Source: Candidatus Nomurabacteria bacterium (GTDB taxonomy: Bacteria; Patescibacteriota; Minisyncoccia; Phycocordibacterales; UBA9973). Taken from it: a stretch of 64,000 bases of DNA. The stretch spans positions 207,665 to 271,664 of the forward strand of contig CAWHSF010000003.1 in assembly GCA_963832025.1 (NCBI GenBank). Direction: 5' to 3'. The notes under the pieces are model-generated. The model was not told the origin of the DNA. It was given only the letters and a program-made list of their open reading frames with translations, and ran no database searches. Each line of letters starts with the position of its first letter. Positions within the stretch are counted from its first letter, which is position 1. The position numbers and the translations under genes are program-made. This document shows, one piece after another, positions 1 to 64,000 of the stretch.

Positions 1-623
1 GCAGCACAAGAATTTATACCAATTAAAGAAGTCCGCGATGGAATAATCGTGTTAAAAAACGACGAGCTGCGGGCGATCGTTTTGGCCAATTCAATCAATC
101 TTTCCTTAAAATCAAACGATGAACAACAGGCAACTATTTTGCAATTTCAAAATTTTCTCAACACCTTGGATTTTCCAATACAAATATCGGTTCAGTCAAG
201 AAGACTGGATATTAGACCGTATCTTTTGCTTTTAGAAGATAGACTTAAGGTGCAAAGTGAGCCATTACTTAAACTGCAAACAAAAGAATACATAGAGTTC
301 ATTAAAAATTTTACTGACTACTGTGGCGATAATGACTAAAAGTTTTTTTGTGGTAGTGCCTTATACCCATACAACTTTAAAATCAGATTCTGGAATTTTT
401 GGAAGTTTTTTCTCTAAAAAGAGTAAAGAACAAACACAAGCAATGGCAGCAAGTTGATTTTGAAGAAAAAAGATCACAATTGGAGGAGAGAGTTGCTGTC
501 ATCCAGCAGGGTCTCGGGCGTTGTGGAATAAATTCTGCTCAGCTGGGAACCGAAGAAGTCGTGGAAGTTTTTTATAAAGTTTTCAATCCGGGAGAAGTTG
601 AAGGAAAAATAAAAGTTGAATAA
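1..623 (+). pseudogene. VirB4/TrbE-like ATPase, N-terminal region split over three reading frames (1-339, 302-457, 399-623)
   Basis: Open from base 1 (AAQEFIPIKEVRDGIIVLKND...). It continues as ...MTKSFFVVVPYTHT... in the +1 frame, then ...EERVAVIQQGLGRCGINSAQLGTEEVVEVFYKVFNP in the next +1 frame. Contiguous with the ATPase ORF at 616. Confidence 0.5.
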
Positions 624-2478
624 AAATATGATGGAATTTTTTAAAAAATTATTTGGTAAGAAAACATCCGCCAAAAAAGACGAGGCACAAATTTCCACTT
701 TGGCGGTTTTACCGGAAGAAATTTACAAATCTGCCAACCTGGAACTCCAGGATATCATTGCGCCATCAGCCTTAAAAATTGAATCTAAATCAATAAATTT
801 GGGCGAAAAAATTGCTCGCACTTTTTTTATCATATCTTATCCGAGATTTTTGAATGATAATTGGTTTTCTCCGATAATAAACTTGGATAAAGTTTTTGAT
901 ATTGCGATTTTTATCCATCCGATAGACACCTCGCTCATGCTCCGACAATTTCAAAAAAAGGTGGCCGAAGTGCAAAGCCAGATAAGCGTGCGTGAAACAA
1001 AAGGCATGGTACGTGACCCGATGCTTGATACCGCCTACCAAGACTTGGAAGGCCTGCGTGACAACTTAATTCAAGCGCAAGAAAAAATGTTTGATGTCGG
1101 TGTTTACATCACAATTTATGCGGACAACGAAATGGAACTTTTCAAAATTGAAAATGAAATAAAATCAATGTTGGAATCAAAGCTTATTTACATCAAACCA
1201 GCGCTTTTCCAACAAGAAGAAGGTTTTAAAAGTGTCATTCCGACAGAAACAGACTTATTGAACATTCATCAAAAATTAAATTCAGAGCCGCTTTCCAGTG
1301 TTTTTCCATTCATTTCTTCCGACCTGACTTCCGACAAAGGAATACTTTACGGTATCAACCGAACAAATTCCAGTTTGGTTATTTTTGATAGATTTTCCTT
1401 GGAAAACTACAATTCCGTAACCTTTGCCAAGTCCGGTTCTGGAAAATCTTATGCGACAAAATTGGAAATATTGAGGTCTTTGATGTTTGATACTGACGTC
1501 ATTGTGATAGACCCGGAAAGGGAATACGAATTTTTGGCTGAAGCTGTGGGCGGAAGATATTTTAATATTTCTCTTTCTTCGGAACACCACATCAATCCTT
1601 TTGATTTGCCGATGCCCCGCGAAGACGAAACAGCTGAAGATGTGTTACGTTCAAATATAATAAATTTGGTTGGACTTTTGCGTTTGATGTTGGGTGGACT
1701 CACTCCAGAAGAAGATTCCATGGTGGACCGAGCCATTTCGGAAACTTATGCGATGAAAGATATTACTCCGGAATCAGATTTTTCAAATATTGATCCTCCG
1801 CTTCTTTCCGATTTTGAAATGGTACTTTCCGGAATGGACGGAAGTGATTCCGTGGTGCAAAGACTGGTGAAATATACACGTGGCTCTTGGGCAACATTTT
1901 TAAACAGACCATCCAACGTAGACATTAATAAAAAATTCGTGGTATTTTCCGTTCGCGACATGGAAGACGAATTAAAACCAGTTGCCATGTATATCGTCAT
2001 GCATTATATTTGGACCGAGGTACGCAAAAATCTAAAAAAGCGTTTGCTCGTAGTGGATGAAGCTTGGTGGATGATGAAATCTGAAGACACCGCATCATTT
2101 TTGTATTCCATCGCCAAAAGAGGCAGAAAATATTATCTCGGCCTTTCCACCATCACCCAAGATGCGGCTGATTTTATGAAATCTCCATACGGAGTACCGA
2201 TAATCACCAACTCTTCTATCCAGCTTTTGTTAAAACAATCACCAACCACAATCGATATCTTGCAAAAAACTTTCAATCTGACGGATGAAGAAAAATATTT
2301 GCTTTTGGAGTCAAATGTTGGGGAAGGAATATTTTTTGCCGGACTAAAACACGTCGCGATAAAAATAATTGCTTCTTATACCGAAGACCAAATTATTACT
2401 TCCGACCCTTCTCAAATATTATCGAATAGAAAAGCTAAACAAGAACAGGAAGTAGCCGAAGAAGGGGGTAAGGTTTAA
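616..2478 (+). CDS. virB4: VirB4-like type IV secretion/conjugation ATPase (ATPase portion)
   Basis: 620-aa ORF; Walker A AKSGSGKSYATK; Walker B LLVVDEAWW; VirB4-like middle region YPRFLNDNWFSPII. Confidence 0.75.
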   Translation: MNKNMMEFFKKLFGKKTSAKKDEAQISTLAVLPEEIYKSANLELQDIIAPSALKIESKSINLGEKIARTFFIISYPRFLNDNWFSPIINLDKVFDIAIFIHPIDTSLMLRQFQKKVAEVQSQISVRETKGMVRDPMLDTAYQDLEGLRDNLIQAQEKMFDVGVYITIYADNEMELFKIENEIKSMLESKLIYIKPALFQQEEGFKSVIPTETDLLNIHQKLNSEPLSSVFPFISSDLTSDKGILYGINRTNSSLVIFDRFSLENYNSVTFAKSGSGKSYATKLEILRSLMFDTDVIVIDPEREYEFLAEAVGGRYFNISLSSEHHINPFDLPMPREDETAEDVLRSNIINLVGLLRLMLGGLTPEEDSMVDRAISETYAMKDITPESDFSNIDPPLLSDFEMVLSGMDGSDSVVQRLVKYTRGSWATFLNRPSNVDINKKFVVFSVRDMEDELKPVAMYIVMHYIWTEVRKNLKKRLLVVDEAWWMMKSEDTASFLYSIAKRGRKYYLGLSTITQDAADFMKSPYGVPIITNSSIQLLLKQSPTTIDILQKTFNLTDEEKYLLLESNVGEGIFFAGLKHVAIKIIASYTEDQIITSDPSQILSNRKAKQEQEVAEEGGKV

Positions 2479-2516
2479 TTGTAAGGTTCATAGAGTAGAA
2501 AGTCGCAAAGCTTGTA

Positions 2517-2525
2517 TGGTATAAT
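2517..2525 (+). promoter_or_regulatory. extended -10 box TGgTATAAT, 6 nt before ATG 2532 (leaderless-type)
   Basis: tatggtataat-taaatt-ATG read directly. Confidence 0.55.
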
Positions 2526-2531
2526 TAAATT

Positions 2532-3523
2532 ATGAAATTTAGGTTTCTATTACTGCTTTTAGTTACAATAATCATAACAACAGGTGTTATTTCACCGTTT
2601 AAAGTAAGTGCTTCTTCCCCCAGTGATGTTAGTATATCCACCGTTCCAGAAAACCCAGCTCCAAATCAAAATGTAACTATCACATTGAGCAGTTATGTAG
2701 ATGATTTGGATAGTGTTTTAATAACTTGGACTGTAAACGGAAAAAATTCTAGTTCGGGAATCGGCGATAAATCTTTTTCTTTAATCGCTCCAGCTTTGGG
2801 GCAAAAAACGACAGTCATAGCTACCATTTCTTTATCTGATGGAGATTTAAATGAAACGATACCGATAACCCCAGCAATAATGACCATGCTTTGGCAGGCA
2901 AATGATTCTTATGTGCCGCCTTTTTACGAGGGAAAAGCTTTGCCGTCACCGGACAGTGAAATAAAAGTTGTGGCTATGCCGGAAATAAAAAATGGTTCCA
3001 GTTTTGTCAATCCCACAAATATGACTTATGATTGGCAACTAGATGAAAACAATCGATGCGGACAATTCCGGTTATGGGAAAAATTCTTATATTTATGTAA
3101 GTGATTATTTGGATAATTCAAACAATGTTAGCGTGACAGCTTCTACTTTAGACCAACAAGACTTCAGTGGATGGAAGCTTAAATGTAGCAACCGTAAATC
3201 CAAAAATAGATTTTTATAAAGATGACCCAACTTTGGGAACTGTTTGGGAGAAGCAGTTTCAGATGGTATCAAGATTACGGGAAATGAAATTATTACAAGC
3301 TGCTCCATATTTCATATCACCAAAAGAGTTTAAGAATTCCTTTTTTGACATGGACCTGGTCTTTGAATGGAGCAACAGATTGCCGTGTCATCTTATAGTA
3401 GTAACATTATTGCCACTACAACTGCAAAACGGCATTCATGGAACATCTCAAATAGGCCTAGAGGTGAGCAATATTCACAGCTTGGTCAACACAGCCAGCA
3501 AGGAAATTAATGTAAATTTTTAA
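2532..3523 (+). pseudogene. secreted protein with signal peptide, interrupted by two +1 frame changes (2532-3104, ~3051-3219, 3167-3523)
   Basis: N-terminal signal peptide MKFRFLLLLLVTIIITTG. The sequence continues as IDADNSGYGKNSYIYVSDYLDNSNNVSVTASTLDQQDF in the +1 frame, then (V)DGSLNVATVNPKIDFYKDDP in the next +1 frame. Confidence 0.45.
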
Positions 3524-3529
3524 CATGAG

Positions 3530-3609
3530 TCCCGTTAGAAGTAACTTCTAATAATAACAATGTAATGATAAAAAACTATAAACAAAATAAAATAACTTCT
3601 AACGGGATG
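3530..3609 (+). repeat. intercistronic hairpin cassette, family G copy 3 (3' arm ends on ATG 3607)
   Basis: Left arm TCCCGTTAGAAGT (3530-3542). Proximal complement ACTTCTAA (3544-3551). Distal perfect complement ACTTCTAACGGGA (3595-3607), followed by TG. Confidence 0.7.
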
Positions 3610-4752
3610 AAAAAACTTTTATCGTACTTAATAATATTCATTGCGCTGGTCGCGATATTTGGCCCAACAATAAGAGTAAATGCACAGACATGCAATATGA
3701 ATGGTTATGATGGTAGCCCTACGGGAGCGTGTGATTATGGTGGCACCCCTGACTATACTGATTTTCAATCCACCCAAACTGAATGTAATGCTCAAATTGC
3801 CGCCAAGGATGCAGTATCTTTTATTCCTGACACATATGGGGTATGTACTATAAATGGTTCAGCAAATGCATGTTGGACAAAAACATCCTGTATACAAAAT
3901 AAGGGAACTTTTGCCGGTTACTATAATTTGTTACAGCCCCTTCCTGGAGTAGGCGCAACGTTTAATCCCATAAGCACTCCTGGTCAGCCAACTAGCTTGA
4001 GTAGCTACTTAAACCCAATGATAAATATTTTCATTGGTATTTGCGCAGTATTGGCTGTGATAATGATCTTAATGGGTGGAATTGAATACATGACAAGTGA
4101 ATTAATCTCAAGCAAAGAAGCAGGAAAGGAAAGAATAAGGAATGCTCTGCTTGGGCTTCTCTTGGCCCTCGGTGCTTGGAGTATTCTTAATACAATAAAT
4201 CCTAACTTACTTAAGTCTGATGTAAGTATTCCAGATGCAAATGTAACTACAAATATAACAGCGCAAAATTTTGCAAACTCTCCCTCAACGTACATTGTTC
4301 CTCTTGGCCAAACAGGAAAAACAAGTGGTACAAACTGTGATGAAAATGCAATTTCTACATCTAATCAAACGGCAAGCTCCGGTCTTAATAGTTCCCAGAT
4401 ACAGACACTTGCTTGTATAGGTGGGATAGAAAGCGGTTGTAACTCAGTCGTAAACTACAACTGGAATAATGGATCCTCTGCATATGGGCCTTTCCAGATA
4501 ACATTACAAACAAATGCTGGTTGTTTTGAAAATAGTGTTTGTCAGCAAGCAGCTGGAGTAAGTGGACCCCTTAATTGTGCCGCTGGATTCCATAATGGAA
4601 ATCCCATACCGGGTTCTCTAATTGTGGCACAATGCATGAAGGCTGCTGATAATTTTACCTGTAGTGTAGCTGCTGCCGCGTGTTTAATAAAACAGAACCC
4701 GAACTATAGCGACTGGAACGCAAACGGCAATCTTTCAAAATGCACATCATAA
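3607..4752 (+). CDS. T4SS-pilin-like protein (two hydrophobic helices) with Cys-rich N-terminal part and lytic-transglycosylase-like C-terminal region
   Basis: Signal peptide MKKLLSYLIIFIALVA. TrbC/VirB2-style hairpin IFIGICAVLAVIMILMGGIEYMTSE...ALLGLLLALGAWSILNTINPNL. The C-terminus has E-S...YGPFQI, resembling the SLT catalytic motif. The longest ORF starts at 3565; start 3607 is preferred. Confidence 0.55.
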   Translation: MKKLLSYLIIFIALVAIFGPTIRVNAQTCNMNGYDGSPTGACDYGGTPDYTDFQSTQTECNAQIAAKDAVSFIPDTYGVCTINGSANACWTKTSCIQNKGTFAGYYNLLQPLPGVGATFNPISTPGQPTSLSSYLNPMINIFIGICAVLAVIMILMGGIEYMTSELISSKEAGKERIRNALLGLLLALGAWSILNTINPNLLKSDVSIPDANVTTNITAQNFANSPSTYIVPLGQTGKTSGTNCDENAISTSNQTASSGLNSSQIQTLACIGGIESGCNSVVNYNWNNGSSAYGPFQITLQTNAGCFENSVCQQAAGVSGPLNCAAGFHNGNPIPGSLIVAQCMKAADNFTCSVAAAACLIKQNPNYSDWNANGNLSKCTS

Positions 4753-4768
4753 TTTAACCATAACTTTT

Positions 4769-6154
4769 ATGTCAAAAAGAAATTTTATACTTTTAATAAT
4801 CGTTCTCATTATCATCATCCTTGCTGTTTTTGGATTTTTGTTTTTCAACAAGCCAAGTGGTCAATCAGGAGGGAACACAACTGGCACAAATTTCTTTTCG
4901 CAATTTAATCCTTTTGCAAATGTCAAACCAAAAACACCGGTAACGACACCAGTGCAAACGCCGACAACGACACCAACGACAACTTCAACTCTTAATTTAA
5001 AACTGAAAGAAGTTTCCAGTATGCCAATAGCGGGTTTTACGATATTCAGCAAAGAAAGGTTGGTGCCAGTGGTAACAGCTACGACATCTTCAACCACCCC
5101 GCCTTCGGCACCCCTCCTTAATCAAGGAGGGGAAGGGGGTGGTAATTCTTCTTCCGCAACAAAAAAAACAACTATTAAAACAACCAAGCCAACTGCGCCA
5201 CCGACGGAAATGGCTCTAGCGTTAAGGTATGCTGCCAAGGCAACAGGAAATATTTATGAAACCTTTGCAGACACAATACAAGAAGGTCAATTTTCAACGA
5301 CAACAATCCCTGAAGTTTACGATGCTTATTTTGGAAACAACGGAAACTCGGTGGTGATGAGATACTTATCAGGAGACGAAGAAACGATTGAAACTTTTCT
5401 CGGAACATTACCAAAAGAAATTTTTGGTGCAGACACAATCGCCAACAATCAAATCACAGGGTCGTTGTTACCAAATAATATAAAAAGTATTAGTTTGTCA
5501 CCTGATACATCAAGCATGTTTTATTTATTTGACAGTGGAGACAGCATGATAGGCACAACTCTTAATTTTACAACCAATAAAAAAGTGCAAATTTTTACTT
5601 CTCCATTTACTGAATGGTCTTCCGGTTGGGGAAACAGTAAAATCATTACTCTTACCACAAAACCTACTTCGGGAATTCCCGGATATGTTTATGAAATGGA
5701 TCAAACTGGAAAAAATTTAAACCAGACTTTGGGAAACATTAATGGGCTTACCGCCTTACCTAGCCCGGACGGAAAATTTATACTTTATGGTGACAATAGT
5801 TTAAATTTAAATATTTACAATAAAAGCACCAATACTTCGACTTTGTTGGGAGTTAAAACTCTACCAGAAAAATGTGTCTGGAACAGTGGAAGTACCACAG
5901 TGTATTGCGCTGTACCAAAAGCTATCCCAGTAAACCAGTATCCGGATGCTTGGTATCAAGGAGAAGTTTCTTTTAATGATCAATTTTGGAAAATTAATGT
6001 TGGGACCGGAAACACCACTATGCTTGTAGACCCGATCACAATGCCCGGAGGGCAAGAAATTGATGGAATCAAACTTGCGGTAGATAGCGCTGAAAATTAT
6101 TTATTTTTTGTAAACAAAAAAGATTCTTATCTTTGGGAATTTTCTCTTAAATAG
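4769..6154 (+). CDS. membrane-anchored exported protein with Thr/Pro-rich linker and beta-propeller-like C-terminal part (hypothetical)
   Basis: 461-aa ORF; N-terminal TM LLIIVLIIIILAVFGFLFF; TPVTTPVQTPTTTPTTT linker; TolB-like PDGKFILYGDNS segment. Confidence 0.5.
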   Translation: MSKRNFILLIIVLIIIILAVFGFLFFNKPSGQSGGNTTGTNFFSQFNPFANVKPKTPVTTPVQTPTTTPTTTSTLNLKLKEVSSMPIAGFTIFSKERLVPVVTATTSSTTPPSAPLLNQGGEGGGNSSSATKKTTIKTTKPTAPPTEMALALRYAAKATGNIYETFADTIQEGQFSTTTIPEVYDAYFGNNGNSVVMRYLSGDEETIETFLGTLPKEIFGADTIANNQITGSLLPNNIKSISLSPDTSSMFYLFDSGDSMIGTTLNFTTNKKVQIFTSPFTEWSSGWGNSKIITLTTKPTSGIPGYVYEMDQTGKNLNQTLGNINGLTALPSPDGKFILYGDNSLNLNIYNKSTNTSTLLGVKTLPEKCVWNSGSTTVYCAVPKAIPVNQYPDAWYQGEVSFNDQFWKINVGTGNTTMLVDPITMPGGQEIDGIKLAVDSAENYLFFVNKKDSYLWEFSLK

Positions 6155-6647
6155 TTCCGATATATTTTATGACCACGCGGCGGGAAGGACCAAAACCGAT
6201 TGATTCGGTTTTTAAGTCAGTCGCATCGGACAAAAACTCATGGACAATTCTACGTTCAAAAGCCGACATTGGATCAACTTCAATATTTGATTTAAAGTAT
6301 CTTGCTCGCTCGGACATCATGTGAGCTACCGCACGGACACTTTCTATTCGTTTTTTTTGAAAACCATTTATATCAATAAGAATATTATTGAAGCCATTTT
6401 CTGTAGTTACTTCTGCTTCAACTCCATTTCTGGTCGGAGAAGTTTTAGCTTCAATAATCCTATGAACCAAGTGGTTAAGCGCATGCAACCCTTCGGCGTC
6501 ACGAGAAATAAAAAAATGCGGTTCGCTGACTTCTAAAGAGAACAAAGTATTCTTGGGACCGTCTTCGGTAATCTCAACTCCATTTAGTTTTATGGTTGTT
6601 TTTTCGATTAGTTCTTTTATTAATTTTTGTATTTCATTTTTGTCCAT
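6147..6647 (-). CDS. jag: Jag/KhpB-type RNA-binding protein (KH + R3H)
   Basis: C-terminal R3H-like ERRIVHEFLSD; located downstream of yidC as in the canonical operon. Confidence 0.7.
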   Translation of the reverse strand: MDKNEIQKLIKELIEKTTIKLNGVEITEDGPKNTLFSLEVSEPHFFISRDAEGLHALNHLVHRIIEAKTSPTRNGVEAEVTTENGFNNILIDINGFQKKRIESVRAVAHMMSERARYFKSNIEVDPMSAFERRIVHEFLSDATDLKTESIGFGPSRRVVIKYIGTI

Positions 6648-6686
6648 ATTTTTATCAAAAATTTAATCCGTTGTTTATTTCATCAA

Positions 6687-7463
6687 CTATTTTCCTTTAT
6701 CCATTTTTTCCATTTCTTCTAAAATAACTTTTGACTCCATTTTTACCATTTGAGGATTAAATTCTTTCTTTTTGATATAAATCTGTTGCCCAACCATAAA
6801 CAAATTGCTGGTAATCCAATATAAAGAAATCGCTCCAGAAATATTGTAAGCAATAAAGGCAACTAAAAAGGGGAAAACATATTTCATTTGCATATTCATG
6901 CTCTTGCCAAAACTATCTTGAAAAGAAGGACTCCTCCCTCCGGAAATAACCGGTTTTGGCATAAAATGTGCCTGCAGTGACTGAGAAATTCCAGCCAGAA
7001 TTGCTAAAATCAAGCTTTTTTTACCGATATCGACAATTCCTAGGAAAATCATATTAATGTGCGCGGGAACGTGAACAAAAGAATAAAGCACTCCGTTTTG
7101 AAAATGGATTCCTTTTAGGAAAACATAATACAAAGCAAAAATAATTGGGATTTGGATTAGAACCAAAAGACAGCCGGAAAATGGATTGGTTTTGTATTTT
7201 TTGTAAAGTTCAAAGGTGCGCGTAGCTTGTTCCTCTTTACTTGCTCCACTTTCTTTTATTTTCTGTAATTCCGGAGCAAGAATATTCATTTGAGCCTGAC
7301 TTTCAATGGATTTTCTGGAAAGCGGGAAAAGTATAACTTTCACAAGAATGGTAAGCACTATGACAGCAATCCCGACATCTCCGCCGGGGATAATTGACAC
7401 CAAAAAAGCCAAGGCATTTAATAGTGGCTGATATAAGATAAGGTTCCAGATATGACTAATCAT
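6687..7463 (-). CDS. yidC: membrane protein insertase YidC/Oxa1 family
   Basis: 258-aa polytopic ORF in rnpA-yidD-yidC synteny; YidC-like core helices. Confidence 0.85.
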   Translation of the reverse strand: MISHIWNLILYQPLLNALAFLVSIIPGGDVGIAVIVLTILVKVILFPLSRKSIESQAQMNILAPELQKIKESGASKEEQATRTFELYKKYKTNPFSGCLLVLIQIPIIFALYYVFLKGIHFQNGVLYSFVHVPAHINMIFLGIVDIGKKSLILAILAGISQSLQAHFMPKPVISGGRSPSFQDSFGKSMNMQMKYVFPFLVAFIAYNISGAISLYWITSNLFMVGQQIYIKKKEFNPQMVKMESKVILEEMEKMDKGK

Positions 7464-7493
7464 CCTCTCATTCTATATGAAAACATGTAAAAA

Positions 7494-7709
7494 TCAAAGC
7501 ACAGGGTCAATATGATTTTTTTGCCAAGGATGGCAACGCAAAATTCGCAAAAAGCCAAGATAACTTCCTTTTAATATTCCGTATTTTTCTACCGCTTGTT
7601 TGGTGTATTCGGAGCAAGAAGGATAAAACACACAACTTGGTTTTATAAAAATAGAAATATTTTTTTGGTAAAAATCAATTAATTTTAGAAAGTATTTTTT
7701 TAATTTCAT
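7494..7709 (-). CDS. yidD: membrane protein insertion efficiency factor YidD
   Basis: CVFYPSCSEYTKQAVEKYG...RILRCHPW motif. The ORF is open to 7769, but an internal Met (MKLKKYF) is the likely start. Confidence 0.75.
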   Translation of the reverse strand: MKLKKYFLKLIDFYQKNISIFIKPSCVFYPSCSEYTKQAVEKYGILKGSYLGFLRILRCHPWQKNHIDPVL

Positions 7710-8001
7710 TTTCAATGATTGAAGCATCGTCTTGGTATTTTTTAAAAATAAATACACCCAAGGTGCCAAGAGGGAATTGCTTCAGATGTTTTTCCAAAGC
7801 AATATATCCGCGTCTTCTCAATAAATTCCTTTTAACCGCAAGCCTAGCAACATTTTTTGGCGCAATAAAAGAAATCCGCAAAGTTGTAGAATTTAGATTT
7901 TTTATGTATTTAAAGGTTAAATTATCGGAATTTAAAAATTTTCCTTCTTTAAAGATTTGATTTACCGCCTTTCTGTCGGCTCTATTTTTTTTCTTTAGCA
8001 T
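7675..8001 (-). CDS. rnpA: ribonuclease P protein component
   Basis: 108-aa basic ORF directly downstream of rpmH; RNase P protein-like RLAVKRNLLRRR. Confidence 0.8.
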   Translation of the reverse strand: MLKKKNRADRKAVNQIFKEGKFLNSDNLTFKYIKNLNSTTLRISFIAPKNVARLAVKRNLLRRRGYIALEKHLKQFPLGTLGVFIFKKYQDDASIIENEIKKILSKIN

Positions 8002-8024
8002 TACTTGTCCCGCTAAGGCGTGGA

Positions 8025-8159
8025 TTAAACAGTGAGTTTTGCTCGTCTTTTTTGACGTCTCTTTTTTAAGACTCTTTTTCCGTTTTTGGTTCTAGATCTG
8101 ACCAGAAATCCGTGAGACTTGGCTCTTTTTCTCTTTTTTGGTTGGTATGTTTGTGACAT
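8025..8159 (-). CDS. rpmH: 50S ribosomal protein L34
   Basis: Hand translation gives [44 protein letters not shown] (44 aa). It is below the ORF-track length cutoff. Confidence 0.9.
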
Positions 8160-8285
8160 ATAGTAGAGTCTATAATATAATGGGGAATAAATCAATTATG
8201 GAAAATTTTTTATCCACAGATTATCAACATAGTTAATAAGTTTCTTTAGATGTCATCTAAAACAGAAAGAGTATAATATGGAACT
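8160..8285. other. putative oriC segment / dnaA promoter region with DnaA boxes
   Basis: Perfect TTATCCACA at 8210-8218 and TTATCAACA at 8221-8229. TATAAT at 8272-8277 lies 8 nt before dnaA ATG. Genes diverge from this point. Confidence 0.55.
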
Positions 8286-9626
8286 ATGAATACGAAACAA
8301 CTTTGGAAAAATTGCTTAGCGGAAATCGAAACTGGTATATCAAAAGCAAATTTCAGCACTTGGTTTAAAAACACCTCTATTGTAAGAGAAGATACCGGCA
8401 TTATCTATATTGGAGTACCAAATGAGTTCGTTCGTGACTGGCTAATGAATAAATACCACAAACTTATCACCAAAACCATCGCGGATGAATACGAAAATAT
8501 GCGCGCCGTGGAATATACGATTTCTAAAATAGAAAACCTGAGCCAAGAAGTAACCATCACGAAAGAAACTATTGAAAAAGAACTGCCCTTGAAGGATTTA
8601 TACATTAATCCAGAAGATAATTTAAACCCACGCTACCATTTCAATTCTTTTATCGTGGGAACTTTCAACGAACTTGCCTATGCAGCGGCACAAGCAATCA
8701 TAGAATCTCCCGGAACTAAATATAACCCGTTCTTCATTTACGGAGGCACCGGATTGGGGAAAACTCACCTGATTCAAGCGGTTGGGAACTCCATCAAAGA
8801 AAAATATCCAAATAAAAAAGTTCATTATATGACCTTGGAAAAATTTGCGACAGATTTTATAAATTCTCTGCAAAACAACAAAGCAAACTCCTTTAAAGAA
8901 AAATATCGCAAATACGACCTTTTAATCATAGATGACATTCAATTTATCGGGAAAATGGAAAAAATCCAAGAGGAACTTTTCCACACATTCAACACTTTTT
9001 ACGAAAACAACAAACAAATTATTTTTTCTTCCGACAAACACCCCAATTACATTCCGGAGTTGGCCGATCGTTTAAAATCTCGTTTTGCCGCCGGTATGAT
9101 TGTAGACATTTCGGAACCGGAATATGAGTCTCGTTTAGCAATCTTGAAAGTGAAACTGCGAGAACAAAACATTGAATTAGAAGAAGAACTTGTTGAATAT
9201 GTCGCAAGCTCCGTGCAGGGAAATATTCGCGAGCTAGAGGGGAGTTTAAATCTTATCGTTTGCCAATATCGCTTGAAAAATAAGCCTCTAACGCTCCTCG
9301 AGGTGAAAAACTTGTTAAAAAACAACATGAAACCCAAAAAGAATATGGCCATCAAAGATGTTGTAAAAATTGTGAGTGAATATTATAAACTTGAAGAACT
9401 CTCTGTTTATGAAAAGACTAGAAAAAAAGAAATAGTTAAGGCTAGGCAGATTGTGATGTATCTGCTCCGAGAAGACTTTAATGTTTCTTATCCTTTGATT
9501 GGACAAAAGCTAGGAGGGAAAGACCATACCACGGTTATACACTCTTGTTTAAAAATTAAAAAAGATTTAAAGAACGACCCACAACTTTTGCAAGAACTGG
9601 AACAAATAAGGATAATGTTCAAATAG
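8286..9626 (+). CDS. dnaA: chromosomal replication initiator DnaA
   Basis: 446 aa; AAA+ Walker A GGTGLGKTHL; C-terminal DNA-binding domain (...GGKDHTTVIHS...). Confidence 0.95.
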   Translation: MNTKQLWKNCLAEIETGISKANFSTWFKNTSIVREDTGIIYIGVPNEFVRDWLMNKYHKLITKTIADEYENMRAVEYTISKIENLSQEVTITKETIEKELPLKDLYINPEDNLNPRYHFNSFIVGTFNELAYAAAQAIIESPGTKYNPFFIYGGTGLGKTHLIQAVGNSIKEKYPNKKVHYMTLEKFATDFINSLQNNKANSFKEKYRKYDLLIIDDIQFIGKMEKIQEELFHTFNTFYENNKQIIFSSDKHPNYIPELADRLKSRFAAGMIVDISEPEYESRLAILKVKLREQNIELEEELVEYVASSVQGNIRELEGSLNLIVCQYRLKNKPLTLLEVKNLLKNNMKPKKNMAIKDVVKIVSEYYKLEELSVYEKTRKKEIVKARQIVMYLLREDFNVSYPLIGQKLGGKDHTTVIHSCLKIKKDLKNDPQLLQELEQIRIMFK

Positions 9627-9841
9627 ATTTGGTAACTTGTTGAAAAGATGTTAAAGAAAATTGATAAGAAGTGATTTTAAAATTTAAAAATTTTTAAAGA
9701 CAAAACAAATAAAAGTTATTAGACCCAGAATAAAAATAAAAAACAAAAAAACCCCTAATAAATATTACTAATTAAAGTATTCCACTTATCAACAGAACTA
9801 ATATTATTAATAATTTATATATAAAAGATATAAACAAATAT
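9627..9841. other. AT-rich dnaA-dnaN spacer, putative DNA unwinding element / oriC segment
   Basis: 215 bp, almost entirely A/T. DnaA-box-like TTATCAACA at 9786-9794, adjacent to TATTCCACT. Confidence 0.45.
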
Positions 9842-10939
9842 ATGAAACTAGAATGTTCAATTGAAAAAATTAAAAACGCGGTTGCTCAAGTGGAAAGAAT
9901 AACCGGGAAAAATTTAACCTTACCAATACTTAGTTCGGTTTTACTTATTGCATCTTTAAAATCTTTAAAGTTAAGGTCTACGAACTTAAGTCTTGGTATT
10001 GAAATAGAAATTCCCGCAAAAATAGATCGTGAAGGGACCCTGGCTATTTCTGGTTCGGTTTTAAATTCAATTTTTTCAAATGTTTCCCAAAATGAAAATG
10101 TAAATTTAGAAGAAAAGGATGGAAATTTACTTATTAAAACAAATAAGACTCAAATAAGACTCAAAAGTCAGCCCCATGAAGATTTTCCGACAATCCCGAC
10201 GGTAAACGGAACCAGTTTTGAAATAGAATCAAAAAAATTAATCGATGGGATAAAATCGGTTTATTACAGCTCTTCTGTTTCAGACATAAAACCGGAAATT
10301 TCAAGTGTTTTTATTTATACAAATAATGACAACCTGGTTTTTGTCTCTACAGACTCTTTCAGATTAGCGGAAAAGAAAATTAAAACTAAAGGAGTTCCCG
10401 AAATTTTGGGCATCCTTATTCCCTTTAAAAACATTACCGAAATATTAAAGATTTTTGGCGAACTTCAAGGTTTAATAAAAGTTTGTTTCAATAAAAACCA
10501 AATTTCTTTTTCCACGGAAAATATTTATTTAACTTCCAGGGTAATTGATGGAATTTTCCCGGACTACCGTCAAATTATTCCCAAAAATTTTACCACGGAA
10601 ATTGTTGTTCTAAAGCAAGACTTGCTAAATGCGCTTAAACTTTCGAATATATTTTCTGACAAATTCAACCAAGTTAATCTCAAGGTTCTTCCAAAAGAAA
10701 AGATTTTTGAGCTTTCTTCAGCAAACAACGATATTGGAGAAAACAAAACTTATTTAGATGCGGTGATAAAAGGAGAAAACATTGAATTAGGCTTCAATTA
10801 TAAATACTTTTGGGATTGTTTCGTTTCTATTACTACCGACAGTGTTTCTATAAGATTATCCGGAAGTGGCAAACCAATAGTTGTTTCTCCTGTTTCTGAC
10901 CCATTATTTACTTATCTCATCATGCCGATGAATAAATAA
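9842..10939 (+). CDS. dnaN: DNA polymerase III beta sliding clamp
   Basis: 365-aa ORF immediately after dnaA; clamp-like length and C-terminus (...YLIMPMN). Confidence 0.9.
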   Translation: MKLECSIEKIKNAVAQVERITGKNLTLPILSSVLLIASLKSLKLRSTNLSLGIEIEIPAKIDREGTLAISGSVLNSIFSNVSQNENVNLEEKDGNLLIKTNKTQIRLKSQPHEDFPTIPTVNGTSFEIESKKLIDGIKSVYYSSSVSDIKPEISSVFIYTNNDNLVFVSTDSFRLAEKKIKTKGVPEILGILIPFKNITEILKIFGELQGLIKVCFNKNQISFSTENIYLTSRVIDGIFPDYRQIIPKNFTTEIVVLKQDLLNALKLSNIFSDKFNQVNLKVLPKEKIFELSSANNDIGENKTYLDAVIKGENIELGFNYKYFWDCFVSITTDSVSIRLSGSGKPIVVSPVSDPLFTYLIMPMNK

Positions 10940-10953
10940 AAACTTAAAATTTA

Positions 10954-11023
10954 TCCCGTACTAAATTTTAATTAAAACAAATGAACACTATTATTAAAAA
11001 TTTAAAATTTTAGTACCGGGATG
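10954..11023 (+). repeat. intercistronic hairpin cassette, family G copy 1 (3' arm ends on ATG 11021)
   Basis: Left arm TCCCGTACTAAATTTTA (10954-10970). Right arm TAAAATTTTAGTACCGGGA (11003-11021), followed by TG. Starts 15 nt after the dnaN stop. Confidence 0.7.
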
Positions 11024-11278
11024 ATTGAAATAAAAGATTTACTTAGTCGTTTTAGTGAAATTCTTCTAGGGGAAGAAGGGAAAAAAGAAGCTGTTAGAGA
11101 CGTAATTTCGTCTGTTATTCAGGTAAAAATAAAATCTGAAGATATAAAAATAAAAAATAATATTATTTATTTAAACATCAAACCTATTTACAAAAACGAA
11201 ATTTTTATTAAACAAGAAAAAATTTTTCTCGCACTAAAAGAAGCTCTCGGTAAAAAAGCACCAGAAAGTCTTAGGTAA
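11021..11278 (+). CDS. small protein, possibly DUF721/DciA-like
   Basis: 85-aa ORF after dnaN. The position and the C-terminal pattern (NNIIYLNIKPIYKNEIFIKQEKIFLALKEALG) resemble DUF721. Weak call. Confidence 0.35.
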   Translation: MIEIKDLLSRFSEILLGEEGKKEAVRDVISSVIQVKIKSEDIKIKNNIIYLNIKPIYKNEIFIKQEKIFLALKEALGKKAPESLR

Positions 11279-11286
11279 GACAAAAA

Positions 11287-13827
11287 CTATTGTGAAACTT
11301 TAAATACAGAATCCGTTTCACTACTATTATATTGCGTATCGTAAGAAATTATTTTTAAAGTGTTGCTTGCCTGCAGGTTCTCTAAATTTTCTGGAATGAA
11401 AGAAAAAGCAAATGGTGGAGTAATGGTTTCTTGATAAACACCATTTATATAAATATCCATTTTTTGCAACGGGAATGTACCAGAACTTGATATTTGTAGA
11501 TTTATTTTTTGTCCTGGTTGATAAACAGTCGTAGTATCTGGGGAAACGACTGAGACCACAGGTTTGTTTTGGTCGGTATGAATGTTGTCCGCGGCTACTG
11601 GTTTGTCAGCAAGCGTTACTATCGGGTACTTACTTTTATTTTGTGCCCACCAATTTTGTACCGGTACATCCCAGTGTTCAAATTGTGGATCGCTTGCCGG
11701 GTTTACCGGTGGTGGCCCTAAAATATCATTTCTATCCACCCAATATAAAATTGAATGTACATTTGTTATCACTTTTTCTTCCAAAGTTTGACTTGGTGTA
11801 TCGGAAGTAGCTAAAAGTCCGGTAGTTTTATCTATGAAAAAATTATCATTGCCCTCCCAGAAGCCTCGCAAAGCAGGTTTTACAAGCATCGGATTTGTGG
11901 TTAAATCCGGTTTTTCAAATGTTTCTTTTGGGAGGGTTGCCAAAGCTTGTGTCATAAACTGATTCCAGATGGGTCCGGCAACTGCAACTCCGCCGTTTTT
12001 CATTGGAGTATCGTTATTATTTCCTGCCCAAACTCCTACAACTAAAGAAGGAGTGTAGCCAATTGTCCAAGCGTCTTTATCATTATTTGTCGTTCCTGTT
12101 TTAACTGCGACATCTTTACCGGGAATATATAAAGCCGAGTGTACTCCAAAAGTTGGTTCACGGGCTGTTTCATCGGAAAGAATATCCGAAATAGTTAAAG
12201 CGGTATTCTTGGGCAGAACTTGTTGCAGAGTTGGCTGATATTGCTCTAAAATTTTTCCGGTCAAATCTTGAACCTGCAAGATTCCAGTGTAAGGGTTCCT
12301 TAACCCATCATTTGCGAACACTCCGTAAGCTGAGGTCATATCCAAAAGAGAAACTTCTCCACCTCCGATAACCAAAGTGAGTCCATACTGCTCCGCATCA
12401 CCCAGGGTGCTAATACCCATGTTTTCCGCTGTTTGCAGAGAGTTTTGTTCTCCGGTTAGGTAATAAAGTTTTACTGCCGGAATATTGATTGATTGGGCAA
12501 GTGCGTTTCTCAAACTAATTGGGCCACGATATTTTCCATCAAAATCTTGTGGCATATAGCAATCACTTTGGCTGTGACCTGGGAGTGCTTTACCATAAGC
12601 ATCACAGGTCGTTTGGAATTCTGTGGGTAAGTCAAACAGCACGGTGTCCGGAGTAAAGCCCTCATTAAAGGCTGTAGCGTAAATAAAAGGCTTAAAGGAA
12701 GAGCCTGGTTGTCTAGTGGCCGTGGCAACGTTGAAATTACCGTCTATTGTTTTATCAAAATAATCTCTTGAACCTACCATCGCCAGCACTTGTCCGGTTT
12801 TTGGGTCTATTGCCACAAGAGCGGCGTTTGATGCATTCCAAGTTTTCTCGTTCTGCAAAGCGCCATTTTTTACAATTTGTTCCGCCTGCGCCTCCAAATT
12901 GGCATCCAAGGTCGTAATAACTTTTAATCCACCGTTTTCCACCAGATCCGTGCCATATTTTTGTTCCAAGTAATCTTGAATCCAAAAAACAAAGTGCGGA
13001 GCTATTATGCCCGAGGTTGCCTGTGGAACAAAAGTTACAACTTCATTTTTTGCTTGGTCGTATTGAGCTTGTGTAATCATTTTGAGATCCAACATTCTAG
13101 ACAAGACTAAATTTTTCCTTTCATCTAGTTTATCTTTATTTTTCCCATAAGGAGAAAGAATGCTGGGGGATTGTGGGATTGATGCTAAATATGCGGCTTG
13201 CGCCAAATCCAAATCCGATGCATCAATACTAAAATAATTTTTACTGGCTGCCTCAATACCATAAATATTTCCTCCATAAGGAATTGCATTCAAATATGCC
13301 TCCAAGATGTCGTCTTTTGACATTGAATGGTCTATCTTTATTGCTAAAACCCATTCCTTGATTTTTCTGATGTAACTTCTATCCGATGTAAGCAAAGTAT
13401 TTTTTACCAATTGTTGGGTTATGGTAGAACCACCACCTCCGACTCCAATATGAAAAACATCAGAAAATGCCGCACGCAAAGTAGAGCTAATCCTAACTCC
13501 TCCCTCTGTGTAGAAATTTGAATCCTCGATTGCAATCGTTGCATTTTTAATGTTTGGGCTCATTTGAGCTAGCGGAATGTCAGTTCTTTTTACGTCGTTG
13601 TGTATATCATAAAGCAAAATTTTACCTGTTCGGTCATAAATTTGTGTGGAATTGGCAACCTTTCTGTCCGCGAAAGAATGAAAATCCGGAATCTTCAAAG
13701 AAGACAACATTATTACCACTGCTCCGGAAAATAAAATAAAAAGGCTAATGACAAATAAGGCTAAGTTTTTCAGCAACCGCTTGTTTTTATATAAATTTTT
13801 AAGTTTTCTAAAGATTTTTTTCACCAT
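11287..13827 (-). CDS. bifunctional penicillin-binding protein 1A (glycosyltransferase + transpeptidase) with C-terminal extension
   Basis: GT51 motif EDSNFYTEGG; transpeptidase SSFKP (SxxK) and KTGTT; N-terminal TM. Confidence 0.9.
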   Translation of the reverse strand: MVKKIFRKLKNLYKNKRLLKNLALFVISLFILFSGAVVIMLSSLKIPDFHSFADRKVANSTQIYDRTGKILLYDIHNDVKRTDIPLAQMSPNIKNATIAIEDSNFYTEGGVRISSTLRAAFSDVFHIGVGGGGSTITQQLVKNTLLTSDRSYIRKIKEWVLAIKIDHSMSKDDILEAYLNAIPYGGNIYGIEAASKNYFSIDASDLDLAQAAYLASIPQSPSILSPYGKNKDKLDERKNLVLSRMLDLKMITQAQYDQAKNEVVTFVPQATSGIIAPHFVFWIQDYLEQKYGTDLVENGGLKVITTLDANLEAQAEQIVKNGALQNEKTWNASNAALVAIDPKTGQVLAMVGSRDYFDKTIDGNFNVATATRQPGSSFKPFIYATAFNEGFTPDTVLFDLPTEFQTTCDAYGKALPGHSQSDCYMPQDFDGKYRGPISLRNALAQSINIPAVKLYYLTGEQNSLQTAENMGISTLGDAEQYGLTLVIGGGEVSLLDMTSAYGVFANDGLRNPYTGILQVQDLTGKILEQYQPTLQQVLPKNTALTISDILSDETAREPTFGVHSALYIPGKDVAVKTGTTNNDKDAWTIGYTPSLVVGVWAGNNNDTPMKNGGVAVAGPIWNQFMTQALATLPKETFEKPDLTTNPMLVKPALRGFWEGNDNFFIDKTTGLLATSDTPSQTLEEKVITNVHSILYWVDRNDILGPPPVNPASDPQFEHWDVPVQNWWAQNKSKYPIVTLADKPVAADNIHTDQNKPVVSVVSPDTTTVYQPGQKINLQISSSGTFPLQKMDIYINGVYQETITPPFAFSFIPENLENLQASNTLKIISYDTQYNSSETDSVFKVSQ

Positions 13828-13846
13828 AGAATTGTAACAGCAAACA

Positions 13847-13855
13847 TGGTATTAT
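13847..13855 (+). promoter_or_regulatory. extended -10 box TGgTATTAT, 7 nt before tyrS ATG
   Basis: catggtattat-tcaaact-ATG. Confidence 0.5.
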
Positions 13856-13862
13856 TCAAACT

Positions 13863-15032
13863 ATGAAAGTGATAACGGACGCGAAAAGAATAGAGGAGGT
13901 TTTGACTAAAGGAGTTGAAAACGTCTTTGTAAAAGAAGAGCTTAAGAAGAAGCTCTCTTCCGGTAAAAAACTAAAAGTATATCTAGGCATTGATCCAACT
14001 GGACCCACTCTCCACATGGGGCACGCAATACCACTGAAAAAACTACAGCAATTTCAAGAGCTTGGACACCAAGTAATTCTTTTGATGGGAGACTTTACTG
14101 CGATGATTGGAGACCCTACCGACAAGTCTTCCACCAGAAAACAACTTTCTCACAAAGAAGTTTTAAATAATTTAAAAAGATATAAAAAACAAGCTTCGAT
14201 TTTTTTGAAGTTCACAGGAGACAATAAAGCTGAATTTAAATTCAACTCCAAGTGGTTATCAAAAATGAAGTTTGAAGATGTTTTAAACTTAGCCTCAAAA
14301 ATGACAGTTGAACAAATGTTGAAGCGCGATATGTTTGTGAAGAGAAGCGAAGAAGGTAAACCAATATTTATTCATGAATTTTTATATCCTTTAATGCAGG
14401 GTTATGACAGTGTGGCCATGAAAGTGGATGTGGAAGTCGGTGGAAACGATCAAATGTTCAACATGCTTGCCGGCCGAAATCTTTCCGCGCAAATTTTAAA
14501 GAAAGACAAAGCAGTTGTTACTATGCAACTTCTTGAAGATAACACCGGCAAAAAAATGGGCAAAACAGAAGGAAATATGGTTACCTTTGAAGACTCTGCG
14601 CAAGATATGTTTGGAAAAGTGATGAGCTGGAATGACTCTTTAATTAAAAAAGGTTTTGAACTTTGTACCAATGTCGATTCTTTACTCATAGACATGAATC
14701 AAAACCCCCGCGATTTGAAAATGAAGCTTGCTTTTGAAATCGTAAAAATTTATCACGGAGAAAAAAAATCCAAAGAAGCAGAAAATATTTTTGTTAATAC
14801 ATTTCAAAAAAAAGAAGTTCCGGAAGTCGTAGAAGAAATAGAGGGCGAAGGTTTATTAACACAAATTCTTTTACAAGCAAAAATTTTTAGTTCAAACTCT
14901 GAAATACGTCGTCTGTTTGAAGCAGGAGCCATTTCTGATATGACGGAAAATAAGAAACTTTCTGCTCCTGGCGTTGTTACAAAGGGGCACGTTTATAAAA
15001 TCGGTAAACACAGATTTATAAAAATAAAATAA
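13863..15032 (+). CDS. tyrS: tyrosyl-tRNA synthetase
   Basis: GIDPTGPTLHMGH (HIGH) and KMGKT (KMSKS) motifs; C-terminal S4-like domain. Confidence 0.9.
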   Translation: MKVITDAKRIEEVLTKGVENVFVKEELKKKLSSGKKLKVYLGIDPTGPTLHMGHAIPLKKLQQFQELGHQVILLMGDFTAMIGDPTDKSSTRKQLSHKEVLNNLKRYKKQASIFLKFTGDNKAEFKFNSKWLSKMKFEDVLNLASKMTVEQMLKRDMFVKRSEEGKPIFIHEFLYPLMQGYDSVAMKVDVEVGGNDQMFNMLAGRNLSAQILKKDKAVVTMQLLEDNTGKKMGKTEGNMVTFEDSAQDMFGKVMSWNDSLIKKGFELCTNVDSLLIDMNQNPRDLKMKLAFEIVKIYHGEKKSKEAENIFVNTFQKKEVPEVVEEIEGEGLLTQILLQAKIFSSNSEIRRLFEAGAISDMTENKKLSAPGVVTKGHVYKIGKHRFIKIK

Positions 15033-15036
15033 ATAA

Positions 15037-15060
15037 AAAAGGCCTTCGAAAAGGTCTTTT
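15037..15060. terminator. bidirectional stem-loop terminator
   Basis: AAAAGGCCTT-cgaa-AAGGTCTTTT, with an A-run on one side and a T-run on the other, between convergent tyrS and the minus-strand genes. Confidence 0.6.
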
Positions 15061-15071
15061 TTATTTATTAA

Positions 15072-15203
15072 CTAACTATCTTTGTCTGGATCTTCTTCGT
15101 CTAGACCAAAATCCATATCCGGCATATCTTCTAGTGGTTCATCTTCATCATCGTCACTCATTTTAAAACCACCTTGCAATTCATCTTCTTCGTCGTAACT
15201 CAT
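15072..15203 (-). CDS. hypothetical highly acidic 43-aa micro-protein
   Basis: Hand translation: MSYDEEDELQGGFKMSDDDEDEPLEDMPDMDFGLDEEDPDKDS. Lies downstream of ruvC on the same strand. No homology recognised. Confidence 0.25.
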   Translation of the reverse strand: MSYDEEDELQGGFKMSDDDEDEPLEDMPDMDFGLDEEDPDKDS

Positions 15204-15299
15204 ATTAAATTTTTATTTTAAAATTTTTTAGCGACCTTTTGATAATTTCCTCCTTTGTATCAAAACGGAGAACGCTTTGCAAGAGAATTTGTGGATAAC

Positions 15300-15780
15300 T
15301 TATCCTCGTAAGCAGGCGAAAGCTGTCAGGGCGATAGCAATAGCATCCAACTCATCATCACTCTTCTTGGAATTGTCTATTTCAACCAGAATTTTCACCA
15401 TTTTTATGATTTGTTCCTTGCTCGCTCTACCGTAACCGGTCGTGGCAATTTTAATTTGTGGCGGAGAAGCTTCAAAAACCTTAAGTCCCGCACAGATAGC
15501 TTCATAAATCACTACCCCGCGTGCTTCTGCCACGTGCATGACAGTTTTTTGATTGGTAGTGAGAAATAAAGTTTCAATGGAAAGAATTTCTGGTTTGTAT
15601 TTTTTAACAATCATTTTTACTTCTTCGCCAATTAAATGCAATCGTTCACTAAAATTTAATTTGGCAGAAGTTTTGAAACATTCCGAAAAAAGCACAACTT
15701 CTCTTTTTGTCCCCTTTCCTTTTTTCTAAGATTGCTATTCCCAATCTTTCAAACCCAGGATCTATTCCTAAAATTTTCAT
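15300..15780 (-). CDS. ruvC: Holliday junction resolvase RuvC, interrupted by a +1 frame change in a T6/A6 run (15720-15725)
   Basis: The N-terminal piece MKILGIDPGFERLGIAILEK (ATG 15780) carries the catalytic Asp. The remainder (ORF 15300-15695) is in the +1 frame. The ATG overlaps the yebC TGA (ATGA). Confidence 0.75.
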
Positions 15781-16388
15781 GTTAAGTTTACCCCCACACC
15801 TATTTTAAAGCAAAAATAGGTGTGGGATTCTGCATTAGTGTAAACTTCCTGCACGTCGTCATTTTCTTCCAATTCTTCCACAAGCTTATCCAACAATTCT
15901 AAATCTTGGTCGGAGAGGGAAATTGTATTTTTTGGGATCCATCCATCAGTTTTTTCCCCGCCCGCATCGCCCTGCGAAGCATGGCGGGCAGGTTTTTGGA
16001 ATCCCCAAGTGACCGAACCGATACCTCCTAAAAGGAAACCATTTTTTGTTAAAATGTGTTTTATATCTTGGGCGGTTCTGTTTTTACTATCGGTTAAAGT
16101 TTCAATAATTATTCCGACTCCGCCCGGACCATATGTTTCATAAACAATTGCATCCATGTGCGCTCCCGGTTCACTTGCTTTTTTTATCGCCCTTTCAATA
16201 TTTTCCGCCGGCATATTTACTTTTTTTGCTTTTTCAATTGCGGCGCGTAAGCCGGGAGAGTCTTTTCCGCCGGAAAGTTTTGCTTCCACAGAAATAAAAC
16301 GTACAAGCTTGGAAAAGATTTTACTTTTCTTAGCATCCGTCATTCCTTTTTGTCTCTTAATTTGTGTCCAACTATTATGACCACTCAT
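15777..16388 (-). CDS. yebC: YebC/PmpR family transcriptional regulator
   Basis: MSGHNSWTQIKRQKG... N-terminus is typical of YebC. Carries an internal GC-rich insert and a repeat-encoded C-terminal tail. Confidence 0.85.
   Translation of the reverse strand: MSGHNSWTQIKRQKGMTDAKKSKIFSKLVRFISVEAKLSGGKDSPGLRAAIEKAKKVNMPAENIERAIKKASEPGAHMDAIVYETYGPGGVGIIIETLTDSKNRTAQDIKHILTKNGFLLGGIGSVTWGFQKPARHASQGDAGGEKTDGWIPKNTISLSDQDLELLDKLVEELEENDDVQEVYTNAESHTYFCFKIGVGVNLT
15781..15830 (-). repeat. family E hairpin repeat forming the last ~16 codons of yebC
   Basis: Coding strand reads CCCACACCTATTTTtgctttAAAATAGGTGTGGGGGTAAACTTAA. The right arm plus flank match the copy at 37431-37470. Confidence 0.65.
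15956..15992. repeat. GC-rich hairpin segment in-frame inside yebC
   Basis: ccccGCCCGCatcgccctgcgaagcatgGCGGGCagg encodes ...KPARHASQGDAGG... inside an otherwise AT-rich gene. Confidence 0.5.
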
Positions 16389-16412
16389 ATTAGTTTGTCT
16401 TGTTTTTCTTTT

Positions 16413-17438
16413 TTAAGGTCGAAATCCCAAATGTTCATAAGCTTTGTCAGTTGCCACTCTTCCTCGCGCAGTACGTTCTAGCAACCCAAGCTGAATCAAA
16501 TATGGTTCAATTACTTCTTCCACCGTGGCTTCTTCTTCGGACATGGCCGCGCCGATAGTTTTTAATCCGACTGGCCCGCCATTAAATTTTTCAATTAATA
16601 TTTCCAAAAATTTTCTGTCGGAAGAATTCAGGCCGATATCATCAATGGCGAGCATGTTCAATGCTTCTTTGACTGTTTTTTGGTCTAAGTTTTTTTTATG
16701 GACTTGTGCAAAGTCACGGCAACGTTTCAAAAAATAATTTGCGGTACGTGGAGTGAAACGACTTCGTTTAGCGATTTCTTTTAATGCACCTTCGTCCAAC
16801 TCCGTTTTCAAAAGTTTGCTGGACCTTTCTATAATTTTTGCGATTTCTTCATTAGAATAAAATTCTAAGCGAAAAACTCCTCCACCAAAACGAGAACGAA
16901 GCGGGGAAGACACCAAAGCTACACGAGTCGTCGCTGCGATTAAAGTAAAAGGTGGTAAGTCTAGTTGGATGGTGCGAGCAGAAGGGCCTTTGCCGATAAT
17001 AATATCTAAGACGCCGGATTCCATAGCCGGATAGAGTATTTCTTCAACCATTTTATTTAGTCGGTGTATTTCGTCAATAAAAAGAATGTCGCCAGCAGTC
17101 AAATTCGTCAAAATAGAGGCTAAATCACCAACTTTTTCAATTGCGGGGCCGGAAGTAATTTTCATTTGCTTGCCAGTTTCTTTGGCAATCAAATGTGCCA
17201 AGGTTGTTTTTCCCAATCCCGGTGGCCCATAAAAAAGTATGTGTTCCGGAATATGCCCACGCTCTTCAGCTGCGCGCAGTAAGATTTTCACATTGTCTTT
17301 TATGTGTTTTTGGCCGATATACTCATCCCAGTGTGTTGGACGAAGAGTTTGGTCTAGAAAAGATTCATCAATATTTGAAGTTTTCTCGAGCTCCGGGGTA
17401 TTTACTTCTTTTGTTTTTTTACTTGACATTGTTTTCAT
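16413..17438 (-). CDS. ruvB: Holliday junction branch migration helicase RuvB
   Basis: GPPGLGKTTLA Walker A; DEIHRL Walker B; RuvB C-terminal winged helix. Confidence 0.95.
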   Translation of the reverse strand: MKTMSSKKTKEVNTPELEKTSNIDESFLDQTLRPTHWDEYIGQKHIKDNVKILLRAAEERGHIPEHILFYGPPGLGKTTLAHLIAKETGKQMKITSGPAIEKVGDLASILTNLTAGDILFIDEIHRLNKMVEEILYPAMESGVLDIIIGKGPSARTIQLDLPPFTLIAATTRVALVSSPLRSRFGGGVFRLEFYSNEEIAKIIERSSKLLKTELDEGALKEIAKRSRFTPRTANYFLKRCRDFAQVHKKNLDQKTVKEALNMLAIDDIGLNSSDRKFLEILIEKFNGGPVGLKTIGAAMSEEEATVEEVIEPYLIQLGLLERTARGRVATDKAYEHLGFRP

Positions 17439-17699
17439 AATATGCTATATTACTAGTGTTAGTAAGTTTATTAACACGCTATGCACACTGCTATCAACAT
17501 TATAGCACTTGCTTAGTTTTGCATATAGTACAATTGGTTTTATAGAGAAAGCATTAATCTCTAAGCAATCAGCCATCGGTTATACGAATTTGCATAGGAC
17601 GTTTTGGTTCTATTTATAGCTCACTGGAACTATCCTATAATTTTTTGTTACTTTTGGGGCTCAGCTTCGAAAGGATTGTTTGGAGATTAATGCTTTTTT

Positions 17700-19397
17700 T
17701 TACTCCTCATTTAGATCTACTACGCTTTGCACTTCTTCGTAGGAAGTAATTCCGCTTAGCATTTTTACTAGTCCGTCTTGGCGCATGGAAAGGATGCCTT
17801 GAGTACTGGCGACTTTTTTAATTTCGCGCTCACTCGGATTTTCCGGAATTATTTTTTCTATGGCAGCATCCGTTTTTATTGCTTCAAAAATACCGATTCT
17901 TCCTTTGTAACCAGTCATATTGCATTTCTCACAACCAACTGCGGTAAATAATTTTATTGGAGCTTCGGGATTTATATTATAATCGGAAATTTTTTTACCC
18001 TCTGATGTCATTCCATCAATAATTGTTTTTAAAATTTTTATTTCTTGTTCAGTTGTCTGTTTTTCTTTTTTACAAACAGGACATAATTTTCGCACCAATC
18101 TTTGCGCGATGGAAAGAGTCAAAGCAGAGACGAGAATTTTCGGATTGACTCCAAGATCAATCAGACGGGGAATGACTCCGGCGGCGTTGTTGGTGTGTAA
18201 AGTTGAGAAAACGATATGTCCGGTCAAGGCCGATTGCACAGCGGTTTCCGCTGTTTCGTTGTCACGAATTTCTCCGACCATTACTACATCCGGGTCTTGG
18301 CGGAGCGCCGAACGCAATCCTTCCGCGAAAGTATAGCCCTTTACTTCGTTGGTTTGAGTTTGAGTTATTCCGGGAAGATGGTATTCAACCGGGTCTTCAA
18401 TCGTTATTATTTTTATTTCCGGCGAATAGATTCTTCTTAGAAAAGCGTAAAGAGTGGTGGTTTTTCCAGAACCAGTCGGTCCAGTGACTAAAATTAAGCC
18501 ATTTGGTTTTAAAATTTCTTCTTCGATTACAGAAAAAAGGCGAGTTTCTATTCCCAGCTCTTCAAGTTTTACTTGAATGGATTTTGGATCCAAAATACGC
18601 ATAACAATTGATTCACCGTATGCTCCGGGAATCAAAGAACTACGAATGCTTATTTCTTCACTTCCTTCTTCAATATTGAAACGCCCATCCTGTGCAATCG
18701 TGGAAGTTAATTTCATTCCGGACAAAAGTTTAATTCGCGAATTTAGTAAATGGTAAACATCCAAGCCAAAAAAATTCACGTCTTGTAGAACACCATCCAG
18801 ACGCAGACGTAATCTCCCTCGTTCTTTTTCCGGTTCAATGTGTATATCAGAAGCTTGAATAGCAATTGCTCCGGCCAAAATTATTTCAAGTAAGCGAGAA
18901 ATTTTATGAATTTTATTTCCTTCCAACGCCTCCGTCACCATTTTTTGAATGTCTTGTATTTTTTCTATTTTTTTAACTGTTTCTCGCAAAATATCTCCGG
19001 CAATATCTATACCTCCCACTCGGGAACTTTCTGCCATTGAGATTTCTTTATATCTATCCCAGATTTTATTGATACTTCCACTTGAAGCCATATAAAAAGT
19101 AGGAATTAAATTTTTCCTCTCCATGTCTTCTTTTAAACTTCGCAAAAGGTCTTCCGATGGTGAACGTACCGCGATAAAAATATTTTTCCCAAAAAGTTTA
19201 AAGGGTCCGATATTTTTTTCTCGAGAATCTTTTTCGGAAATTGCTCGGAGGGATTCGTTGTCTATGCCGAGGCGAGATAAGTCAATATAAGGGAGACCAT
19301 ATTTTGATTCTGCCAGGGTTGCCACCAATTGTTCTTCTTCTCGTTTATGCAAATCATCCAGTTGCTTGTTTTGTTTTTCTTCATTAAATAAAGCCAT
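17700..19397 (-). CDS. pilB: type IV pilus assembly / type II secretion ATPase (PilB/GspE family)
   Basis: GPTGSGKTTTLYA Walker A; GEIRD and TGH boxes; tetracysteine CPVC...CEKC. Confidence 0.85.
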   Translation of the reverse strand: MALFNEEKQNKQLDDLHKREEEQLVATLAESKYGLPYIDLSRLGIDNESLRAISEKDSREKNIGPFKLFGKNIFIAVRSPSEDLLRSLKEDMERKNLIPTFYMASSGSINKIWDRYKEISMAESSRVGGIDIAGDILRETVKKIEKIQDIQKMVTEALEGNKIHKISRLLEIILAGAIAIQASDIHIEPEKERGRLRLRLDGVLQDVNFFGLDVYHLLNSRIKLLSGMKLTSTIAQDGRFNIEEGSEEISIRSSLIPGAYGESIVMRILDPKSIQVKLEELGIETRLFSVIEEEILKPNGLILVTGPTGSGKTTTLYAFLRRIYSPEIKIITIEDPVEYHLPGITQTQTNEVKGYTFAEGLRSALRQDPDVVMVGEIRDNETAETAVQSALTGHIVFSTLHTNNAAGVIPRLIDLGVNPKILVSALTLSIAQRLVRKLCPVCKKEKQTTEQEIKILKTIIDGMTSEGKKISDYNINPEAPIKLFTAVGCEKCNMTGYKGRIGIFEAIKTDAAIEKIIPENPSEREIKKVASTQGILSMRQDGLVKMLSGITSYEEVQSVVDLNEE

Positions 19398-19454
19398 TTA
19401 CGGTAAATTATAGCTCATTTTAACTGCAAAAGATATTATAAAAATATTAAATTA

Positions 19455-19463
19455 TGTTAATAT
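19455..19463 (+). promoter_or_regulatory. extended -10 box TGtTAATAT, 6 nt before tsaE ATG
   Basis: tatgttaatat-caaaag-ATG. Confidence 0.5.
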
Positions 19464-19469
19464 CAAAAG

Positions 19470-19937
19470 ATGACTAGCGGAATAAAAAAAATATCGAAAA
19501 GCGTAAAAGAAACAAGTAAAATAGCAAAAATATTTATTGAAGAAGTTCTGAAAAATAGCAAAACCGACCAAGGCGCTTTTGTGGTTGGCTTGGTTGGGAA
19601 TTTAGGGGCAGGCAAGACAGCTTTTGCGCAAGCTGTCGCCAAACACCTGGGAGTAAAAAATAAAGTTAGTAGTCCAACTTTTGTAATTATGAAAAAATAT
19701 CCCCTAAAAAAAAATCAGAAAAATAAAAAATATGACTTTTTATTTCACTTAGATGCTTATCGCCTAAAAAATGAGCAAGAATTATTGTATTTGGGGTGGC
19801 AAGAAATTTTAGACAACGAGAAACACCTTGTCTTTATTGAATGGCCGGAAAATGTATCCAAAGTTATGCCAAAAAATATCAAGTATATTCATATTTCCGA
19901 CCAAAAAGATGGGCAAAAAGTTTTCAAATTTAAATGA
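19470..19937 (+). CDS. tsaE: tRNA t6A37 biosynthesis ATPase TsaE
   Basis: P-loop GNLGAGKTAF; SPTF motif; HLDAYRL. Confidence 0.8.
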   Translation: MTSGIKKISKSVKETSKIAKIFIEEVLKNSKTDQGAFVVGLVGNLGAGKTAFAQAVAKHLGVKNKVSSPTFVIMKKYPLKKNQKNKKYDFLFHLDAYRLKNEQELLYLGWQEILDNEKHLVFIEWPENVSKVMPKNIKYIHISDQKDGQKVFKFK

Positions 19938-19943
19938 TATAAT
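19935..19943 (+). promoter_or_regulatory. extended -10 box TGaTATAAT upstream of polA
   Basis: Overlaps the tsaE stop codon. Followed by the family H hairpin and then ATG 19993. Confidence 0.4.
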
Positions 19944-19947
19944 TCCA

Positions 19948-19981
19948 CTTGTTGGACAACAATTTCCCGTTGTTCGACAAG
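19948..19981. repeat. family H palindromic repeat (degenerate copy) in polA leader
   Basis: CTTGTtggACAACaatttcccGTTGTtcgACAAG; compare 39233-39268 and 53515-53551. Confidence 0.55.
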
Positions 19982-19992
19982 AAAGACAAAAA

Positions 19993-22434
19993 ATGAAAAC
20001 GGAAAATAAAAATTCAACTAAAACAATGGTCCTATTAGATGCTCACGCGATAATACATCGCGCCTATCATGCGTTGCCGGAGTTTTTATCATCCAGCGGT
20101 GAACCTACTGGCGCTCTGTACGGGCTTTCCAGCATGTTGATGAAAATTATCACCGAACTCAAACCGGACTATATTGCTGCTTGTTATGATTTGCCGCAAA
20201 AAACTTTTCGTCACGAAGCTTATGATGCCTACAAAGCTGGCCGGGCAAAAACAGATGAAGCACTGGTGGTGCAACTAAAAAAATCCAGACAAATTTTTGA
20301 AGCTTTCAACATACCTATTTATGATGCCCCTGGTTTCGAGGCGGATGATGTTTTGGGAACAATCGTTGAAAAATATAAAAAAGACAAAAGCATCAATATC
20401 ATTATCGCTTCTGGAGACATGGATACGATGCAGTTGGTTGATGATAAGAAAGTTCAAGTTTACACTCTAAAAAAAGGAATCAATGAAACCATTTTATATG
20501 ACGAAGATGCAGTAATGGAACGTTTCCATTTCAAACCGAAACTTTTGCCGGACTACAAAGGTTTGCGTGGCGACCCATCGGATAACATTATTGGCATAAA
20601 AGGCATTGGAGAAAAAACAGCGGAAAATTTAATTGTCAATTTTGGAACCATCGAGGAAATATATAAAAAAATAAAAAAAGACAAAGAAGCTTTCGTGAAA
20701 GCAAACATAAGCCTCAGAATAATTGAATTATTGAAAGAGAACGAAGAGGAAGCTCTGTTTTCAAAAACATTAGCGACCATTCGCAAAGATGCGCCGATAA
20801 ATTTTACATTACCGGCAAAAACTTTTTGGGAAAACATTGACTCTAAAAAAGTGGAACAAGTTTTCATGGATTTTGAGTTTAAAAGTTTGATGGCTCGCTT
20901 GAAGAATTTTTTTAGCGAGAATTCGACGGGTGTTGCTCAGAGGAGTCTTCGCAACGACCAGAAAGAACTTGCCCTTCCAGGACGGGGTGCGAACGACGGC
21001 GAGCAATATCCACCGAATTCTCAAATCATTAATCCTCAAAAGTTGCAAGAAGCCAGCATTGTTCTTTGGCTCATCAATTCCGATATTTCTACTCCTGGCT
21101 TAGAAGATATGTATTTCTTTGCAAAGACTGAGTCTTTTGATGTGGCTTATGAGTACATTTTTAAACAGCTAAAAGAAAGAAAGTTAGATAAAGTATATGA
21201 AGAAATCGAAAAACCGATTATTGGTGTCGTAAAAAAGATGGAAGATTTTGGAATTCTGATAGATAAAAAATATTTTGAAAAATTATCTCTTGAATACCAC
21301 AAAGAATTGGATATTTTGACCAAAAACATTTACAAAATGGCTGGAACAGAATTTAATATTAATTCTCCAAAACAGCTAGGCGAAATTCTTTTTGGTAAGC
21401 TTGGCATGAAATCTGGTAAGAAAAAAAGTGCCAATGGTAGTTTTTCCACCAAGGTTTCCATTCTGGAAGACCTTGCCGAAGAAAATGAAATTATTAAAGA
21501 AATTTTAGCTTACAGAGAGTTACAGAAATTGCTTTCTACCTACGTTGATGTCATTCCAAAAATGGCAGGGCCAGATGGACGACTGCATTCAAAATTTATA
21601 CAAAATGCCACTACAACTGGCAGGTTTTCTTCAATTGACCCAAACTTGCAAAATTTACCAATTAAAACAGAATTAGGTAGAAGAATCCGTGGTGGTTTCG
21701 TAGCTTCCAAAAATCATAAGCTAGCAGCTTTTGATTATAGCCAAATTGAATTACGGGTGGCAGCGATACTTTCCGGAGACAAAAACATGACTGAAATATT
21801 CCGTGACCGCAAAGACATTCATGCCGGAGTCGCCTCTTTTGTTTTTGGTGTGCCGATAGAGCGTGTTGATAGTGAAATGCGTCGCCGAGCAAAAGTCATC
21901 AACTTTGGCATTATTTACGGCATGGGGGTTTCTGCCTTACGAAAAAATCTGGGAGGTACCCGTGAAGAAGCGCAAAAATTTTACGATAATTATTTTAATC
22001 AATTTTCTGGAGTGCGAGATTATTTAGAAAGCGTGAAAATGTTTGCTGCTAAAAATTCCTTTACAGAGACATTGTTTGGTCGTAGGCGTTACTTCCCAAA
22101 TATCAATTCCCGAATTCCTTTTTTGAAAAACACGGCTGAACGTACTGCGACCAATGCTCCACTGCAAGGCACAGCCGCTGATATTATCAAACTTGCTATC
22201 AGATACGCTGAAGAAGATTTAAATAAAAAAGGATTGCTTTCGAAAGTTCATCTCGTGCTTCAAATCCATGATGAACTGGTTTACGAAATAGAAGATGATG
22301 TTTTAGAAGAGGCTGATAAAATAATAAAGCAGGCGATGGAAGAGGTGCTAGAAAGATCATATTTGCATTACAAAACAGACATTCCTTTACTGGTTCGCTC
22401 TGGTTTTGGTGACAATTTTGGGGAAGTAAAATAA
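19993..22434 (+). CDS. polA: DNA polymerase I (5' nuclease + polymerase domains)
   Basis: 5'-nuclease N-terminus (LLDAHAIIHRAYHAL); polymerase motifs DYSQIELRV and QIHDELV. The ORF is open from 19828, but ATG 19993 follows tsaE. Confidence 0.9.
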   Translation: MKTENKNSTKTMVLLDAHAIIHRAYHALPEFLSSSGEPTGALYGLSSMLMKIITELKPDYIAACYDLPQKTFRHEAYDAYKAGRAKTDEALVVQLKKSRQIFEAFNIPIYDAPGFEADDVLGTIVEKYKKDKSINIIIASGDMDTMQLVDDKKVQVYTLKKGINETILYDEDAVMERFHFKPKLLPDYKGLRGDPSDNIIGIKGIGEKTAENLIVNFGTIEEIYKKIKKDKEAFVKANISLRIIELLKENEEEALFSKTLATIRKDAPINFTLPAKTFWENIDSKKVEQVFMDFEFKSLMARLKNFFSENSTGVAQRSLRNDQKELALPGRGANDGEQYPPNSQIINPQKLQEASIVLWLINSDISTPGLEDMYFFAKTESFDVAYEYIFKQLKERKLDKVYEEIEKPIIGVVKKMEDFGILIDKKYFEKLSLEYHKELDILTKNIYKMAGTEFNINSPKQLGEILFGKLGMKSGKKKSANGSFSTKVSILEDLAEENEIIKEILAYRELQKLLSTYVDVIPKMAGPDGRLHSKFIQNATTTGRFSSIDPNLQNLPIKTELGRRIRGGFVASKNHKLAAFDYSQIELRVAAILSGDKNMTEIFRDRKDIHAGVASFVFGVPIERVDSEMRRRAKVINFGIIYGMGVSALRKNLGGTREEAQKFYDNYFNQFSGVRDYLESVKMFAAKNSFTETLFGRRRYFPNINSRIPFLKNTAERTATNAPLQGTAADIIKLAIRYAEEDLNKKGLLSKVHLVLQIHDELVYEIEDDVLEEADKIIKQAMEEVLERSYLHYKTDIPLLVRSGFGDNFGEVK
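20917..21022 (+). repeat. family A palindrome-ended repeat, in-frame inside polA
   Basis: TIR GAGAATTCG...CGAATTCTC. The core matches the reverse complement of 24739-24830. Confidence 0.8.
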
Positions 22435-22442
22435 AAAATTTA

Positions 22443-22451
22443 TGTTATAAT
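22443..22451 (+). promoter_or_regulatory. extended -10 box TGtTATAAT, 6 nt before ATG 22458
   Basis: tatgttataat-agatgg-ATG. Confidence 0.55.
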
Positions 22452-22457
22452 AGATGG

Positions 22458-22925
22458 ATGGAAAACAACCCCCCGGATATCTACAAGAATAAAGTCCATA
22501 AAATTTTAGCCCGTTCTTACTCTGTTTATCTAGTTTTTTTCTTGCTAGGCGTGTATTTAAATTTAATTTTTAACTTCAAAGTTTTTGCTAGTTCTATCGT
22601 TACACCGATTGGCCTTCTTTTCTTAATACTTGGAACTTTTTTAGCCATCTGGGCACAAAAAACGTCTAGAAATTTAGATACAAAAAATTTAACGAAAGAA
22701 GTTTTTTACAAGGGGCCGTATCGTTTTACCAGTACACCTACCAACTTCGGATTATTTTTTTTGATGTTGGGCTTTGGGATGATTGCGAACTCCTTTTTTA
22801 TCATGACTTGTTCTTGTATCGCCTTCGTGATTGCTAGGTTTGTTCTTCTGGTACAAGAAGAACAAGTTCTCGCGGAGAAATACGGTATCCCTTATATAGA
22901 ATATAAAAAAATAGTTAAGTTTTAA
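22458..22925 (+). CDS. membrane methyltransferase-like protein (ICMT/PEMT-like family)
   Basis: 155 aa, about 4 TM. C-terminal LVQEEQVLAEKYGIPYIEYKKIV resembles isoprenylcysteine carboxyl methyltransferase family tails. Confidence 0.5.
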   Translation: MENNPPDIYKNKVHKILARSYSVYLVFFLLGVYLNLIFNFKVFASSIVTPIGLLFLILGTFLAIWAQKTSRNLDTKNLTKEVFYKGPYRFTSTPTNFGLFFLMLGFGMIANSFFIMTCSCIAFVIARFVLLVQEEQVLAEKYGIPYIEYKKIVKF

Positions 22926-22928
22926 TGT

Positions 22929-23576
22929 ATGATATATCTATTTTCCGGAGACGATACAAAAAAGAAAAATGTTATCTATGAGGAATTTATAAATTCCTTG
23001 CCAAAAAATGCCGAGATTTTTTCTTTTAGCAGAAATAATTTTGATAAAGTTCAAATAGAAAGCCTTTATTCCGGCTCAAGCTTGTTTTCAAATAAATCCA
23101 TAATTGTATTTTCCAACATTCTGGAATACGAAGAAAACAGGAATTTTATTCTTGATAAATTAAAATTAATTGCGGAATCGAATAATATTTTTGTTTTTTT
23201 AGAGGGGAAATTAAATAAACCCATAGTTGATGCTTTTAAAAAAAATAATGCCGAAATAAACCTTTTTGAATTACTCAAAGAGAAAAAAGAAAAATTTGAT
23301 AATTTTCTTATAGCTAATGCTTTTGCCAATAAAGATAAGTTGAATACATGGATCTATTTTAGGCGGGGGATAGAAGCTGATGCAAGCCTGGAAGAAGTTA
23401 CCGGTATTCTTTTCTGGAAAATCAAGGACATGATTTTGAAAAAGAATTTCAGTAAATTCAAAGAAGAACAATTAAAAACCTTTGTCTCAAAATTAAGTTA
23501 TATTGTGCCGGAGGCCAGAAAAAACGGTCGCGACGCTGAATCCACCCTCGAGCAATTTTTACTTGAAGCTTTCTAG
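22929..23576 (+). CDS. holA: DNA polymerase III delta subunit-like (short)
   Basis: N-terminus MIYLFSGDDTKKK... is typical of HolA. Only 215 aa. Confidence 0.5.
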   Translation: MIYLFSGDDTKKKNVIYEEFINSLPKNAEIFSFSRNNFDKVQIESLYSGSSLFSNKSIIVFSNILEYEENRNFILDKLKLIAESNNIFVFLEGKLNKPIVDAFKKNNAEINLFELLKEKKEKFDNFLIANAFANKDKLNTWIYFRRGIEADASLEEVTGILFWKIKDMILKKNFSKFKEEQLKTFVSKLSYIVPEARKNGRDAESTLEQFLLEAF

Positions 23577-23581
23577 AATTG

Positions 23582-23590
23582 TGTTATTAT
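23582..23590 (+). promoter_or_regulatory. extended -10 box TGtTATTAT, 9 nt before tRNA-Lys 5' end
   Basis: gtgttattat-caaaatcat-GCGCCCG. Confidence 0.5.
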
Positions 23591-23599
23591 CAAAATCAT

Positions 23600-23672
23600 G
23601 CGCCCGTAGCTCAGCTGGTAGAGCAGATCCCTTTTAAGGATAAGGTCCTCGGTTCGATCCCGAGCGGGCGCA
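23600..23672 (+). tRNA. tRNA-Lys (anticodon UUU)
   Basis: Hand-folded cloverleaf: acceptor GCGCCCG/CGGGCGC; anticodon loop CTTTTAA; T-loop TTCGATC. Confidence 0.9.
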
Positions 23673-23699
23673 CAAAGTAATTGTCTCTTTTTAATTTTC

Positions 23700-25949
23700 A
23701 TGCAAAAAAATATTTTTAAATTAAAGAATTTATGGGAACCAGCGGGGGATCAGCCGAAGGCTATTTCTAAGCTGGTAGAAGGTTTAGAGAAGGGAATGAA
23801 GAAACAAACATTGTTGGGCGCAACCGGAACTGGCAAAACTTTTACCATGGCCAATGTCATTGCGCAGTACAACAAACCGACGCTCGTAATAGCTCACAAC
23901 AAAACTCTGGCTGCCCAGCTCGCGCAAGAATTTCGCCAGTTTTTCCCCGATGCGGCCGTGCATTATTTTGTTTCTTATTATGACTATTATCAACCGGAAG
24001 CATATATGCCTGCTTCGGATACTTATATCGAAAAAGATGCTTCCATCAATAAAGAAATAGATATGCTTCGTCACGCCAGCACACAAGCATTACTTACCAG
24101 GCGTGACGTGATTATCGTCGCTTCGGTTTCCTGTATTTATGGGCTGGGTTCTCCCGAAGAATATGAAAAAGTAAATTTAAAACTTGAACTTGGCATGAAA
24201 CTGGACCGCATGACTTTAATGAGAAAACTGATTGAGATTCATTTTGAAAGAACCAACGCGGATTTGAGTCCAGGGCAATTTCGTTCGATTGGTTCGCGAG
24301 TGGAATTTATGCCGGTGTCGGAGACTGTCATGTATCAAATAGAATTTGGAACGTCGGACCTTAAGGGGATTCAAGGTCCGACGTTAACAAAAATAATCAA
24401 AGTTGATCCGGTATCCTCGAAAATAATCGAAGAAATAAAACCCGCCGAAGGACGGGCAGGCATTTTCATTTTTCCGGCAAAACATTTTATTACTGAAGAA
24501 GTAAAAAAGCAAAAGGCATTGATTGAAATTAAAAAAGAATTAAATAAACAATTGAAAAAATTTGAAAAAGAAGGAAAGTTGCTCGAAGCTGAGCGTATTA
24601 AGAGAAGAACAAACTATGACCTAGCGATGATTCGCGAAGTTGGTTATTGCAACGGCATCGAAAATTATTCTCGGCATCTGTCGGGTAAATTGGAAGGTGA
24701 ACCGCCAGAAACTCTGCTTTCATATTTTCCGCATAGGGCTCGAGATTATTCTCGCCGTCGTTCGCACTCCGTCCTGGAAGGGCAAGAAAGTTCTGGTCGC
24801 AACGAAGACTCCTCTGAGAACAATCTCGAACCCGATTTCCTTACGATTATAGATGAATCGCATGTTACACTTCCGCAACTGCAAGGCATGTATGCCGGAG
24901 ATGCTTCCAGAAAAGAAACCCTAGTAGAATATGGATTCAGATTGCCATCAGCTAAGGACAACAGACCCCTTAAATTTAATGAATTTGAAGAAAGAATAAA
25001 TAATGTAATTTATACTTCTGCCACACCTGGAGAATTTGAAAGATCTAATAGTAATCAAACAGTAGAACAGATAATCAGACCCACTGGTTTGGTTGATCCA
25101 GAAATAGAAGTAAAGTCGGTAAGCGAAAAAGAAGATTACAAGGGCCAAATTCAAGATTTTATTTTTGAGACAGAAAAAACAATCAAAAAAGGTTTCCGCG
25201 TTTTAGCGACCACCCTCACAAAAAAAATGGCGGAGGACCTCTCAACATATTTGAAGGATAAAAAAATCAAAGCGGAATATTTACATAGTGATATAAAAAC
25301 AATGGAACGAATAAAAATTCTCACTCAGTTTAGAAAAGGAGAATTTGATGTTTTGGTTGGAGTAAACTTACTTCGCGAGGGACTTGATTTACCTGAAGTT
25401 GCTTTAATCGGTATTTTAGATGCTGATAAATCCGGATTTTTACGTTCGGAAACAGCGCTAGTGCAAACCATCGGTCGCGCAGCCAGAAATAGCGAAGGAA
25501 AAGTTATTCTATATGCGGACATCATGACTCCGGCCATGGAATATGCTATTTCCGAAACTACTCGCCGGAGAAATATTCAGCTTGCTTATAATAAAAAACA
25601 TGGTATCACTCCGAAGACAATTATGAAAAAGATAAATGACATTACCGAAGAGTTGGAAAGTGAACATGGGAAAACAGTGAATGCGGAATTAAACCTTGAT
25701 TTGGAAGTTTTCAAACGAGCTTACGCCAAAGAGTTAAAATTAGACAAAAGTAAACTAACAAAAAAGAATGGACTAACTGAAGTTAAATTACACATGTCCG
25801 ACGAAGAGAGAAGCAACTTAGTCTATGAAAAAATAATAAAAATCAAGGAAAAAGAAATGAGTAAAGCAGTTAAAGAATTGGATTTCGAAACCGCAGCGAT
25901 TCTGCGTGATGAAATTGGAGTTTTGAAATTACGTTTGGAGAAAAAATAA
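23700..25949 (+). CDS. uvrB: excinuclease ABC subunit B
   Basis: GATGTGKTF; DESHVTLPQ; helicase C motifs; C-terminal UVR domain (FETAAILRDEI). Carries three inserted repeat segments. Confidence 0.95.
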   Translation: MQKNIFKLKNLWEPAGDQPKAISKLVEGLEKGMKKQTLLGATGTGKTFTMANVIAQYNKPTLVIAHNKTLAAQLAQEFRQFFPDAAVHYFVSYYDYYQPEAYMPASDTYIEKDASINKEIDMLRHASTQALLTRRDVIIVASVSCIYGLGSPEEYEKVNLKLELGMKLDRMTLMRKLIEIHFERTNADLSPGQFRSIGSRVEFMPVSETVMYQIEFGTSDLKGIQGPTLTKIIKVDPVSSKIIEEIKPAEGRAGIFIFPAKHFITEEVKKQKALIEIKKELNKQLKKFEKEGKLLEAERIKRRTNYDLAMIREVGYCNGIENYSRHLSGKLEGEPPETLLSYFPHRARDYSRRRSHSVLEGQESSGRNEDSSENNLEPDFLTIIDESHVTLPQLQGMYAGDASRKETLVEYGFRLPSAKDNRPLKFNEFEERINNVIYTSATPGEFERSNSNQTVEQIIRPTGLVDPEIEVKSVSEKEDYKGQIQDFIFETEKTIKKGFRVLATTLTKKMAEDLSTYLKDKKIKAEYLHSDIKTMERIKILTQFRKGEFDVLVGVNLLREGLDLPEVALIGILDADKSGFLRSETALVQTIGRAARNSEGKVILYADIMTPAMEYAISETTRRRNIQLAYNKKHGITPKTIMKKINDITEELESEHGKTVNAELNLDLEVFKRAYAKELKLDKSKLTKKNGLTEVKLHMSDEERSNLVYEKIIKIKEKEMSKAVKELDFETAAILRDEIGVLKLRLEKK
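24350..24385. repeat. 36-bp perfect hairpin in-frame inside uvrB
   Basis: AACGTCGGACCTT-aaggggattc-AAGGTCCGACGTT (13-bp perfect arms); encodes GTSDLKGIQGPT. Confidence 0.7.
24441..24460. repeat. short GC-rich hairpin in-frame inside uvrB
   Basis: CCCGccgaaggaCGGGcagg encodes PAEGRAG; shares its terminal CGGGCAGG with the yebC insert. Confidence 0.35.
24739..24830 (-). repeat. family A palindrome-ended repeat, in-frame inside uvrB (inverted relative to polA copy)
   Basis: TIR CTCGAGATT...AATCTCGAA. Encodes ...RARDYSRRRSHSVLEGQESSGRNEDSSENNLEP between conserved YFP and DFLTIIDESH. Confidence 0.8.
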
Positions 25950-26059
25950 CAAATAAAGACTTTTTTAATTTTTGTGATATAGTATATTTACTTTAATATT
26001 GATACACACCCCCCTATGAAGAGAGCGGGTGTTCTTTGGTCCATATTGAATTTTAAATT

Positions 26060-33043: not shown

Positions 33044-34774
33044 TTGGATACTAAAAAAGAAAAACTGAATCAGCCTGGTCTTTTCGGTTTACTGAAACCG
33101 TACAAATTGCTGCTTTTTCTGCTGATTGTTTTTACAGTCATCGGCAATGGTTTCAACTTGATTGTGCCGAAAATTATCGCGCAGGCGATTGATACTTACA
33201 AGAAAGGCAATTTTTTTCTTAATCACTTAATCATAGAGTTTGCCGTAATTGCTATCCTTATTTTTATTTTTACCTATCTGCAAAACATTGTGCAAGTTTA
33301 TGTTTCCGAACGGGTAGCTCGCGATGTGCGCAATGACCTGACAGCAAAAATCTCGGTGCAGCAATATTCATACATCGAGCGTGTGACACCCGCCAAGCTT
33401 TTAACCAACCTTACTTCCGATGTTGATGCGATAAAAACTTTCGTTTCAACGGCGATTGCTTCTATTGTTGCTTCCTTTTTTTTGATTGTCGGAGCCGCCG
33501 TGCTCTTGCTTCTGATTGATTGGAGATTGGCGCTTGCCGTACTCATAATCGTACCGTTTATTGCGGTAACTTTTTTTTATGTTTTGACCAAGGTGCGAAA
33601 ACTTTTCTTGGAGTCGCAGAAGGCGATTGATTGGCTCAACAAAGTCATCAGTGAAAGTATTTTAGGTTCGGCGCTGATTAGATTACTTAATTCAAAAGAT
33701 ATCGAATATGAAAAATTTCTTCTGGCCAGCACGGAGGCGAAAAGAATTAGTCTGAATATTTTGGCTTTGTTTGCCAGTCTTATTCCGGTCATTACTTTTT
33801 TTACGAATCTCGCGACTCTCGTCATCGTAGTTTTGGGCGGACGCTTCGTAATTGAAGGGAACATGTCTCTTGGAAATTTTACCGCGTTCAACAGTTATTT
33901 AGCTATTCTTATTTTCCCGATTTTAATAATTGGTTTTATGACCAACGTTATTGCTTCCGCGCGAGCTTCCTATGGACGTATCTCGGAAGTTTTGTATGCG
34001 CCGGAAGAAAAGAAAAATGGTTTATTGAAAACTAAACTCCACGGCGACATTGAAGTAAATAACGTGACCGTTCTTTTTGGAGAAAAAGCAGCACTCAAGG
34101 ATGTCACTTTTTCCGTCCAGGCGGGAAGCAAAACTGCGATAATTGGTCCAACCGCGGCGGGTAAGACACAGCTATTGTACTTACTGACCGGACTTTTGAC
34201 TCCGACAGAAGGAACCATCAAAATAGACGGTCGAAACATCAACGAATACGACAAAGAGAGTCTGCACAGCCAAATTGGTTTTGTTTTTCAGGATAGCATT
34301 TTGTTTAATTTAAGTTTGCGGGAAAATATTGCTTTCAGTAATCTAGCCAAGGATGATTTTTTGGAAAAAGCGATAGATACCGCCGAGCTCCGGGATTTTA
34401 TCGATACTTTGCCGGACAAGCTCGACACAATCGTCTCCGAGAGAGGAACCAGTCTTTCCGGAGGGCAAAAACAGCGCATCATGCTAGCTCGCGCCTTGGC
34501 TCTCAATCCCAAAATACTCCTGCTTGATGATTTTACTTCTCGCGTGGACAACAAAACAGAATCTAAAATTCTAAGCAACATTACGCAAAATTATCCCGAA
34601 CTCACTCTTGTGTCGGTGACACAAAAAATACAGTCAATTGAACATTATGACCAAATTATTTTATTAATGGAGGGAGAGCTCCTGGCAAAGGGAACACATG
34701 AGGAACTTTTGTCTTCCTCTCCGGAATATGTGCAAATTTATGATTCACAAAAAAGCATAAACCAATATGAGTGA
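33044..34774 (+). CDS. ABC transporter, fused permease/ATPase (exporter half-transporter)
   Basis: 6-TM N-terminal domain; GPTAAGKTQ Walker A; LSGGQKQR signature; LLLDD Walker B. Confidence 0.85.
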   Translation: MDTKKEKLNQPGLFGLLKPYKLLLFLLIVFTVIGNGFNLIVPKIIAQAIDTYKKGNFFLNHLIIEFAVIAILIFIFTYLQNIVQVYVSERVARDVRNDLTAKISVQQYSYIERVTPAKLLTNLTSDVDAIKTFVSTAIASIVASFFLIVGAAVLLLLIDWRLALAVLIIVPFIAVTFFYVLTKVRKLFLESQKAIDWLNKVISESILGSALIRLLNSKDIEYEKFLLASTEAKRISLNILALFASLIPVITFFTNLATLVIVVLGGRFVIEGNMSLGNFTAFNSYLAILIFPILIIGFMTNVIASARASYGRISEVLYAPEEKKNGLLKTKLHGDIEVNNVTVLFGEKAALKDVTFSVQAGSKTAIIGPTAAGKTQLLYLLTGLLTPTEGTIKIDGRNINEYDKESLHSQIGFVFQDSILFNLSLRENIAFSNLAKDDFLEKAIDTAELRDFIDTLPDKLDTIVSERGTSLSGGQKQRIMLARALALNPKILLLDDFTSRVDNKTESKILSNITQNYPELTLVSVTQKIQSIEHYDQIILLMEGELLAKGTHEELLSSSPEYVQIYDSQKSINQYE

Positions 34775-36554
34775 TTATTCATTAAACAAAACAGACATAG
34801 CGAAAGAAAAGGAAAAAGGAGTATTAATTACCGCCTGGCGTAGACTTGTGCCCTTGATGAAAGAGGAAGGGCGCTCGGTCACTTTTGCTCTCATTGCAAT
34901 ACTCGTGTCTTCGGCGGCGACGCTTATTGTTCCGATTATTATCGGACACATTGTGGATGTTTATCTGCAAAGCAAAAATTTTCACGGAGTGGTGGTTTTT
35001 TCCGTCATTCTGGCGGGGGTGTATATCGTCGGACTGATTGCGAGCTATATTCAAGTAAAGACTATGGGTGGAGTGGGAAGGCGATTACTTTTCAATTTAC
35101 GCAATAAAATTTTTGAAAAACTAGAAGAACTTCCTTTGGCATTTTTTAATCAAAACAAAGAAGGGGACATTATTTCACGTATCAACAACGACACGGACAA
35201 ATTAAATCAATTTTTTTCCCAAGCCTTGATGCAATTTATCGGTAACATCGTATTGATTATCGGCACCGGAATATTTCTCTTGGTTATCAATATTCGTCTG
35301 GGGAGTGTCGCCCTAGTTCCTGCCATCATAGCGCTGGGCGCGACCCAATTACTTTCTCCTTGGGTAAAACGTACAAGTTTGCGCAGTTTGCGGACCTTGG
35401 GCAGTATGAGCGGTGAAATTTCCGAAAGTATCAATAATTTTAAAGTGATTGTCGCCTTCAATCGGTTGGATTATTTCCGAGATAAATTCAGAGAATCTAA
35501 TGATTTAAACTACAAGGCATCTGTTTCAGCCGGAATCGCCAGCAACGTTTTTAATCCTCTATACGCCCTGGCGGGAGTGCTGGGGCAAATCGGCGTTTTG
35601 GCTTATGGTATTTATTTAATTTCCATCGGCAATTTTACGATTGGTTTACTCATCAGTTTTCTGCTTTATGTAAACAATTTTTACAACCCATTGCGACAAC
35701 TCGCTTCAGTTTGGCCATCGCTCCAGCTTGCCTTAGCTGGATTGGATCGCATCTCCGAGGTTTTATCGCTCGAGTCAAATATGAAAATATTATCTCCCGG
35801 GGAAGAGCGAAATTCTCCAATACTTTCTACTTCTTCGGCGACACTTGAATTCAAAAATGTGTATTTCAGATATTCGGACGGTAAGGAAGTTTTGAAAAAT
35901 ATTAATTTCAAATTGGAAAAAGGGAAAACTTATGCCTTCGTTGGTCCAACCGGTGGCGGCAAGACCACAACAGCTTCGCTCATGGCGCGATTATACGACC
36001 CGACGAAGGGAGAGGTGTACCTGGAGGGCAAAGATATCAAGTATTATGAATCGGATGAAAGAACAAAAAAAATCGGCTTTATTCTGCAGGAACCATTTTT
36101 GTTTACTGGCACAGTTTATGAAAATATTCTCTATGGCAACAAAGAACATTCCGGATATTCACGGGAACAATTGGAAGACGTGTTGGAGAAAGCCAATCTG
36201 GGGAAATTACTATCGCGGTTTTCCGAAGGTTTGGATACGAAAATTTTTCCGGGTGGCGGAGCCATCAGTTTGGGGCAAAGACAGCTCATCGCTTTCATGC
36301 GTGCGGTTTTACGCAATCCCGATGTTTTAATTCTGGACGAAGCCACTGCCAACATTGATACGGTTACCGAGCAACTACTAGAAGACATTTTGAAAAAATT
36401 ACCGGTAAACACGACTCGGATTATCATTGCGCATCGTCTGAACACGATTGAAAGCGCCGATGAAATATTCTTTGTGAATGGAGGAGAAGTGATTCCTGCC
36501 GGAGACATGAAACATGCCGTTGAAATGCTTCTGCACGGCAAAAGACAAAGCTAG
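34767..36554 (+). CDS. ABC transporter, fused permease/ATPase (partner half-transporter)
   Basis: GPTGGGKTT Walker A; signature-like LGQRQL; ILDEATA Walker B. Overlaps the upstream gene by 8 nt. Confidence 0.85.
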   Translation: MSDYSLNKTDIAKEKEKGVLITAWRRLVPLMKEEGRSVTFALIAILVSSAATLIVPIIIGHIVDVYLQSKNFHGVVVFSVILAGVYIVGLIASYIQVKTMGGVGRRLLFNLRNKIFEKLEELPLAFFNQNKEGDIISRINNDTDKLNQFFSQALMQFIGNIVLIIGTGIFLLVINIRLGSVALVPAIIALGATQLLSPWVKRTSLRSLRTLGSMSGEISESINNFKVIVAFNRLDYFRDKFRESNDLNYKASVSAGIASNVFNPLYALAGVLGQIGVLAYGIYLISIGNFTIGLLISFLLYVNNFYNPLRQLASVWPSLQLALAGLDRISEVLSLESNMKILSPGEERNSPILSTSSATLEFKNVYFRYSDGKEVLKNINFKLEKGKTYAFVGPTGGGKTTTASLMARLYDPTKGEVYLEGKDIKYYESDERTKKIGFILQEPFLFTGTVYENILYGNKEHSGYSREQLEDVLEKANLGKLLSRFSEGLDTKIFPGGGAISLGQRQLIAFMRAVLRNPDVLILDEATANIDTVTEQLLEDILKKLPVNTTRIIIAHRLNTIESADEIFFVNGGEVIPAGDMKHAVEMLLHGKRQS

Positions 36555-36557
36555 GCA

Positions 36558-36660
36558 GCTCAAAATATATTTTATAAAGCAATCTATCTCCGCAAGCTTG
36601 CGGAGCGAACCTGCTCGGCTACCCGCCTGCGCAAGACTTTCTAAAACATATTTTCTGAGC
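36558..36660 (+). repeat. family F intergenic palindromic element, copy 2
   Basis: Outer TIR GCTCAAAATATATTTTATAAAG / CTTTCTAAAACATATTTTCTGAGC. Inner palindrome CTCCGCAAGCTTGCGGAG (36588-36605). The core is identical to copy 1. Confidence 0.75.
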
Positions 36661-36670
36661 TACTTAAATT

Positions 36671-36698
36671 AAAAAACCACCCGAGAGGGTGGTTTTTT
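36671..36698. terminator. bidirectional Rho-independent terminator
   Basis: AAAAAACCACCC-gaga-GGGTGGTTTTTT, between convergent ABC gene and cspA. Confidence 0.8.
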
Positions 36699-36711
36699 AT
36701 TAGAGAGAATA

Positions 36712-36909
36712 TTATGCGCGTTGAACGTTCACAGCATTCAATCCTTTTGGTGATTGTTCTGTTTCGAAAGAAACAGTATCACCTTCATGCAACTCATCAA
36801 AGGTTACTCCAACCAAAGAATTGCTGTGGAAGAATAAATCCTTCTGTAAGCCTTCTCCAGTAATGAAGCCGAAACCTTTATCTGTCAATCTTTTTATTGT
36901 ACCAGTCAT
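36712..36909 (-). CDS. cspA: cold-shock protein (CspA family)
   Basis: 65 aa; KGFGFI (RNP1) and cold-shock domain. Confidence 0.9.
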   Translation of the reverse strand: MTGTIKRLTDKGFGFITGEGLQKDLFFHSNSLVGVTFDELHEGDTVSFETEQSPKGLNAVNVQRA

Positions 36910-37059
36910 TGATTTTTTTGTTTAAGTTATTAAGTACAAACAGATATCCCTTAGAAATCGACTCTTTTCGAACCTGCTTTGTGCATGAAGTATATCATAA
37001 AATAGCCTGATTTGTCAAGGTACCTTTCTATTTTACCCTAAATAAGCTAGTCTGTATAA

Positions 37060-38590
37060 ATGGCAAAAGAAGAAGGCGGAAGGGAGAAAAACAAGGAAAC
37101 AATAGTCAGATTTGAAAATGTCTCATTTGAATGGGGAGTAACATAAGCCTATTTTAGAAGAGGTGAGCTTCACCATTCGGCGAGGCATGAAACTCACGTT
37201 GATGGGGCAAAATGGCGCTGGAAAAAGCACCATTTTTAGTTTAATCTCTGGGCTATCGGTCCCTGAGTCTGGAATAATCAACGTTGTTAAAGGGGTGAGT
37301 ATCGCAAACTCCTTGCAAGTAATTCCTCGCGACCAAATGGATTCTACTGTACGAGAATTTTTCGCAAATTGTTTTAAGGAAAAAGTTTATGATATTGACC
37401 CACGGATTGATGACATTTTAGAAGTAGTAAACCCCCACACCAAAAATTTTGGTGTGGGGGTAAATCTTAAGGGTCACGCGAAAATTCACGACAGAAAAAT
37501 AAATACTTTCTCTGGTGGGCAACAAGCGCGACTGCTTTTGGCTTCCGCCCTCATTCGAGATCCAGATTTACTATTATTGGATGAACCAACAAACAATTTA
37601 GACAAAGCCGGAATTGCTCACCTCACAAATTTTCTAGTAAATTACAAAAAAACAGTTCTAGTTATTTCCCACGATGCGGAATTTTTAAATGCTTTCACTG
37701 AAGGAGTGCTTTATTTAGATGTTTATACAAAAAAAGTTGAACAATATGTCGGTAACTATTTTAATGTGATGAAAGATATTACTGCGCGAGTAGAAAAAGA
37801 AAATATGAAGAACGCACAACTTCAAAAGGAAATTCAAGCCAAGAAAGACCAAGCAAATGTGTTTGCATATAAAGGCGGACGTTTGAGATTGGTAGCAAAG
37901 CGAATGCGAGAAAAGGCTGAAGAATTGGAAGAGGAAATTGTGGACGTTCGAAAAGAAGATAAAGCCATCAGGCCTTTTGTTATTCCTTCACAGCCAGACT
38001 TGATCGGGGAAATTTTAAACATCTCTTCTTTTACCACGATGGTGAATGGAAAAATTGTAAAACGGAAAGCACGTATTTCTTTAAATAAAAAACAACATTT
38101 GCTTTTACAAGGACCAAACGGAATTGGAAAAACAACACTCTTGGAAAGACTGGCGAGCGGAAAAGCCGAAGGAGAGAAAGTAAAAGAGGGAATACGTATC
38201 GGATATTATAGGCAAGATTTTTCCACGCTCAATTTTGAACATTCAGTTTATGAATCTTTGGCAGAAGCGATGATTGAGGGTGGAGAAAAATTAAATGAGG
38301 AACATATGCGTTCAGTTGCCGCGGGATTTTTAATTACTGGAGAATTTATTCGCACAAAAATTAAAGATTTATCCGAAGGACAAAAAGGGCTAGTGGCTTT
38401 TGCGAGATTGGTTTTACAAAAACCCGGACTCCTCATTTTGGATGAGCCAACAAACCATATAAATTTTCGTCACTTGCCAATAATCGCAGAAGCATTAGAT
38501 AAATATGCCGGTGCAATGATTCTCGTTTCCCACGTGCCCGAATTCGTCAAACAAATTAGGATTGATGAAGTACTTGATCTAGAAAAGTAG
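37060..38590 (+). CDS. ABC-F family ATPase, N-terminus displaced by a +1 frame change near 37138-37144
   Basis: MAKEEGGREKNKETIVRFENVSFEWGV (ATG 37060) stops at 37144. The +1 frame continues HKPILEEVSFTIRRGMKLTLMGQNGAGKST. Second module GPNGIGKTT. No TM domains. Confidence 0.8.
37431..37470 (+). repeat. family E hairpin repeat, in-frame inside the ABC-F gene
   Basis: ACCCCCACACCAAAA-a-TTTTGGTGTGGGGGT plus the flank AAATCTTAA; encodes NPHTKNFGVGVNLK. Confidence 0.7.
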
Positions 38591-39206
38591 ACAATTCTTC
38601 TCCTTTTATTTCTCTCACTCCTCCGGGTTTTAAGGTTCCTAATTTTATATTAATAATTCTTTCGCGTTTCAAATCGGCGACTTCTTGAAACAAAGCAGAA
38701 CACATGCGGCGGATTTGGTGTTTCTTGCCTTCTGTTAAAATTACTCTGAAAGTATTTTCATTTACAATTTTTACTTTGCATTTTTTTGTCAGGTAGCCTT
38801 CAATATTTACGCCAGCTTCCATTTTATTTTTTAAACTCGAGCGAAGTTTATTGGAGGTGCGGACAATGTATTCTTTTTCGTGAAAGTATTTAGGACTCAA
38901 AAGTTGCTCAGTGATGCGTCCGTCATTCGTCAAGATGAGTAATCCATGAGAATTTTTATCTAACCTCCCAAGAGGGAAGAAGCCCTCCTTTGGAGAATCA
39001 GTTTCAACCCCGATTGGTTTATTGTATGCAAAATATTTATATTCTTTTGGTTTTACCCCTTTTATTTCTACCTTATCATTTTCGCCTACTTGGCTGCCGA
39101 GTTCTGCCAACTTGCCATTTATAAAAACCTTCTTTTCTTTTATAAGTTCATCCGCACCCCTTCTGGTGGAGATTTTTCTATCAGCTAAATATTTATTAAT
39201 CCGCAT
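38556..39206 (-). CDS. pseudouridine synthase, RsuA/RluB family
   Basis: N-terminal S4 domain (MRINKYLADRKISTRR); catalytic motif GRLDKNSHGLLILTNDG. The 3' end overlaps the ABC-F gene by 35 nt. Confidence 0.8.
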   Translation of the reverse strand: MRINKYLADRKISTRRGADELIKEKKVFINGKLAELGSQVGENDKVEIKGVKPKEYKYFAYNKPIGVETDSPKEGFFPLGRLDKNSHGLLILTNDGRITEQLLSPKYFHEKEYIVRTSNKLRSSLKNKMEAGVNIEGYLTKKCKVKIVNENTFRVILTEGKKHQIRRMCSALFQEVADLKRERIINIKLGTLKPGGVREIKGEELSTFLDQVLHQS

Positions 39207-39232
39207 TCACTCATCTTAACATAGAATTTTCT

Positions 39233-39268
39233 CTTGTCCGACAACAAAATTCCCCGTTGCCGGACAAG
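39233..39268 (-). repeat. family H palindromic repeat after the efflux operon
   Basis: CTTGTCCG-acaacaaaattccccgttgc-CGGACAAG. The reverse complement closely matches 53515-53551. Confidence 0.65.
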
Positions 39269-39274
39269 TAGTTT

Positions 39275-39694
39275 TTATTGCGTTGGCGTTGTCGTGGTTG
39301 CAGGAAGTTTCGGTGTAATTCTTATTGATTGCGCGGTGACGCTGCCATCTACATTGGCTGTGCCTGTAACCATTACACTTGTGCCAACGGCAAGGTCGGA
39401 CATTGTTCCATCAACCTGTTTTGTGATTGGCGTAGTCTTGTCTAAGAAAACTATTTCCGAACCACCGCTCGGCAGGGCGATAGTTATACTTTGTGCATTC
39501 TCGGAAAGTATCTGTCCGATTACTCCTCCTCCAAAACCGCCAGCACCTCTTGCCCCACTTCTTACTCCTGCGTAGGCAGAAGCCCCTGATGTTTTAGTTG
39601 CCGATGTTTGACCTTTGCCTACTGACATTCCTACAAAAAACACTCCAATTAAAACCAAGATACCCACAACTCCCCAAATAATTTTTTTTCTCAT
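39275..39694 (-). CDS. exported small beta-rich protein (paralog of 43374-43856)
   Basis: N-terminal TM/signal; Gly-rich linker; C-terminal ...VGTSVMVTGTANVDGSVTAQSIRITP. Last gene of the efflux operon. Confidence 0.4.
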   Translation of the reverse strand: MRKKIIWGVVGILVLIGVFFVGMSVGKGQTSATKTSGASAYAGVRSGARGAGGFGGGVIGQILSENAQSITIALPSGGSEIVFLDKTTPITKQVDGTMSDLAVGTSVMVTGTANVDGSVTAQSIRITPKLPATTTTPTQ

Positions 39695-39726
39695 ATTTTT
39701 TTAATTATATTTTTAATATTAATAAT

Positions 39727-40956
39727 TTACTCATACCTTAATGCATCAATCGGATTTAACTGCGCGGCACGTCGAGCAGGGTAGTACCCGAAGACAATTC
39801 CAATTCCGGCCGAGACACAAAAAGCCAGAATGATTGATGAAATTGACACGGATGCTTGCAAGATACCAAAATACGTCACACCAAACGCGATTAAACAGCC
39901 TAACACTATGCCGATAAATCCGCCGATAAAAGTAAGCATCATGGCTTCAATTAAAAATTGTTTATTAATGTCGCTCCTTTTTGCGCCGATTGCTTTTCGT
40001 AGTCCGATTTCGCGCGTGCGCTCGGTGACGGTCGTGAGCATCATGTTCATAATTCCTATTCCACCGACGACTAATGAAATACCAGCGACTGCAGCGAGCA
40101 ACGTAGTGAATGTTCCTGTGACCGATGAAGCTGTCGCGACAATTGATGCTTCATTTAAAACGTTGAAATCAGCTTTGGTTGGGTCACTGATATTATGATT
40201 GGCAAGTAATAATGTAGTTATGTCATTTTGAACTTGCGTTGAAGTTTTGGAGCTAGAAGCTTGCACATCAATTTCACTTAAATATTTATTTCCGGAAATA
40301 TATTGCTGCGCGGTTGTGTAGGGAATATAAATCATATCATCTGCATTACTAAAACCCGAACCGCCCTTTGCGACAGTCACTCCTATGACGCTGTATTCCA
40401 TGCCGTTTATGCGGATAACTTGTCCTATGGCGTCGGCAGCAGTTGCGTCTGTTCCGAATAAATCTCCCATTGTTGTCGGGCCCAAAACCGCTACTTTATC
40501 TGCGTTTGTAACATTTTCATCTGAAATAAAGTCTCCACTTGCGACAGCAACATTTCTTACCGAAAGATAATCTGGCTCGGTGCCCAAAATCGTTGTATTG
40601 GTGTTTGCTCCTTCGTAAATCACTTGTTTTCGTGAAGACACCTCTCGACTTACTTGTGATACATTTGAAACTTGAGAGGCAATAGCGTCTGCATCTGCCA
40701 CGGTCAGAGTTTGAGCTCCTCCACGTCCGCCGGATGGTCCTCCGAAAGTGCGTGTTGCTCCGGGCATAATCATCAGTAAATTTGCCCCTATTGATTCGAT
40801 ACTAGAGGATACAGAATTTTGAGCTCCTTGTCCGACGGCGGTCATCGCGATTACAGAAGCTATGCCAATAACAATTCCAAGCATTGTGAGTCCAGAGCGT
40901 GCCTTGTTGGCGGAAAGGGCGGAATATGTTTCGTGTAATAAATCAGCGTTTTTCAT
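39727..40956 (-). CDS. MacB-type ABC transporter permease (FtsX-like)
   Basis: 409 aa; RSGLTMLGIVIGIASVI TM1; large extracytoplasmic domain; C-terminal FtsX helices with RTREIGLRKAIGA. Confidence 0.85.
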   Translation of the reverse strand: MKNADLLHETYSALSANKARSGLTMLGIVIGIASVIAMTAVGQGAQNSVSSSIESIGANLLMIMPGATRTFGGPSGGRGGAQTLTVADADAIASQVSNVSQVSREVSSRKQVIYEGANTNTTILGTEPDYLSVRNVAVASGDFISDENVTNADKVAVLGPTTMGDLFGTDATAADAIGQVIRINGMEYSVIGVTVAKGGSGFSNADDMIYIPYTTAQQYISGNKYLSEIDVQASSSKTSTQVQNDITTLLLANHNISDPTKADFNVLNEASIVATASSVTGTFTTLLAAVAGISLVVGGIGIMNMMLTTVTERTREIGLRKAIGAKRSDINKQFLIEAMMLTFIGGFIGIVLGCLIAFGVTYFGILQASVSISSIILAFCVSAGIGIVFGYYPARRAAQLNPIDALRYE

Positions 40957-41657
40957 ATATGATTAATTATTCTTTTAATATGCGGATCACGTTCTGCCAG
41001 TAATCCATCTTTAATAAAAAGTATTCGGTCAGCGTGTTCAGCTACATCTGGTTCGTGTGTAATGAGCACGATGGTTCGTCCTAAGTCTTTATTTAATTTT
41101 TGAAAAGTTCCTAAAACAATTTCACTGGTTTTTGAATCTAGGTTTCCAGTAGGTTCATCAGCTAGAATGAGGGATGGGTCGTTTACCAAAGCACGGGCGA
41201 TAGCAACTCTTTGAATTTGCCCCCCAGAGAGTTGATTGGAAAGATTGAAGAAATGTCCTTCGTCCAAACCTGCCAGCAAAAGAACTTTTTTTGCTCTTTC
41301 TTCTCTTTCCGGTGACTCAATTCCTTCATAAATAAGTGGGAGCATTACATTGCGCAAAACAGTCGTTCTGGGAAGTAGGTTGAAAGATTGAAAAACGAAA
41401 CCAATTTTGTCTTTGCGAATTTCTGCCAACTCATCATCAGAGAGAGTCGAGACATCCTTGCCATCCAATAAATATGTCCCGCTCGTCGGATTATCCAATC
41501 CACCTAAAATATGCATCAAGGTTGATTTTCCGGAGCCGGAGGGTCCCATGATTGCCACAAATTCTCCATCTTTTATGGTGAAGCTTATTCCTCTCAAAGC
41601 TTCAAATTCAATATCTCCAGTTTTATATGTTTTTTTTATGTCTTTTATCTCTATCAT
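40953..41657 (-). CDS. ABC transporter ATP-binding protein (MacB/LolD-type)
   Basis: GPSGSGKST; [15 protein letters not shown]; [11 protein letters not shown]. Confidence 0.9.
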   Translation of the reverse strand: MIEIKDIKKTYKTGDIEFEALRGISFTIKDGEFVAIMGPSGSGKSTLMHILGGLDNPTSGTYLLDGKDVSTLSDDELAEIRKDKIGFVFQSFNLLPRTTVLRNVMLPLIYEGIESPEREERAKKVLLLAGLDEGHFFNLSNQLSGGQIQRVAIARALVNDPSLILADEPTGNLDSKTSEIVLGTFQKLNKDLGRTIVLITHEPDVAEHADRILFIKDGLLAERDPHIKRIINHI

Positions 41658-41663
41658 AAGTGT

Positions 41664-43370
41664 TTACCCACCTATTCTTACAGCTCCTCCGCCCACTCTT
41701 CCTCCGCCTCCTACTCCACCCAATATACTAGGAGCAGTTGAAGTAGTTGTGCTTGTTGTTGCTGAAGTGATTGTTTTTGTTACGATTATATCTCCTGCGT
41801 TCAGTCCAGAAACAATTTCCGTAGAAGTATTATTGGAAATTCCAGTTACAACAATCTGTGATTTAGGTGGGGTTGCAGAAGGAGAACCTTGTACTCCCGG
41901 CAAAGGAGCAGGTAAAGCTGTGGCAAATGTCTGCACATAACTTACACCGCCCTGTGTTTTTATCGCGCCATTTGGCACCATCAAAACATTTTGCTTCACA
42001 GCTGTGATGATATCTGCATTTACGCTCATCCCCGGTTTTACGCCTCCGTCATTGGTGGCATCAAAACTTATTTGCACATTGTAGTTTACAACTCCAGAAG
42101 AAACAGTGCCCACAGAATCAATTTCTGTAACTTCTCCGGCGATGGTTAAATTCGGTATAGCATCAAATGTCAGTGTAGCTTGATCTCCGAGTGCTATTTT
42201 TGCCACATCCACTTCACTAAGGGTAACTGTCGCTAAGTCTTCGGAAGTAATAATTGTACCCAAAGTTGTTCCGGAACCTGCAGTGTCTCCGACAATAACA
42301 GGAACACTGGACATTACTCCGCCAAAAGGAGCGGTGACATAACAATCAGCCAAGGTTTGTTTTGCATCTGTTAAGGTGTTGTTCGCTTGTTGAATAGAAA
42401 TTTGCGCAGACTGCACATCTAAATCGCTACTTGGCAGCGCCTCTTCGTTGCTCGAAATACTTGTCTCCGATGACAACAAATCACTCAAATGCGAATTAAT
42501 TTCAGAAGTATAAGTATTTAGGGATGCTTCTTGGGTAGTAATGATTGTCGGAACTTTGAAATTATATTTTTGAAGAGTAGTATCTACAAAATCAATATAG
42601 TTATTTGCGGCTTGTATTTCGTCGGCGATTAATTTGGTCGTAGTGTAAGTCTCAGAGATCAAGCCATCAATCGCAGTGTCGTCGGAAGTTCTGGTAATTG
42701 TTTTGTAGTCGCTGGAATTTTGAGTGTATGCAGTTGTGGCGAGTTTGTAAGCATCCATAAAATTTTGTTTATAAAGCATCGCCTGAGCTGTTTCTGTGCT
42801 GGTGACTTGTTCCGCGTACCAATCAATATTTTGCTGAGTCGTTCCGTTGGTGCTTTCAAAAAACATATTATTTATTCCATTCGTGACAGAAGGTAAATCC
42901 AAAAAGGTGTTTGATACAGAAGTAAAGCCATTATCGTAGGCTTGTGTTAAGGCAGTGTTTAGAGTGTCGGTTGAATCTTGGAGCTGAAGTTTTTGTAATG
43001 CCAAGTTCGCATTTTGTACGCCTATCTCCGCGTCGCGAACTGCTTGTTGTGCACTGGTATCATCAATAACAAAAAGTGTTTCACCGGCTCTGACATGATC
43101 TCCTGGTTTGACATTCACGCCAGTGATGGTGCCGGAAACTTGTGGAGTGACATTGATTTGGTTAAACGCAGACACTTGTCCACTGTCAGTAATTGAAGCA
43201 ATAATTGTACCGGTAGTAACTTTTGAGGTAACATATCGAACAACCCCAGCCGGAGTAGTTATTTTTTGATATCCTAAGTATCCACCTCCCAAGATTATTA
43301 TAATTACAATAGTGCTAATAATTTTATGTGCTAACGCGTAAGTTTTTATTTTAGTGAAAATGTTTTTCAT
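41664..43370 (-). CDS. HlyD/MacA-family periplasmic adaptor-like protein
   Basis: N-terminal TM; lipoyl-like GTITGVNVKPGDHVRAGETLFVIDD; long coiled-coil; beta-barrel; Gly-rich tail. Confidence 0.75.
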   Translation of the reverse strand: MKNIFTKIKTYALAHKIISTIVIIIILGGGYLGYQKITTPAGVVRYVTSKVTTGTIIASITDSGQVSAFNQINVTPQVSGTITGVNVKPGDHVRAGETLFVIDDTSAQQAVRDAEIGVQNANLALQKLQLQDSTDTLNTALTQAYDNGFTSVSNTFLDLPSVTNGINNMFFESTNGTTQQNIDWYAEQVTSTETAQAMLYKQNFMDAYKLATTAYTQNSSDYKTITRTSDDTAIDGLISETYTTTKLIADEIQAANNYIDFVDTTLQKYNFKVPTIITTQEASLNTYTSEINSHLSDLLSSETSISSNEEALPSSDLDVQSAQISIQQANNTLTDAKQTLADCYVTAPFGGVMSSVPVIVGDTAGSGTTLGTIITSEDLATVTLSEVDVAKIALGDQATLTFDAIPNLTIAGEVTEIDSVGTVSSGVVNYNVQISFDATNDGGVKPGMSVNADIITAVKQNVLMVPNGAIKTQGGVSYVQTFATALPAPLPGVQGSPSATPPKSQIVVTGISNNTSTEIVSGLNAGDIIVTKTITSATTSTTTSTAPSILGGVGGGGRVGGGAVRIGG

Positions 43371-43373
43371 AAT

Positions 43374-43856
43374 TTAATTTGTTGTTGTCTGTGGCGGTGG
43401 AACAGGCATTCCAACTGGCATTACTCTTATAAATTTTGCTTCTATCTGACCTTGCGTATTAGGTTCTCCAATTACAACAACAAAATCATTCAATTTCAAA
43501 TCAGTATTTGCAATCTTTGCTCTCATGTCTTCTATCTGTGTGTCGTTTGTTGTCAGAATTACTTTTTCTGTATTGTCTTTATCTTGTACGATAATGGTCG
43601 GCAATTCTATTTTTATAATTTTGCCGATTGCACCGTTGGCATTTGGAAAATTATTTTCCCCAGAAATCGAATGGTCGGGCCCAAAACCAAAATTGCGTTC
43701 GTAGTTTTCTTCCCAAGCTCTTCCAAAAGTTGCTTTATGAAAACCGACATTCATTCCCAGGTAGAAGATAAACAAAGCGATCAATACGATTCCAATTACG
43801 CATAAAATTTTAAACAGCAATTTTGACTCGAAAAACTTTTTTATGTTTTCGTACAT
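43374..43856 (-). CDS. membrane-anchored small beta-rich protein (paralog of 39275-39694)
   Basis: N-terminal TM; C-terminal ...DFVVVIGEPNTQGQIEAKFIRVMP parallels the 39275 protein. Confidence 0.4.
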   Translation of the reverse strand: MYENIKKFFESKLLFKILCVIGIVLIALFIFYLGMNVGFHKATFGRAWEENYERNFGFGPDHSISGENNFPNANGAIGKIIKIELPTIIVQDKDNTEKVILTTNDTQIEDMRAKIANTDLKLNDFVVVIGEPNTQGQIEAKFIRVMPVGMPVPPPQTTTN

Positions 43857-43865
43857 TCTTTATAT

Positions 43866-44282
43866 TTAAATTGATAATGTCGCACCGTTTATTGATTGAC
43901 TCCTACTAATTTGTTTCATTAAATATTTTAATGACAAGAAGCAAACAAAGAAAAGAGAAAGAGTAAAAATAATACTCATTGTTGGTAAAGATTCAGCCAG
44001 AGAAAAAGACAATTCTTTCCAGTAGGTCAACATTGATCCACTATCGGAAAAGATTAAAGAGAAATATTCATAAAAACCAGAATGTGCAAAATCACTTAAC
44101 AACATTTGGAAGGCCGGTATTAGTCCCACTGAAGACAGGAAAAGGATTAAGGACAGAGACCACAATTTTAATCTAATCATTCTTTTTTGGTGTGCATTTA
44201 TGATTTTCCATACGGAAAAAGACAACTCCGGGCTGGGTTCGTATACTGCCTTTTTAAATAATTTTATTAATTTGTCTTGCAT
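43866..44282 (-). CDS. putative anti-sigma factor (membrane protein)
   Basis: 138-aa ORF with 3 TM segments, immediately downstream of the ECF sigma gene. Assignment rests on position only. Confidence 0.35.
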   Translation of the reverse strand: MQDKLIKLFKKAVYEPSPELSFSVWKIINAHQKRMIRLKLWSLSLILFLSSVGLIPAFQMLLSDFAHSGFYEYFSLIFSDSGSMLTYWKELSFSLAESLPTMSIIFTLSLFFVCFLSLKYLMKQISRSQSINGATLSI

Positions 44283-44320
44283 ATGGATATTATACGTTAT
44301 TTAAGGTTATTTTGGTGCAT

Positions 44321-44944
44321 TTATTTATGGCTCACTTCAATGCCTCCTTGCGAAGGAGAGGCAGATATTATTTTTTTAAGTTCTAAAAGAGCTCTACGGT
44401 GTTGGCTTTTGACCGTGTTTAGCGGTTTGTCTAGAATTTTTCCTATTTCTTCAAAAGTCATTTCTTCTTGGTAATGAAGAATCAAAACTTCCTGATAATC
44501 TAAACGTAATTTTTCCAAAGTCTTATTCAAAAATTGACTGTCTTGTAATTTTTGCAAGGTCACGTCCGGCAACAGATCTTCTGCAGGAATATTTTCGGCA
44601 AAAGAATTTATATTTTCTTCGTCCTTGTTTTCCATGTCGGAAAACAGCAAACTTCTTTTTTTTCTCAAAAAATCGGTTACGGTATTTTTTGTAATAGTAA
44701 AAATCCAAGTTTTGAAACTTGCCTTTTTTGAATCAAAGTTACGAATATTTTTCCATATTTTTATAAAAACTTCTTGAACTATGTCTGGTGCATCGTTGCG
44801 ATTTGTTAGGCGTGCAGTAAAGTTATAAAGAGAAGTGGTATAACGATTTATGAGAATTTTTAACGCTTCTTGTTCTCTGTTTTTGTATAAAATAAGAATT
44901 TCTTCGTCACTTGATTTAGTTAGGTCACTATCATCATTTTCCAT
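44321..44944 (-). CDS. ECF-type sigma-70 family RNA polymerase sigma factor
   Basis: Region 2 DIVQEVFIKIWKN; region 4 HTH MTFEEIGKILDKPLNTVKSQHRRAL. Start MENDDSD chosen from the promoter spacing. Confidence 0.8.
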   Translation of the reverse strand: MENDDSDLTKSSDEEILILYKNREQEALKILINRYTTSLYNFTARLTNRNDAPDIVQEVFIKIWKNIRNFDSKKASFKTWIFTITKNTVTDFLRKKRSLLFSDMENKDEENINSFAENIPAEDLLPDVTLQKLQDSQFLNKTLEKLRLDYQEVLILHYQEEMTFEEIGKILDKPLNTVKSQHRRALLELKKIISASPSQGGIEVSHK

Positions 44945-44950
44945 GCCTTT

Positions 44951-44959
44951 AATATAGCA
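44951..44959 (-). promoter_or_regulatory. extended -10 box TGcTATATT, 6 nt before sigma-factor ATG 44944
   Basis: Minus strand: tgtgctatatt-aaaggc-ATG. Confidence 0.5.
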
Positions 44960-44984
44960 CAAATTTTTTTGGTTTTTCCATATT

Positions 44985-45018
44985 AAAAGCCCTTCGGCTT
45001 TATGCCTGAAGGGCTTTT
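44985..45018 (-). terminator. stem-loop after the giant surface-protein gene
   Basis: AAAAGCCCTTC-ggctttatgcct-GAAGGGCTTTT (11-bp arms). Confidence 0.55.
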
Positions 45019-45034
45019 AATATGGAACTTTGGT

Positions 45035-48000
45035 TTATTCTTGTACTGTTGTTGTGGTAGTTTTCTTTCCGAGAGGTTGATGATCTACAACAGTGGTAGT
45101 TCTTTTGATAAAAGGAGCTGTGGGCGGTGGAAGATATGCTGGATTTATTTTTCTTTGTCCGTAAATATATTTTGCTAACAATATCAATATAAGAATAAGT
45201 ATGATTATGATAAGCCAACCAAATATATTTGTCGGGAAGAAGCCAGCTCCGAAAGCGAATGCTCCAAGAGGGGAGGTCGTTCCGGTTGTTGCACTCCATA
45301 CTTGAGCGGAAACATTCGCATTGACTGATTGAGAATTACCGGAAGGGTCAACATAGTTTAAGGTTGCAGGGAAGTTGAGCAATGTGCCTGCGGTTGCGTC
45401 GCTGTTTACCTGTGTTTTTACTGTTACCACACCGGAAGCTCCTCCTCTAAGTGTTCCCAAGTTGAATACCAAAGTATTTCCGAGAACATTAGGATTGATT
45501 GGGTTCGATGAAAGATAAGTTACTTCTTGTGGCAACACTAACTGCAAACTTAGATTGGTAGCAGATCCTGTTCCGACATTTTGATAATTTATAGTGTAAT
45601 TAATTTCATCTCCTGGGTGTGGTCTGGTGTTGTCAATTGTAGGAACAATCGGTTGGTCTCTATTTACCGAAGAAGTAATAAGAAGAAGTGAACTTGCAGC
45701 TGTCCTGTTTACATATCTGATTACTGTCGTCGGACTCTGTGCCCCAGTTGTGGTAAAGCTTAATATATAACCATTACTACTTTGATAGGAATCTTGCGCA
45801 ATTGCTCGGAAGTAATAAGTTGTTCCAGGGCTTAATCCACTCAATGTGTCTGTGTGTATAACCGATGGCAATGTTCCGACAGCTGTGGTTGTAGTCGTAT
45901 TTCCCAAATTTATAGTTGGGCCCCACTCAAACCAAGCATTTATTGGGCTGGAATCAGAACTGCTAATTAAGGAGTTCAATTGTGCACTGGTGCTTAATAC
46001 TTGTGTTGCTTGCGTGGTGACGACACTTAGATTGCTTGCTATTGGTTGTGGATATATTGGTGTTGGAACGGGATATACCGGAACTATTGGTTGATAGTTT
46101 TGATTTACATAAACAGTGGTTGAACCAGTCGCTTGCTGTCCGGTGCTACTAGTACAAACAATATTGTAAGTAGTTGTATAAGTTAGAGCTCCAGTAGTTA
46201 TACTGCCGGAAGTACTTTGTGTTCCGGAAAGTCCATTGTAACCACCAGTAATACTACAATAACTTGCGTTAGTTGAGTTCCAAGAAATAATACTGGAACC
46301 ATTATAGTTGACACTGGAAGGATTTGCGTAAATGTTGACGGTAGGTTGCAAAATTTGATTTTGATTTACATAAACAGTGGTTGAACCAGTCGCTTGCTGT
46401 CCGGTGCTACTAGTACAAACAATATTGTAAGTAGTTGTATAAGTTAGAGCTCCAGTAGTTATACTGCCGGAAGTACTTTGTGTTCCGGAAAGTCCATTGT
46501 AACCACCAGTAATACTACAATAACTTGCGTTAGTTGAGTTCCAAGAAATAATACTGGAACCATTGTAGTTGACACTGGAAGGATTTGCGTAAATGTTGAC
46601 GGTAGGAATCTGGTTTTGAATTTGATTTACCGACACCGTCGCTGAAGCACTTACTTGTGTTCCATTGGTTCCATAACAAGTAATTGAATAGGTTGTAGTT
46701 CCACTTGGTACTACAACTCCGGAACCACTAGTTGCTGTACTGGAAGTCCAGTAAGCCTGACAAGATGTTGCGTTATTTGAACTCCAAGTAAGTGTAGAGT
46801 TTGCTCCGGATTGGATGGAAGTTGGGTTGGCGTAAAGAGAAACGGTTGGGTTTTGATATTGAATCTGATTTACCGACACCGTCGCTGAAGCACTTACTTG
46901 TGTTCCATTGGTTCCATAACAAGTAATTGAATAGGTTGTAGTTCCACTTGGTACTACAACTCCGGAACCACTAGTTGCTGTACTGGAAGTCCAGTAAGCC
47001 TGACAAGATGTTGCGTTATTTGAACTCCAAGTAAGTGTAGAGTTTGCTCCGGATTGGATGGAAGTTGGGTTGGCGTAAAGAGAAACGGTTGGGTTTTGAT
47101 ATTGAATCTGATTTACCGACACCGTCGCTGAAGCACTTACTTGTGTTCCATTGGTTCCATAACAAGTAATTGAATAGGTTGTAGTTCCACTTGGTACTAC
47201 AACTCCGGAACCACTAGTTGCTGTACTGGAAGTCCAGTAAGCCTGACAAGATGTTGCGTTATTTGAACTCCAAGTAAGTGTAGAGTTTGCTCCGGATTGG
47301 ATGGAAGTTGGGTTGGCGTAAAGAGAAACGGTTGGGTTTTGATATTGAATCTGATTTACCGACACCGTCGCTGAAGCACTTACTTGTGTTCCATTGGTTC
47401 CATAACAAGTAATTGAATAGGTTGTAGTTCCACTTGGTACTACAACTCCGGAACCACTAGTTGCTGTACTGGAAGTCCAGTAAGCCTGACAAGATGTTGC
47501 GTTATTTGAACTCCAAGTAAGTGTAGAGTTTGCTCCGGATTGGATGGAAGTTGGGTTGGCGTAAAGAGAAACGGTTGGGTTTTGAATCTGTTGCGCTGCT
47601 ACTGTTACCGTCGCATATGCGGAAGCTTGTGCTCCGGTACTGCTGGTACAAGTAAGATTGTAAGAAGTTGTATTAGCTAAAGCTCCAGTATTAAAACTAC
47701 CGGAAGTATTTTGATTTCCTCCCCAACCATTTGTACCACCACTTGCGATGCAAGATGTTGCGTTGGTGGAATTCCAAGTTAAGATACTTGTTCCATTGTA
47801 AGCTACGGAAGTTGGATTAGCGGAAAGAGAAACTGTCGGCTGAACCTGACCACTCACTGACACCGTCGCATAGGCGGAAGCTTGTGCTCCGGTACTGCTG
47901 GTACAAGTAAGATTGTAAGAAGTTGTATTAGCTAAAGCTCCAGTATTAAAACTACCGGAAGTATTTTGATTTCCTCCCCAACCATTTGTACCACCACTTG

Positions 48001-48967
48001 CGATGCAAGAAGTTGCGTTAGTAGAATTCCAAATTAACGTACTTGTTCCATTGTAAGCTACGGAAGTTGGATTAGCGGTTAAACTGACAGTTGGGGTTTT
48101 TATCTGTTGAGTTACCGACACCGTCGCTGAAGCACTTACTTGTGTTCCATTGGTTCCATAACAAGTAATTGAATAGGTTGTAGTTCCACTTGGTACTACA
48201 ACTCCGGAACCACTAGTTGCTGTACTGGAAGTCCAGTAAGCCTGACAAGATGTTGCGTTATTTGAACTCCAAGTAAGTGTAGAGTTTGCTCCGGATTGGA
48301 TGGAAGTTGGGTTGGCGTAAAGAGAAACGGTTGGGTTTTGAATCTGTTGCGCTGCTACTGTTACCGTCGCATATGCGGAAGCTTGTGCTCCGGTACTGCT
48401 GGTACAAGTAAGATTGTAAGAAGTTGTATTAGCTAAAGCTCCAGTATTAAAACTACCGGAAGTATTTTGATTTCCTCCCCAACCATTTGTACCACCACTT
48501 GCGATGCAAGATGTTGCGTTGGTGGAATTCCAAGTTAAGATACTTGTTCCATTGTAAGCTACGGAAGTTGGATTAGCTGTAAGGTTAACGGTTGGTGTAA
48601 CTACAGTAGGTTGGCAAGAAGCGGTAGTAAAAGAAACCATACTTCCGGACCATGATCCTTGAGGGGCATTGTTGAATTCTGTTTCATAATAATATGTAGT
48701 GTTTTGAGTGAGACCATTTATTACGGCACTGAAATCCGAATACGCAGTATAAGTTTGAGGAGTCGTGGAATATCCGAGAGATGGAGTAGGTCCCCATTCA
48801 AACCAAGCTGAAGTCGGAGTTCCGTTTGGACTTACGTAGCCATTTAAGGTTGCGCTGTTGCAAGTCTGCACTTGATATTGTGCTGCTGCTTTGTTTACAT
48901 TAATAAAAAGCCCGAAAACGGTAACGAAAACGATAAACATGGATATTGATAACTTTTTCATATTCAT
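45035..48967 (-). CDS. giant cell-surface repeat protein (signal peptide, FN3-like ends, 10 Ig-like tandem repeats, DUF11-like domain, C-terminal TM anchor)
   Basis: 1310 aa. N-terminal MNMKKLSISMFIVFVTVFGLF. Two ...WFEWGPT... modules. Three repeat types (A x3, B x5, C x2). C-terminal WLIIIILILILILLAKY anchor. Confidence 0.8.
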   Translation of the reverse strand: MNMKKLSISMFIVFVTVFGLFINVNKAAAQYQVQTCNSATLNGYVSPNGTPTSAWFEWGPTPSLGYSTTPQTYTAYSDFSAVINGLTQNTTYYYETEFNNAPQGSWSGSMVSFTTASCQPTVVTPTVNLTANPTSVAYNGTSILTWNSTNATSCIASGGTNGWGGNQNTSGSFNTGALANTTSYNLTCTSSTGAQASAYATVTVAAQQIQNPTVSLYANPTSIQSGANSTLTWSSNNATSCQAYWTSSTATSGSGVVVPSGTTTYSITCYGTNGTQVSASATVSVTQQIKTPTVSLTANPTSVAYNGTSTLIWNSTNATSCIASGGTNGWGGNQNTSGSFNTGALANTTSYNLTCTSSTGAQASAYATVSVSGQVQPTVSLSANPTSVAYNGTSILTWNSTNATSCIASGGTNGWGGNQNTSGSFNTGALANTTSYNLTCTSSTGAQASAYATVTVAAQQIQNPTVSLYANPTSIQSGANSTLTWSSNNATSCQAYWTSSTATSGSGVVVPSGTTTYSITCYGTNGTQVSASATVSVNQIQYQNPTVSLYANPTSIQSGANSTLTWSSNNATSCQAYWTSSTATSGSGVVVPSGTTTYSITCYGTNGTQVSASATVSVNQIQYQNPTVSLYANPTSIQSGANSTLTWSSNNATSCQAYWTSSTATSGSGVVVPSGTTTYSITCYGTNGTQVSASATVSVNQIQYQNPTVSLYANPTSIQSGANSTLTWSSNNATSCQAYWTSSTATSGSGVVVPSGTTTYSITCYGTNGTQVSASATVSVNQIQNQIPTVNIYANPSSVNYNGSSIISWNSTNASYCSITGGYNGLSGTQSTSGSITTGALTYTTTYNIVCTSSTGQQATGSTTVYVNQNQILQPTVNIYANPSSVNYNGSSIISWNSTNASYCSITGGYNGLSGTQSTSGSITTGALTYTTTYNIVCTSSTGQQATGSTTVYVNQNYQPIVPVYPVPTPIYPQPIASNLSVVTTQATQVLSTSAQLNSLISSSDSSPINAWFEWGPTINLGNTTTTTAVGTLPSVIHTDTLSGLSPGTTYYFRAIAQDSYQSSNGYILSFTTTGAQSPTTVIRYVNRTAASSLLLITSSVNRDQPIVPTIDNTRPHPGDEINYTINYQNVGTGSATNLSLQLVLPQEVTYLSSNPINPNVLGNTLVFNLGTLRGGASGVVTVKTQVNSDATAGTLLNFPATLNYVDPSGNSQSVNANVSAQVWSATTGTTSPLGAFAFGAGFFPTNIFGWLIIIILILILILLAKYIYGQRKINPAYLPPPTAPFIKRTTTVVDHQPLGKKTTTTTVQE
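46101..46622 (-). repeat. 2 x 261-bp near-identical tandem coding repeat (type C)
   Basis: tgatttacataaacagtggttgaacc... recurs at 46101 and 46362. Confidence 0.85.
46624..47585 (-). repeat. 4 x 243-bp tandem coding repeat (type B), apparently identical at nucleotide level
   Basis: gatttaccgacaccgtcgctgaagc... starts at 46624, 46867, 47110 and 47353. Units 2 and 3 read identical by eye. Confidence 0.9.
47586..48600 (-). repeat. interleaved type A / type B repeat units (A3, A2, B1, A1) with long identical stretches
   Basis: ttgaatctgttgcgctgctactgttaccgtcgcatatgcgg occurs near 47580 and again near 48320. Confidence 0.75.
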
Positions 48968-49275
48968 AAATTAATTTTTAATTATTAAAATTTTAATTTT
49001 TAATTAAACTAAATCGTTTGGCTTTTTAAAATATTAAGATAGATAATATATCTATATTTTATAAGCTTTTTTGGGAAATGAGCTTTTGTCAACTTCCTTA
49101 CTAGTGATTGTAGCATAGTCTGATAGAAATGTCAACTCTAGAATCTTGGCGTTCCAAATCTGCAAAATATATTTTGAACATCAAGATTCACATAAATCGA
49201 GTGTTTAAAAAAGAAAATTATTAATTTAATTTTGATTTTTATTAAAAAACTGCTAATCTTCAAGTGTAAAGACTT

Positions 49276-49347
49276 GCCCTCATAGTTTAATGGATAGAAT
49301 GCGAGCTTGCGGAGTTTGCGATCCAGGTTCGATTCCTGGTGAGGGCA
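49276..49347 (+). tRNA. tRNA-Arg (anticodon GCG)
   Basis: Acceptor GCCCTCA/TGAGGGC; anticodon loop TTGCGGA; T-arm CCAGG-TTCGATT-CCTGG. Confidence 0.8.
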
Positions 49348-49389
49348 CACAAATAAAAAAACACTCTGAGAGTGTTTTTTTATTTGTGT
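49347..49389. terminator. long bidirectional stem-loop terminator
   Basis: ACACAAATAAAAAAACACTC-tgag-AGTGTTTTTTTATTTGTGT, between the tRNA and the convergent gene. Confidence 0.75.
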
Positions 49390-49391
49390 AG

Positions 49392-49880
49392 TTAAAATCC
49401 AAGCATTTCCATTATTCTATCTGTCGGGTGTTCTCTCATTTCAACTTCTGCAATATTTTTTGAAGTCATAATGTAATGAATGTCTGTCGCCATCGTCTCA
49501 TCTATCGGGATGGTTATGATTGGCATAAAAGCTCTTTCTGAGTGTATGAAAAGAAGTGATTTTGTATTTATCTGTTCGGGTTGTTCTGTTTGTATCCAAA
49601 AAGACTTTATATTTTCATAAGGATAAATACGATTGCCGATTTTAAGTCCTTTATTGTTTAATTCATAAAAAATAGTTCCCGGCTTTTTTACCGCAAAAAA
49701 TCCGAGCAATATTCCAGAAAGAATCAATAATGCGGCAAAAAAATAATCACCAAAAATAATTGCAGCAATTGAACTGGTTATCACAATAATTCCGAGAGCC
49801 CAAAACCAATCTTTGCTTCTTTCTCGTTCTTCGTATTCGAGTGCGGACCAATTTAATTTTTCACTTAAACCCTCATCCAT
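49392..49880 (-). CDS. membrane protein with bacterial PH-like domain (hypothetical)
   Basis: 162 aa; two TM helices followed by KKPGTIFYELNNKGLKIGNRIYPYENIKSFWI. Confidence 0.4.
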   Translation of the reverse strand: MDEGLSEKLNWSALEYEERERSKDWFWALGIIVITSSIAAIIFGDYFFAALLILSGILLGFFAVKKPGTIFYELNNKGLKIGNRIYPYENIKSFWIQTEQPEQINTKSLLFIHSERAFMPIITIPIDETMATDIHYIMTSKNIAEVEMREHPTDRIMEMLGF

Positions 49881-49952
49881 GCTATAATCATACTATACTA
49901 ATAACCTTTTATCAAAAATAAATGCAAAAATTTTCCGTCGTTCTTTCCTTTT

Positions 49953-51495
49953 ATGCGAAATTTAATTAAATCCAAAATAACAATTAGTATTATTGTCTTT
50001 ATACTGCTTTTGGTGGGTGTGTTTTTACTCTTTTCTCATCATAGCCCTAAGTATCAATTTGTCTCTGTAACACGTGGTCCTATAACAGAAGTAGTTTCCC
50101 TGACCGGCAACACGACACCGAGCCAAAGTGTCGCTTTGTCTTTTAGCAGTAGTGGAAATATTTCCAATATATATTCTGCACTCGGAAAGAATGTGTCTGC
50201 GGGCGAGGTACTTGCGGAGTTGGATACCAGCAATCTAGTGGCTCAATTGCACCAAGCACAAGCAAACCTAGACACCGAACAAGCAAAATTGGAGGGATTA
50301 CAAGTCGGAGCCAGTCCCGAGAACATAGCGGTATCACAAACAGCTCTTGATAAAGCAAACCAAGACCTTGCGAATATGTATTCTAGTATTATTGATACTT
50401 CTACCGATGCATACGCCAAAGCAAATGACGCAGTCAGTACACAAATGAGTCAACTTTTTACCAATACCAATGGAACAATGCCAAGTCTTTCATATAGTAC
50501 TTCTGATTCTCAAGCTCAAACGAATGCTCAATTAGAATTGTCCTATTCACAGACAGCTTTGAGTAAATGGTCTTCCGAGCTCACAAACAATGATGGTTCT
50601 AATACCAGTTTAGACACTCTCTTAACGGATGGAATTTCTTATCTGGCAACCATACGAGAATTATTAAACAGTGTTTCTACTACACTCCAAAGTACTACTA
50701 ATTTGAGCGCGACAACCCTAGCCACATATAAGATGAATGTTTCTACTGCGCTTAGTGAAGTAAATTTAGCTACGACAAATCTAAATACGCTTTCTCAAAA
50801 TATTTCTTCGCAAAAACTAACCGTCTCGCAAGCGGTCAGCCGCGCTTGCTCTAACAAAAGCCGGTTCCACGGCAACTGATATTGCTGCGCAACAGGCCCA
50901 AGTAGAGGAGGCTACCGCTAGTGTTCAGAGCGCCCAAGCGCAACTGCAAAATGCCGAAATTGTAGCGCCGATAAGTGGAACGGTAACGCAGTTCGATGCA
51001 AAGATAGGACAGTTTGCGTCTTCAAATACACCTCTTGTTTCTATTATGTCTGATGCCGGATACGAGGTGGATGGAGGTGTTTCCGAAATTGACATAGGAA
51101 AAGTTGCGATCGGCGATACTGTGTCAATGACCCTGGATGCCTTTCCCGGGGAAACTTTTACCGGTTCAGTTTTCTATATTGCCCCGGCCGAAACAAATAC
51201 CGGCGGAGTTATAAGTTATCTAATTAAAATTGCATTTAGCAAACCAGACCCTAGGATAAAGAGTGGCTTGACCGCAAATATTGATATACAAACAAAACAA
51301 GACAATAATGTATTGATTCTTCCGCAATACGCCATTTTACAAAATGACCAAGGAACATTTGTGGAGACGTTGGTAAATAATAAAATTGTTCAAACTCCAG
51401 TTGTTTTGGGGATACAAGATGAAACAGGTAATGTTGAAGTGACTTCCGGCGTGAGCGAAGGAGAGCAGGTTATCAATATCGGGCTGAAGTCTTAA
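49953..51495 (+). CDS. HlyD/MacA-family adaptor-like protein, interrupted by a +1 frame change near 50828-50840
   Basis: ORFs 49953-50879 and 51046-51495. The +1 frame reads ...AALALTKAGSTATDIAAQQAQVEEATASVQSAQAQLQNAEIVAPISGTVTQFDAKIGQFA... across the gap. Confidence 0.7.
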
Positions 51496-51528
51496 TTGAA
51501 ATCCCAACTGAGTCCTAATTTAGCAGTA

Positions 51529-52236
51529 ATGATTGATTTACATAATTTAAAAAAAGAATATCAAGAGGAAGAAACTCCGACGTTGGCTTTACGTGACGTG
51601 ACTTTTTCTGTTGAAAAAGGAGAGTTTGTTTCTATTATGGGTCCTTCGGGTTCAGGTAAATCAACTCTTCTGCATATTTTAAGTTTTCTTGACAGACCAA
51701 CCGGCGGAGCTTATACCTTTCAAGGTAAAAGTATTGATGACATGACTGACAAAGAACTTGCAGAAGTGCGCAATAAAGATATGGGTTTCGTTTTTCAATC
51801 TTTTAATTTACTTTCTCGTCTGACAGTTTATGACAATGTTGAAATCCCCCTTATCTATTCCGATATTCCGCCTAAAGAAAGACAAAAATTAGTGGAAGAG
51901 GCAGTAAAAGCGGTAGGACTTGAAGAAAAATTATATACCGAAGCCGGAAAACTTTCCGGAGGGCAAAAACAGCGTGTCGCCATTGCCAGAGCTCTAGTGG
52001 TTGACCCAAATGTTATTTTTGCCGATGAGCCGACCGGTAACCTTGATTCGCAATCTGGATTACAAGTTATGGAAATTCTTGAATCATTGCACGACAAAGG
52101 TCGCACGATAATACTAGTGACTCACGAGACAGAAACCGCAAAATTTGCAGATCGTATTATTAAAATAAGAGACGGAATGGTTGAGAGCGACGAAAAAATT
52201 GTTGCTCTACGTCATATTCGTGGCAGTTTAAAATAA
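51529..52236 (+). CDS. ABC transporter ATP-binding protein (MacB/LolD-type)
   Basis: GPSGSGKST; [15 protein letters not shown]; [11 protein letters not shown]. Start [11 protein letters not shown] chosen by comparison with the paralog at 40953-41657. Confidence 0.9.
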
Positions 52237-52237
52237 T

Positions 52238-53492
52238 ATGTTATTTAGAGACGCTTTTAAAACTGCAACGCGAAGTCTTGATGCATGGCAAGATGCGTTC
52301 AATCTTGACGATGCTCGGTATTGTTATCGGTATCGCCTCCGTTATTATTTTGATGTCAATCGGGCAATCAGCGCAAGATTTGATTTTAAATCAAGTGGAA
52401 TCCATCGGCTCCAATCTAATTATTGTCATACCCGGCGCTCCAGCCAATGGAAAATTTTCTTCGCCGGCGGCAGCGCAGGGAATTGTCATCACCAGTCTGC
52501 AACAGCGAGACGTGGAGGCACTGTCTCGCGAACCGTCAATCGATTATGCCGTGCCGGAAGTGCGTGGACAAGCAGATGTTGTTTATGGGAACAACGATGT
52601 GACGGAAGGTTTTACCGGTTCTACCGCGGATTTTTTTACTGTCAGTAATTTAGCCAAAGTTTCTGCCGGGCAAACTTTTACCAAAAGTGATGTCGATTCA
52701 GCCAATCATGTCGTTGTCATCGGTCCCGATTTAGCCAAGACATTATTTGGAGCAAACATAAATCCGATTGATAAAATAATTCGTTTAAAAAATGTTTCCT
52801 TCCGAGTGGTTGGAGTTTTGGCGAAAGGTGGCACCGGAGCCTTTGGCGTTGATATTGGAAACTTGGTAGTGATGCCGATCACAGTTGCCCAGACACAACT
52901 TTTAGGAATTAATTATTTTAATGTTATCGTTGTCCAGGCTGATGCTCAGTACGATAGTACTTTCGTAAAATCTCGCGTGGAATTTATTTTGGAACAGGAC
53001 CACGGTATTACTAATTCTAATAAAGATGATTTCACTATTGATACTCAGGAAGATATTTTGTCTTTACTTGGAAATATCACATCAATCTTGACTCTCTTTT
53101 TGGCGGCGATTGCTTCTATCTCGCTTTTGGTCGGGGGAATCGGCATTATGAATATAATGTTGGTTTCGGTTACCGAAAGAACGCGCGAAATTGGACTACG
53201 TAAAGCTGTCGGTGCCACCAACGGAGATATTTTAAAACAATTTTTAATTGAATCAGTCTTGCTAACGCTTTTTGGCGGCGTGATTGGTATCGCAATAGGT
53301 GCAGGAGTGGTGGGGTTGGTTTATTTTGCTATTTCAGTTTTTGATCCGTCGCTCGGCTGGGTTTTCGCCTTTCCTATTTCCTCGGTAATTCTGGGGCTTC
53401 TCGTTTCCGGTATTGCCGGTATTGCCTTCGGTATTTATCCTGCGCAAAAAGCCGGTAAGAAAAATCCGATTGATGCATTACGTTACGAATAA
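52238..53492 (+). CDS. MacB-type ABC transporter permease (FtsX-like), N-terminus displaced by a +1 frame change near 52274-52281
   Basis: MLFRDAFKTATRSL (ATG 52238) followed by +1 frame MHGKMRSILTMLGIVIG reproduces the 23-residue N-terminal length of the paralog at 39727-40956. Confidence 0.8.
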
Positions 53493-53514
53493 TTCTTATT
53501 GGACACCAGAATTT

Positions 53515-53551
53515 CTTGTCCGACAATGGAGAATTTTTGTTGTCGGACAAG
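53515..53551 (+). repeat. family H palindromic repeat after the second efflux operon (possible terminator)
   Basis: CTTGTCCGACAA-tggagaattttt-gTTGTCGGACAAG (12-bp perfect arms). Confidence 0.65.
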
Positions 53552-53557
53552 GAGAAT

Positions 53558-54292
53558 TTATCTTTTTAATATTTCGGCAACAATCGCCATGTGGTCGCTA
53601 ACTCCGTCTACCAGTTTAACGTTTGAAGTTTTGTATTCTGGGGTGGTAAAAAGACAATCAACCATATATTGCAATCCTTTAACCCTGTGTAATTTTTGGT
53701 CTAGGCTAGTTTTATATCCCAATGGGATATTGTCTTTATATTTTTTTTCAAGCATGTTAAAAGTTTCATTTCCACGAGGAGCGTTCATGTCTCCACAAAT
53801 AACAAACTCACCGAAGGAGTTTAATTTTTCCAAAAGATTTTTTGCTACTTCTATTTGAAAGGGGCTAGATTCTCCCTCTTTGGTAACCGGTAGGTGAGTA
53901 GTTATAATTTTGTATATTACACCATCAACATTTTTTACGTTCGTCCAGACTAAAGCATAATTTTTTATAAATTTTTCATCAGAGATATATTCATCAAACG
54001 ATTTTAAAAGATTCTCTTCTTTCCCATAATAAAAAATTGAGTCTGAATCAATAATGTTTTTTGTAAAAATCGCAATGCCCTGTCTTTTACCAATCAGCTC
54101 TAAATAATTCTTACTTTTAATATAACTGAAGCAACAAAAATTTCCACTTAAATTCAATTCTTTCTTAAAAAACTCAAAATCTTCTTCCAGAAGTTCTTGA
54201 AAACAAACCACATCAGGTTTTTCTTTTTTTAGAAAACTTAAAACAGTATCATAATGTAAATTATTTTCTATATTAATTGATATCAACTTCAT
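53558..54292 (-). CDS. endonuclease/exonuclease/phosphatase (EEP) family protein
   Basis: 244 aa; ...VVCFQE..., ICGDMNAPRGNE, SDHMAIVAEI motifs. Confidence 0.7.
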   Translation of the reverse strand: MKLISINIENNLHYDTVLSFLKKEKPDVVCFQELLEEDFEFFKKELNLSGNFCCFSYIKSKNYLELIGKRQGIAIFTKNIIDSDSIFYYGKEENLLKSFDEYISDEKFIKNYALVWTNVKNVDGVIYKIITTHLPVTKEGESSPFQIEVAKNLLEKLNSFGEFVICGDMNAPRGNETFNMLEKKYKDNIPLGYKTSLDQKLHRVKGLQYMVDCLFTTPEYKTSNVKLVDGVSDHMAIVAEILKR

Positions 54293-54298
54293 TGTCTT

Positions 54299-54307
54299 AT
54301 TATAGCA
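54299..54307 (-). promoter_or_regulatory. extended -10 box TGcTATAAT, 6 nt before ATG 54292
   Basis: Minus strand: tctgctataat-aagaca-ATG. Confidence 0.55.
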
Positions 54308-54316
54308 GATTTATTT

Positions 54317-55366
54317 TTAGTATTCTTTTGCATTATAGAAGTCTAGGTAAAAAGTTTTCTCCAAAGAATTTATTATTGTCGGGTCCGAAAGAAAAATTCC
54401 CAATTCACGGTTTTTATTGAGAGAAGTATAGGAAAAATTTTCTGAACCGATAAAAGCATTAGTGTCATCAGCCAGAATCATCTTGGCATGAATATAAAAT
54501 TTTTCACCGTGAAAAAGATGCAAATTTACACCCGCATTTTTTAATTCCGCAAAAGCATTTTTATCGGCACTCTGATACGTCATGACCACATTTACGGTTA
54601 CTCCCCGTTTTTCCGCCCGGATGAGTGCATCGATTACCGCAGAGTCCGCCATTTCTTCATTGTAGATATCGAGTTCCTTGGTGGCGCTCTTGATTATTAA
54701 AAGGATGTTTCCATCCGAGCCGGGACTCCAAACCAAATCGTCTCCATTTTCCGCTAAGGTGTTTTGATTAGTCCAATCATTGCCAAAAGTATTTTCTATC
54801 GCTCCGACATCGTTTTGATCCGTATCCAAAATAGCGAAGTCTCTGGCTGTGGCATAATATTCCGGCACGAAATTAAAAGTCATTATCAATGCTTTGTTTT
54901 TATCCACCACCATAGTTTTTTGGTGAGTCAAAGCAAAAAAACCGGGTGTCCAGTGTACTGCGACTCCTCCGGATTTCAAATATACGTATGCCGGCTCGTT
55001 CATTTTTTCTTCTTTGCCGTAATAGCCTTGGTTGATTAATACCCGCACACTTACTCCGCGTTTTTCCGCATCAATCAGCGCATCGGCAATGTCCTTGTCT
55101 TTAAATTCATACATGACCAAATCAATTGAGCTCGTAGAATTTTTTATCATAGCCAATATCGGAGAGATGCCTGCTTCCGGCTCTGTCATCAGAGAAAAAG
55201 TTCCGGCTGGCAGATTTATGTTTGGCAAACTTGCGCGAGTGTTTTCTTGGAGAGGAGTATTGAGCGGATGAGTGTAGGCAAAAATTAAAAAACAGACGAG
55301 AAATACAACCCCAATACAGGCATATATGGGATATTTTTTTATTTTTGAAATAAAACCATCAATCAT
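54317..55366 (-). CDS. phospholipase D-like protein with two HKD motifs and N-terminal TM
   Basis: HQKTMVVD...N and HAKMILADD...GSENFS motifs. Confidence 0.75.
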   Translation of the reverse strand: MIDGFISKIKKYPIYACIGVVFLVCFLIFAYTHPLNTPLQENTRASLPNINLPAGTFSLMTEPEAGISPILAMIKNSTSSIDLVMYEFKDKDIADALIDAEKRGVSVRVLINQGYYGKEEKMNEPAYVYLKSGGVAVHWTPGFFALTHQKTMVVDKNKALIMTFNFVPEYYATARDFAILDTDQNDVGAIENTFGNDWTNQNTLAENGDDLVWSPGSDGNILLIIKSATKELDIYNEEMADSAVIDALIRAEKRGVTVNVVMTYQSADKNAFAELKNAGVNLHLFHGEKFYIHAKMILADDTNAFIGSENFSYTSLNKNRELGIFLSDPTIINSLEKTFYLDFYNAKEY

Positions 55367-55742
55367 CCTTTGAAAGGTTTAAAATTTTTCCGGTATCCAC
55401 ATAAACTTGATACCAGGCAAAAGTGGAATTTTTGCCGGATAAGTTTTGATAAACTTGCACCGTCCAATAAACGCCAAAGGTGTCTTTGTCTGTCGTCGCG
55501 CTTACGCCTATGAGCGGATGCCCGTGTTTCTTTTCGGTTTGGGTGAAGAAGTTTTCTACTTCCGGCAAATCGCTGACTACCTTGATTGCTTGATCCTGAG
55601 TGATTTCGTTCTGGCTTTTATCTAAGACACTGGGAGTGTAAATAAAACCTAGCTCTTGCTCCACTAAATAATAAGCTAGCGCCCCAGCTATGATGGTGAT
55701 AATGAGAAGCGCATAAATAAAATTTACTTTTTTATAAATCAT
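55359..55742 (-). CDS. membrane-anchored small protein (hypothetical, PepSY-like shape)
   Basis: 127 aa; N-terminal TM. Overlaps the downstream PLD gene by 8 nt. Confidence 0.4.
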   Translation of the reverse strand: MIYKKVNFIYALLIITIIAGALAYYLVEQELGFIYTPSVLDKSQNEITQDQAIKVVSDLPEVENFFTQTEKKHGHPLIGVSATTDKDTFGVYWTVQVYQNLSGKNSTFAWYQVYVDTGKILNLSKDD

Positions 55743-55749
55743 TATCTAA

Positions 55750-55758
55750 AGTATAGCA
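55750..55758 (-). promoter_or_regulatory. extended -10 box TGcTATACT, 7 nt before ATG 55742
   Basis: Minus strand: tttgctatact-ttagata-ATG. Confidence 0.5.
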
Positions 55759-55905
55759 AAATTTGGACAAACGAAAAAGCCACAGAGACTCTTCCTAAAT
55801 AATTTAGATAAATCTAAGTGACTTGTGTGATTTGCTTCCGATTGGAAGAAATGTGGGCTTTGGGGGTCCGCGGCGGACCCCCAGTCCCGTGTTCCGCGCC
55901 TTCAG

Positions 55906-56040
55906 CTAGTCGGCCGGCTCGGTGTTGTCAGCGCAGAAGTTGGTGTTGAGGCCGGTGCTACCGCGGGTGTCGGTGAGGCCTTCGCATACGACATTGGCAT
56001 TCGGGTTGGCGCAGGAGGCGCCGAGACAGCGTTTGTTCAT
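55906..56040 (-). CDS. 44-aa Cys-containing peptide encoded in a high-GC islet (foreign-looking)
   Basis: MNKRCLGASCANPNANVVCEGLTDTRGSTGLNTNFCADNTEPAD. 35 of 43 codons after ATG end in G/C. AAGGAG lies 7 nt upstream of ATG. GC stem-loop GGGGGTCCG-cgg-CGGACCCCC lies downstream. Confidence 0.5.
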   Translation of the reverse strand: MNKRCLGASCANPNANVVCEGLTDTRGSTGLNTNFCADNTEPAD

Positions 56041-56153
56041 GGTGTTGCTCCTTGGGGAGAGGCTACCTTCTCGACTCCATAAAACTGGAAGGAACTCTCA
56101 GATAGAGAGTAATATATTTCTCTCCAACATACAAATAAGTTATCCCCACCTAT

Positions 56154-56315
56154 TTACTTAAACGCGAAAGCGAGGAGCACGATAGTGAGAGCGTTCAGAA
56201 CAACCAACGCAATCACTAATGCTGTTTTTGAATGCATCGCGTTGGGGTTGTTTAAAATATATACCGTGTAGATTATCGCAACAATCGCCGCGCCAATAAA
56301 ATTTCCTTTTATCAT
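56154..56315 (-). CDS. hypothetical 53-aa two-TM micro-protein
   Basis: Hand translation: MIKGNFIGAAIVAIIYTVYILNNPNAMHSKTALVIALVVLNALTIVLLAFAFK. Below the ORF-track cutoff. Confidence 0.35.
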   Translation of the reverse strand: MIKGNFIGAAIVAIIYTVYILNNPNAMHSKTALVIALVVLNALTIVLLAFAFK

Positions 56316-56395
56316 AGTTTTTAAATTATTAAATTAATAAAGCATTCGGCCTTTAATGGTTATATTATATCATCTTTCGAAATGAATTTTTCCTG

Positions 56396-56477
56396 CGGAG
56401 GGCAGAGGAGTCGAACCTCTAAGTGGTTTCCCACGATAGTTTTCAAGACTATTGCCATACCATTAGGCGAGCCCTCC
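56396..56477 (-). tRNA. tRNA-Ser (anticodon UGA)
   Basis: Acceptor GGAGGGC/GCCCTCC; anticodon stem-loop ATAGT-CTTGAAA-ACTAT; long variable arm GTGG-GAAA-CCAC; T-arm AGAGG-TTCGACT-CCTCT. Confidence 0.85.
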
Positions 56478-56505
56478 GTGTAATACAGAACAATATCAAT
56501 ATACC

Positions 56506-56994
56506 TTATTGTGCTTTTTTTTCAATCTTTTTTCGTAACCAGCTCTTTTCTAAAAAATGTTCTTCGTAATGACAATTTGGACAAATAAGTTCCAGGTTAT
56601 TTAATTCGTTGCGATTTCTGTTTCTGTCTTTGTGGTGGACTTGCAGAATTTCATATTTGTTATAATTGCATTTTTCGCATTTCAATCCTCTCGCTTTCAG
56701 AAGTTTTAGTTTTAGGGCTTGTTGAGACTTAACTTTGTCTCTCGGACTGCCTAAGTGGTATTTAATGCCTGTTCTTTGTATGTTAGCACAAGCCCTTCCA
56801 CAAGTTTTTTTATTTAATCCAGATAAAATTAATTTTCCGCAAACCGAGCAGGGGATTTCTTTTCTGCAAGATATTCCACGACAAACCAAGCTACAAAAGA
56901 CCTGTCCACTTTTTATTTGGAATGGTCTTCTATAGATTTCCTTACAGCAAACATTACATTTTGTATTCGGTTTTCTTTTGTACGGCTCGCTCAC
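56506..56994 (-). CDS. HNH endonuclease with N-terminal repeated Cys4 zinc-ribbon modules
   Basis: HHKDRNRNRNELNNLELICPNCH; upstream CxxC...CxxxC repeats; GTG start. Confidence 0.7.
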   Translation of the reverse strand: MSEPYKRKPNTKCNVCCKEIYRRPFQIKSGQVFCSLVCRGISCRKEIPCSVCGKLILSGLNKKTCGRACANIQRTGIKYHLGSPRDKVKSQQALKLKLLKARGLKCEKCNYNKYEILQVHHKDRNRNRNELNNLELICPNCHYEEHFLEKSWLRKKIEKKAQ

Positions 56995-57000
56995 TCATCC

Positions 57001-57009
57001 AGTATACCA
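57001..57009 (-). promoter_or_regulatory. extended -10 box TGgTATACT, 6 nt before GTG 56994
   Basis: Minus strand: agtggtatact-ggatga-GTG. Confidence 0.4.
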
Positions 57010-57013
57010 CTTT

Positions 57014-57259
57014 TTATTTAAATGACGAAAGTGCTTTGCGAAAATCTCTTTTTACGTCCGTCCAGCTTTTCTTTGCAATCTTGAAAATGTAGAAAATTTC
57101 TAAAATTCCCACAGTATTCAAGATGAGCAAAACGATAAACCATCCCTTTTGATTGTGCTTGGCACAGAGCCAAAGCGAATAGGCTTTCCATGGAATGGTC
57201 CAAAGAGCCAAGATTAAAATAATGACATTGAAAGCACCCGAACTATATAAATTATACAT
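57014..57259 (-). CDS. small two/three-TM membrane protein (hypothetical)
   Basis: 81 aa; WTIPWKAYSLWLCAKHNQKGWFIVLLILNTVGILEIFYIF. Confidence 0.5.
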   Translation of the reverse strand: MYNLYSSGAFNVIILILALWTIPWKAYSLWLCAKHNQKGWFIVLLILNTVGILEIFYIFKIAKKSWTDVKRDFRKALSSFK

Positions 57260-57294
57260 GCCGAAATAATAACAGAAAAAAGCATTTTATGCTA

Positions 57295-57362
57295 CCCGGT
57301 AGTGAAACTTGGCAAAGTTTTTTAAAACGTGCCGAAGCGCATTGCCAAGTTCTACTACCGGG
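57295..57362 (+). repeat. 21-bp-armed hairpin upstream of yqgF, related to family G arms
   Basis: CCCGGTAGTGAAACTTGGCAA ... TTGCCAAGTTCTACTACCGGG. Followed by TGcTAGTAT (57363-57371), 8 nt before ATG 57380. Confidence 0.55.
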
Positions 57363-57379
57363 TGCTAGTATTCTTTTAT

Positions 57380-57823
57380 ATGAGATTTTTGGGAATTGAT
57401 TATGGGACAAAGAGAATAGGACTCGCAGTTTCTGATGAAAATGGACAAATTGCTTTTCCGAAAGAAATACTCGTCAATGATTTGAATACTTTTAAAACGC
57501 TGGGTGATATAATCAAAACAGAAAAGGTCAAAGAGATTGTTGTTGGCGAGTCGGTGGATTTTTCCGGAAAATTAAACGCGCTGTCTGGCAGAATTGAAGT
57601 TTTTATTTTAGAATTAAAAGAGAAGTTTGGGTTGCCGGTTTACAAACAAAAAGAATTTTTGACTTCCGTGGAGGCCCGCCGTTCTAAAAATAGTAAAAAA
57701 GATTTTAATTCACCTCAATCACACAGCAAAGTAAAACAAATAAAGTCAGGGAGAGTAGATGCTTCGGCTTCCGCATTAATATTACAAAGATATTTAGATC
57801 GCAGAAATAAAACAAATGAGTGA
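57380..57823 (+). CDS. ruvX: YqgF/RuvX-family putative pre-16S rRNA nuclease / resolvase-like protein
   Basis: MRFLGIDYGTKRIGLAVSD N-terminus. The ORF is open from 57329, but that part covers the hairpin. Confidence 0.8.
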   Translation: MRFLGIDYGTKRIGLAVSDENGQIAFPKEILVNDLNTFKTLGDIIKTEKVKEIVVGESVDFSGKLNALSGRIEVFILELKEKFGLPVYKQKEFLTSVEARRSKNSKKDFNSPQSHSKVKQIKSGRVDASASALILQRYLDRRNKTNE

Positions 57824-58187
57824 AATAATCAAATTAGAAGATTTTAAAAAAATTGATATTGCGGTTGGGGAAATTTTATCCGCAGAAAAAGTTCCAGAAA
57901 CTGATAAGTTGCTCAGATTACTGGTTGATTTGGGACCCTCCGACGCCAAGGCTTTGGAGGGCGAAGGAGCCAACGATATAAGACAAATTGTTTCTGGTAT
58001 TGCCGAATTTTTTCCTGATTGCTCGGAGTTAGTGGGAAAAAAGTGCATGTTTGTGGCAAATTTGGAACCCAGAGTGATTCGTGGTCTGGAAAGTAACGGC
58101 ATGTTGTTCGCTGTTTCCGGAGAAGACGGAGAATTTTCTCTTTTAGAACCAAATAACAGCATAAAAGTTGGAGCTCGCGCTAAATAA
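57816..58187 (+). CDS. tRNA-binding domain protein (CsaA/Trbp111-like OB fold)
   Basis: DFKKIDIAVGEILSAEKVPETDKLLRLLVDLG...RQIVSGIAEFF...VANLEPRVIRGLESNGML. Confidence 0.75.
   Translation: MSEIIKLEDFKKIDIAVGEILSAEKVPETDKLLRLLVDLGPSDAKALEGEGANDIRQIVSGIAEFFPDCSELVGKKCMFVANLEPRVIRGLESNGMLFAVSGEDGEFSLLEPNNSIKVGARAK
57936..57975. repeat. GC-rich hairpin segment in-frame inside the tRNA-binding protein gene
   Basis: CCCTCCgacgccaaggctttGGAGGGcgaagg... encodes PSDAKALEGEGAND, between conserved VDLG and RQIVSGI. Confidence 0.45.
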
Positions 58188-58212
58188 AATAGCAACCGGA
58201 ACCAAAATATCG

Positions 58213-58218
58213 TATACT
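58213..58218 (+). promoter_or_regulatory. -10 box TATACT, 6 nt before pilM ATG 58225
   Basis: tcgtatact-attaac-ATG. Confidence 0.4.
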
Positions 58219-58224
58219 ATTAAC

Positions 58225-59331
58225 ATGTTTATGGAGTCACCTAATAAGAATTTTTCAAAATTTTTTCTTAAATTATTCCCTATTCCCAATTTTTTAGAAG
58301 CTCGTTCTTTTGGTTTGGATATATCGGATGAATCATTGAAATTTGTTGAGCTGCTCTCGACGAGGCATGGCATGAAGGTGGGGCGTTGGGGAGAAAAAAT
58401 TATTCCGCCCGGAGTGATTGAGTCTGGAAAAATCACAGACCCGAGACGAATGGAGGAGATTCTCTCCAGGTTGCGAAAAGAAGAAGGCGTAAAGTCTGTT
58501 CGTGTTTCTTTACCAGAAGAACAAGTTTACATCTTTCAACTTCGCCTGGAAAAAGCCGGACTCAAGAATATAAAAGAGGCGATAGAGCTTGTGCTGGAAG
58601 AACACGTTCCCATTCAAGCAGAAGATGCGATTTTTGACTACGCTTTAGTCAAAGAAGATGCGCAAAGTTTGGAGGTGCAAGTCGTGACAATTCCAAAAAA
58701 TATTATAGACAATTATCTGCTGATTTTTGAACACTCCCAAATACAAGTACAAGCTTTTGAATTGGAGGCGCAAGCCATCTCGCGCGCTGTTATCAAAAAT
58801 AAAGACATGGATACTTATATGATTGTTGATTTCGGCAAGAAACGAACTGGTATTTTCATTGTATCTAGTGGTATTGTCATGTTTACTTTTACTTTGGATG
58901 TGGGTGGTATCGCGCTTACCAATGTCATCCAAAAAAGTTTCAACGTAAATTTTGAAGAAGCGGAAAAAATGAAAGAAAAATATGGTTTAGAGCGTAGTTC
59001 GGAGAATAAAGAAATTTTTGCCGTGCTTTTAAACAATGTTTCCATTTTGCGCGATGAAATTGTGAAGCATTTTTTATATTGGAATACCCACAAAGACGAA
59101 GAAGGTAAAAATAATCCGCCGATAAAAAAAATAATTCTTTGTGGCGGAGATTCAAATTTGATAGGACTAGCAGATTATATTTCAGTAAGCATGAAGACTG
59201 CCGTAGAAATGGCAAATGTTTGGGTTAACATTATAAATACAGAAAGTTTTACCCCAGAGATGCCTTTTAGACAAGTTTTAGCTTTTGCCACGGCGTTTGG
59301 TCTGGTGCTCGGCAATTTCATTGATAATTAA
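58225..59331 (+). CDS. pilM: type IV pilus assembly protein PilM (actin-like ATPase fold)
   Basis: About 368 aa; FGLDISDESLKFVEL start; followed by pilN/pilO-like genes. Confidence 0.75.
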   Translation: MFMESPNKNFSKFFLKLFPIPNFLEARSFGLDISDESLKFVELLSTRHGMKVGRWGEKIIPPGVIESGKITDPRRMEEILSRLRKEEGVKSVRVSLPEEQVYIFQLRLEKAGLKNIKEAIELVLEEHVPIQAEDAIFDYALVKEDAQSLEVQVVTIPKNIIDNYLLIFEHSQIQVQAFELEAQAISRAVIKNKDMDTYMIVDFGKKRTGIFIVSSGIVMFTFTLDVGGIALTNVIQKSFNVNFEEAEKMKEKYGLERSSENKEIFAVLLNNVSILRDEIVKHFLYWNTHKDEEGKNNPPIKKIILCGGDSNLIGLADYISVSMKTAVEMANVWVNIINTESFTPEMPFRQVLAFATAFGLVLGNFIDN

Positions 59332-59335
59332 AAAG

Positions 59336-59878
59336 ATGATTAATTTAATTCCAAAAGAAGAAAAGAAGAAAATGGTCACAGAGTTTTACTACAGGCTTTT
59401 GGTTTTATTATTTTTAATGTTCAGTTTTGCTGTATTTATTGGGAGCGTAGTTCTGTTACCGGCCTATTTTTATTCCGTAGTTAAAGATGAGATTATTAAC
59501 AATAAACTGACTATGCAGAAAAATGACCCGGTCCCTGTGTCCAGCCAAGAATCCTTGACCGAGATAAAAGACATGAACGACAAACTCACTTTAGTGGAAA
59601 ATGCAGAGAAAAATAAATTTTTAATTTCCGCAAATGTTATCAATAATATTTTGGCAGAAAAAACATCCGACATAAAAATAATTCAAATTACATATCAAAA
59701 TGATCCGATTTTAGGTAAAAAAATCAATTTACTGGGGACAGCTTCTTCTCGTGATGCGCTACTTTCCTTTGAGCAAACTCTCCAAAATGATGCAAATTTC
59801 AAAAATGTAAACTTACCGATTTCCAGTTTTGTTAAACAATCCAACATTCAATTTGATTTGAGTTTAAGTCCTGCCTAA
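59336..59878 (+). CDS. pilN: type IV pilus assembly protein PilN-like
   Basis: MINLIPKEEKKK N-terminus followed by a single TM. Confidence 0.6.
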   Translation: MINLIPKEEKKKMVTEFYYRLLVLLFLMFSFAVFIGSVVLLPAYFYSVVKDEIINNKLTMQKNDPVPVSSQESLTEIKDMNDKLTLVENAEKNKFLISANVINNILAEKTSDIKIIQITYQNDPILGKKINLLGTASSRDALLSFEQTLQNDANFKNVNLPISSFVKQSNIQFDLSLSPA

Positions 59879-59881
59879 TAT

Positions 59882-60421
59882 ATGAAAAATAACTTTCCAA
59901 AAATATTTATATTTCTCTCAGCCTTAGTTTTCATATTTGCTTGCTTGGTTTTTGTGTTTTTATATATGAAAATAAATCAAAACAATCAAAAAGCAGAAGC
60001 AGGAATGGTGGCTTGGCAAACAGAAACAGAAAGGAGAAACGATATAGTTACTCTTAATACCTCGCTTGCCGAGGTGGCTCCTGACAGAACTTTGCTTGAA
60101 ACGCATTTTGCTCAAAGCTCTGACGTTGTGCCATTTTTAAATACCATCGGACAATTAGGGGCACCGGTCGGAGCTACCGTGGTAATCTCTTCGGTGGAGA
60201 CAAGTACGGACAACAGCTCATTGGTGGTGGATTTAAAAGCGACAGGGACTTTCGGGCAAGTTTATAAATTCTTGACCCTTTTAGAGAATTCTCCATATGA
60301 AATAAGTTTTAATTCAATGGATATGCATGAGTTGGTCGTGCCAACAACCCCTAATGAAAAAGTCGGAATTTCACAATGGGAAGGTGATTTTGAAATACAA
60401 CTTTTAAGTTATGTTCCATAA
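59882..60421 (+). CDS. PilO-like bitopic membrane protein
   Basis: 179 aa; N-terminal TM; position after pilN. Confidence 0.45.
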   Translation: MKNNFPKIFIFLSALVFIFACLVFVFLYMKINQNNQKAEAGMVAWQTETERRNDIVTLNTSLAEVAPDRTLLETHFAQSSDVVPFLNTIGQLGAPVGATVVISSVETSTDNSSLVVDLKATGTFGQVYKFLTLLENSPYEISFNSMDMHELVVPTTPNEKVGISQWEGDFEIQLLSYVP

Positions 60422-60430
60422 ATTCATTAT

Positions 60431-60739
60431 ATGAAATTAAATTTTTTCAAAAAGAAAAATAATTTTAAGAAGAAAAAGTTTGACATAAGGCCAGATTTCT
60501 TTTGGGAGATTATCTTTTTTTGTACGGCATTGATAATGGTGGGATCTTTTGTTTTTGGGTATTACCTTTTTATGAAAATAAATCAAGAGCCAACTTTGTC
60601 AATTTCCAGTAATTCCGGACAAGTCGGTACAGTAAATAAAGACCGTATTGAAAAAGACCTAAATTATTTTTCAGCAAAAGCACAAACATCAACTGAAATA
60701 TTAAATTCGTCCGCGCCGGTCGTTGACCCATCGCTCTAA
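60431..60739 (+). CDS. small bitopic membrane protein in pilus cluster (hypothetical)
   Basis: 102 aa; Lys-rich N-terminus then a TM. Confidence 0.35.
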   Translation: MKLNFFKKKNNFKKKKFDIRPDFFWEIIFFCTALIMVGSFVFGYYLFMKINQEPTLSISSNSGQVGTVNKDRIEKDLNYFSAKAQTSTEILNSSAPVVDPSL

Positions 60740-60778
60740 ATGTGCTAATTTTAAACAGTATTTATGAATAAACATTTG

Positions 60779-60851
60779 CGCGCTTAGCTCAGTTGGTAGA
60801 GCAACTCATTTACACTGAGAAGGTCGGGGGTTCGAGTCCCTCAGCGCGCAC
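60779..60851 (+). tRNA. tRNA-Val (anticodon UAC)
   Basis: Acceptor GCGCGCT/AGCGCGC; anticodon loop TTTACAC; T-arm GGGGG-TTCGAGT-CCCTC. Confidence 0.9.
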
Positions 60852-60869
60852 TAGAGCCTTAGAGAAATG

Positions 60870-60941
60870 CCCTCGTAGTTCAATGGATAGAACAGAGCTC
60901 TTCTAAGGCTTCGATGTAGGTTCGATTCCTACCGAGGGCAC
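60870..60941 (+). tRNA. tRNA-Arg (anticodon UCU)
   Basis: Acceptor GCCCTCG/CGAGGGC; anticodon loop CTTCTAA; T-arm GTAGG-TTCGATT-CCTAC. Confidence 0.9.
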
Positions 60942-61259
60942 AAAAATAAGCGGAGCATATTTTTGTGCCCGAGAGCGAGCAAACTGCTTTGCTCGCGGGT
61001 AGGAAGCGAAAAGCTTTTCATTAATAGCGAGAAATTTATTTCGAGCTATTTGAAAAGGTATACTGTTCCCGTAGGGAAAGATATCCTACCGAGGGCACAA
61101 AAATAAGCGGAGCATATTTTTGTGCCCGAGAGCGAGCAAACTGCTTTGCTCGCGGGTAGGAAGCGAAAAGCTTTTCATTAATAGCGAGAAATTTATTTCG
61201 AGCTATTTGAAAAGGTATACTGTTCCCGTAGGGAAAGATATCCTACCGAGGGCACAAAT
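60929..61259 (+). repeat. 2 x 157-bp direct tandem repeat, each unit starting with the last 13 nt of tRNA-Arg(UCU)
   Basis: CCTACCGAGGGCACAAA occurs at 60929, 61086 and 61243. The intervening 157-bp units read identical. Confidence 0.9.
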
Positions 61260-61278
61260 TTTAAATAAATTACGGTTG

Positions 61279-61287
61279 TGATACAAT
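61279..61287 (+). promoter_or_regulatory. extended -10 box TGaTACAAT, 6 nt before ATG 61294
   Basis: ttgtgatacaat-tgttct-ATG. Confidence 0.5.
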
Positions 61288-61293
61288 TGTTCT

Positions 61294-62061
61294 ATGGACG
61301 AAAATACGAATACGGAACCCATAGAAAATATCAACTCTGCTACCTTTAAATATATTCGTACTAGTTATTTACCATATGTAATTGTTTACATAGGTGTTTT
61401 TCTTGCCTTAATGATTATTTTTCACAACCCAGTTATTATTTACGTAATGATTATTCTGGGGTTCTTTGGGTACTCTTTTATTTTTAAAAAAATTAAAACT
61501 GAGTTCACAGAAGAGTTTGGTAAATCTATTGGTTTTAGTTACACAAAATCGACAGGAATAGAAACAGTTTCGGGGAAGTTATTTAAAACAGGTCACAGCC
61601 AATCTCTTTACGATGTTTTGACTGGTGTTTACCAAAATATCCCCATGCGTATTTTCACCCTATGCTTTACCGAAGGATATGGTAAAAATTCTCATACTTA
61701 CTCTTATACGGTTTTTGAATCCACTCTCAATAAGGTTGTGCCAGATATTTTATTATATTCAAAAAAACACTCAAGCGCCGTGCTTGATTTTTTTAATGGT
61801 GATGAGACAGTGGAGTTAGAAGGTGATTTTAATAAATATTTTAAATTACGAGTCCCAAAAGGATATGAGCAAGAGGCTTATCAAATATTCGCGCCCGATG
61901 TCATGGCTGATTTGATTGATAAAGCGCAAGAGGCCAGTTTTGAATTTACTGGCAACAAGCTTTATATATATGCTACGACAATCATCACAACCAAGGAACA
62001 AATGCAATCAATGTTTTCTCTTTCTGAATATCTTATTGCTTTATTTGATAAAAATATCTAA
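61294..62061 (+). CDS. hypothetical membrane protein (two N-terminal TM helices)
   Basis: 255-aa ORF. Possibly DUF3137-like; weak. Confidence 0.4.
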   Translation: MDENTNTEPIENINSATFKYIRTSYLPYVIVYIGVFLALMIIFHNPVIIYVMIILGFFGYSFIFKKIKTEFTEEFGKSIGFSYTKSTGIETVSGKLFKTGHSQSLYDVLTGVYQNIPMRIFTLCFTEGYGKNSHTYSYTVFESTLNKVVPDILLYSKKHSSAVLDFFNGDETVELEGDFNKYFKLRVPKGYEQEAYQIFAPDVMADLIDKAQEASFEFTGNKLYIYATTIITTKEQMQSMFSLSEYLIALFDKNI

Positions 62062-62093
62062 TAAATAGATAATTGTTTTTATTTTTCAGTTAT

Positions 62094-62102
62094 TGCTATA
62101 AT
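62094..62102 (+). promoter_or_regulatory. extended -10 box TGcTATAAT, 6 nt before thyA ATG 62109
   Basis: attgctataat-ctatct-ATG. Confidence 0.55.
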
Positions 62103-62108
62103 CTATCT

Positions 62109-63050
62109 ATGCAAGGCAAACACGTAGACGAATCTTATTTAGATTTATTGGAGCACATTATCAAGAATGGTGCGGTGAAAACTGACCGCACGGGAACGGG
62201 TACGAAGAGTTTATTGGGCTATCAAATGCGCTTTAATCTAAGCGACGGTTTTCCTCTTCTGACTACAAAAAAAGTTCCAATCAAATCAATCATCCACGAA
62301 TTGTTATGGTTCATGCGTGGTGACACCAACTTAAAATATTTGGCTGATAATAATGTGCACATTTGGGACGAGTGGCCTTACAAAGCTTATTTAATCAGAA
62401 ACAAAATGAATGTTCCAAAAACAGGCTCGGAAGAATGGAATTCGGGCATCAAGGAATTTATAGAAAAAATAAAAGCAGATGAAAGTTTTGCCAAAGATTA
62501 CGGAAACCTCGGTCCGATTTACGGATATCAGTGGAGAAGTTGGCCGACGCCAAACGGTGGACACATAGACCAGCTGGCGAAAGTCATAGAAGATATTAAA
62601 AACACTCCGGATTCTCGACGATTGATAGTTTCAGCCTGGAATGTAGCGGACATTGATGAGATGGCGAAAGCCGGACTTCCTCCATGTCATTGTTTTTTTC
62701 AATTCTATGTCGTGGATGGAAAATTGTCTTGTCAGCTCTATCAGCGCTCCTGTGATACTTTTCTCGGAGTTCCGTTTAATATTGCTTCTTATGCTTTGTT
62801 CACAATGATTATCGCACAGATTTGCGGATTACAGCCCGGAGAATTTGTTTGGACCGGCGGAGATGTTCATCTCTACTCAAATCATTTAGAGCAAGCGAAT
62901 TTACAACTTTCTCGTCGCGGTGATATTCGTCCGATGCCAAAAATGAAAATAAATCCAAACAAAAATAAAATTGCAGATTTTACAATCGATGATTTTGAAT
63001 TAATTGATTATAATCCTCATGAAGGAATAAAAGCCCCTATCGCAGTTTAA
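62109..63050 (+). CDS. thyA: thymidylate synthase (ThyA)
   Basis: [18 protein letters not shown] (catalytic Cys), GDVHLY motifs. The ORF is open from 62073. Confidence 0.9.
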
Positions 63051-63055
63051 ACATC

Positions 63056-63571
63056 ATGATTTCACTAATTGCAGCCATTGGTAGAAATAATGAACTTGGG
63101 AAGGGGAATACTTTGCTTTGGAAACTACCAGCCGACATGGAACATTTTAAAAAAATAACTTCTTTACATACCGTTTTGATGGGCAGAAAAACTTTTGAGT
63201 CCCTCGGGCGTAGTCCTACGGGCGAGCCAGTTGGACGTCCATTGCCAAATAGGAGAAATATAATCATTACTCGAGATGTAAATTACAAAAAAGAAGGAGT
63301 TGAAATTGCTCATTCATTGAGTGAGGCTTTAGACATAATCGGAAACAACGATGAAGAAATTTTTGTTATCGGCGGAGCAGAAATTTACAAGCAAACCATG
63401 CCGATTGCCGACAAGCTTTACATTACCCATATTGATGCGGAAGATAGTTCTGCCGACAGTTTTTTCCCGGAAATTATTCCGATTGTTTGGAATGAAGTAT
63501 CTCACGAGGAACACGAAAGAGACGAGAAAAATCCCTTAAACTACACTTTTTCTGTTTACGAGAAAATTTAA
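63056..63571 (+). CDS. folA: dihydrofolate reductase
   Basis: MISLIAAIGRNNELG; MGRKTFES; VIGGAEIY. Contains a 9-codon insertion in the GRPLP motif. Confidence 0.85.
   Translation: MISLIAAIGRNNELGKGNTLLWKLPADMEHFKKITSLHTVLMGRKTFESLGRSPTGEPVGRPLPNRRNIIITRDVNYKKEGVEIAHSLSEALDIIGNNDEEIFVIGGAEIYKQTMPIADKLYITHIDAEDSSADSFFPEIIPIVWNEVSHEEHERDEKNPLNYTFSVYEKI
63209..63238. other. 27-bp GC-rich in-frame insertion with flanking GR/GR codon duplication inside folA
   Basis: ESLGR-SPTGEPVGR-PLPNRR; gggcgt...ggacgt flank the insert; CGTAG-tc-CTACG mini-hairpin. Confidence 0.5.
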
Positions 63572-64000
63572 ACGAGATAAGTGCTTTTGTATTGTCTAAT
63601 TTTTACACCGGCTAATTTAAATAGTTTTTTTGATGCTCGTACGATCGGAGTCTTTGCATATTTGTCACTTTCATAAATAACTTCCTTGATCCCATTCTGG
63701 ATTATGGTTTTTGCGCATTCGTTGCAAGGGAATAGATTGCAATATATTTTACATCCCTTGGTTGAATTATTGGCATTATAAACTGCGTTTTCTTCTGCGT
63801 GGCATACGTAAGCGTATTTTGTGTCTTCAAAATCCCCGACTTTCTCCCAAGGCAAAGCATCATTTTCAATTCCTCTAGGGAAACCATTGTATCCGACTCC
63901 CACTACAACATTACTATAGTCCACGACCACAGCACCTGCTTGAGTATTGGGGTCCTTGGATCTTTCGGAAATAAGATGAGCCATTCTCATAAAGCATTCA
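63568..64000 (-). CDS. dCMP deaminase (ComEB-like), 5' end beyond window
   Basis: CHAEENA...PCNECAK cytidine/deoxycytidylate deaminase zinc motif. The reading frame is still open at base 64000. Confidence 0.8.
   Translation of the reverse strand, partial: ECFMRMAHLISERSKDPNTQAGAVVVDYSNVVVGVGYNGFPRGIENDALPWEKVGDFEDTKYAYVCHAEENAVYNANNSTKGCKIYCNLFPCNECAKTIIQNGIKEVIYESDKYAKTPIVRASKKLFKLAGVKIRQYKSTYLV

What the first reader, a model, noticed from the sequence alone, without database searches (positions are those of the whole stretch)
20917..21022. Family A palindrome-ended repeat sitting in-frame inside polA
The linker between the 5'-nuclease and polymerase parts of PolA contains ...SENSTGVAQRSLRNDQKELALPGRGANDGEQYPPNSQ... 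This stretch is encoded by a segment bounded by a perfect 9-bp terminal inverted repeat (GAGAATTCG ... CGAATTCTC). Its core recurs, reverse-complemented, inside uvrB at 24739-24830, with 67 of 79 positions identical in my hand alignment. The ORF track shows the same thing: antisense ORF 20809-21048 reads AVVRTPSWKGKFFLVVAKTPL, and shifted ORF 24640-24852 reads AVVRTPSWKGKKVLVATKTPL. Both copies are stop-free in the host gene frame even though they are read in opposite orientations. A nucleotide repeat that colonises essential ORFs without breaking them behaves like Rickettsia palindromic elements (RPEs). I know of no description of such elements for CPR-like genomes.
Basis: partly seen in the sequence, partly recalled or inferred. 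Interest (0 to 1): 0.85.

Follow-up and report, generated by a model that had tools for sequence, protein, structure and literature searches.

The report
In-frame hairpin repeat in polA, uvrB
A roughly 100-base GC-rich hairpin-forming DNA repeat sits in frame inside the DNA-repair genes polA and uvrB of a Patescibacteria (CPR) genome, comes and goes among close relatives, and behaves like the "selfish DNA in genes" known from Rickettsia, which the papers I searched do not report for this group.

Summary
Window 20917-21022 (polA) and 24733-24836 (uvrB, opposite strand) share a 75-nt core at 85% identity (BLAST E 1e-15). Both copies are stop-free in the host frame.

It is an insertion, not an ancestral linker. 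Close orthologs have empty sites: the PolA linker is 36-44 aa instead of 63, and UvrB reads YFP-KTG-FLTIIDESH. Solved UvrB structures lack the 34 residues.

The same core occurs in 13 copies in 12 independent contigs (the window and 11 loci), at four sites: the polA linker, two uvrB sites and ksgA.
- The outer 18-22 bp stems differ between copies but stay self-complementary. 19 of 32 pairs show compensatory changes, and 0 of 500 shuffles reach the observed score.
- The core is more conserved (87.5%) than the flanking coding DNA (76.6%; third codon positions 52.7%).
- Core variation shows no codon periodicity, and the core is read in two unrelated frames. Conservation is therefore at nucleotide level.

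About 90% of 110 PolA orthologs carry some hairpin insert at this linker, from at least 6 families.

Best reading: a non-autonomous palindromic mobile element, RPE-like, translated through as a hydrophilic loop. The mobilising enzyme is unknown. No description for CPR was found. I rate it a new variant of a known kind, interest about 0.7.

The parts
20917..21022 (+). Family A element, polA copy (106 nt). It is read in the 'A-plus' frame as ...ENSTGVAQRSLRNDQKELALPGRGANDGEQYPPNS...
   Evidence: CM hit 116.6 bits
20917..20938 (+). Left arm of the polA copy: GAGAATTCGACGGGTGTTGCTC
   Evidence: I13
20939..21000 (+). Conserved core of the polA copy. It has an inner stem GTCTTCGC/GCGAA(C)GAC and an apical CTTG/CCAGG stem
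21001..21022 (+). Right arm of the polA copy: GAGCAATATCCACCGAATTCTC
   Evidence: I13
24733..24836 (-). Family A element, uvrB copy (about 98-104 nt). Its orientation is opposite to that of the polA copy. UvrB reads it in the 'A-minus' frame as ...RARDYSRRRSHSVLEGQESSGRNEDSSENNLEP...
   Evidence: I14, 97 (113.9 bits)
24754..24815 (-). Conserved core of the uvrB copy
19912..22434 (+). Host gene polA. The product is identical to database protein P0002 (841 aa). The element lies in the linker between the 5'-nuclease domains and the polymerase part
23700..25949 (+). Host gene uvrB (P0122, 749 aa). The element lies between YFP and DFLTIIDESH, just before helicase motif II

Best explanation
Family A is a small (about 100 nt), GC-rich, non-autonomous palindromic DNA element of a Nomurabacteria/Paceibacteria (CPR) lineage.

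It has three parts:
- a conserved, asymmetric core of about 62-73 nt;
- a semi-conserved inner stem (..TKCTC / GAGMA..);
- an outer stem of 10-15 bp whose sequence is specific to each copy.

It has entered permissive surface or linker positions of housekeeping genes: the polA linker, two uvrB loops and ksgA. It is kept only where it is in frame and stop-free. There it is transcribed and translated with the host gene and adds a hydrophilic loop of about 24-33 aa.

Shown here:
- insertion versus empty sites;
- recurrence at four sites;
- both orientations;
- the conserved hairpin with compensatory changes;
- nucleotide-level conservation of the core.

Inferred:
- The core is the part recognised or copied by an unknown trans-acting function.
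- The two arms are kept complementary by DNA-level processes (arm-to-arm template switching or conversion) rather than by selection on mRNA structure.
- The core can invert in place between the arms.
- Occupied sites are re-colonised by other hairpin families.
For: 1. Insertion. Empty sites exist in close relatives.
- The PolA linker FEFRSL..LQEASI is 36-39 aa in L014 and L010 against 63 aa in the window.
- 10 of 110 PolA orthologs are empty.
- UvrB site 1 is YFP-KTG-FLT in L007 and L008 and in about 44 of 120 orthologs.
- Solved UvrBs have YFP(330)-x-DFL(332).

2. Mobility and turnover.
- The core occurs at four sites (polA, uvrB site 1, uvrB site 2, ksgA) in 12 independent contigs: the window and 11 loci.
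- L001 and L007 have uvrB site 2 filled and site 1 empty. The window and L009 show the reverse.
- The polA copy of L004 is closest (70/73) to the uvrB copy of L005, not to other polA copies.
- Composite inserts occur (P0020, P0040, P0053, P0064, P0221).
- Footprint-like remnants 'H..PD' of 7-8 aa occur at uvrB site 1.

3. Hairpin.
- 32 consensus pairs, with 94.8% of cells paired against 73% in shuffles and 37-49% when the partner is slid.
- 19 pairs carry double changes, and 0 of 500 shuffles reach the observed score.
- Arms score 6-17 against themselves and 5.5 +/- 1.7 against other copies.

4. Nucleotide-level constraint.
- Core identity averages 87.5%, against 76.6% for flanking polA DNA and 52.7% at third codon positions.
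- Core variation shows no codon periodicity (0.19 / 0.18 / 0.17).
- A-plus and A-minus cores are up to 93% identical although they encode unrelated peptides.

5. Translation through the element.
- All of about 70 occurrences in the PolA and UvrB orthologs retrieved here, which come from many different contigs, keep the host frame.
- Only two of the four to five open frames are used, both hydrophilic. In the protein counts A-minus accounts for about 64 and A-plus for 4.

6. DNA-level symmetry. Mismatches in the stems do not favour G.U in the mRNA strand (14 G.U against 29 A.C).

7. Generality.
- A second and a third family in the window (uvrA 26509-26600; uvrC 29195-29286 and 29614-29701) have the same architecture.
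- In uvrA, the element of L007 is the inverted form of the element of L008 at the same site.
Against: - No transposase or other candidate mobilising enzyme was found among 40 ORFs of the window.
- No direct target-site duplication is evident.
- No autonomous relative is known.
- The family is low-copy: 2 copies in 64 kb, and only polA, uvrB and ksgA in 241 kb. Much of its distribution could therefore be vertical inheritance of a few old insertions plus loss.
- The high conservation of the core could equally mean a host-beneficial function.
- Neither transcription nor translation of the insert was observed.
- The UvrB structure model was too poor (pLDDT 54) to show that the insert is a surface loop.
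Confidence: 0.7

Rival explanations
1. The element is a host-beneficial cis-acting nucleic-acid structure. Examples would be an RNase III or stability site in the mRNA, a DNA site bound by a regulator, or a replication/recombination signal that coordinates DNA-repair genes. On this view it is kept by positive selection rather than as selfish DNA.
For: - The core is conserved above flanking coding DNA and without codon periodicity.
- The hairpin is maintained by compensatory changes.
- In the window, five of the seven in-ORF hairpin elements found lie in polA-uvrB-uvrA-uvrC. The other two are in ORFs 4769-6154 and 37163-38590.
Against: - Close relatives do without it: sites are empty, or are filled by unrelated families.
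- It works in either orientation at the same site.
- Stem mismatches do not favour the mRNA strand.
- There is no Rfam match.
- Similar hairpins also sit in non-repair genes: ORF 4769-6154, ORF 37163-38590, and ksgA in L003.
Confidence: 0.12
2. The element is removed after transcription, in an intron-like way. The long stem would bring the two junctions together for cleavage and re-ligation, for example by RNase III or another endonuclease plus an RtcB-type ligase. This would be analogous to animal 'SOS splicing', which is triggered by paired inverted terminal repeats. The protein would then lack the insert.
For: - The 18-22 bp stem juxtaposes the two junctions.
- A precedent exists in animals for excision from mRNA directed by inverted-terminal-repeat pairing and using RTCB (PMC12779559).
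Against: - All of about 70 observed occurrences, and all other families at these sites, are in frame and stop-free, and length differences are multiples of three.
- Only hydrophilic frames are used. Neither would be needed if the segment were excised.
- The mRNA-sense hairpin is the weaker one for most copies.
- No splicing machinery was looked for or found.
Confidence: 0.06
3. There is no mobility. On this view the segment is an ancestral, fast-evolving low-complexity linker of PolA and UvrB, and the nucleotide similarity between the two genes is due to gene conversion or chance.
For: - The same sites are occupied in many orthologs, which is consistent with inheritance.
- Copy number is low.
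Against: - The similarity is far beyond chance (E 1e-15).
- It joins segments that are read in different frames and orientations.
- Empty sites occur in close and in distant orthologs.
- The same core sits at four unrelated positions, including ksgA.
- The occupant of the polA linker changes at least 63 times by parsimony on a 110-tip tree.
Confidence: 0.03

Closest known systems
Rickettsia palindromic elements (RPEs; Ogata et al. 2000, as summarised in PMC10969869 and PMC3184786)
   Same: - Short (about 105-150 bp) palindromic repeat families.
- Several families per genome.
- Inserted in frame into unrelated housekeeping ORFs, so that a conserved extra peptide is fused into the protein.
- Host is a small, AT-rich, reduced genome.
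- No transposase is known.
- Similar density: here 2 copies of one family in 64 kb.
   Different: - A different phylum (Patescibacteria/CPR). Sequence relatedness was not tested.
- The outer stem is copy-specific and covaries, rather than being a conserved family terminus.
- The same core is used in two orientations and frames.
- One linker site is shared by at least 6 families in turn.
- All 13 DNA copies found so far are intragenic, whereas about half of RPEs are intergenic.
Mobile GC clusters of yeast mitochondrial DNA (for example GC42; PMC4478555)
   Same: - GC-rich hairpin-forming short mobile elements in a very AT-rich genome.
- Under nucleotide-level constraint.
- Presence/absence polymorphism with footprints.
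- Mergers of elements.
- No known transposase.
   Different: - GC42 is 42 nt and mostly intergenic.
- It has conserved stems and variable loops, and an AG target duplication.
- Here the pattern is reversed (variable outer stem, conserved centre), no target duplication is seen, and the copies are in frame in ORFs.
Bacterial MITEs and REP/REPIN elements (Correia, ERIC, RUP, BOX, REPIN-RAYT)
   Same: - Non-autonomous short inverted-repeat elements that fold into long hairpins.
- Some are found intragenically as in-frame fusions (PMC3184786).
   Different: - Classical MITEs have conserved terminal inverted repeats matching a parent IS, and direct target duplications. REPINs are extragenic and tied to a RAYT gene.
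- None of these features was found here.
Quasipalindrome template-switch mutagenesis and inversion between short inverted repeats (established mutational mechanisms; cited from my own knowledge)
   Same: It would explain why the arms of each copy stay complementary while diverging between copies, and why the core is found in both orientations at one site.
   Different: It is a mutational process, not an element family. It does not explain the spread of the conserved core to new sites.

Membership tests
Rickettsia palindromic elements (RPE) | Dispersed nucleotide repeat family with several copies per genome | tested here: met
   There are 2 copies in the window and 13 DNA copies across the window and 11 loci (12 contigs). 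There are about 70 occurrences in PolA and UvrB orthologs.
Rickettsia palindromic elements (RPE) | Palindromic ends, so the element folds into a hairpin | tested here: met
   Arms are 18-22 bp. 94.8% of cells are paired and 19 pairs covary.
Rickettsia palindromic elements (RPE) | Inserted in frame in protein-coding genes without breaking them, adding a conserved peptide | tested here: met
   Empty sites are shown.
Rickettsia palindromic elements (RPE) | Sequence homology to RPE-1..10, and occurrence in Rickettsiales | not tested
   No RPE sequences were available in the tools. The host is Patescibacteria according to the names of its PolA and UvrB relatives, so it is not a member in the taxonomic sense.
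Rickettsia palindromic elements (RPE) | The insert lies at a surface position compatible with the protein fold | tested here: inconclusive
   In the AF2 model of UvrB the insert (347-377) is coil with pLDDT below 50, but the whole model is poor (mean 54). Alignment to solved UvrBs places the insert between YFP and the DFL strand.
Classical MITE | Terminal inverted repeats conserved across copies and matching a parent IS | tested here: not met
   Only the inner 5-10 nt are semi-conserved. Outer arms of different copies score at background (5.6) against each other.
Classical MITE | Direct target-site duplication flanking each copy | tested here: not met
   No consistent direct repeat was seen at filled versus empty sites of polA or uvrB.
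Classical MITE | A cognate transposase encoded in the genome | tested here: inconclusive
   None was found among 40 ORFs of the 64-kb window. The rest of the 430-kb contig was not available.
REP/REPIN-RAYT | Extragenic location, and association with a RAYT (Y1 transposase) gene | tested here: not met
   All 13 copies are inside ORFs. No Y1_Tnp hit was found in the window ORFs that were scanned.
Known structured RNA families (Rfam 15) | Match to a curated covariance model | tested here: not met
   There was no hit on either copy at E <= 1 or at gathering thresholds.

The most novel reading that the evidence does not exclude
Paceibacteria/Nomurabacteria may host a guild of at least six hairpin 'core' elements that move by a hairpin- or cruciform-directed mechanism. 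On this reading:
- cores insert into, invert within, and replace one another inside persistent palindromic stems at fixed permissive sites of housekeeping genes;
- a still unknown trans-acting enzyme recognises the conserved core;
- the stems are kept symmetric by templated repair.

This would be a mode of mobile DNA that is neither IS/MITE-like nor REP/RAYT-like. It would also be a steady source of new protein loops in ultra-small genomes.
Probability: 0.25. Interest if true: 0.85.

Novelty: new variant of a known kind. Interest (0 to 1): 0.7.

Why it matters
CPR/Patescibacteria genomes are among the smallest and most streamlined known, and they are usually described as poor in mobile DNA. 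Here, DNA-replication and DNA-repair genes are repeatedly colonised by several families of hairpin elements.
- About 90% of 110 PolA orthologs in this clade carry some insert in the same linker.
- The inserts turn over quickly and are apparently translated.

This has four consequences:
1. It extends the Rickettsia 'selfish DNA inside genes' phenomenon to a second, unrelated group of reduced genomes. That suggests the phenomenon is a general outcome of gene-dense, AT-rich, reduced genomes.
2. It offers a natural experiment on how proteins tolerate and recruit new loops.
3. It gives a clean data set for finding the unknown mobilising function and for studying how palindromes are maintained: a conserved core, covarying stems, and empty, filled and inverted alleles.
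4. It is a practical caveat for annotation, phylogenetics and structure prediction of CPR proteins.

Tried and rejected
- A concatenated six-frame peptide profile of the element was searched against the 5.8-billion-protein database. It gave one hit only (P0001, a KsgA fragment, E 0.13). A 25-aa match cannot reach significance in that database, so the search was wasted.
- The look-up of encoding contigs on the window's own PolA returned only a 4.7-kb duplicate contig, so the rest of the 430-kb source contig could not be read.
- An ungapped scoring of arm complementarity failed because of a register offset. It was replaced by local alignment.
- Idea: the outer arm is a host flank plus its inverted copy, i.e. 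a target-derived palindrome. It was suggested by L005, whose right arm runs into the conserved GAT TTC (D F) codons, and by L001. It is not generally supported: the window's uvrB arms stop at the P codon, and arms of orthologous copies look like diverged versions of one another. I kept it only as a possibility.
- Idea: arms are strictly site-specific and cores are exchangeable. This is partly contradicted. The uvrC element of the window (29614-29701) and the uvrA element of L008 share parts of their arms as well as the core.
- Evidence for in-place inversion of family A from shared outer arms was too weak (shared 8-9-mers only). The inversion inference rests on core similarity and on the clearer uvrA case.
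- The AF2 model of UvrB was too poor to locate the insert on the surface.
- The phmmer alignment of the PolA linker to solved polymerases does not cover the linker.
- A scan of viral contigs found nothing.
- Group I/II introns, inteins, CRISPR repeats and integron attC sites were rejected on size and architecture, without formal tests.
Full report

Yes. Window 20917-21022 lies in an ORF whose product carries the 5'-3' exonuclease and family-A polymerase domains. Window 24733-24836 lies in an ORF with the UvrB domain set.

The two segments match on opposite strands:
- 75 nt at 85% (I1);
- BLASTN 68 nt at 88%, E 9.6e-16; nhmmer E 4e-30.

Neither nhmmer nor a covariance model finds a third copy in the 64-kb window.

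The uvrB copy has its own 21-bp inverted repeat, of different sequence. Each copy folds end to end into one long hairpin. RNA parameters give -44 and -41 kcal/mol. DNA parameters give z about -2.3 against shuffles.

The segments are GC-rich islands (52-58% GC) in a 37.8% GC window. Both are open in the host frame. The polA copy is open in five of six frames and the uvrB copy in four.

**2. Is it an insertion?**

For UvrB the answer is clear.
- Solved UvrB structures align up to ...YFP (residue 330) and resume at DFL.I.DESH (residue 332). The window has 34 extra residues there.
- Close relatives read YFP-KTG-FLTIIDESH (L007, L008) or YFP-DE-FLT (L013).
- Among 120 UvrB orthologs of 75-87% identity, about 44 have only 2-4 residues at this point.

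For PolA:
- The stretch FEFRSL...LQEASI is 63 aa in the window. It is 36 aa in L014 and 39 aa in L010.
- 10 of 110 classifiable orthologs have such a short linker.

**3. The family elsewhere**

Exact-pattern scans of the genome and metagenome collections gave five loci. Fetching DNA for PolA orthologs gave more.

In 241 kb there are 13 copies, in the window and 11 loci. They occupy four sites:
- the polA linker (window, L002, L004, L007, L008, L009, L011);
- uvrB site 1, before DESH (window, L005, L009);
- uvrB site 2, RPVSE^GQI (L001, L007);
- a KsgA/RsmA-like gene (L003; P0001 carries PF00398).

Sites are filled and empty in different combinations. The window and L009 have uvrB site 1 filled and site 2 empty. 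L001 and L007 show the reverse. L008 has both empty.

The relatives are named Candidatus Nomurabacteria, Paceibacterota, Minisyncoccia or Patescibacteria by their depositors. The window therefore comes from a CPR bacterium.

**4. Anatomy**

The 73-nt centre aligns without gaps in all copies. Outside it, the arms of different copies are unrelated in sequence: left arm against left arm scores at background. Yet each left arm pairs with its own right arm. Local alignment scores are 6-17 for self pairs and 5.5 +/- 1.7 for cross pairs.

RNAalifold on 12 copies gives a single hairpin of 32 pairs. 19 of the pairs have compensatory double changes.

The pair count gives:
- 94.8% of cells paired, against 73% in column shuffles and 37-49% with the partner slid;
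- 83 doubly changed cells, against 29 expected;
- 0 of 500 shuffles reaching the observed score.

One pair inside the core also covaries (G-C in 7 copies, A-U in 5).

The element thus has three parts: a conserved asymmetric core, a semi-conserved inner stem (..TKCTC/GAGMA..), and a copy-specific outer stem.

**5. At what level is it conserved?**

Between genomes the core is on average 87.5% identical. The flanking 900 nt of polA are 76.6% identical, and only 52.7% at third codon positions.

Within the nine copies read in the common frame, variability is the same at codon positions 1, 2 and 3 (0.19, 0.18, 0.17). This is unlike a sequence held by selection on its peptide.

The polA copy of the window and its three closest relatives are read as AQRSLRNDQKELALPGR.ANDGE. 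All other copies are read from the other strand as .LR[RH]SHSVLEGQ..SGRSEDSSE. Even so, cores of the two kinds are up to 93% identical.

Conservation is therefore at the nucleotide level. It results either from a function of the DNA or RNA, or from copies being younger than the host divergence.

Stem mismatches are mostly transitions. They do not favour G.U in the mRNA strand (14 G.U against 29 A.C in the mRNA sense; 12 against 8, by hand from the table, in the copy-specific outer stem). This argues against selection on an mRNA hairpin. It fits a DNA-level process that keeps the two arms alike.

**6. Translation through the element**

No occurrence breaks the host frame. The evidence is:
- 29 PolA orthologs with family A;
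- about 30 UvrB orthologs with it at site 1 and 12 at site 2;
- all inserts of other families.

Length differences are whole codons.

Of the four or five frames that stay open, only the two most hydrophilic are used. The frame RRSHSVLEGQ accounts for about 64 of about 68 protein-level occurrences and for four of the five independent site and orientation classes.

This pattern is expected if the segment is translated and only tolerable peptides survive. It is not expected for an excised intron-like segment. Expression itself was not observed.

**7. Turnover and hot spots**

At the PolA linker, the 110 orthologs fall into these classes:

| Class | Orthologs |
|---|---|
| Family A, minus frame | 25 |
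| Family A, plus frame | 4 |
| Family B (KESFGAGLAGVGDPENRGPEKTLLS) | 23 |
| Family C (EFSQVLGSPGPQTPARPFENSL) | 24 |
| Family D | 8 |
| Family E | 5 |
| Family F | 2 |
| Other inserts | 9 |
| Empty | 10 |

On a neighbour-joining tree of the rest of the protein, the occupant changes at least 63 times by parsimony. The tree is weakly resolved, so this number is an upper-side estimate.

Families B, C and D also appear at uvrB site 1.

Other signs of turnover:
- Composites occur: A plus a partial inverted A in P0020; C plus an A tail in P0040, P0053 and P0221; A inside B arms in P0064.
- Remnants of 7-8 aa (H..PD) look like deletion footprints.
- The polA copy of L004 is closer to the uvrB copy of L005 (70/73) than to any polA copy.

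In the window itself, three more in-frame hairpin elements of two other families sit in uvrA (26509-26600) and uvrC (29195-29286, 29614-29701). Further ones sit in ORF 4769-6154 and ORF 37163-38590.

At the uvrA site, all six loci where the site could be read carry some hairpin insert. The element of L007 is the inverted form of that of L008 (score 36 against the reverse complement, 12 on the same strand). Orientation changes at a fixed site are therefore recurrent. This makes in-place inversion between the arms a plausible origin of the window's unusual polA orientation.

**8. Mechanism**

What is shown:
- a repeated, hairpin-forming DNA segment that has entered several positions of housekeeping genes;
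- variable presence among relatives;
- in-frame maintenance;
- a nucleotide-conserved centre.

What I infer is that it is a non-autonomous mobile element of the RPE kind.
- Its core is the unit recognised or copied by an unknown function.
- Its arms undergo concerted evolution by intrastrand template switching or conversion. This mechanism is established for quasipalindromes (my own knowledge).
- It inverts in place.

No transposase was found among 40 ORFs of the window. No direct target duplication is visible. There is no Rfam match and no copy in viral contigs. The mode of movement therefore remains open.

**9. Comparison with known elements**

The behaviour matches Rickettsia palindromic elements as described in reviews (PMC10969869; PMC3184786). 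These are 105-150-bp palindromic families, many of them fused in frame into unrelated genes.

It also resembles the mobile GC clusters of yeast mitochondria: GC-rich hairpins in AT-rich DNA, under constraint, with footprints and mergers (PMC4478555).

It differs in four ways:
- the copy-specific covarying outer stem;
- the use of two frames and orientations;
- the sharing of hot spots by many families;
- the host phylum.

It fails the defining tests of classical MITEs (conserved terminal repeats, target duplications) and of REP/REPIN elements (extragenic location, RAYT).

Excision from mRNA directed by paired terminal repeats is known in animals (PMC12779559). It remains a low-probability rival here.

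Three full-text searches found no report of such elements in CPR/Patescibacteria. The library searched is incomplete.

**10. Verdict**

- It is a new variant of a known kind (RPE-like in-frame palindromic elements), in a phylum where the searches found no such element reported.
- It has unusual stem dynamics and a striking multi-family hot spot.
- Interest is about 0.7.
- The main uncertainties are whether the family is still mobile, what moves it, and whether the insert is really present in the proteins.

Noticed in passing
window 26509-26600 (in uvrA ORF 26256-28760) and 29195-29286 (in uvrC ORF 28834-29826): A second in-frame hairpin family. The core GTTCCTCCCTTC..GAGTAC..GGGTCCCACAC is 79% identical between the two copies. 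Arms are 22-25 bp, near perfect; their inner part (AAGAAGAATTT) is shared and their outer part is copy-specific. This is the same architecture as family A.
   Followed up: partly
window 29614-29701 (uvrC ORF); L008 uvrA; L007 uvrA: A third in-frame hairpin family (peptide ..FSGLLQPSAGTFPVQN..). The same element sits in uvrA of L008, and in inverted orientation in uvrA of L007.
   Followed up: partly
window 5051-5160 (ORF 4769-6154) and 37431-37465 (ORF 37163-38590, an ABC-F-type ATPase): Further GC-rich in-frame hairpins in non-repair genes. The first encodes PPSAPLLNQGGEGG, which resembles the PolA-linker family D (SPPAPLLSGEGGQRPGEV).
   Followed up: no
PolA orthologs P0002-P0121, linker FEFRSL..LQEASI: At least six unrelated hairpin insert families occupy the same linker position in about 90% of 110 orthologs. 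Other recurrent insert points in PolA carry peptides such as NPRQGGASL, TPARNASGIADAGGDS and NPVRGREGSQRPSASNG.
   Followed up: partly
window about 26255-26270 (uvrA) and about 29810-29825 (uvrC): Both genes appear frameshifted. The uvrA N-terminus, with the Walker A motif, is in another frame upstream of 26256. uvrC switches frame at KFK|IRTQ, where an extra A lies in AAGAATC. This is either real decay of nucleotide excision repair or homopolymer assembly errors.
   Followed up: partly
window 55855-55975: An intergenic 120-nt segment of 69% GC in a 38% GC genome. Its predicted fold is very stable (-59.7 kcal/mol). It has no Rfam match at gathering thresholds. Its nature is unknown.
   Followed up: no
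window 30634-30717, 32682-32722 (opposite strand), 36571-36654: A repeat family, intergenic or at gene ends, with a covarying internal hairpin (CTGGCAAAGCTTTGCCAG against CTCCGCAAGCTTGCGGAG) followed by a conserved GC-rich tail.
   Followed up: no
window 10939-11024 and 28752-28837: An AT-rich palindromic repeat (CCCGTACTAAATTTT...AAAATTTAGTACYGGG) directly after dnaN and after uvrA. It may be a shared terminator-like element.
   Followed up: no
window 45035-48967 (- strand ORF, 1310 aa) and 60927-61240: Long tandem repeats (243-nt and 261-nt units) lie inside a large DUF11/Ig-like surface-type protein. Separately, an exact 157-nt tandem duplication lies next to two tRNA genes (60778-60940).
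   Followed up: no
window 8286-10939: dnaA and dnaN lie here, so the window probably spans the chromosomal origin region. T4SS/pilin-like genes lie at 616-4752.
   Followed up: no
UvrB orthologs, site 1: About 11 orthologs carry 7-8 aa 'H..(K/E)..PD' remnants (for example HDKNGKPE, HKENEAD) where others have either KTG or a full element. They look like deletion footprints of an excised or collapsed hairpin element.
   Followed up: partly

What the first reader, a model, noticed from the sequence alone, without database searches (positions are those of the whole stretch)
24739..24830. Family A repeat, inverted copy, splitting a conserved UvrB block
UvrB reads ...PPETLLSYFP-HRARDYSRRRSHSVLEGQESSGRNEDSSENNLEP-DFLTIIDESHVTLPQ... 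In well-studied UvrB proteins, the equivalents of YFP and the DESH box are only a few residues apart. So roughly 30 extra residues sit right in front of helicase motif II. The segment has its own inverted termini (CTCGAGATT ... AATCTCGAA). These differ in sequence from the polA copy's termini but are again self-complementary. The hairpin-forming ends are therefore maintained while their sequence drifts.
Basis: partly seen in the sequence, partly recalled or inferred. Interest (0 to 1): 0.8.

Follow-up and report, generated by a model that had tools for sequence, protein, structure and literature searches.

The report
In-frame palindromic insert in UvrB
A roughly 105-base hairpin-forming DNA repeat sits in frame inside the DNA-repair gene uvrB of an ultra-small (CPR) bacterium, and it belongs to a low-copy family that recurs at a few loops of nucleic-acid repair enzymes, much like the "protein-coding palindromes" of Rickettsia.

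Summary
UvrB (23700-25949) carries 34 extra codons (24732-24833) between YFP and DFLTIIDESH, where a solved UvrB has one residue. The segment is a copy, in opposite orientation, of a repeat in polA (20917-21022).

Collection scans found about 50 distinct copies in related Paceibacterota genomes, 1-3 per genome. Each has a conserved 68-nt core flanked by 16-20-bp arms. The arms differ in almost every copy yet stay complementary: 20 of 21 outer pairs show double changes.

Conservation is at the nucleotide level, not the peptide level. Copies sit in frame, nearly always sense, at about ten sites: UvrB (2), UvrA (2), UvrC, PolA, RNase H, CCA-adding enzyme, KsgA and a GATase tail.

Presence among close UvrB relatives is patchy (37 of 120). 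The same UvrB sites hold unrelated hairpin inserts in other genomes. Cores are homogenised within some genomes, and two relatives keep in-frame deletion remnants. AlphaFold predicts a disordered loop.

Best reading: a non-autonomous, self-maintaining palindromic insertion, RPE-like, translated as a tolerated loop. A cis-regulatory role in a repair regulon is not excluded. I class it as a new variant of a known kind.

The parts
23700..25949 (+). uvrB host gene (749 aa), otherwise intact
   Evidence: ORF. E=1.6e-224 to solved UvrB chains in two blocks flanking the insert. 100% match to P0001, with UvrB Pfam domains.
24732..24833 (+). The 34 extra codons (aa 345-378) between YFP and DFLTIIDESH, i.e. 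the inserted segment as seen at protein level
   Evidence: AlphaFold gives pLDDT below 50 for residues 349-374, with no secondary structure.
24751..24818 (+). Conserved 68-nt core of family A (CTCGCCGTCGTTCGCAC...CGAAGACTCCTCTGAG), in sense orientation
   Evidence: Ungapped alignment of 38-47 copies. Core divergence between genomes is 19%, against 65% at 4-fold degenerate sites of the flanking gene.
24733..24750 (+). 5' outer arm (copy-specific), pairs with 24819-24836
24819..24836 (+). 3' outer arm (copy-specific). Its outer end overlaps the host codons for P-D of PDFLT.
20936..21003 (-). Second copy of the family A core, inside polA (19828-22434). It is antisense to the gene and lies at the same polA site that holds sense copies in other genomes.
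   Evidence: polA fragments P0121 and P0122 carry the sense peptide at the same position.
20917..20935 (.). Outer arm of the polA copy, pairs with 21004-21022
   Evidence: I11: 22 nt, 82%. Fold at -36.4 kcal/mol, z=-2.4.
21004..21022 (.). Outer arm of the polA copy
26509..26600 (+). Same class, different family (B): in-frame hairpin insert in uvrA
   Evidence: 22-nt arms, 95% complementary, 48 nt apart. Shares a 70-nt repeat with 29206-29275 (D7).
29195..29286 (+). Same class, family B: in-frame hairpin insert in uvrC
   Evidence: 25-nt arms, 100% complementary. uvrC identified by tblastn and by ORF.
29614..29701 (+). Same class, further family: second in-frame hairpin insert in uvrC
   Evidence: 24-nt arms, 96% complementary, 40 nt apart.

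Best explanation
The segment is one copy of a low-copy, non-autonomous palindromic insertion element, here called family A. It is about 105 nt long: a 68-nt conserved core plus 16-20-bp outer arms.

It sits in frame in a surface loop of UvrB immediately before helicase motif II. It is read through by the ribosome as a hydrophilic, disordered loop of about 34 aa that the enzyme tolerates.

What is conserved is the DNA, not the peptide. The element behaves as a self-maintaining DNA palindrome:
- the two arms are kept complementary while their sequence changes;
- the core is copied between copies within a genome (gene conversion or re-insertion);
- the element can lie flipped at a site, as in the window's polA;
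- it is eventually lost through in-frame internal deletions.

Only copies that are in frame, hydrophilic and located in loops or linkers survive.

Shown: the anatomy, the repetition, the covariation, the nucleotide-level conservation, the patchy distribution, concerted evolution and the decay remnants.

Inferred: that it is translated; that arm complementarity is kept by arm-to-arm correction (template switching in a quasi-palindrome) and/or by selection for the hairpin; and that spread is by recombination or template switching rather than cut-and-paste transposition.
For: Insert and repeat.

Family: 18 genome loci and 35 metagenome loci, about 50 distinct copies, all in Paceibacterota-type MAGs, 1-3 per genome.

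In frame: 47 of 48 copies inside long ORFs are sense and in the same frame. Insert lengths vary by whole codons.

Not peptide-level:
- variability is flat across codon positions (0.68/0.56/0.55);
- the CCA-enzyme subfamily reads the same 3' nucleotides in another frame;
- the flipped polA copy encodes an unrelated peptide.

DNA-level constraint: core divergence is 19%, arms 39%, 4-fold sites of flanking uvrB 65%.

Arms: 46 distinct arms among 47 copies, helix 17.7 bp against 3.7 bp in the control. 20 of 21 pairs have double changes, 277 cells against 83±8 in shuffles.

Dynamics:
- 37 of 120 close UvrBs have it at site 1 and 16 of 120 at site 2, scattered over the UvrB tree;
- cores within a genome differ by 5.3 positions on average, against 10.5 for same-site copies in other genomes; L001 has 0 differences, and L004 has 1 difference while being 16-17 from any orthologous copy;
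- L058 and L059 keep only the 3' end of the core plus the 3' arm, in frame.

Tolerated loop: pLDDT below 50 across residues 349-374. The other host sites are a linker in PolA and a loop in the HD domain of the CCA-adding enzyme.

The same two UvrB sites hold at least 5 unrelated GC-rich hairpin inserts in other genomes.

Precedent: Rickettsia palindromic elements insert in frame in ORFs (PMC10969869; PMC1779305). Arm-to-arm conversion by template switching has been proposed for coding palindromes (PMC6649704).
Against: A purely selfish or neutral copy should drift once inserted. Yet the core evolves about 3.5 times more slowly than 4-fold sites, even where copies occupy orthologous positions.

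The orientation bias (sense at about 10 independent coding sites) is not explained by stop codons, because 3-6 of the six frames are open.

The host set is strongly skewed to nucleic-acid repair and processing enzymes. All five in-gene hairpin inserts seen in the 64-kb window lie in polA and uvrABC.

Only 2 of about 50 copies are intergenic, whereas selfish repeats usually accumulate between genes.

No mobilising enzyme, target duplication or parent element was found. Translation was not observed directly.
Confidence: 0.55

Rival explanations
1. The core-plus-hairpin is a host-used cis-acting nucleic-acid signal (RNA in the mRNA, or a DNA cruciform). It marks a set of nucleic-acid repair genes (uvrA, uvrB, uvrC, polA, rnhA, cca) for common regulation. 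It is embedded in coding sequence because these compact genomes have little intergenic space.
For: Nucleotide-level purifying constraint on the core, independent of reading frame. Uniform outer-stem length of 16-20 bp with pairing preserved. Near-universal sense orientation, including the intergenic copy upstream of leuS. Host sites dominated by UvrABC, PolA, RNase H and CCA-adding enzyme. All in-gene hairpin inserts seen in the window lie in polA and uvrABC.
Against: Close relatives lack the insert, or carry unrelated hairpins at the same sites. In-frame deletion remnants show it is dispensable. It also occurs in KsgA and at a GATase C-terminus. Other repair genes in the window, such as fpg, carry none. 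Sense and antisense strands fold equally well (20 of 38, p=0.11). Wobble-type mismatches actually favour the antisense strand (38 against 15). polA, uvrB, uvrA and uvrC are physically clustered, so local spread could mimic a functional link.
Confidence: 0.17
2. It is a classical miniature inverted-repeat transposable element (MITE), mobilised in trans by a transposase encoded elsewhere. The imperfectly inverted ends of the 68-nt core (CTCGCCGTCGTTCGC / GCGAAGACTCCTCTGAG) would be the true terminal repeats. It would insert preferentially into the loops of pre-existing palindromes, which would explain the copy-specific arms.
For: The core ends are imperfect inverted repeats, and the core/arm boundary is sharp in the ungapped alignment. 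Identical cores with unrelated arms occur in one genome, L001. The same sites hold small hairpins and other cores in other genomes.
Against: No target-site duplication (3.47 against a control of 3.52). Only 1-3 copies per genome. No parent IS was seen in any locus. The arms share a loose consensus (TCAGGAnnATG), and related arm sequences recur at different sites, which suggests the arms belong to the element. In L004 the genome-specific changes extend a few bases into the arms, as expected for conversion tracts. L058 and L059 are deletion remnants, not empty hairpin targets.
Confidence: 0.15
3. The insert is a functional peptide module: a shared RRSHS-LEGQ-SSGRSEDSSE loop, for example a phosphorylation or docking motif, added to several repair enzymes.
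For: The same frame is used at about 10 sites. The peptide is hydrophilic, Ser/Arg/Glu-rich and predicted to be exposed.
Against: Third codon positions are no more variable than first or second. The CCA-enzyme subfamily keeps the nucleotides but reads a different peptide (KLSQRRLLQ) in the 3' half. The polA copy in the window encodes an unrelated peptide. Many close relatives lack the insert. An exhaustive profile search found only 5 true representatives.
Confidence: 0.05
4. The segment is removed or skipped before the protein is made, as an intron-like excision of the hairpin or by translational bypassing as in T4 gene 60 or the byp elements of Magnusiomyces.
For: A stable hairpin brings the two junctions together. 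[quoted passage not shown]
Against: Every copy inside a gene is a multiple of three and free of stops in the host frame, despite length variation. That constraint is unnecessary for an excised or bypassed element. There is no Rfam intron or ribozyme match, even at E<=10. At about 100 nt it is too small for a group I or II intron.
Confidence: 0.03

Closest known systems
Rickettsia palindromic elements (RPE; 'protein-coding palindromes', Ogata et al. 2000/2002; reviewed in PMC10969869; PMC1779305)
   Same: Palindromic repeat of about 100-150 bp in a reduced, AT-rich genome. Inserted in frame in ORFs and read through. Several families. Found at orthologous sites across related species. Decays with time. 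Inserts fall in positions compatible with protein fold.
   Different: Copy number is 1-3 per genome, against dozens. Almost no intergenic copies. Host sites are few and skewed to nucleic-acid repair enzymes, whereas RPE hosts are described as unrelated genes. The outer stems are copy-specific with preserved pairing around a conserved core. Cores are homogenised within genomes. The phylum is different (Paceibacterota/CPR). Sequence relatedness to RPE was not tested.
[quoted passage not shown]
   Same: Long inverted repeats embedded in translated coding sequence. Gains and losses between species. Arm identity appears to be actively maintained, and template switching or repeat conversion has been proposed as the mechanism.
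   Different: There, both arms encode conserved protein regions, there is no inserted repeat family with a shared core, and the repeats are perfect. Here the palindrome is an added loop with a conserved non-palindromic centre, and the arms are about 90% paired.
Bacterial MITEs that fold into hairpins (Correia/CREE of Neisseria, ERIC, RUP, BOX)
   Same: Small, non-coding-capacity inverted-repeat elements that fold as RNA or DNA hairpins. They occasionally create in-frame fusions. Some (CREE) affect expression and are RNase III substrates (abstract of PMC2649163).
   Different: MITEs have conserved terminal inverted repeats, target-site duplications, high copy number and mostly intergenic locations. 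None of these holds here.
Translational bypass elements (T4 gene 60 gap; byp elements of Magnusiomyces mitochondria)
   Same: Short GC-rich hairpin inserts interrupting coding sequence in an AT-rich genome.
   Different: Bypass elements need not be in frame or stop-free and are not translated. Family A is always in frame and open.
Integron attC sites (my own knowledge, not tested here)
   Same: Recombination sites recognised mainly as a folded imperfect hairpin, so pairing is conserved while sequence varies.
   Different: In attC the ends are conserved and the centre is variable, which is the reverse of family A. attC sites lie between cassettes, not inside genes, and need an integrase. None was seen here.

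Membership tests
Rickettsia palindromic elements (RPE) | Palindromic repeat of about 100-150 bp able to fold into a long hairpin | tested here: met
   About 105 nt. 21-bp outer helix plus inner pairs; 89.5% of cells paired.
Rickettsia palindromic elements (RPE) | Inserted in frame in protein-coding genes and read through | tested here: met
   34 codons in uvrB. 47 of 48 genic copies are in frame and open. Translation itself was not observed.
Rickettsia palindromic elements (RPE) | Dozens of dispersed copies per genome, in unrelated genes and in intergenic DNA | tested here: not met
   2 copies in 64 kb. 1-3 exact-core matches per genome in 185,579 species genomes. About 10 host sites, with 2 intergenic copies. 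Caveat: the collection scans require an exact 22-25-nt core.
Rickettsia palindromic elements (RPE) | Sequence similarity to the RPE-1 to RPE-10 consensus; Rickettsiales host | not tested
   No RPE models or Rickettsia sequences are available in these tools. The host is Paceibacterota.
MITE | Conserved terminal inverted repeats shared by all copies | tested here: not met
   46 distinct outer arms among 47 copies. Only a loose consensus.
MITE | Target-site duplication flanking each copy | tested here: not met
   Longest direct match between flanks is 3.47 nt, against 3.52 in the swapped control.
MITE | Parent insertion sequence with matching ends / transposase acting in trans | not tested
   None was noticed in the loci fetched, but whole genomes were not available.
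Self-splicing intron, ribozyme or other described RNA family | Match to a curated covariance model | tested here: not met
   Rfam at gathering threshold on the window gives only 5 tRNAs. No match at E<=10 in 24650-24920.
Translational bypass element | The insert need not keep the frame; typically carries stops or is not a multiple of three | tested here: not met
   All genic copies are in frame and open despite length variation.
REP/BIME-type extragenic palindromes | Extragenic location, high copy number | tested here: not met
   Intragenic in about 48 of 50 copies.
UvrB (host protein) | Full-length similarity to solved UvrB, including helicase motifs I and II | tested here: met
   E=1.6e-224 to 9gy7_E. 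GTGKT and DESH are present, and the alignment is broken only by the insert.

The most novel reading that the evidence does not exclude
The conserved core, held in a stem of fixed length but free sequence, is a cis-acting nucleic-acid signal that CPR bacteria have embedded in frame in the coding sequences of their nucleic-acid repair genes (uvrA, uvrB, uvrC, polA, rnhA, cca). It would define a repair regulon read by a yet unknown RNA- or DNA-structure-binding factor, and it would be spread and homogenised by hairpin-to-hairpin copying without a transposase.
Probability: 0.12. Interest if true: 0.85.

Novelty: new variant of a known kind. Interest (0 to 1): 0.62.

Why it matters
In-frame "protein-coding palindromes" have been treated as a peculiarity of Rickettsia and of a few mitochondria. 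This finding shows the same phenomenon in a Candidate Phyla Radiation lineage, with features that sharpen the open question of how such palindromes arise and persist.

Those features are:
- a sequence-conserved centre in a stem whose sequence is free but whose pairing and length are kept;
- homogenisation of the core between copies;
- a copy lying flipped at its site;
- re-use of the same protein loops by unrelated hairpin families;
- a marked concentration in the UvrABC and PolA repair genes.

Hundreds of related metagenome-assembled genomes exist, so gain, loss, conversion and inversion can be followed as a natural experiment. If the repair-gene bias reflects function rather than proximity, it would point to an unrecognised way of coordinating repair genes in bacteria with minimal regulatory repertoires.

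Practically, such inserts inflate and split conserved motifs, and annotators of CPR proteins should expect them.

Tried and rejected
(1) Known RNA family: Rfam at gathering threshold on the whole window, and at E<=10 around the insert, gave nothing.

(2) Target-site duplication: none above control.

(3) Strand-specific hairpin: sense and antisense MFE do not differ significantly (20 of 38, p=0.11). The excess of A·C over G·T mismatches on the sense strand (38 against 15) remains unexplained, so I did not build on it.

(4) Empty-hairpin target sites: the short alleles PHTGSSEHAPD (L058) and PHIKDEDSFEYIPD (L059) turned out to be internal deletion remnants that keep the 3' end of the core. They are not pre-insertion hairpins.

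An X-padded profile found nothing and cost one search. The exhaustive representative search worked but is insensitive, because each 50% cluster is represented by one protein: 9 hits, 5 of them true.

(6) Locating the window's own contig through P0001 failed, as there is no gene record. The window's genome is not among the species representatives scanned, so no whole-genome census was possible.

(7) Diversity-generating retroelement: considered because L004 has a reverse transcriptase next to uvrB. However, differences between copies are not adenine-specific and no template repeat is evident (by inspection only).

(8) Sliding-window MFE scan of the window was too noisy to use as a census of inserts. 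I used the inverted-repeat list instead.

(9) The library holds no paper describing such elements in CPR or Parcubacteria. Ogata 2002 is not held.
Full report
**What is in the sequence**

The window has 38% GC. The closest UvrB proteins come from Candidatus Paceibacterota, Nomurabacteria and Patescibacteria MAGs, so the organism is a CPR bacterium.

The uvrB ORF spans 23700-25949 and reads ...LLSYFP-HRARDYSRRRSHSVLEGQESSGRNEDSSENNLEP-DFLTIIDESH.... Against solved UvrB structures the protein aligns in two blocks: query 5-344 to 9gy7_E 4-330, and query 379-651 to 332-598 (E=1.6e-224). So 34 residues (345-378, nt 24732-24833, 102 nt) stand where the reference has one, directly in front of motif II. 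The segment is locally GC-rich, at 52%.

The repeat finder pairs 24744-24818 with 20936-21010 inside polA. The match is 75 nt and 85% complementary, in opposite orientation. A 31-nt core pattern occurs only at these two places, against none in 100 shuffles, and nhmmer finds no further copy in the 64 kb.

Each copy has its own inverted termini:
- uvrB: 24733-24753 / 24816-24836, 86% complementary.
- polA: 20917-20938 / 21001-21022, 82% complementary, with a different sequence.

**The family**

UvrB relatives of 75-87% identity vary in length from 701 to 792 aa. Of 120 relatives, 37 carry a homologous insert (motif RRSHS[VI]LEGQ..SG.SEDSSE) at the same site. About half have only a short linker such as KTG, and the rest carry unrelated inserts there. 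A second site, before Y.GQIQDF, holds the same element in 16 relatives.

Four sibling loci fetched through their UvrB proteins showed copies at both UvrB sites and in polA. Two collection scans used an exact core pattern:
- 18 stretches in the species-representative genomes.
- 35 stretches in the metagenomes, two of them chance matches.

Together they give about 50 distinct copies, with 1-3 per genome and all in related CPR MAGs.

Hosts, identified by BLAST and Pfam:

| Host | Copies |
|---|---|
| UvrB (two sites) | 20 |
| PolA (one site) | 13 |
| CCA-adding enzyme (PolyA_pol head + HD domain) | 10 |
| UvrA (two sites) | 4 |
| UvrC | 1 |
| RNase H | 1 |

. In addition:
- One copy lies just downstream of rnhA, antisense to it (L029).
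- One intergenic copy lies upstream of leuS (L007).
- An exhaustive profile search added a KsgA-type rRNA methyltransferase and the C-terminus of a glutamine amidotransferase.

**Anatomy**

Anchored on the core, 38 copies align without gaps. The core is 68 nt: CTCKCCGTCGYTCGCAC..TGGAAGGGCAAG..TTCTGG..GCGAAKACTCCTCYGAG. On each side lie 16-20 nt that differ in nearly every copy (46 distinct arms among 47 copies) but pair with each other. Mean helix length is 17.7 bp, against 3.7 bp when arms are exchanged between copies.

On the explicit structure:
- 20 of 21 outer pairs have changes on both sides.
- 277 cells carry double changes, against 83±8 in shuffles and 57-87 when partners are slid.
- 89.5% of cells are paired, against 33-42% when slid (RNAalifold agrees).

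The inner helix does not vary, so it says nothing about structure. There is no target-site duplication and no Rfam match.

The arms share a loose consensus (TCAGGAnnATG|core), and related arm sequences recur at different sites. For example, the window's uvrB arms resemble the arms of L011's polA copy, and L017's site-2 arms resemble the usual site-1 arms. The arms therefore seem to belong to the element. At both UvrB sites the outer end of the 3' arm runs into conserved host codons (PDF; YPGQI), and the 5' arm is complementary to them.

**What is conserved**

- Variability in the core is the same at all three codon positions (0.68/0.56/0.55).
- The CCA-enzyme subfamily has a 1-nt length change, so the conserved 3' nucleotides are read as a different peptide.
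- The polA copy in the window encodes an unrelated peptide.
- Between ten genomes that share the UvrB site-1 copy, 4-fold degenerate sites of the flanking gene differ by 65%, the arms by 39% and the core by 19% (16% in the 3' part, which the search pattern did not select).

The constraint is therefore on nucleotides, not on the peptide.

Despite that, 47 of 48 copies inside long ORFs are in the sense orientation and in one frame. Between 3 and 6 of the six frames are open across the core. The frame in use gives the most hydrophilic peptide.

AlphaFold (85-sequence alignment, mean pLDDT 67) gives pLDDT below 50 and no secondary structure for residues 349-374. This stretch lies between a short helix and the motif II strand.

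**Dynamics**

*Patchy distribution.* On a neighbour-joining tree of UvrB built with insert columns removed, family A at either site is scattered among insert-free sequences and sequences with other inserts.

*Shared sites.* The same two sites carry at least five unrelated GC-rich hairpin inserts in other genomes. Their fold energies range from -32 to -74 kcal/mol, and all are in frame.

*Concerted evolution.* Cores within a genome differ by 5.3 positions on average, against 10.5 for same-site copies in different genomes. L001's two copies are identical, although their arms are unrelated. L004's two copies differ by one position, yet by 16-17 from any orthologous copy. The window's own two copies, 8 differences apart, are each closer to an orthologue (4 and 6 differences).

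*Decay.* L058 and L059 retain only the last 7-18 nt of the core plus the 3' arm, in frame. These are deletion remnants.

*Flipped copy.* The window's polA copy lies at the same polA site as sense copies elsewhere. It was either flipped in place between its own arms or inserted independently in the other orientation.

**Context in the window**

Long-armed hairpin inserts inside genes were seen only in five places:
- polA (20917-21022)
- uvrB (24733-24836)
- uvrA (26509-26600)
- uvrC (29195-29286)
- uvrC (29614-29701)

The uvrA insert and the first uvrC insert share another core, family B, and show the same architecture of a conserved centre with different outer arms. The other strong hairpins are intergenic. 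These four genes make up about 15% of the coding DNA. They are also physically clustered, and the cluster is conserved in the siblings.

**Interpretation**

The simplest account is an RPE-like "protein-coding palindrome". It would be a non-autonomous palindromic element that survives only where it is in frame, hydrophilic and located in a loop or linker, and that is read through. RPEs are 100-150-bp palindromic repeats that insert in frame in Rickettsia ORFs, occur at orthologous sites across species and decay over time (PMC10969869; PMC1779305).

Family A differs from RPEs in several ways:
- very low copy number;
- near-absence of intergenic copies;
- copy-specific but paired outer stems;
- core homogenisation within genomes;
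- a skewed host set.

The compensatory arm changes need not mean selection for a hairpin. Arm-to-arm correction by template switching in quasi-palindromes has been proposed for coding palindromes in nematomorph mitochondria (PMC6649704). It would give the same pattern and would fit the equal stability of both strands.

Three observations are not explained by a purely neutral passenger:
- the core evolves slowly across genomes whose synonymous sites are saturated;
- the orientation bias;
- the concentration in repair genes.

These keep alive a cis-regulatory reading. Against it stand the patchy presence, replacement by unrelated hairpins, deletion remnants, occurrence in KsgA and a GATase, and the physical clustering of the main hosts.

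Three further readings are each contradicted by specific tests listed under the rival explanations: a functional peptide module, an excised or bypassed segment, and a classical MITE.

**Verdict**

It is best filed as a new variant of a known kind: in-frame palindromic insertion elements, not previously described for CPR in the literature I could search. The mechanism of spread and the reason for the repair-gene bias remain open.

Confidence that it is a translated, largely passenger palindromic insertion maintained at DNA level is 0.55.

Noticed in passing
window 26060-26302 and 26256-28760: uvrA is split into two overlapping ORFs in different frames. An extra A in CTTAAATCAAATG (about 26272-26276) interrupts the conserved [15 protein letters not shown]. 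This is either a real frameshift or an assembly error.
   Followed up: partly
window 28834-30121, break near 29805: uvrC also changes frame. AAGAATCAG reads through to a stop, while AAGATCAG would restore KFKIRTQDNSNDTGAL. tblastn matches continue in another frame at 29774-30121. That makes two +1 A events in two NER genes within 4 kb.
   Followed up: partly
window 26509-26600, 29195-29286, 29614-29701: Three further in-frame hairpin inserts, in uvrA and uvrC. Two share a second core (family B). They have the same architecture as family A: a conserved centre with different, perfectly paired outer arms.
   Followed up: partly
window 55810-56094: About 285 nt at up to 72% GC in a 38% GC genome. 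Very stable predicted fold (-54.8 kcal/mol per 110 nt), no convincing ORF, no Rfam match at E<=1, and close to tRNA-Ser. Possibly an undescribed or divergent structured RNA.
   Followed up: partly
window 30634-30717, 32682-32722 (inverted), 36571-36654: An intergenic repeat family of about 84 nt. It contains a hairpin with compensatory differences between copies (CTGGCAAAGCTTTGCCAG against CTCCGCAAGCTTGCGGAG).
   Followed up: no
window 46098-48608: Tandem arrays of 243-nt and 261-nt units, 5 copies each at 62-100% identity, presumably a repeat protein.
   Followed up: no
window 10939-11024 and 28752-28837: An 86-nt AT-rich repeat (73% identity) with internal inverted arms. The second copy lies between uvrA and uvrC.
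   Followed up: no
L004 5100-9900: In one sibling genome, an island with a reverse transcriptase (RVT_1), an HTH protein and a serine recombinase sits between the polA region and uvrB.
   Followed up: no
all family A copies (alignment A6): Within the outer helix, A·C mismatches on the sense strand (which would be G·U on the antisense strand) outnumber G·T mismatches 38 to 15. The two strands nevertheless fold equally well overall. Unexplained.
   Followed up: partly
L013 uvrB site 1; L020 uvrB site 2: A larger hairpin family (peptide ..GSLS..ALPL..CETP.., folds of -64 to -74 kcal/mol) occupies either UvrB site in different genomes. Its outer arms resemble those of the window's polA family A copy (GAATTCG.G.GATA), which hints that arms and cores recombine as modules.
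   Followed up: no

What the first reader, a model, noticed from the sequence alone, without database searches (positions are those of the whole stretch)
24350..24385. 36-bp perfect hairpin (12 codons) embedded in uvrB
AACGTCGGACCTT-aaggggattc-AAGGTCCGACGTT has 13-bp perfect arms and is much more GC-rich than the surrounding gene. It adds GTSDLKGIQGPT inside the beta-hairpin/domain 2 region. A second short GC hairpin (24441-24460, CCCGccgaaggaCGGGcagg) follows 55 nt later. A perfect 13-bp palindrome is not expected inside coding sequence by chance.
Basis: seen in the sequence. Interest (0 to 1): 0.65.

Follow-up and report, generated by a model that had tools for sequence, protein, structure and literature searches.

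The report
In-frame 36-bp palindromic repeat in uvrB
The hairpin in uvrB is real: it is one copy of an apparently undescribed family of 36-bp perfect palindromes found in Patescibacteria (CPR bacteria), mostly in frame inside DNA-repair and other housekeeping genes, and it resembles the palindromic elements known from Rickettsia.

Summary
The 13-bp/10-nt/13-bp hairpin at 24350-24385 is confirmed. About 0.08 such hairpins are expected per window. It is the only one deep inside a gene.

It is not peculiar to this uvrB. One pattern scan of 185,579 species genomes gave 48 matches, all in Patescibacteria MAGs. They lie in uvrA/B/C/D, topA, ligA, recJ, smc, tRNA synthetases, secA, atpD and other genes, and 8 are intergenic.

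- **Arms:** they stay strictly complementary through changes on both arms, with almost no one-sided changes.
- **Reading frame:** intragenic copies always use a stop-free frame, usually xRSDLKGxQGPTx.
- **Sequence tracks genome:** copies in one genome resemble each other more than copies at the same site in different genomes.
- **Site history:** the closest uvrB relatives lack the insert, and at least 8 gains or losses are needed at this site.
- **Protein context:** in the model the insert is a low-confidence loop between two strands of UvrB domain 2, not the beta-hairpin.

The best reading is a selfish REP/RPE-like mini-palindrome that is translated and kept only at permissive loops. The mobilising enzyme is unknown. 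The second "hairpin" (24441-24460) is not significant as a structure.

This is a new member of a known kind. The concentration in excision-repair genes is unexplained.

The parts
24350..24385 (+). Complete 36-bp palindromic element, exactly 12 codons long. It starts at the third base of Gly217 and is read as (G)TSDLKGIQGPT(L).
   Evidence: A covariance model built from 25 other copies, without the window copy, scores it at 48.3 bits, E = 4.7e-12, and it is the only significant match in the window.
24350..24362 (+). Left arm, AACGTCGGACCTT.
   Evidence: It pairs perfectly with the right arm.
24363..24372 (+). 10-nt loop, AAGGGGATTC. The family consensus is AAGGGAGCCC.
24373..24385 (+). Right arm, AAGGTCCGACGTT.
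23700..25949 (+). Host gene uvrB (749 aa). The element sits in domain 2, between predicted strands 211-216 and 228-235.
   Evidence: PDB UvrB matches, E about 1e-224; AlphaFold: coil at 217-227, pLDDT below 50 at 221-224.
24438..24461 (+). Separate sporadic 6-residue insertion (IKPAEGRAG). It is not a member of the 36-bp family and is not a significant hairpin.
24735..24835 (-). Context: a different in-frame GC-rich element (34 residues, aa 345-378) at uvrB 'site 2'. Some other genomes carry the 36-bp family at this same site.
20917..21022 (+). Context: a copy of the same roughly 100-nt element in polA, in the opposite orientation to the uvrB copy.
26509..26600 (+). Context: a roughly 92-nt in-frame palindromic element in uvrA, of the same family as 29195-29286 in uvrC.
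29195..29286 (+). Context: a roughly 92-nt in-frame palindromic element in uvrC with 25-nt perfect arms.

Best explanation
The hairpin is one copy of a dispersed family of 36-bp perfect palindromes that, in the one scan made, turned up only in Patescibacteria (CPR bacteria). Each copy has 13-bp arms around a GTCNGAC core and a 10-nt loop, AAGGGNNNNC.

The most likely account is a selfish, non-autonomous mini-element of the REP/RPE kind. It is copied to new places within a genome. It persists inside essential genes only under three conditions. It adds a whole number of codons (the window copy adds a net 24 nt). It is read in a stop-free frame (usually xRSDLKGxQGPTx). It lands in a surface loop that tolerates extra residues.

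In this window it is translated as an extra loop at the tip of a beta-hairpin in UvrB domain 2.

The arms are probably kept complementary at the DNA level. Either the copying step rebuilds one arm from the other, or mismatches in the extruded hairpin are corrected.

Shown here: family membership, dispersal, covariation of the arms, frame constraint, patchy presence at the site, and loop location.

Inferred only: that the element is selfish and without function, that it is currently mobile, and the enzyme. By analogy with REP elements and their RAYT transposases, I suggest a transposase that acts on single-stranded DNA hairpins, and I give that part about 0.25.
For: - **Dispersal.** The pattern GTCNNACCTYAAGGGNNNNCRAGGTNNGAC has a chance expectation of about 0.3 matches in 596 Gb (my estimate from the number of specified bases). 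It gave 48 matches in 45 stretches, all in Patescibacteria MAGs, and several genomes have 2-4 copies on different contigs.
- **Hosts.** They include UvrA/B/C/D, TopA, LigA, RecJ, SMC, LeuRS, ValRS, PheT, AlaRS, Tgt, SecA, AtpD, Alr and others. Eight copies are intergenic, between complete unrelated genes.
- **Arms.** 39 of 49 unique copies are perfect, and 626 of 637 pairs are Watson-Crick. Positions 1-3 lie outside the search pattern and are complementary in 146 of 147 cases. In 25 copies, 7 of 13 pairs change on both sides, one cell changes on one side only, and 0 of 500 shuffles reach the observed covariation.
- **Membership.** A model built without the window copy scores it at 48.3 bits, E = 5e-12.
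- **Translation.** All 41 intragenic copies use stop-free frames, 34 of the 38 in long ORFs use one frame, and none splits a gene.
- **Gain at this site.** The closest relatives (85-87% identity, P0002-P0004) lack the insert. Thirteen of 120 relatives carry it, which needs at least 8 state changes on a UPGMA tree. Empty sites all have the ancestral length.
- **Sequence tracks genome, not site.** Copies in one genome differ by a mean of 2.8 of 36 positions. Copies at the same site in different genomes differ by 5.5, and random pairs by 5.6 (permutation p < 1e-4).
- **Hot spots are shared.** Unrelated palindromic insert families use the same sites, which points to protein tolerance rather than target recognition.
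- **Loop position.** AlphaFold gives coil at 217-227 with low pLDDT.
Against: - No transposase or nuclease was identified.
- No clean junctions or target-site duplications were found. The net length change varies between lineages: +8, +12 and +14 residues, and more where the copy is nested.
- Few copies were seen per genome, and only one in this 64-kb window. Current mobility in this genome is therefore not shown.
- Similarity of copies within a genome could come from gene conversion rather than transposition.
- A purely neutral selfish model predicts neither the strong bias to one reading frame nor the share of copies in excision-repair genes, which I estimate at more than 30 times what their length predicts (18 of 48).
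- The search pattern was derived from uvrB and uvrA copies, which could inflate that enrichment.
Confidence: 0.8

Rival explanations
1. The hairpin is a selected cis-acting structure in uvrB mRNA or DNA, for example a ribosome pause site, an RNase site or a protein-binding site that regulates uvrB.
For: The stem is very stable, and pairing is maintained by changes on both arms. Of the 11 mismatches in the family, 7 are G:T on the loop-sense strand against 2 A:C. That is a weak hint of tolerance at the RNA level.
Against: It is absent from the closest uvrB relatives and from most of the 120 relatives. The same element occurs in more than 20 unrelated genes and in intergenic DNA, in both orientations. 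No Rfam family matches. The G:C to C:G swap in the window copy cannot pass through a wobble intermediate.
Confidence: 0.05
2. The element has been taken over for its peptide. The RSDLKGxQGPT loop would then be a useful protein module, such as an interaction, modification or cleavage motif added to repair and replication proteins.
For: 34 of the 38 copies in long ORFs use this one frame although four frames are open. Copies are concentrated in excision-repair and other DNA-metabolism proteins. The peptide lies on an exposed loop.
Against: The peptide changes wherever the arms co-vary (SDL/GPT, SNL/GST, SDL/GLT), so the DNA pairing is conserved, not the residues. Other frames and intergenic copies also exist. 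Presence is patchy even among close relatives. The window copy has lost the leading Arg.
Confidence: 0.1
3. The insertion is ancient and has evolved in concert. A few old insertions were inherited vertically, repeatedly and precisely lost, and homogenised within genomes by gene conversion, with no ongoing transposition.
For: Copies within a genome are more alike than orthologous copies. The window copy and L002 share the same right junction, which suggests shared descent. Palindromes are known to be prone to deletion (general knowledge).
Against: Empty sites have exactly the ancestral length, also seen in Bacillus UvrB, whereas filled sites have variable flanks. At least 8 state changes are needed among 120 UvrB sequences. 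Many host genes and sites are specific to one lineage. Intergenic copies exist.
Confidence: 0.15
4. The palindrome arose locally, by template switching that turned a quasi-palindrome at this site into a perfect one, independently in each gene.
For: Template switching can make imperfect palindromes perfect (general knowledge). Nested and extended palindromes occur at the same site in L002, L048 and L085.
Against: The same arms and the same 10-nt loop recur at unrelated sites and in unrelated genomes, which local origin cannot explain.
Confidence: 0.03
5. The hairpin is an assembly or library artefact, such as a hairpin adapter or a chimera.
For: None specific. The window has two single-A frameshifts, in uvrA and uvrC, that may be sequencing errors.
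Against: The element is in frame, at the same codon position, with compensatory variants, in dozens of independent assemblies from different projects.
Confidence: 0.01

Closest known systems
Rickettsia palindromic elements (RPEs; Ogata et al. 2000, as summarised in PMC10969869)
   Same: Dispersed palindromic repeats inserted in frame into unrelated housekeeping genes and translated. They are thought to be compatible with protein fold, are patchy among relatives, and are viewed as selfish DNA.
   Different: RPEs are about 100-150 bp, imperfect and found in Alphaproteobacteria. This element is 36 bp with perfect 13-bp arms and was found only in Patescibacteria. The roughly 92-100-nt elements in polA, uvrB, uvrA and uvrC of this window resemble RPEs in size more closely.
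Intragenic REPs of the GTAG/CGTC super-families (Di Nocera et al. 2013, PMC3733652)
   Same: Palindromic repeats of 20-40 bp. Some lie inside genes, notably uvrA, uvrB, uvrD, polA, DNA ligase and tRNA synthetases, which are the same host categories as here. CGTC REPs have no known dedicated transposase.
   Different: Those REPs carry an unpaired GTAG or CGTC head and a short tail. CGTC families have 8-9-bp stems and 4-5-nt loops, are mostly extragenic and often form dimers. This family has 13-bp stems, a 10-nt loop and no unpaired tag, and about 80% of copies are intragenic. The CGTC in the window copy lies inside the stem and is specific to that copy.
REP elements with their RAYT (IS200/IS605-like Y1) transposases
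   Same: A plausible analogy for the mechanism: short hairpins recognised as single-stranded DNA and mobilised in trans.
   Different: No RAYT or other transposase was looked for genome-wide or found, and no REPtron arrangement was seen. This comparison is inference only.
Mobile GC clusters and double-hairpin elements of fungal mitochondria (recalled from memory, not tested)
   Same: Small GC-rich palindromes in AT-rich genomes. They are optional between strains and occasionally lie in frame inside a coding gene (var1).
   Different: They are organellar, have different sequences, and reportedly have target-site preferences. No comparison was run here.
MITEs
   Same: Non-autonomous short repeats with inverted termini that can fuse in frame with ORFs.
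   Different: MITEs are usually longer than 50 bp, with terminal inverted repeats around an internal segment and target-site duplications. Here the whole element is the hairpin, and no duplication was detectable.

Membership tests
36-bp Patescibacteria palindrome family (defined here) | 13-bp complementary arms with a GTCNGAC core, plus a 10-nt loop AAGGGNNNNC | tested here: met
   The window copy matches the scan pattern. Model R2, built from 25 other copies, scores it at 48.3 bits, E = 4.7e-12.
36-bp Patescibacteria palindrome family (defined here) | In frame, read as xRSDLKGxQGPTx, with hairpin base 1 at codon position 3 | tested here: met
   The window copy uses the same codon phase as 34 of the 38 copies in long ORFs. 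Its peptide is GTSDLKGIQGPTL.
36-bp Patescibacteria palindrome family (defined here) | More than one copy per genome | tested here: inconclusive
   Only one copy lies in the 64-kb window, and the rest of this genome was not available. Other genomes have 2-4 copies in the fragments seen.
REP, CGTC super-family (Di Nocera 2013) | Unpaired CGTC (or TGTC/CCTC) head at one end and a short CCA-like tail | tested here: not met
   The family consensus starts AAGGTC, and that stretch is paired. The window's CGTC lies within the stem.
REP, CGTC super-family (Di Nocera 2013) | Stem of 8-9 bp and loop of 4-5 nt | tested here: not met
   The stem is 13 bp and the loop 10 nt in all copies.
REP (general) | Palindromic repeat of 20-40 bp, dispersed in the genome | tested here: met
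   The element is 36 bp and occurs at many loci.
REP (general) | Predominantly extragenic | tested here: not met
   41 of 49 unique copies are intragenic and 8 are intergenic.
REP (general) | Association with a RAYT (Y1) transposase gene | not tested
   Whole genomes could not be scanned. Pfam scans covered 31 of the roughly 60 window ORFs (uvrB itself only against PDB and precomputed Pfam) and found no transposase among them.
Rickettsia palindromic elements | Palindromic repeat inserted in frame into ORFs and translated | tested here: met
   Only stop-free frames are used, and no gene is split. Translation itself is inferred, not observed.
Rickettsia palindromic elements | Length of about 100-150 bp and sequence similarity to RPE families | tested here: not met
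   The length is 36 bp. Sequence similarity to RPEs was not tested, and no Rfam or other known family matched.
MITE | Terminal inverted repeats plus target-site duplication | tested here: inconclusive
   Comparisons of filled and empty sites show no consistent duplication, and flanks vary.

The most novel reading that the evidence does not exclude
The family may be more than tolerated junk. Under this reading, an as yet unknown machinery in CPR bacteria that acts on DNA hairpins (or a transposase-free, hairpin-templated copying process) keeps the arms perfect, homogenises copies within each genome, and repeatedly places them at the same codons of excision-repair and other DNA-metabolism genes. 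The element, or its RSDLKGxQGPT loop, would then modulate the host's repair system. Such a link between small palindromic repeats and repair genes could also explain the same bias reported for REPs in other phyla.
Probability: 0.12. Interest if true: 0.8.

Novelty: new member of a known kind. Interest (0 to 1): 0.55.

Why it matters
CPR bacteria (Patescibacteria) have tiny genomes and are thought to be highly streamlined. Even so, their core repair and replication genes carry several families of palindromic in-frame inserts.

The 36-bp family is short and well defined, and it has three useful properties. Its arm covariation is strict Watson-Crick. Its reading frame is constrained. Its copies track the genome rather than the site. 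Together these make it a good system for asking how mini-palindromes spread and stay perfect.

There are practical consequences too. Such inserts lengthen and diversify conserved marker proteins. They can mislead alignments, phylogenies and structure predictions for CPR proteins.

The marked concentration in uvrA/B/C/D echoes an unexplained observation made in 2013 for REPs in other phyla, and these data make it testable.

Tried and rejected
- **Source contig.** Looking up the window's UvrB to reach the rest of the genome returned no record, and the cluster look-up gave no name. Copy number in this genome remains unknown.
- **Viral contigs.** The family pattern gave 0 matches.
- **Rfam.** There were no hits at gathering thresholds. 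At permissive thresholds only generic hairpin or miRNA models appeared, far below their cut-offs.
- **Second hairpin as a dispersed family.** The sequence 24438-24461 was found only at the orthologous uvrB site, in L028, and it is not significant as a fold. I dropped it as a structure.
- **Excision footprint in uvrA.** I wondered whether the window's 'LSDKNKK' was a remnant, because L017 reads 'LRSDLKNSQGLTLKK'. Seventeen loci share the same 7-residue empty state, so it is ancestral. Rejected.
- **CGTC-tagged REP.** The window copy contains CGTC, but the defining unpaired tag, stem length and loop length are not met. Rejected.
- **Target-site duplication or consensus.** Flanks are heterogeneous, apart from a frequent TGGG/GGGG on the right and a sub-family with GGCGGAAA...TGGGAGCC flanks. 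No conclusion.
- **Direct repeat of a self-palindromic 13-mer.** Each arm is nearly self-palindromic, but the variants (window copy, L088, L104, L110, L015a) preserve pairing between arms, not symmetry within an arm. Rejected as the main constraint.
- **Tree building.** The first attempt, with Biopython neighbour-joining, timed out and was replaced by UPGMA with Fitch parsimony.
- **Literature.** Searches for this phenomenon in Patescibacteria/CPR found nothing relevant.
Full report
**Observation.** The window reads AACGTCGGACCTT-aaggggattc-AAGGTCCGACGTT at 24350-24385. This lies inside a 749-aa ORF, 23700..25949, that is unmistakably UvrB: its matches to solved UvrB structures have E about 1e-224.
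- A perfect hairpin with a 13-bp stem and a 3-20-nt loop is expected 0.08 times per 64 kb in first-order Markov simulations. The window has nine. Going by the ORF list, the other eight lie in gaps between genes or at gene ends, and this is the only one deep inside a coding sequence.
- As single-stranded DNA it folds at -14.1 kcal/mol, with z = -6.4.
- The hairpin is 52.8% GC (counted), against 37.8% for the window.
- Compared with solved UvrBs and with insert-free relatives, the net gain is 8 residues.
- The site is in domain 2, the UvrA-interaction domain, because 3fpn_B aligns to query residues 149-264. It is not the beta-hairpin.
- The second 'hairpin' at 24441-24460 is not significant as a structure (z = -0.8). 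It does coincide with another sporadic 6-residue insertion.

**Organism and relatives.** The closest UvrB proteins that carry a source name are labelled Paceibacterota, Pacebacteria, Nomurabacteria or Patescibacteria. In an alignment of 120 relatives, the closest ones (85-87% identity, P0002-P0004) lack the insert. About 13 scattered sequences carry a similar peptide at exactly this position, either RSDLKGxQGPT or RSNLKGAQGST.
- On a UPGMA tree the character needs at least 8 changes.
- The nearest neighbour of most insert-bearing sequences lacks the insert. For example, P0081 and P0117 differ at 5.7% of residues, and P0015 and P0020 at 4.9%.
- All empty sites have the same length, which is also that of Bacillus UvrB. 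Filled sites differ in their flanks: +8, +12 and +14 residues, and more where the copy is nested.

The empty state is therefore ancestral, and the site has been filled repeatedly.

**It is a dispersed repeat.** The DNA of 80 related uvrB loci showed the same hairpin at other places.
- L015 has three copies within 2.6 kb: uvrB site 1, a second uvrB site after '...YFP', and uvrA. All three have the loop aagggagccc, and their arms differ by paired changes.
- One pattern scan of one genome for each of 185,579 species has a chance expectation of about 0.3 matches by my estimate. It returned 48 matches in 45 stretches. All are Patescibacteria MAGs (Paceibacterota, Kaiser-, Nomura- and Gottesmanbacteria, Minisyncoccia, and some labelled Saccharibacteria). 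Several genomes have 2-4 copies on separate contigs. Viral contigs gave none.
- Hosts confirmed by Pfam are TopA, LigA, LeuRS, ValRS, PheT, AlaRS, Alr, UvrA, UvrC, UvrD, Tgt, RecJ, AtpD, SMC, SecA, a tyrosine recombinase, a glycosyltransferase, a methyltransferase, an FAD oxidase and an HhH-GPD glycosylase. UvrB is occupied at three distinct sites.
- Eight copies are truly intergenic, lying between complete unrelated genes.
- A covariance model built from 25 copies, without the window copy, finds the window hairpin at 48.3 bits, E = 4.7e-12. It is the only significant hit in the 64 kb.

**Anatomy and constraints.**
- *Arms.* Of 49 unique copies, 39 have perfect arms, and 626 of 637 pairs are Watson-Crick. 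Positions 1-3 lay outside the search pattern and are complementary in 146 of 147 cases. In the 25-copy alignment, 7 of 13 pairs show changes on both sides, one cell changes on one side only, and no shuffle reaches the observed covariation.
- *What is preserved.* Each arm is itself nearly palindromic. Even so, the variants (window copy, L088, L104, L110, L015a) preserve pairing between the arms, not symmetry within an arm.
- *The window copy.* It carries a G:C to C:G swap at position 3/34. That change cannot pass through a wobble intermediate. This favours maintenance at the DNA level, by copying one arm from the other or by correcting mismatches in the hairpin, over selection on an RNA helix. 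This step is inference.
- *Reading frame.* Two of the six possible frames contain TAA, and neither is ever the host frame. 34 of the 38 copies in long ORFs use the frame xRSDLKGxQGPTx, four use an antisense frame, and no copy splits a gene. The element is therefore read through by the ribosome. The strong preference for one of the four open frames is not explained.

**Copies track the genome, not the site.** Copies at different sites in one genome differ by a mean of 2.8 of 36 positions. Copies at the same site in different genomes differ by 5.5, no better than random pairs at 5.6 (permutation p < 1e-4). So either each genome's copies descend from a recent genome-specific source, or they are homogenised by gene conversion. 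Both are active processes at the level of the family.

**Hot spots.** The uvrA site after 'ALNVFL' is empty in 17 loci, including this window. Elsewhere it is filled by at least six unrelated palindromic insert families, including the 36-bp family and a 60-nt hairpin family that also occupies uvrB site 1 in other lineages. Because unrelated elements share the same sites, site choice is best explained by what the protein tolerates, not by target recognition.

AlphaFold has only moderate confidence overall (mean pLDDT 67). It places the window insert as coil at 217-227 between strands 211-216 and 228-235, with pLDDT below 50 at 221-224.

**Enrichment in repair genes.** In the genome scan, 18 of 48 copies lie in uvrA/B/C/D and 27 of 48 in DNA-metabolism genes. 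I estimate that the excision-repair genes make up about 1-2% of these genomes. Within this window, all the long in-frame palindromic inserts, which belong to other families, also sit in the polA-uvrB-uvrA-uvrC cluster.
- Caveats: the pattern was derived from uvrB and uvrA copies, orthologous copies are not independent, and these genes are neighbours, so local spread is possible.
- Di Nocera et al. (PMC3733652) reported the same tendency for intragenic REPs in Rickettsia, Opitutus and others. No explanation is established. Relaxed selection on excision repair is one candidate. uvrA and uvrC of this window each carry a single-A frameshift, which may be real or may be a sequencing error.

**Comparison with known systems.** The closest known kinds are the Rickettsia palindromic elements and the intragenic REPs of the GTAG/CGTC super-families.
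- RPEs are translated in frame in housekeeping genes but are 100-150 bp long.
- Those REPs are 20-40 bp and sit in the same host gene categories. They carry an unpaired tag, and the CGTC families have 8-9-bp stems and 4-5-nt loops. They are mostly extragenic.
- This family fails the defining tag and geometry of the CGTC and GTAG families and is far shorter than RPEs. It is therefore not a member of either, but it behaves like both.
- No paper on such elements in Patescibacteria was found, and no Rfam family matches.

**Verdict.** The hairpin is a copy of a new family of a known kind of element: small palindromic repeats that live in frame inside genes. It is most probably selfish and tolerated as a surface loop of UvrB. 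The mobilising mechanism, the frame bias and the preference for repair genes remain open.

Noticed in passing
window 20917-21022 (polA) and 24735-24835 (uvrB aa 345-378): The same roughly 70-100-nt GC-rich element is inserted in frame in both genes, in opposite orientations. The core is about 90% identical. The uvrB copy is predicted to be disordered.
   Followed up: partly
window 26509-26600 (uvrA), 29195-29286 and 29614-29701 (uvrC): Three roughly 90-nt in-frame palindromic elements with 22-25-nt arms. The uvrA copy and the first uvrC copy belong to one family. All the long in-frame palindromic inserts of the window lie in the polA-uvrB-uvrA-uvrC cluster.
   Followed up: partly
window about 26283 (uvrA) and about 29806 (uvrC): Each gene is split by one extra A in a short A-run. 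uvrA reads CTTAAATCAAATG where CTTAATCAAATG is expected, and uvrC reads AAGAATCAG where AAGATCAG is expected. The rest of each protein continues in the next frame. This is either real decay of excision repair or homopolymer errors in the assembly.
   Followed up: partly
window 24438-24461: A 6-residue insertion (IKPAEGRAG) is shared sporadically by some relatives as IKPAKGRAG. Other GC-rich inserts sit at the same spot in other lineages, so this is another variable hot spot in UvrB domain 2.
   Followed up: partly
L002 3650-3712 and L048 430-492 (uvrB site 1): A nested palindrome. The outer arms AGGTCGGAC...GTCCGACCT belong to the 36-bp family. They enclose a second 13-bp/14-nt/13-bp hairpin, AAGGACGGTCCTT...AAGGACCGTCCTT, in place of the usual loop. 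L002 shares the window copy's right junction.
   Followed up: partly
L035 6409-6470, L052 6311-6366, L058 6208-6253, L040 4158-4211; proteins P0026, P0064, P0065: A second dispersed hairpin family of about 60 nt, with 12-20-bp perfect arms ending in ...GACCTAGGG or ...GACCTCGGG and a 22-nt A-rich loop. It encodes ...DLGANSKKQKSLG... and occupies both the uvrA hot spot and uvrB site 1 in other lineages.
   Followed up: partly
L089 / L092 (ValRS, same site): Two species carry the element at the same ValRS position with identical arms but the loop in opposite orientation. This is either an in-place flip of the loop or independent insertion in both orientations.
   Followed up: no
L126 6547-7945: A diversity-generating retroelement (bAvd plus a reverse transcriptase) lies about 1.2 kb downstream of uvrB in a close relative.
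   Followed up: no
window 8286-10939 and 616-4752: dnaA and dnaN are present, so the window is probably near the replication origin. A TraG-like ATPase and a type IV secretion pilin gene lie upstream.
   Followed up: no
window 60936-60970 and 61093-61127; 46785-47386: Two identical 13-bp-stem hairpins lie 157 nt apart downstream of tRNA genes. Three 243-nt tandem repeats lie inside the 1310-aa ORF 45035-48967.
   Followed up: no
window 53515-53551: A perfect 12-bp hairpin, CTTGTCCGACAA...TTGTCGGACAAG, lies between convergent genes. It shares a GTCCGAC core with the 36-bp family but scores only 10.8 bits with the family model, so it is probably an unrelated terminator.
   Followed up: partly

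What the first reader, a model, noticed from the sequence alone, without database searches (positions are those of the whole stretch)
36558..36660. Family F ~100-bp intergenic palindromic element with covarying central palindrome
There are three copies (30622-30719, 36558-36660, and an inverted one at 32607-32720). They share ...AAAGCAATCTATCT-[18-bp perfect palindrome]-GCGAAC(C)TGCTCG...CCTG(C/T)GCAAG(A/G)C... and have long A/T-rich inverted termini. The central palindrome differs between copies but is perfect in each: CTGGCAAAGCTTTGCCAG, CTCCGCAAGCTTGCGGAG and CTGGCGAAGCTTCGCCAG, all centred on AAGCTT. Copy 3 carries an extra ~50-nt insertion. Two copies fill convergent gene ends; one lies between rpsT and the thioredoxin-like gene. 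This is REP/MITE-like behaviour, or a small structured RNA.
Basis: seen in the sequence. Interest (0 to 1): 0.6.

Follow-up and report, generated by a model that had tools for sequence, protein, structure and literature searches.

The report
Structured palindromic repeat family in CPR bacteria
The three elements are real copies of an apparently undescribed family of hairpin-shaped repeats found between and even inside genes of the tiny-genome Patescibacteria (CPR); they behave like the selfish palindromic elements of Rickettsia but keep a conserved three-way fold on one strand.

Summary
The window holds three copies: c1 30613-30728, c2 36557-36661 and c3 32595-32735 (inverted). There is no Rfam match and no match in E. 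coli genomes, plasmids or phages.

A core pattern found at least 119 loci in GTDB species genomes. Nearly all are Patescibacteria MAGs (Nomurabacteria/Paceibacterota).

Each copy is a long stem (median about 29-33 bp) whose outer part is specific to its locus. The stem carries a conserved three-way-junction head. All helices covary: 93% of cells are paired, 25 of 27 pairs show double changes, and 0 of 500 shuffles reach this.

Copy 3's "insertion" is a conserved, covarying long-form hairpin present in about half of the copies.

The elements occupy 67 different gene neighbourhoods. They are present or absent at orthologous sites, flip orientation there, and switch between short and long forms. 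They also sit in frame inside the dus and M1-aminopeptidase genes. There are no target-site duplications and no family-wide terminal repeats.

Best reading: a non-autonomous, structure-defined selfish repeat, like RPE or ERIC, acting through a single-stranded form. The mobilising machinery is unknown. A host-functional small RNA is not excluded.

The parts
36557..36661 (-). Copy c2 (the finding), short form. The whole palindrome lies between the ABC-transporter stop codon (36552-36554) and the terminator at 36668-36700.
   Evidence: Sequence. CM hit 36564-36652, minus strand, 85.5 bits. The minus strand folds at -42.2 against -30.8 kcal/mol for the plus strand.
36557..36580 (-). c2 P1, 3' arm on the folded strand. 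It pairs with 36636-36661.
   Evidence: Fold. P1 pairs covary across the family.
36636..36661 (-). c2 P1, 5' arm on the folded strand. It includes the conserved G of the G·A mismatch (UAGAAAG/CUUUAUA).
   Evidence: column pair 12/144: GA in 65 of 115 copies, AT in 38.
36588..36605 (-). c2 P3, the 'central palindrome' CTCCGCAAGCTTGCGGAG: a 7-bp stem with a 4-nt loop.
   Evidence: Five of the seven pairs show many double changes across 114 distinct copies.
36581..36587 (-). c2 junction strand J3/1 (AUAGAUU on the folded strand), unpaired and near-invariant.
   Evidence: Alignments A2, A3 and A6. This stretch was part of the search pattern, so its invariance is partly due to how copies were found.
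36606..36635 (-). c2 J2/3 plus P2 (36610-36614 with 36631-36635) plus the P2b hairpin (36617-36627).
   Evidence: The P2 pair at columns 22/103 is G-C in 92 copies and U-A in 21. The P2b pairs covary.
30613..30728 (-). Copy c1, short form. It fills the whole spacer between the convergent SpoU and Fpg genes; the outermost pairs are the two stop codons (TAG 30613-30615, CTA 30726-30728).
   Evidence: CM hit 30627-30715, minus strand, 84.4 bits. The position is orthologous in at least 8 other species.
32595..32735 (+). Copy c3, long form, between rpsT and the thioredoxin-like gene. Here the folded strand is the sense strand.
   Evidence: -50.4 against -36.7 kcal/mol. CM hit 32602-32728, plus strand, 79.8 bits. 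The orthologous site is filled in 7 other genomes and empty in 2.
   Evidence: Conserved and covarying in 56 long-form copies.

Best explanation
Family F is a non-autonomous repeat defined by its structure. It is confined to Patescibacteria (Nomurabacteria/Paceibacterota) and behaves as selfish DNA in the manner of Rickettsia palindromic elements and ERIC.

Anatomy (shown). Each copy is a long stem P1, median about 29-33 bp. The inner ~10 bp of P1 are family-wide and the outer part is locus-specific. P1 carries a conserved three-way-junction head:
- P2 with a variable tip P2b, either short or a 48-nt long form.
- P3, a covarying 7-bp hairpin.
- Near-invariant unpaired junction strands: GUUCG, AUAGAUU and a GCA/GA internal loop.

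Behaviour (shown).
- The family has colonised many intergenic spacers and some permissive protein loops.
- It is gained or lost at orthologous sites.
- Heads are swapped between loci: short and long forms alternate, orientation flips, and P3 variants are shared inside one genome.
- Stems evolve in place with compensatory changes.

Mechanism (inferred).
- The head is recognised as a single strand of fixed polarity. This is most likely single-stranded DNA exposed in replication or repair, or possibly an RNA copy.
- An unidentified trans-acting enzyme does the recognising. It inserts the element or copies it between existing copies.
- For the host the effects are by-products. Any transcript crossing a copy acquires a 30-bp or longer RNA duplex, a likely RNase III substrate or 3'-end block. 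A gene hit in frame gains 27-50 residues.
For: Real family:
- At least 119 exact-core loci in GTDB species genomes, almost all Patescibacteria. The few non-CPR and viral pattern hits that I re-tested got no significant covariance-model match.

Structure:
- 93.3% of cells are paired, 25 of 27 pairs have double changes, and 0 of 500 shuffles reach this. Sliding the partners drops pairing to 31-60%.

Fixed polarity independent of the host gene:
- G·U:A·C is 186:10, or 74:10 without one conserved U·G pair.
- The ratio is 25:3 where the fold is antisense to both neighbours and 15:0 where it is sense.
- The whole-element MFE is lower on that strand in 114 of 115 copies. For the arms alone the count is 87 against 27.
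- Conserved G·A and tandem G·A/A·G mismatches lie on that strand.

Dispersal:
- 112 copies lie in 67 neighbour contexts; 46 contexts are unique and 21 are shared by two or more species.
- Copies occur in co-directional, convergent and divergent spacers, close to the background proportions.

Insertion polymorphism:
- The rpsT|trx site is filled in the window and in 7 genomes. It is empty in L022 (TAATG overlap) and in L094. In L003 and L034 it holds a divergent sub-family.

In-frame insertions in real genes:
- Dus is filled in L048, L076, L080 and L088 and empty in L078.
- Peptidase_M1 is filled in L045 and empty in L107.

Head exchange:
- Every well-sampled orthologous site has both short and long forms, and a minority of copies are flipped, for example 8:1, 6:2 and 5:2.
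- The P3 variant CGCAAAGCTTTGCG occurs four times, all in one assembly.

The same window holds other palindromic families, inserted in frame in UvrA, UvrC, PolA and UvrB.

RPE, ERIC and Correia behaviour is as summarised in PMC10969869.
Against: - No transposase, HUH enzyme or recombinase was found next to copies. The flanking ORF clusters are housekeeping genes.
- There is no target-site duplication and no family-wide terminal repeat, so no known transposition chemistry is indicated.
- Palindromy continues past the sub-family arms into unique flank. Simple cut-and-paste does not explain this.
- The unpaired junction strands are extremely conserved. Pairing is also kept by compensatory changes at orthologous sites, even inside dus, where the coded amino acids change. 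This looks like selection on a function, not only on mobility.
- Copy number is modest: 3 in 64 kb, and at least 7 in one assembly.
- Copies were found with an exact 20-base pattern. Intact copies are therefore over-represented and the pattern positions are invariant by construction.
- No population data show an ongoing insertion.
Confidence: 0.5

Rival explanations
1. A multi-copy, host-functional small structured RNA, such as a protein-sponging or scaffold RNA, a processing signal or a ribozyme. It would be made from the folded strand, and its three-way junction would be the active part. Dispersal and in-gene copies would be secondary.
For: The architecture is typical of functional RNAs:
- Covarying helices surround near-invariant junction nucleotides.
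- A peripheral hairpin varies in length.
- There is a conserved U·G pair, and tandem G·A pairs alternate with Watson-Crick pairs.
- The fold has a fixed polarity independent of the host gene direction.
- Copies are kept at orthologous sites across species, with compensatory changes.
- No known family matches, so it would be new.
Against: - The folded strand is antisense to both neighbours in 27 of 37 independent co-directional contexts. It is often wedged within 25 nt of both genes, leaving no room for its own promoter.
- No consistent promoter or terminator accompanies the window copies.
- Copies sit antisense inside coding genes.
- Orthologous sites can be empty.
- Orientation flips at the same site.
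- Several unrelated palindromic families behave the same way in the same genome.
Confidence: 0.27
2. A cis-acting mRNA or operon element maintained by the host: a terminator or insulator between convergent genes, a 3'-end stabiliser, or an RNase III processing site that uncouples cistrons.
For: - Two of the three window copies, and 24% of family copies, lie between convergent genes, against 15% of all spacers.
- Stems of 30 bp or more would form in transcripts of either strand.
- Correia and ERIC elements are known to be processed by RNase III or RNase E (PMC10969869).
Against: - The structure is optimised on one element strand regardless of which strand is in the mRNA, and that strand is more often the antisense one.
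- c2 lies beside a separate canonical terminator.
- Copies occur inside operons (atpD|atpC), in divergent promoter spacers and inside ORFs.
- No U-tract follows the stem.
- The conserved asymmetric head is unnecessary for a plain duplex signal.
Confidence: 0.15
3. A double-stranded DNA site for a dimeric protein (an operator, a nucleoid protein site or a restriction-modification site) centred on the AAGCTT palindrome.
For: All three window copies have a perfect 18-bp palindrome centred on AAGCTT.
Against: - By my count from the list, 38% of family copies lack AAGCTT.
- The arms of the palindrome vary freely as long as they stay complementary. A sequence-reading protein would not tolerate this.
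- The G·U over A·C asymmetry cannot arise in duplex DNA.
- The conserved flanks are asymmetric.
Confidence: 0.03

Closest known systems
Rickettsia palindromic elements (RPE)
   Same: Both are ~100-150-bp hairpin-forming repeats in a reduced genome. Both comprise several families per genome and occur in intergenic spacers and in frame inside housekeeping genes. Both are kept at orthologous positions in related species, and for both the mobilising enzyme is unknown (PMC10969869; here).
   Different: The phylum is different and no sequence relationship has been shown. Here only a minority of the copies found lie in genes. The element has a branched three-way head with near-invariant junctions and a locus-specific outer stem. 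The head shows strand-specific structural selection, flips and form switching, which to my knowledge are not described for RPEs.
ERIC (enterobacterial repetitive intergenic consensus)
   Same: Both are imperfect palindromes of similar size that are highly conserved in sequence across species. Both occur in either orientation in transcribed spacers, have variants with internal insertions, are occasionally intragenic, and have copy numbers that vary by lineage.
   Different: There is no sequence similarity: no hit in 5,426 E. coli genomes. ERIC is conserved along its whole length, whereas here the outer stem differs at every locus.
Correia/NEMIS elements and classical bacterial MITEs
   Same: Both are small, non-coding, multi-copy elements that form long hairpins in transcripts. 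Correia hairpins are cut by RNase III.
   Different: MITEs have family-wide terminal inverted repeats and target-site duplications and derive from an IS. None of these was found here.
REP/REPIN elements with RAYT, and IS200/IS605-derived palindrome-associated elements
   Same: Both are recognised as folded single strands of fixed polarity. Conserved unpaired bases lie next to a hairpin, there is no target duplication and no terminal inverted repeat, and orientation is biased relative to replication.
   Different: REPs are 20-40-nt hairpins with a 5' GTAG. IS200/IS605 active strands sit on the lagging-strand template, whereas here the folded strand is mostly on the C-rich strand (43 of 67 contexts). 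No Y1/HUH gene was seen in the flanks.
Parvovirus/AAV terminal hairpins (a shape analogy only, from my own knowledge)
   Same: Both have a long stem capped by two small hairpins (a T- or Y-shaped three-way junction). In both, the asymmetric head exists in two inverted 'flip/flop' orientations relative to the stem.
   Different: These elements are chromosomal and internal, not replicon ends. No Rep-type nickase is known here, and the resemblance was not tested.

Membership tests
Any Rfam RNA family | Covariance-model match at the gathering score, or at least a suggestive E-value | tested here: not met
   At the gathering threshold the window gives only 5 tRNAs. At E<=10 over 30000-37500, only noise hits touch the elements (MIR8562, ODC_IRES).
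Classical MITE | Target-site duplication flanking the element | tested here: not met
   The longest direct repeats at the stem boundaries of 114 copies have the same distribution as shuffled left/right pairings.
Classical MITE | Terminal inverted repeats shared by all copies and by a parent IS | tested here: not met
   Only the inner ~10 bp of P1 are family-wide and the outer arms are locus-specific. One sub-family shares ~30-nt arms. No IS or transposase was found in 945 flanking ORFs.
Classical MITE | Small, non-coding, multi-copy and dispersed | tested here: met
   At least 119 loci. 112 copies lie in 67 contexts.
REP/REPIN | A 20-40-nt imperfect hairpin with a conserved 5' GTAG, often as inverted doublets, with a RAYT gene in the genome | tested here: not met
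   The element is 105-141 nt with a branched head. GTAG appears only in one P2b variant (GGCGGGTAGCC). The presence of a RAYT gene could not be tested genome-wide.
RPE-like selfish palindromes (behavioural class) | In-frame insertion into functional protein genes, with empty orthologues | tested here: met
   Dus: 348 aa filled against 330 aa empty. Peptidase_M1: 906 aa against 827 aa. The Pfam domains are intact on both sides of the insertion.
RPE (the Rickettsia families themselves) | Sequence homology to RPE consensus sequences; host genus Rickettsia | not tested
   No RPE consensus was available in the tools. The hosts here are Patescibacteria, so membership is not claimed.
ERIC | Sequence similarity to the 127-bp ERIC consensus found in enterobacteria | tested here: not met
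   No blastn match (word size 11) in 20,395 E. coli records.
Integron attC | R'' RYYYAAC ... R' GTTRRRY core sites at the base of the hairpin | tested here: not met
   The nearest strings are AGCGAAC and GTTCGCT. They violate the consensus and lie in the head, not at the base.
Structured RNA (generic) | Helices supported by compensatory changes | tested here: met
Structured RNA (generic) | The folded strand is transcribed as a defined RNA | not testable with these tools
   No expression data were available. The promoter scan is uninformative.

The most novel reading that the evidence does not exclude
The conserved three-way head is an active single-stranded module: either a new class of functional RNA, or the substrate of a new structure-specific DNA-mobility system. 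It would 'home' into, be copied between and flip within long palindromic stems. This would explain the locus-specific arms, palindromy that extends into unique flank, the absence of target duplications, short/long head swapping, and two unrelated heads (family F and the GGGTCCCAC family) at exactly the same position in dus. It would be a mobility or gene-conversion mechanism not described for bacterial repeats. It would also be a major shaper of proteins in CPR genomes, which are otherwise thought to be almost free of mobile DNA.
Probability: 0.2. Interest if true: 0.85.

Novelty: new variant of a known kind. Interest (0 to 1): 0.62.

Why it matters
CPR/Patescibacteria have some of the smallest, most streamlined bacterial genomes and are usually described as poor in mobile DNA. 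This family, together with at least three other palindromic families in the same 64 kb, fills intergenic spacers and adds 27-50 residues to housekeeping proteins. The affected genes are dus and an M1 aminopeptidase for family F, and PolA, UvrA, UvrB and UvrC for the other families.

- The Rickettsia 'selfish DNA in protein-coding genes' phenomenon would therefore have an independent counterpart in a distant reduced-genome lineage.
- The strand-specific, covarying three-way junction gives a concrete handle (a covariance model) to annotate these elements. That would help avoid mis-called ORFs and mis-assemblies in MAGs.
- It also offers a way to look for the unknown enzyme or RNA-binding partner.
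- If the head proves to be a functional RNA or a new homing substrate, it would be a new class.

Tried and rejected
1. Known RNA families: Rfam at the gathering threshold and at E<=10 gave nothing.
2. Known annotated DNA: blastn against E. coli genomes, plasmids and phages gave no match. The viral contig scan gave 2 hits that the covariance model rejects.
3. Literature: eight full-text searches covered CPR repeats, CPR structured RNAs, MITEs in Parcubacteria, the motif strings themselves, and RPE together with CPR. None mentions this element. The large MITE census PMC11602168 does not mention Patescibacteria.
4. Peptide census. I tried to find proteins carrying the element in frame by searching 5.8 billion proteins with a profile of the element-encoded peptide. 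The second returned only 5 tiny hypothetical ORFs. The method was uninformative, since it did not even recover the L045 aminopeptidase.
5. Peptide-coding reading.
6. Target-site duplications: none.
7. Partner gene in the flanks. Clustering 945 ORFs gave only housekeeping genes. A DGR-type reverse transcriptase occurs in 4 loci but is not adjacent to copies.
8. Own promoter or terminator: no consistent sites.
9. attC, dif, hammerhead and T-loop resemblances were checked by eye against the consensus sequences and dropped.
10. The idea that one stem arm is an inverted copy of host flank. The empty dus site keeps GAACATATC, which is suggestive. The rpsT|trx empty sites do not support it, so it is left open.

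Full report
**1. The observation**

- c1 and c2 are direct copies, 85% identical over 84 nt. c3 is inverted, with 93% complementarity over 41 nt.
- The 14-mer AAAGCAATCTATCT occurs exactly three times.
- Each copy has a perfect 18-bp palindrome that differs between copies and is centred on AAGCTT.
- The palindromic termini are longer than reported: c1 is 30613-30728, c2 is 36557-36661 and c3 is 32595-32735. In c1 the outermost pairs are the stop codons of the two convergent genes.
- Pfam confirms the neighbours: SpoU methylase | Fpg (convergent), ABC transporter | CspA (convergent), and ribosomal protein S20 followed by a thioredoxin/glutaredoxin-like gene.
- A canonical bidirectional terminator (36668-36700) lies between c2 and cspA, so c2 is not itself that terminator.
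- A covariance model built later finds no further copy in the 64 kb, even at E<=10.

**2. It is not a known family**

- Rfam 15 gives only tRNAs at the gathering threshold and only noise at E<=10.
- There is no blastn match in 5,426 E. coli genomes, so it is not ERIC or REP. PLSDB plasmids and INPHARED phages also give no match.
- Eight full-text literature searches found no description, including searches for the motif strings themselves.
- A census of MITEs in 183,232 genomes does not mention Patescibacteria.

**3. It is a large family in CPR bacteria**

- The pattern AAGCAATCTATCT-N10-20-AGCGAAC hit at least 119 loci in one-genome-per-species GTDB.
- Nearly all hits are MAGs labelled Nomurabacteria, Paceibacterota, Minisyncoccia, 'Patescibacteria group' or, in third-party bins, Saccharibacteria.
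- The Verrucomicrobia, Chloroflexi and two viral pattern hits that I re-tested, plus one further odd-spacing hit (L119), got no significant match with the covariance model.
- The window's own proteins are 70-98% identical to those of these MAGs in a syntenic block: SpoU, Fpg, RuvA, S20, Trx, CspA. The window therefore comes from a Nomurabacteria-like genome.
- Up to 7 exact-core copies were seen in one assembly (JAZKJK01), which is a lower bound.

**4. Anatomy**

- Of 101 distinct copies, 48 are short form (89-nt core) and 53 are long form (127-nt core). It is a conserved AU-rich hairpin whose pairs covary, for example one pair is C-G in 31 copies, A-U in 13 and U-A in 11.
- On the folded strand the element reads as follows:
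  - P1 5' arm, ending in GC;
  - C;
  - P2 (UUGC);
  - GCA;
  - P2b (short GGCU-GACG-AGCC, or the long hairpin);
  - GA;
  - P2' (GCAG);
  - UUCG;
  - P3 (CU + 5 bp, loop AGCU/AGCA/AGUA, 5 bp + AG);
  - AUAGAUU;
  - P1 3' arm, beginning with GC.
- P1 is long: a median of 33 pairs when 40-nt flanks are allowed, and 29 contiguous. Only its inner ~10 bp are family-wide. It usually fills the spacer completely.

**5. The structure is under selection, or an equivalent process**

- On 114 distinct CM-aligned copies, 93.3% of cells are standard pairs, against 73.8% in shuffles.
- 25 of 27 pairs have changes on both sides, and 0 of 500 shuffles reach any of the measures.
- Sliding the partners by 1-3 columns drops pairing to 31-60%. 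RNAalifold on MAFFT alignments agrees.
- Caveats. The 20 pattern positions are invariant by construction. The copies are related. Quasi-palindrome template switching could produce some arm 'compensation' without selection.

**6. Which strand**

- G·U:A·C is 186:10 over all pairs, or 74:10 without one conserved U·G.
- A conserved G·A mismatch in P1, and tandem G·A/A·G pairs that alternate with Watson-Crick pairs in P1 and in the long hairpin, would be pyrimidine-pyrimidine clashes on the other strand.
- The arms alone are more stable on this strand in 87 copies against 27. The whole element is more stable in 114 of 115, by a mean of 8.2 kcal/mol.
- In the window this is the minus strand for c1 and c2 and the plus strand for c3.
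- The polarity does not depend on the host. G·U:A·C is 25:3 where the fold is antisense to both neighbours and 15:0 where it is sense. The energy difference is the same in all four context classes.

**7. Where the copies sit**

- 112 copies lie in 67 different neighbour-gene contexts: 46 are unique and 21 are shared by two or more species.
- They occur in co-directional (58%), convergent (24%) and divergent (17%) spacers. The background is 70/15/15%.
- Contexts include the inside of operons (atpD|atpC) and the regions upstream of dnaJ, dnaK and yqeY.
- The folded strand is more often antisense. After collapsing orthologous sites, 27 co-directional contexts are antisense against 10 sense (p=0.008).
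- By the same collapsed count, 43 contexts lie on the C-rich strand against 24 (p=0.03).
- In the window, dnaA and dnaN lie at 8.3-10.9 kb and the GC skew is positive to their right. c1 and c2 therefore have the folded strand on the leading-strand template.

**8. Mobile-element behaviour**

(a) Presence and absence. The rpsT|trx site is filled in the window and in L011, L020, L024, L038, L051, L067 and L086. In L022 the two genes overlap (TAATG), and in L094 they are 2 nt apart. L003 and L034 carry a divergent sub-family in homologous arms: the inner P1 is GGGG/CCCC, P3 is TTTTTTGAAGCTTAAAAAA, and P2b is the same.

(b) In-frame insertions.
- Dus carries the element after GNPWLF in L048, L076, L080 and L088, coding ...EHISKSNLSGATAPANFSARQPAKGFSQYVPS... 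L078 Dus lacks it.
- An M1 aminopeptidase carries it between the catalytic and ERAP1_C domains in L045. L107 lacks it.
- A decayed copy lies in UvrD of L085.
- Inside dus the P3 stem changes with compensation (GGTGT/ACACC against GGCGC/GCGCC) while the coded residues change (VAT against ATA).

(c) Head exchange.
- At every well-sampled orthologous site both short and long forms occur, and a minority of copies are flipped: 8:1, 6:2, 5:2 and 5:1. c3 of the window is such a flip, because it is sense where the orthologues are antisense.
- The P3 variant CGCAAAGCTTTGCG occurs four times, all in assembly JAZKJK01.
- In L036, dus carries a different palindromic family at the same position.

(d) A sub-family with ~30-nt shared arms (AAACTCTTTCTTGGCATAC.../...GTACGCCTGCGACGAGTTT) is present at many loci of one genome and of many genomes.

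(e) Missing hallmarks. There are no target-site duplications. No transposase-like gene was found among 945 flanking ORFs.

**9. Interpretation**

- The behaviour matches selfish palindromic repeats of the RPE/ERIC type (features as summarised in PMC10969869). I put this first, at a confidence of 0.5.
- The element cannot be filed under MITE, REP, ERIC or attC, because the defining features that were tested are not met.
- The fixed-polarity, covarying three-way junction with conserved unpaired strands means that some machinery reads one strand of the element. Whether that strand acts as single-stranded DNA or as RNA is inferred, not shown.
- The same features keep the rival alive: a host-functional small RNA family, at 0.27. 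Against it stand the antisense bias, the lack of room for promoters, the in-gene antisense copies, the empty orthologous sites and the flips.
- A primary role as a terminator, stabiliser or RNase III site (0.15) does not explain why the fold is optimised on the element's own strand rather than on the transcribed one. Such effects are nevertheless likely by-products.
- A duplex protein-binding site (0.03) is contradicted by the free variation of the stem and by the G·U asymmetry.

**10. What remains unexplained**

- Why does palindromy continue beyond the shared arms into unique flank?
- Why do two unrelated heads occupy the same dus position?
- Why does the empty dus site keep one arm-like sequence (GAACATATC), while the empty rpsT|trx sites do not?

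These observations suggest homing into, or conversion within, pre-existing palindromes, or growth of the palindrome by template switching. They motivate the 'novel case'.

Noticed in passing
window 26509-26600 and 29193-29288; also L036 within dus (about 1340-2368): A second palindromic repeat family, with head ...CCCTTC-[stem]-GAGTAC-[stem]-G(G/T)GGGTCCCAC... It lies in frame inside UvrA (ORF 26256-28760) and UvrC (ORF 28834-29826). A member sits in dus of L036 at the same position where family F sits in four other species.
   Followed up: partly
window 20917-21022 and 24736-24835: A third, GC-rich hairpin family. One copy lies inside PolA (ORF 19828-22434, between the 5'-3' exonuclease and polymerase domains). 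An inverted copy lies inside UvrB (ORF 23700-25949). The plus strand folds far better for the PolA copy (-45.2 kcal/mol, z -4.2) than for the UvrB copy (-33.2, z -0.8), so this family is again strand-asymmetric.
   Followed up: partly
window 10951-11024 and 28766-28836: A fourth hairpin repeat (ATCCCGTACTAAAATTT...AAATTTTAGTACCGGGAT). One copy lies just after dnaN and one in the UvrA|UvrC spacer.
   Followed up: no
window 8286-10939: dnaA and dnaN are adjacent, so the replication origin region is probably in the window. GC skew is positive on the plus strand from about 18 kb onward.
   Followed up: partly
window 28834-30142: uvrC is split. ORF 28834-29826 stops inside the UvrC RNase H domain (profile positions 11-49), and ORF 29855-30142 continues it (63-159). 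This could be a frameshift, a stop codon, a further small insertion or a sequencing error.
   Followed up: no
window 60927-61240: A perfect tandem duplication of 157 nt begins in the 3' end of the tRNA at 60869-60940. Each unit contains a 35-nt inverted repeat (GGGCACAAAAATAAGCGGAGCATATTTTTGTGCCC). It could be an att-like duplication or an assembly artefact.
   Followed up: no
window 45035-48967: A 1310-aa ORF with DUF11 and Ig-like repeats. It contains long near-identical tandem DNA repeats of 243 and 261 nt, and is probably a surface protein.
   Followed up: no
L011 1096-2097, L027 4919-5962, L030 2282-3409, L118 2850-3777: A reverse transcriptase of ~330-375 aa (Pfam RVT_1) with an LPLGNLTSQ motif that resembles diversity-generating-retroelement enzymes. 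It recurs near the cspA/rpsT region in four related genomes, is not adjacent to family F copies, and is split into two ORFs in L118.
   Followed up: partly
L003 about 1892-2020; L034 6186-6273: A divergent sub-family of the element occupies the rpsT|trx site in arms homologous to those of family F. It keeps the P2b hairpin and the AAGCTT-centred P3 but has different junction strands and a GGGG/CCCC inner P1. It scores only 29 bits with the model, so the true family is wider than the exact-pattern census.
   Followed up: partly
window 36668-36700: A canonical bidirectional intrinsic terminator (AAAAAACCACCCGAGAGGGTGGTTTTTT) lies between c2 and cspA. Rfam's cspA thermoregulator model gives a sub-threshold hit over the cspA region (36.7 bits against a gathering score of 78).
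   Followed up: no
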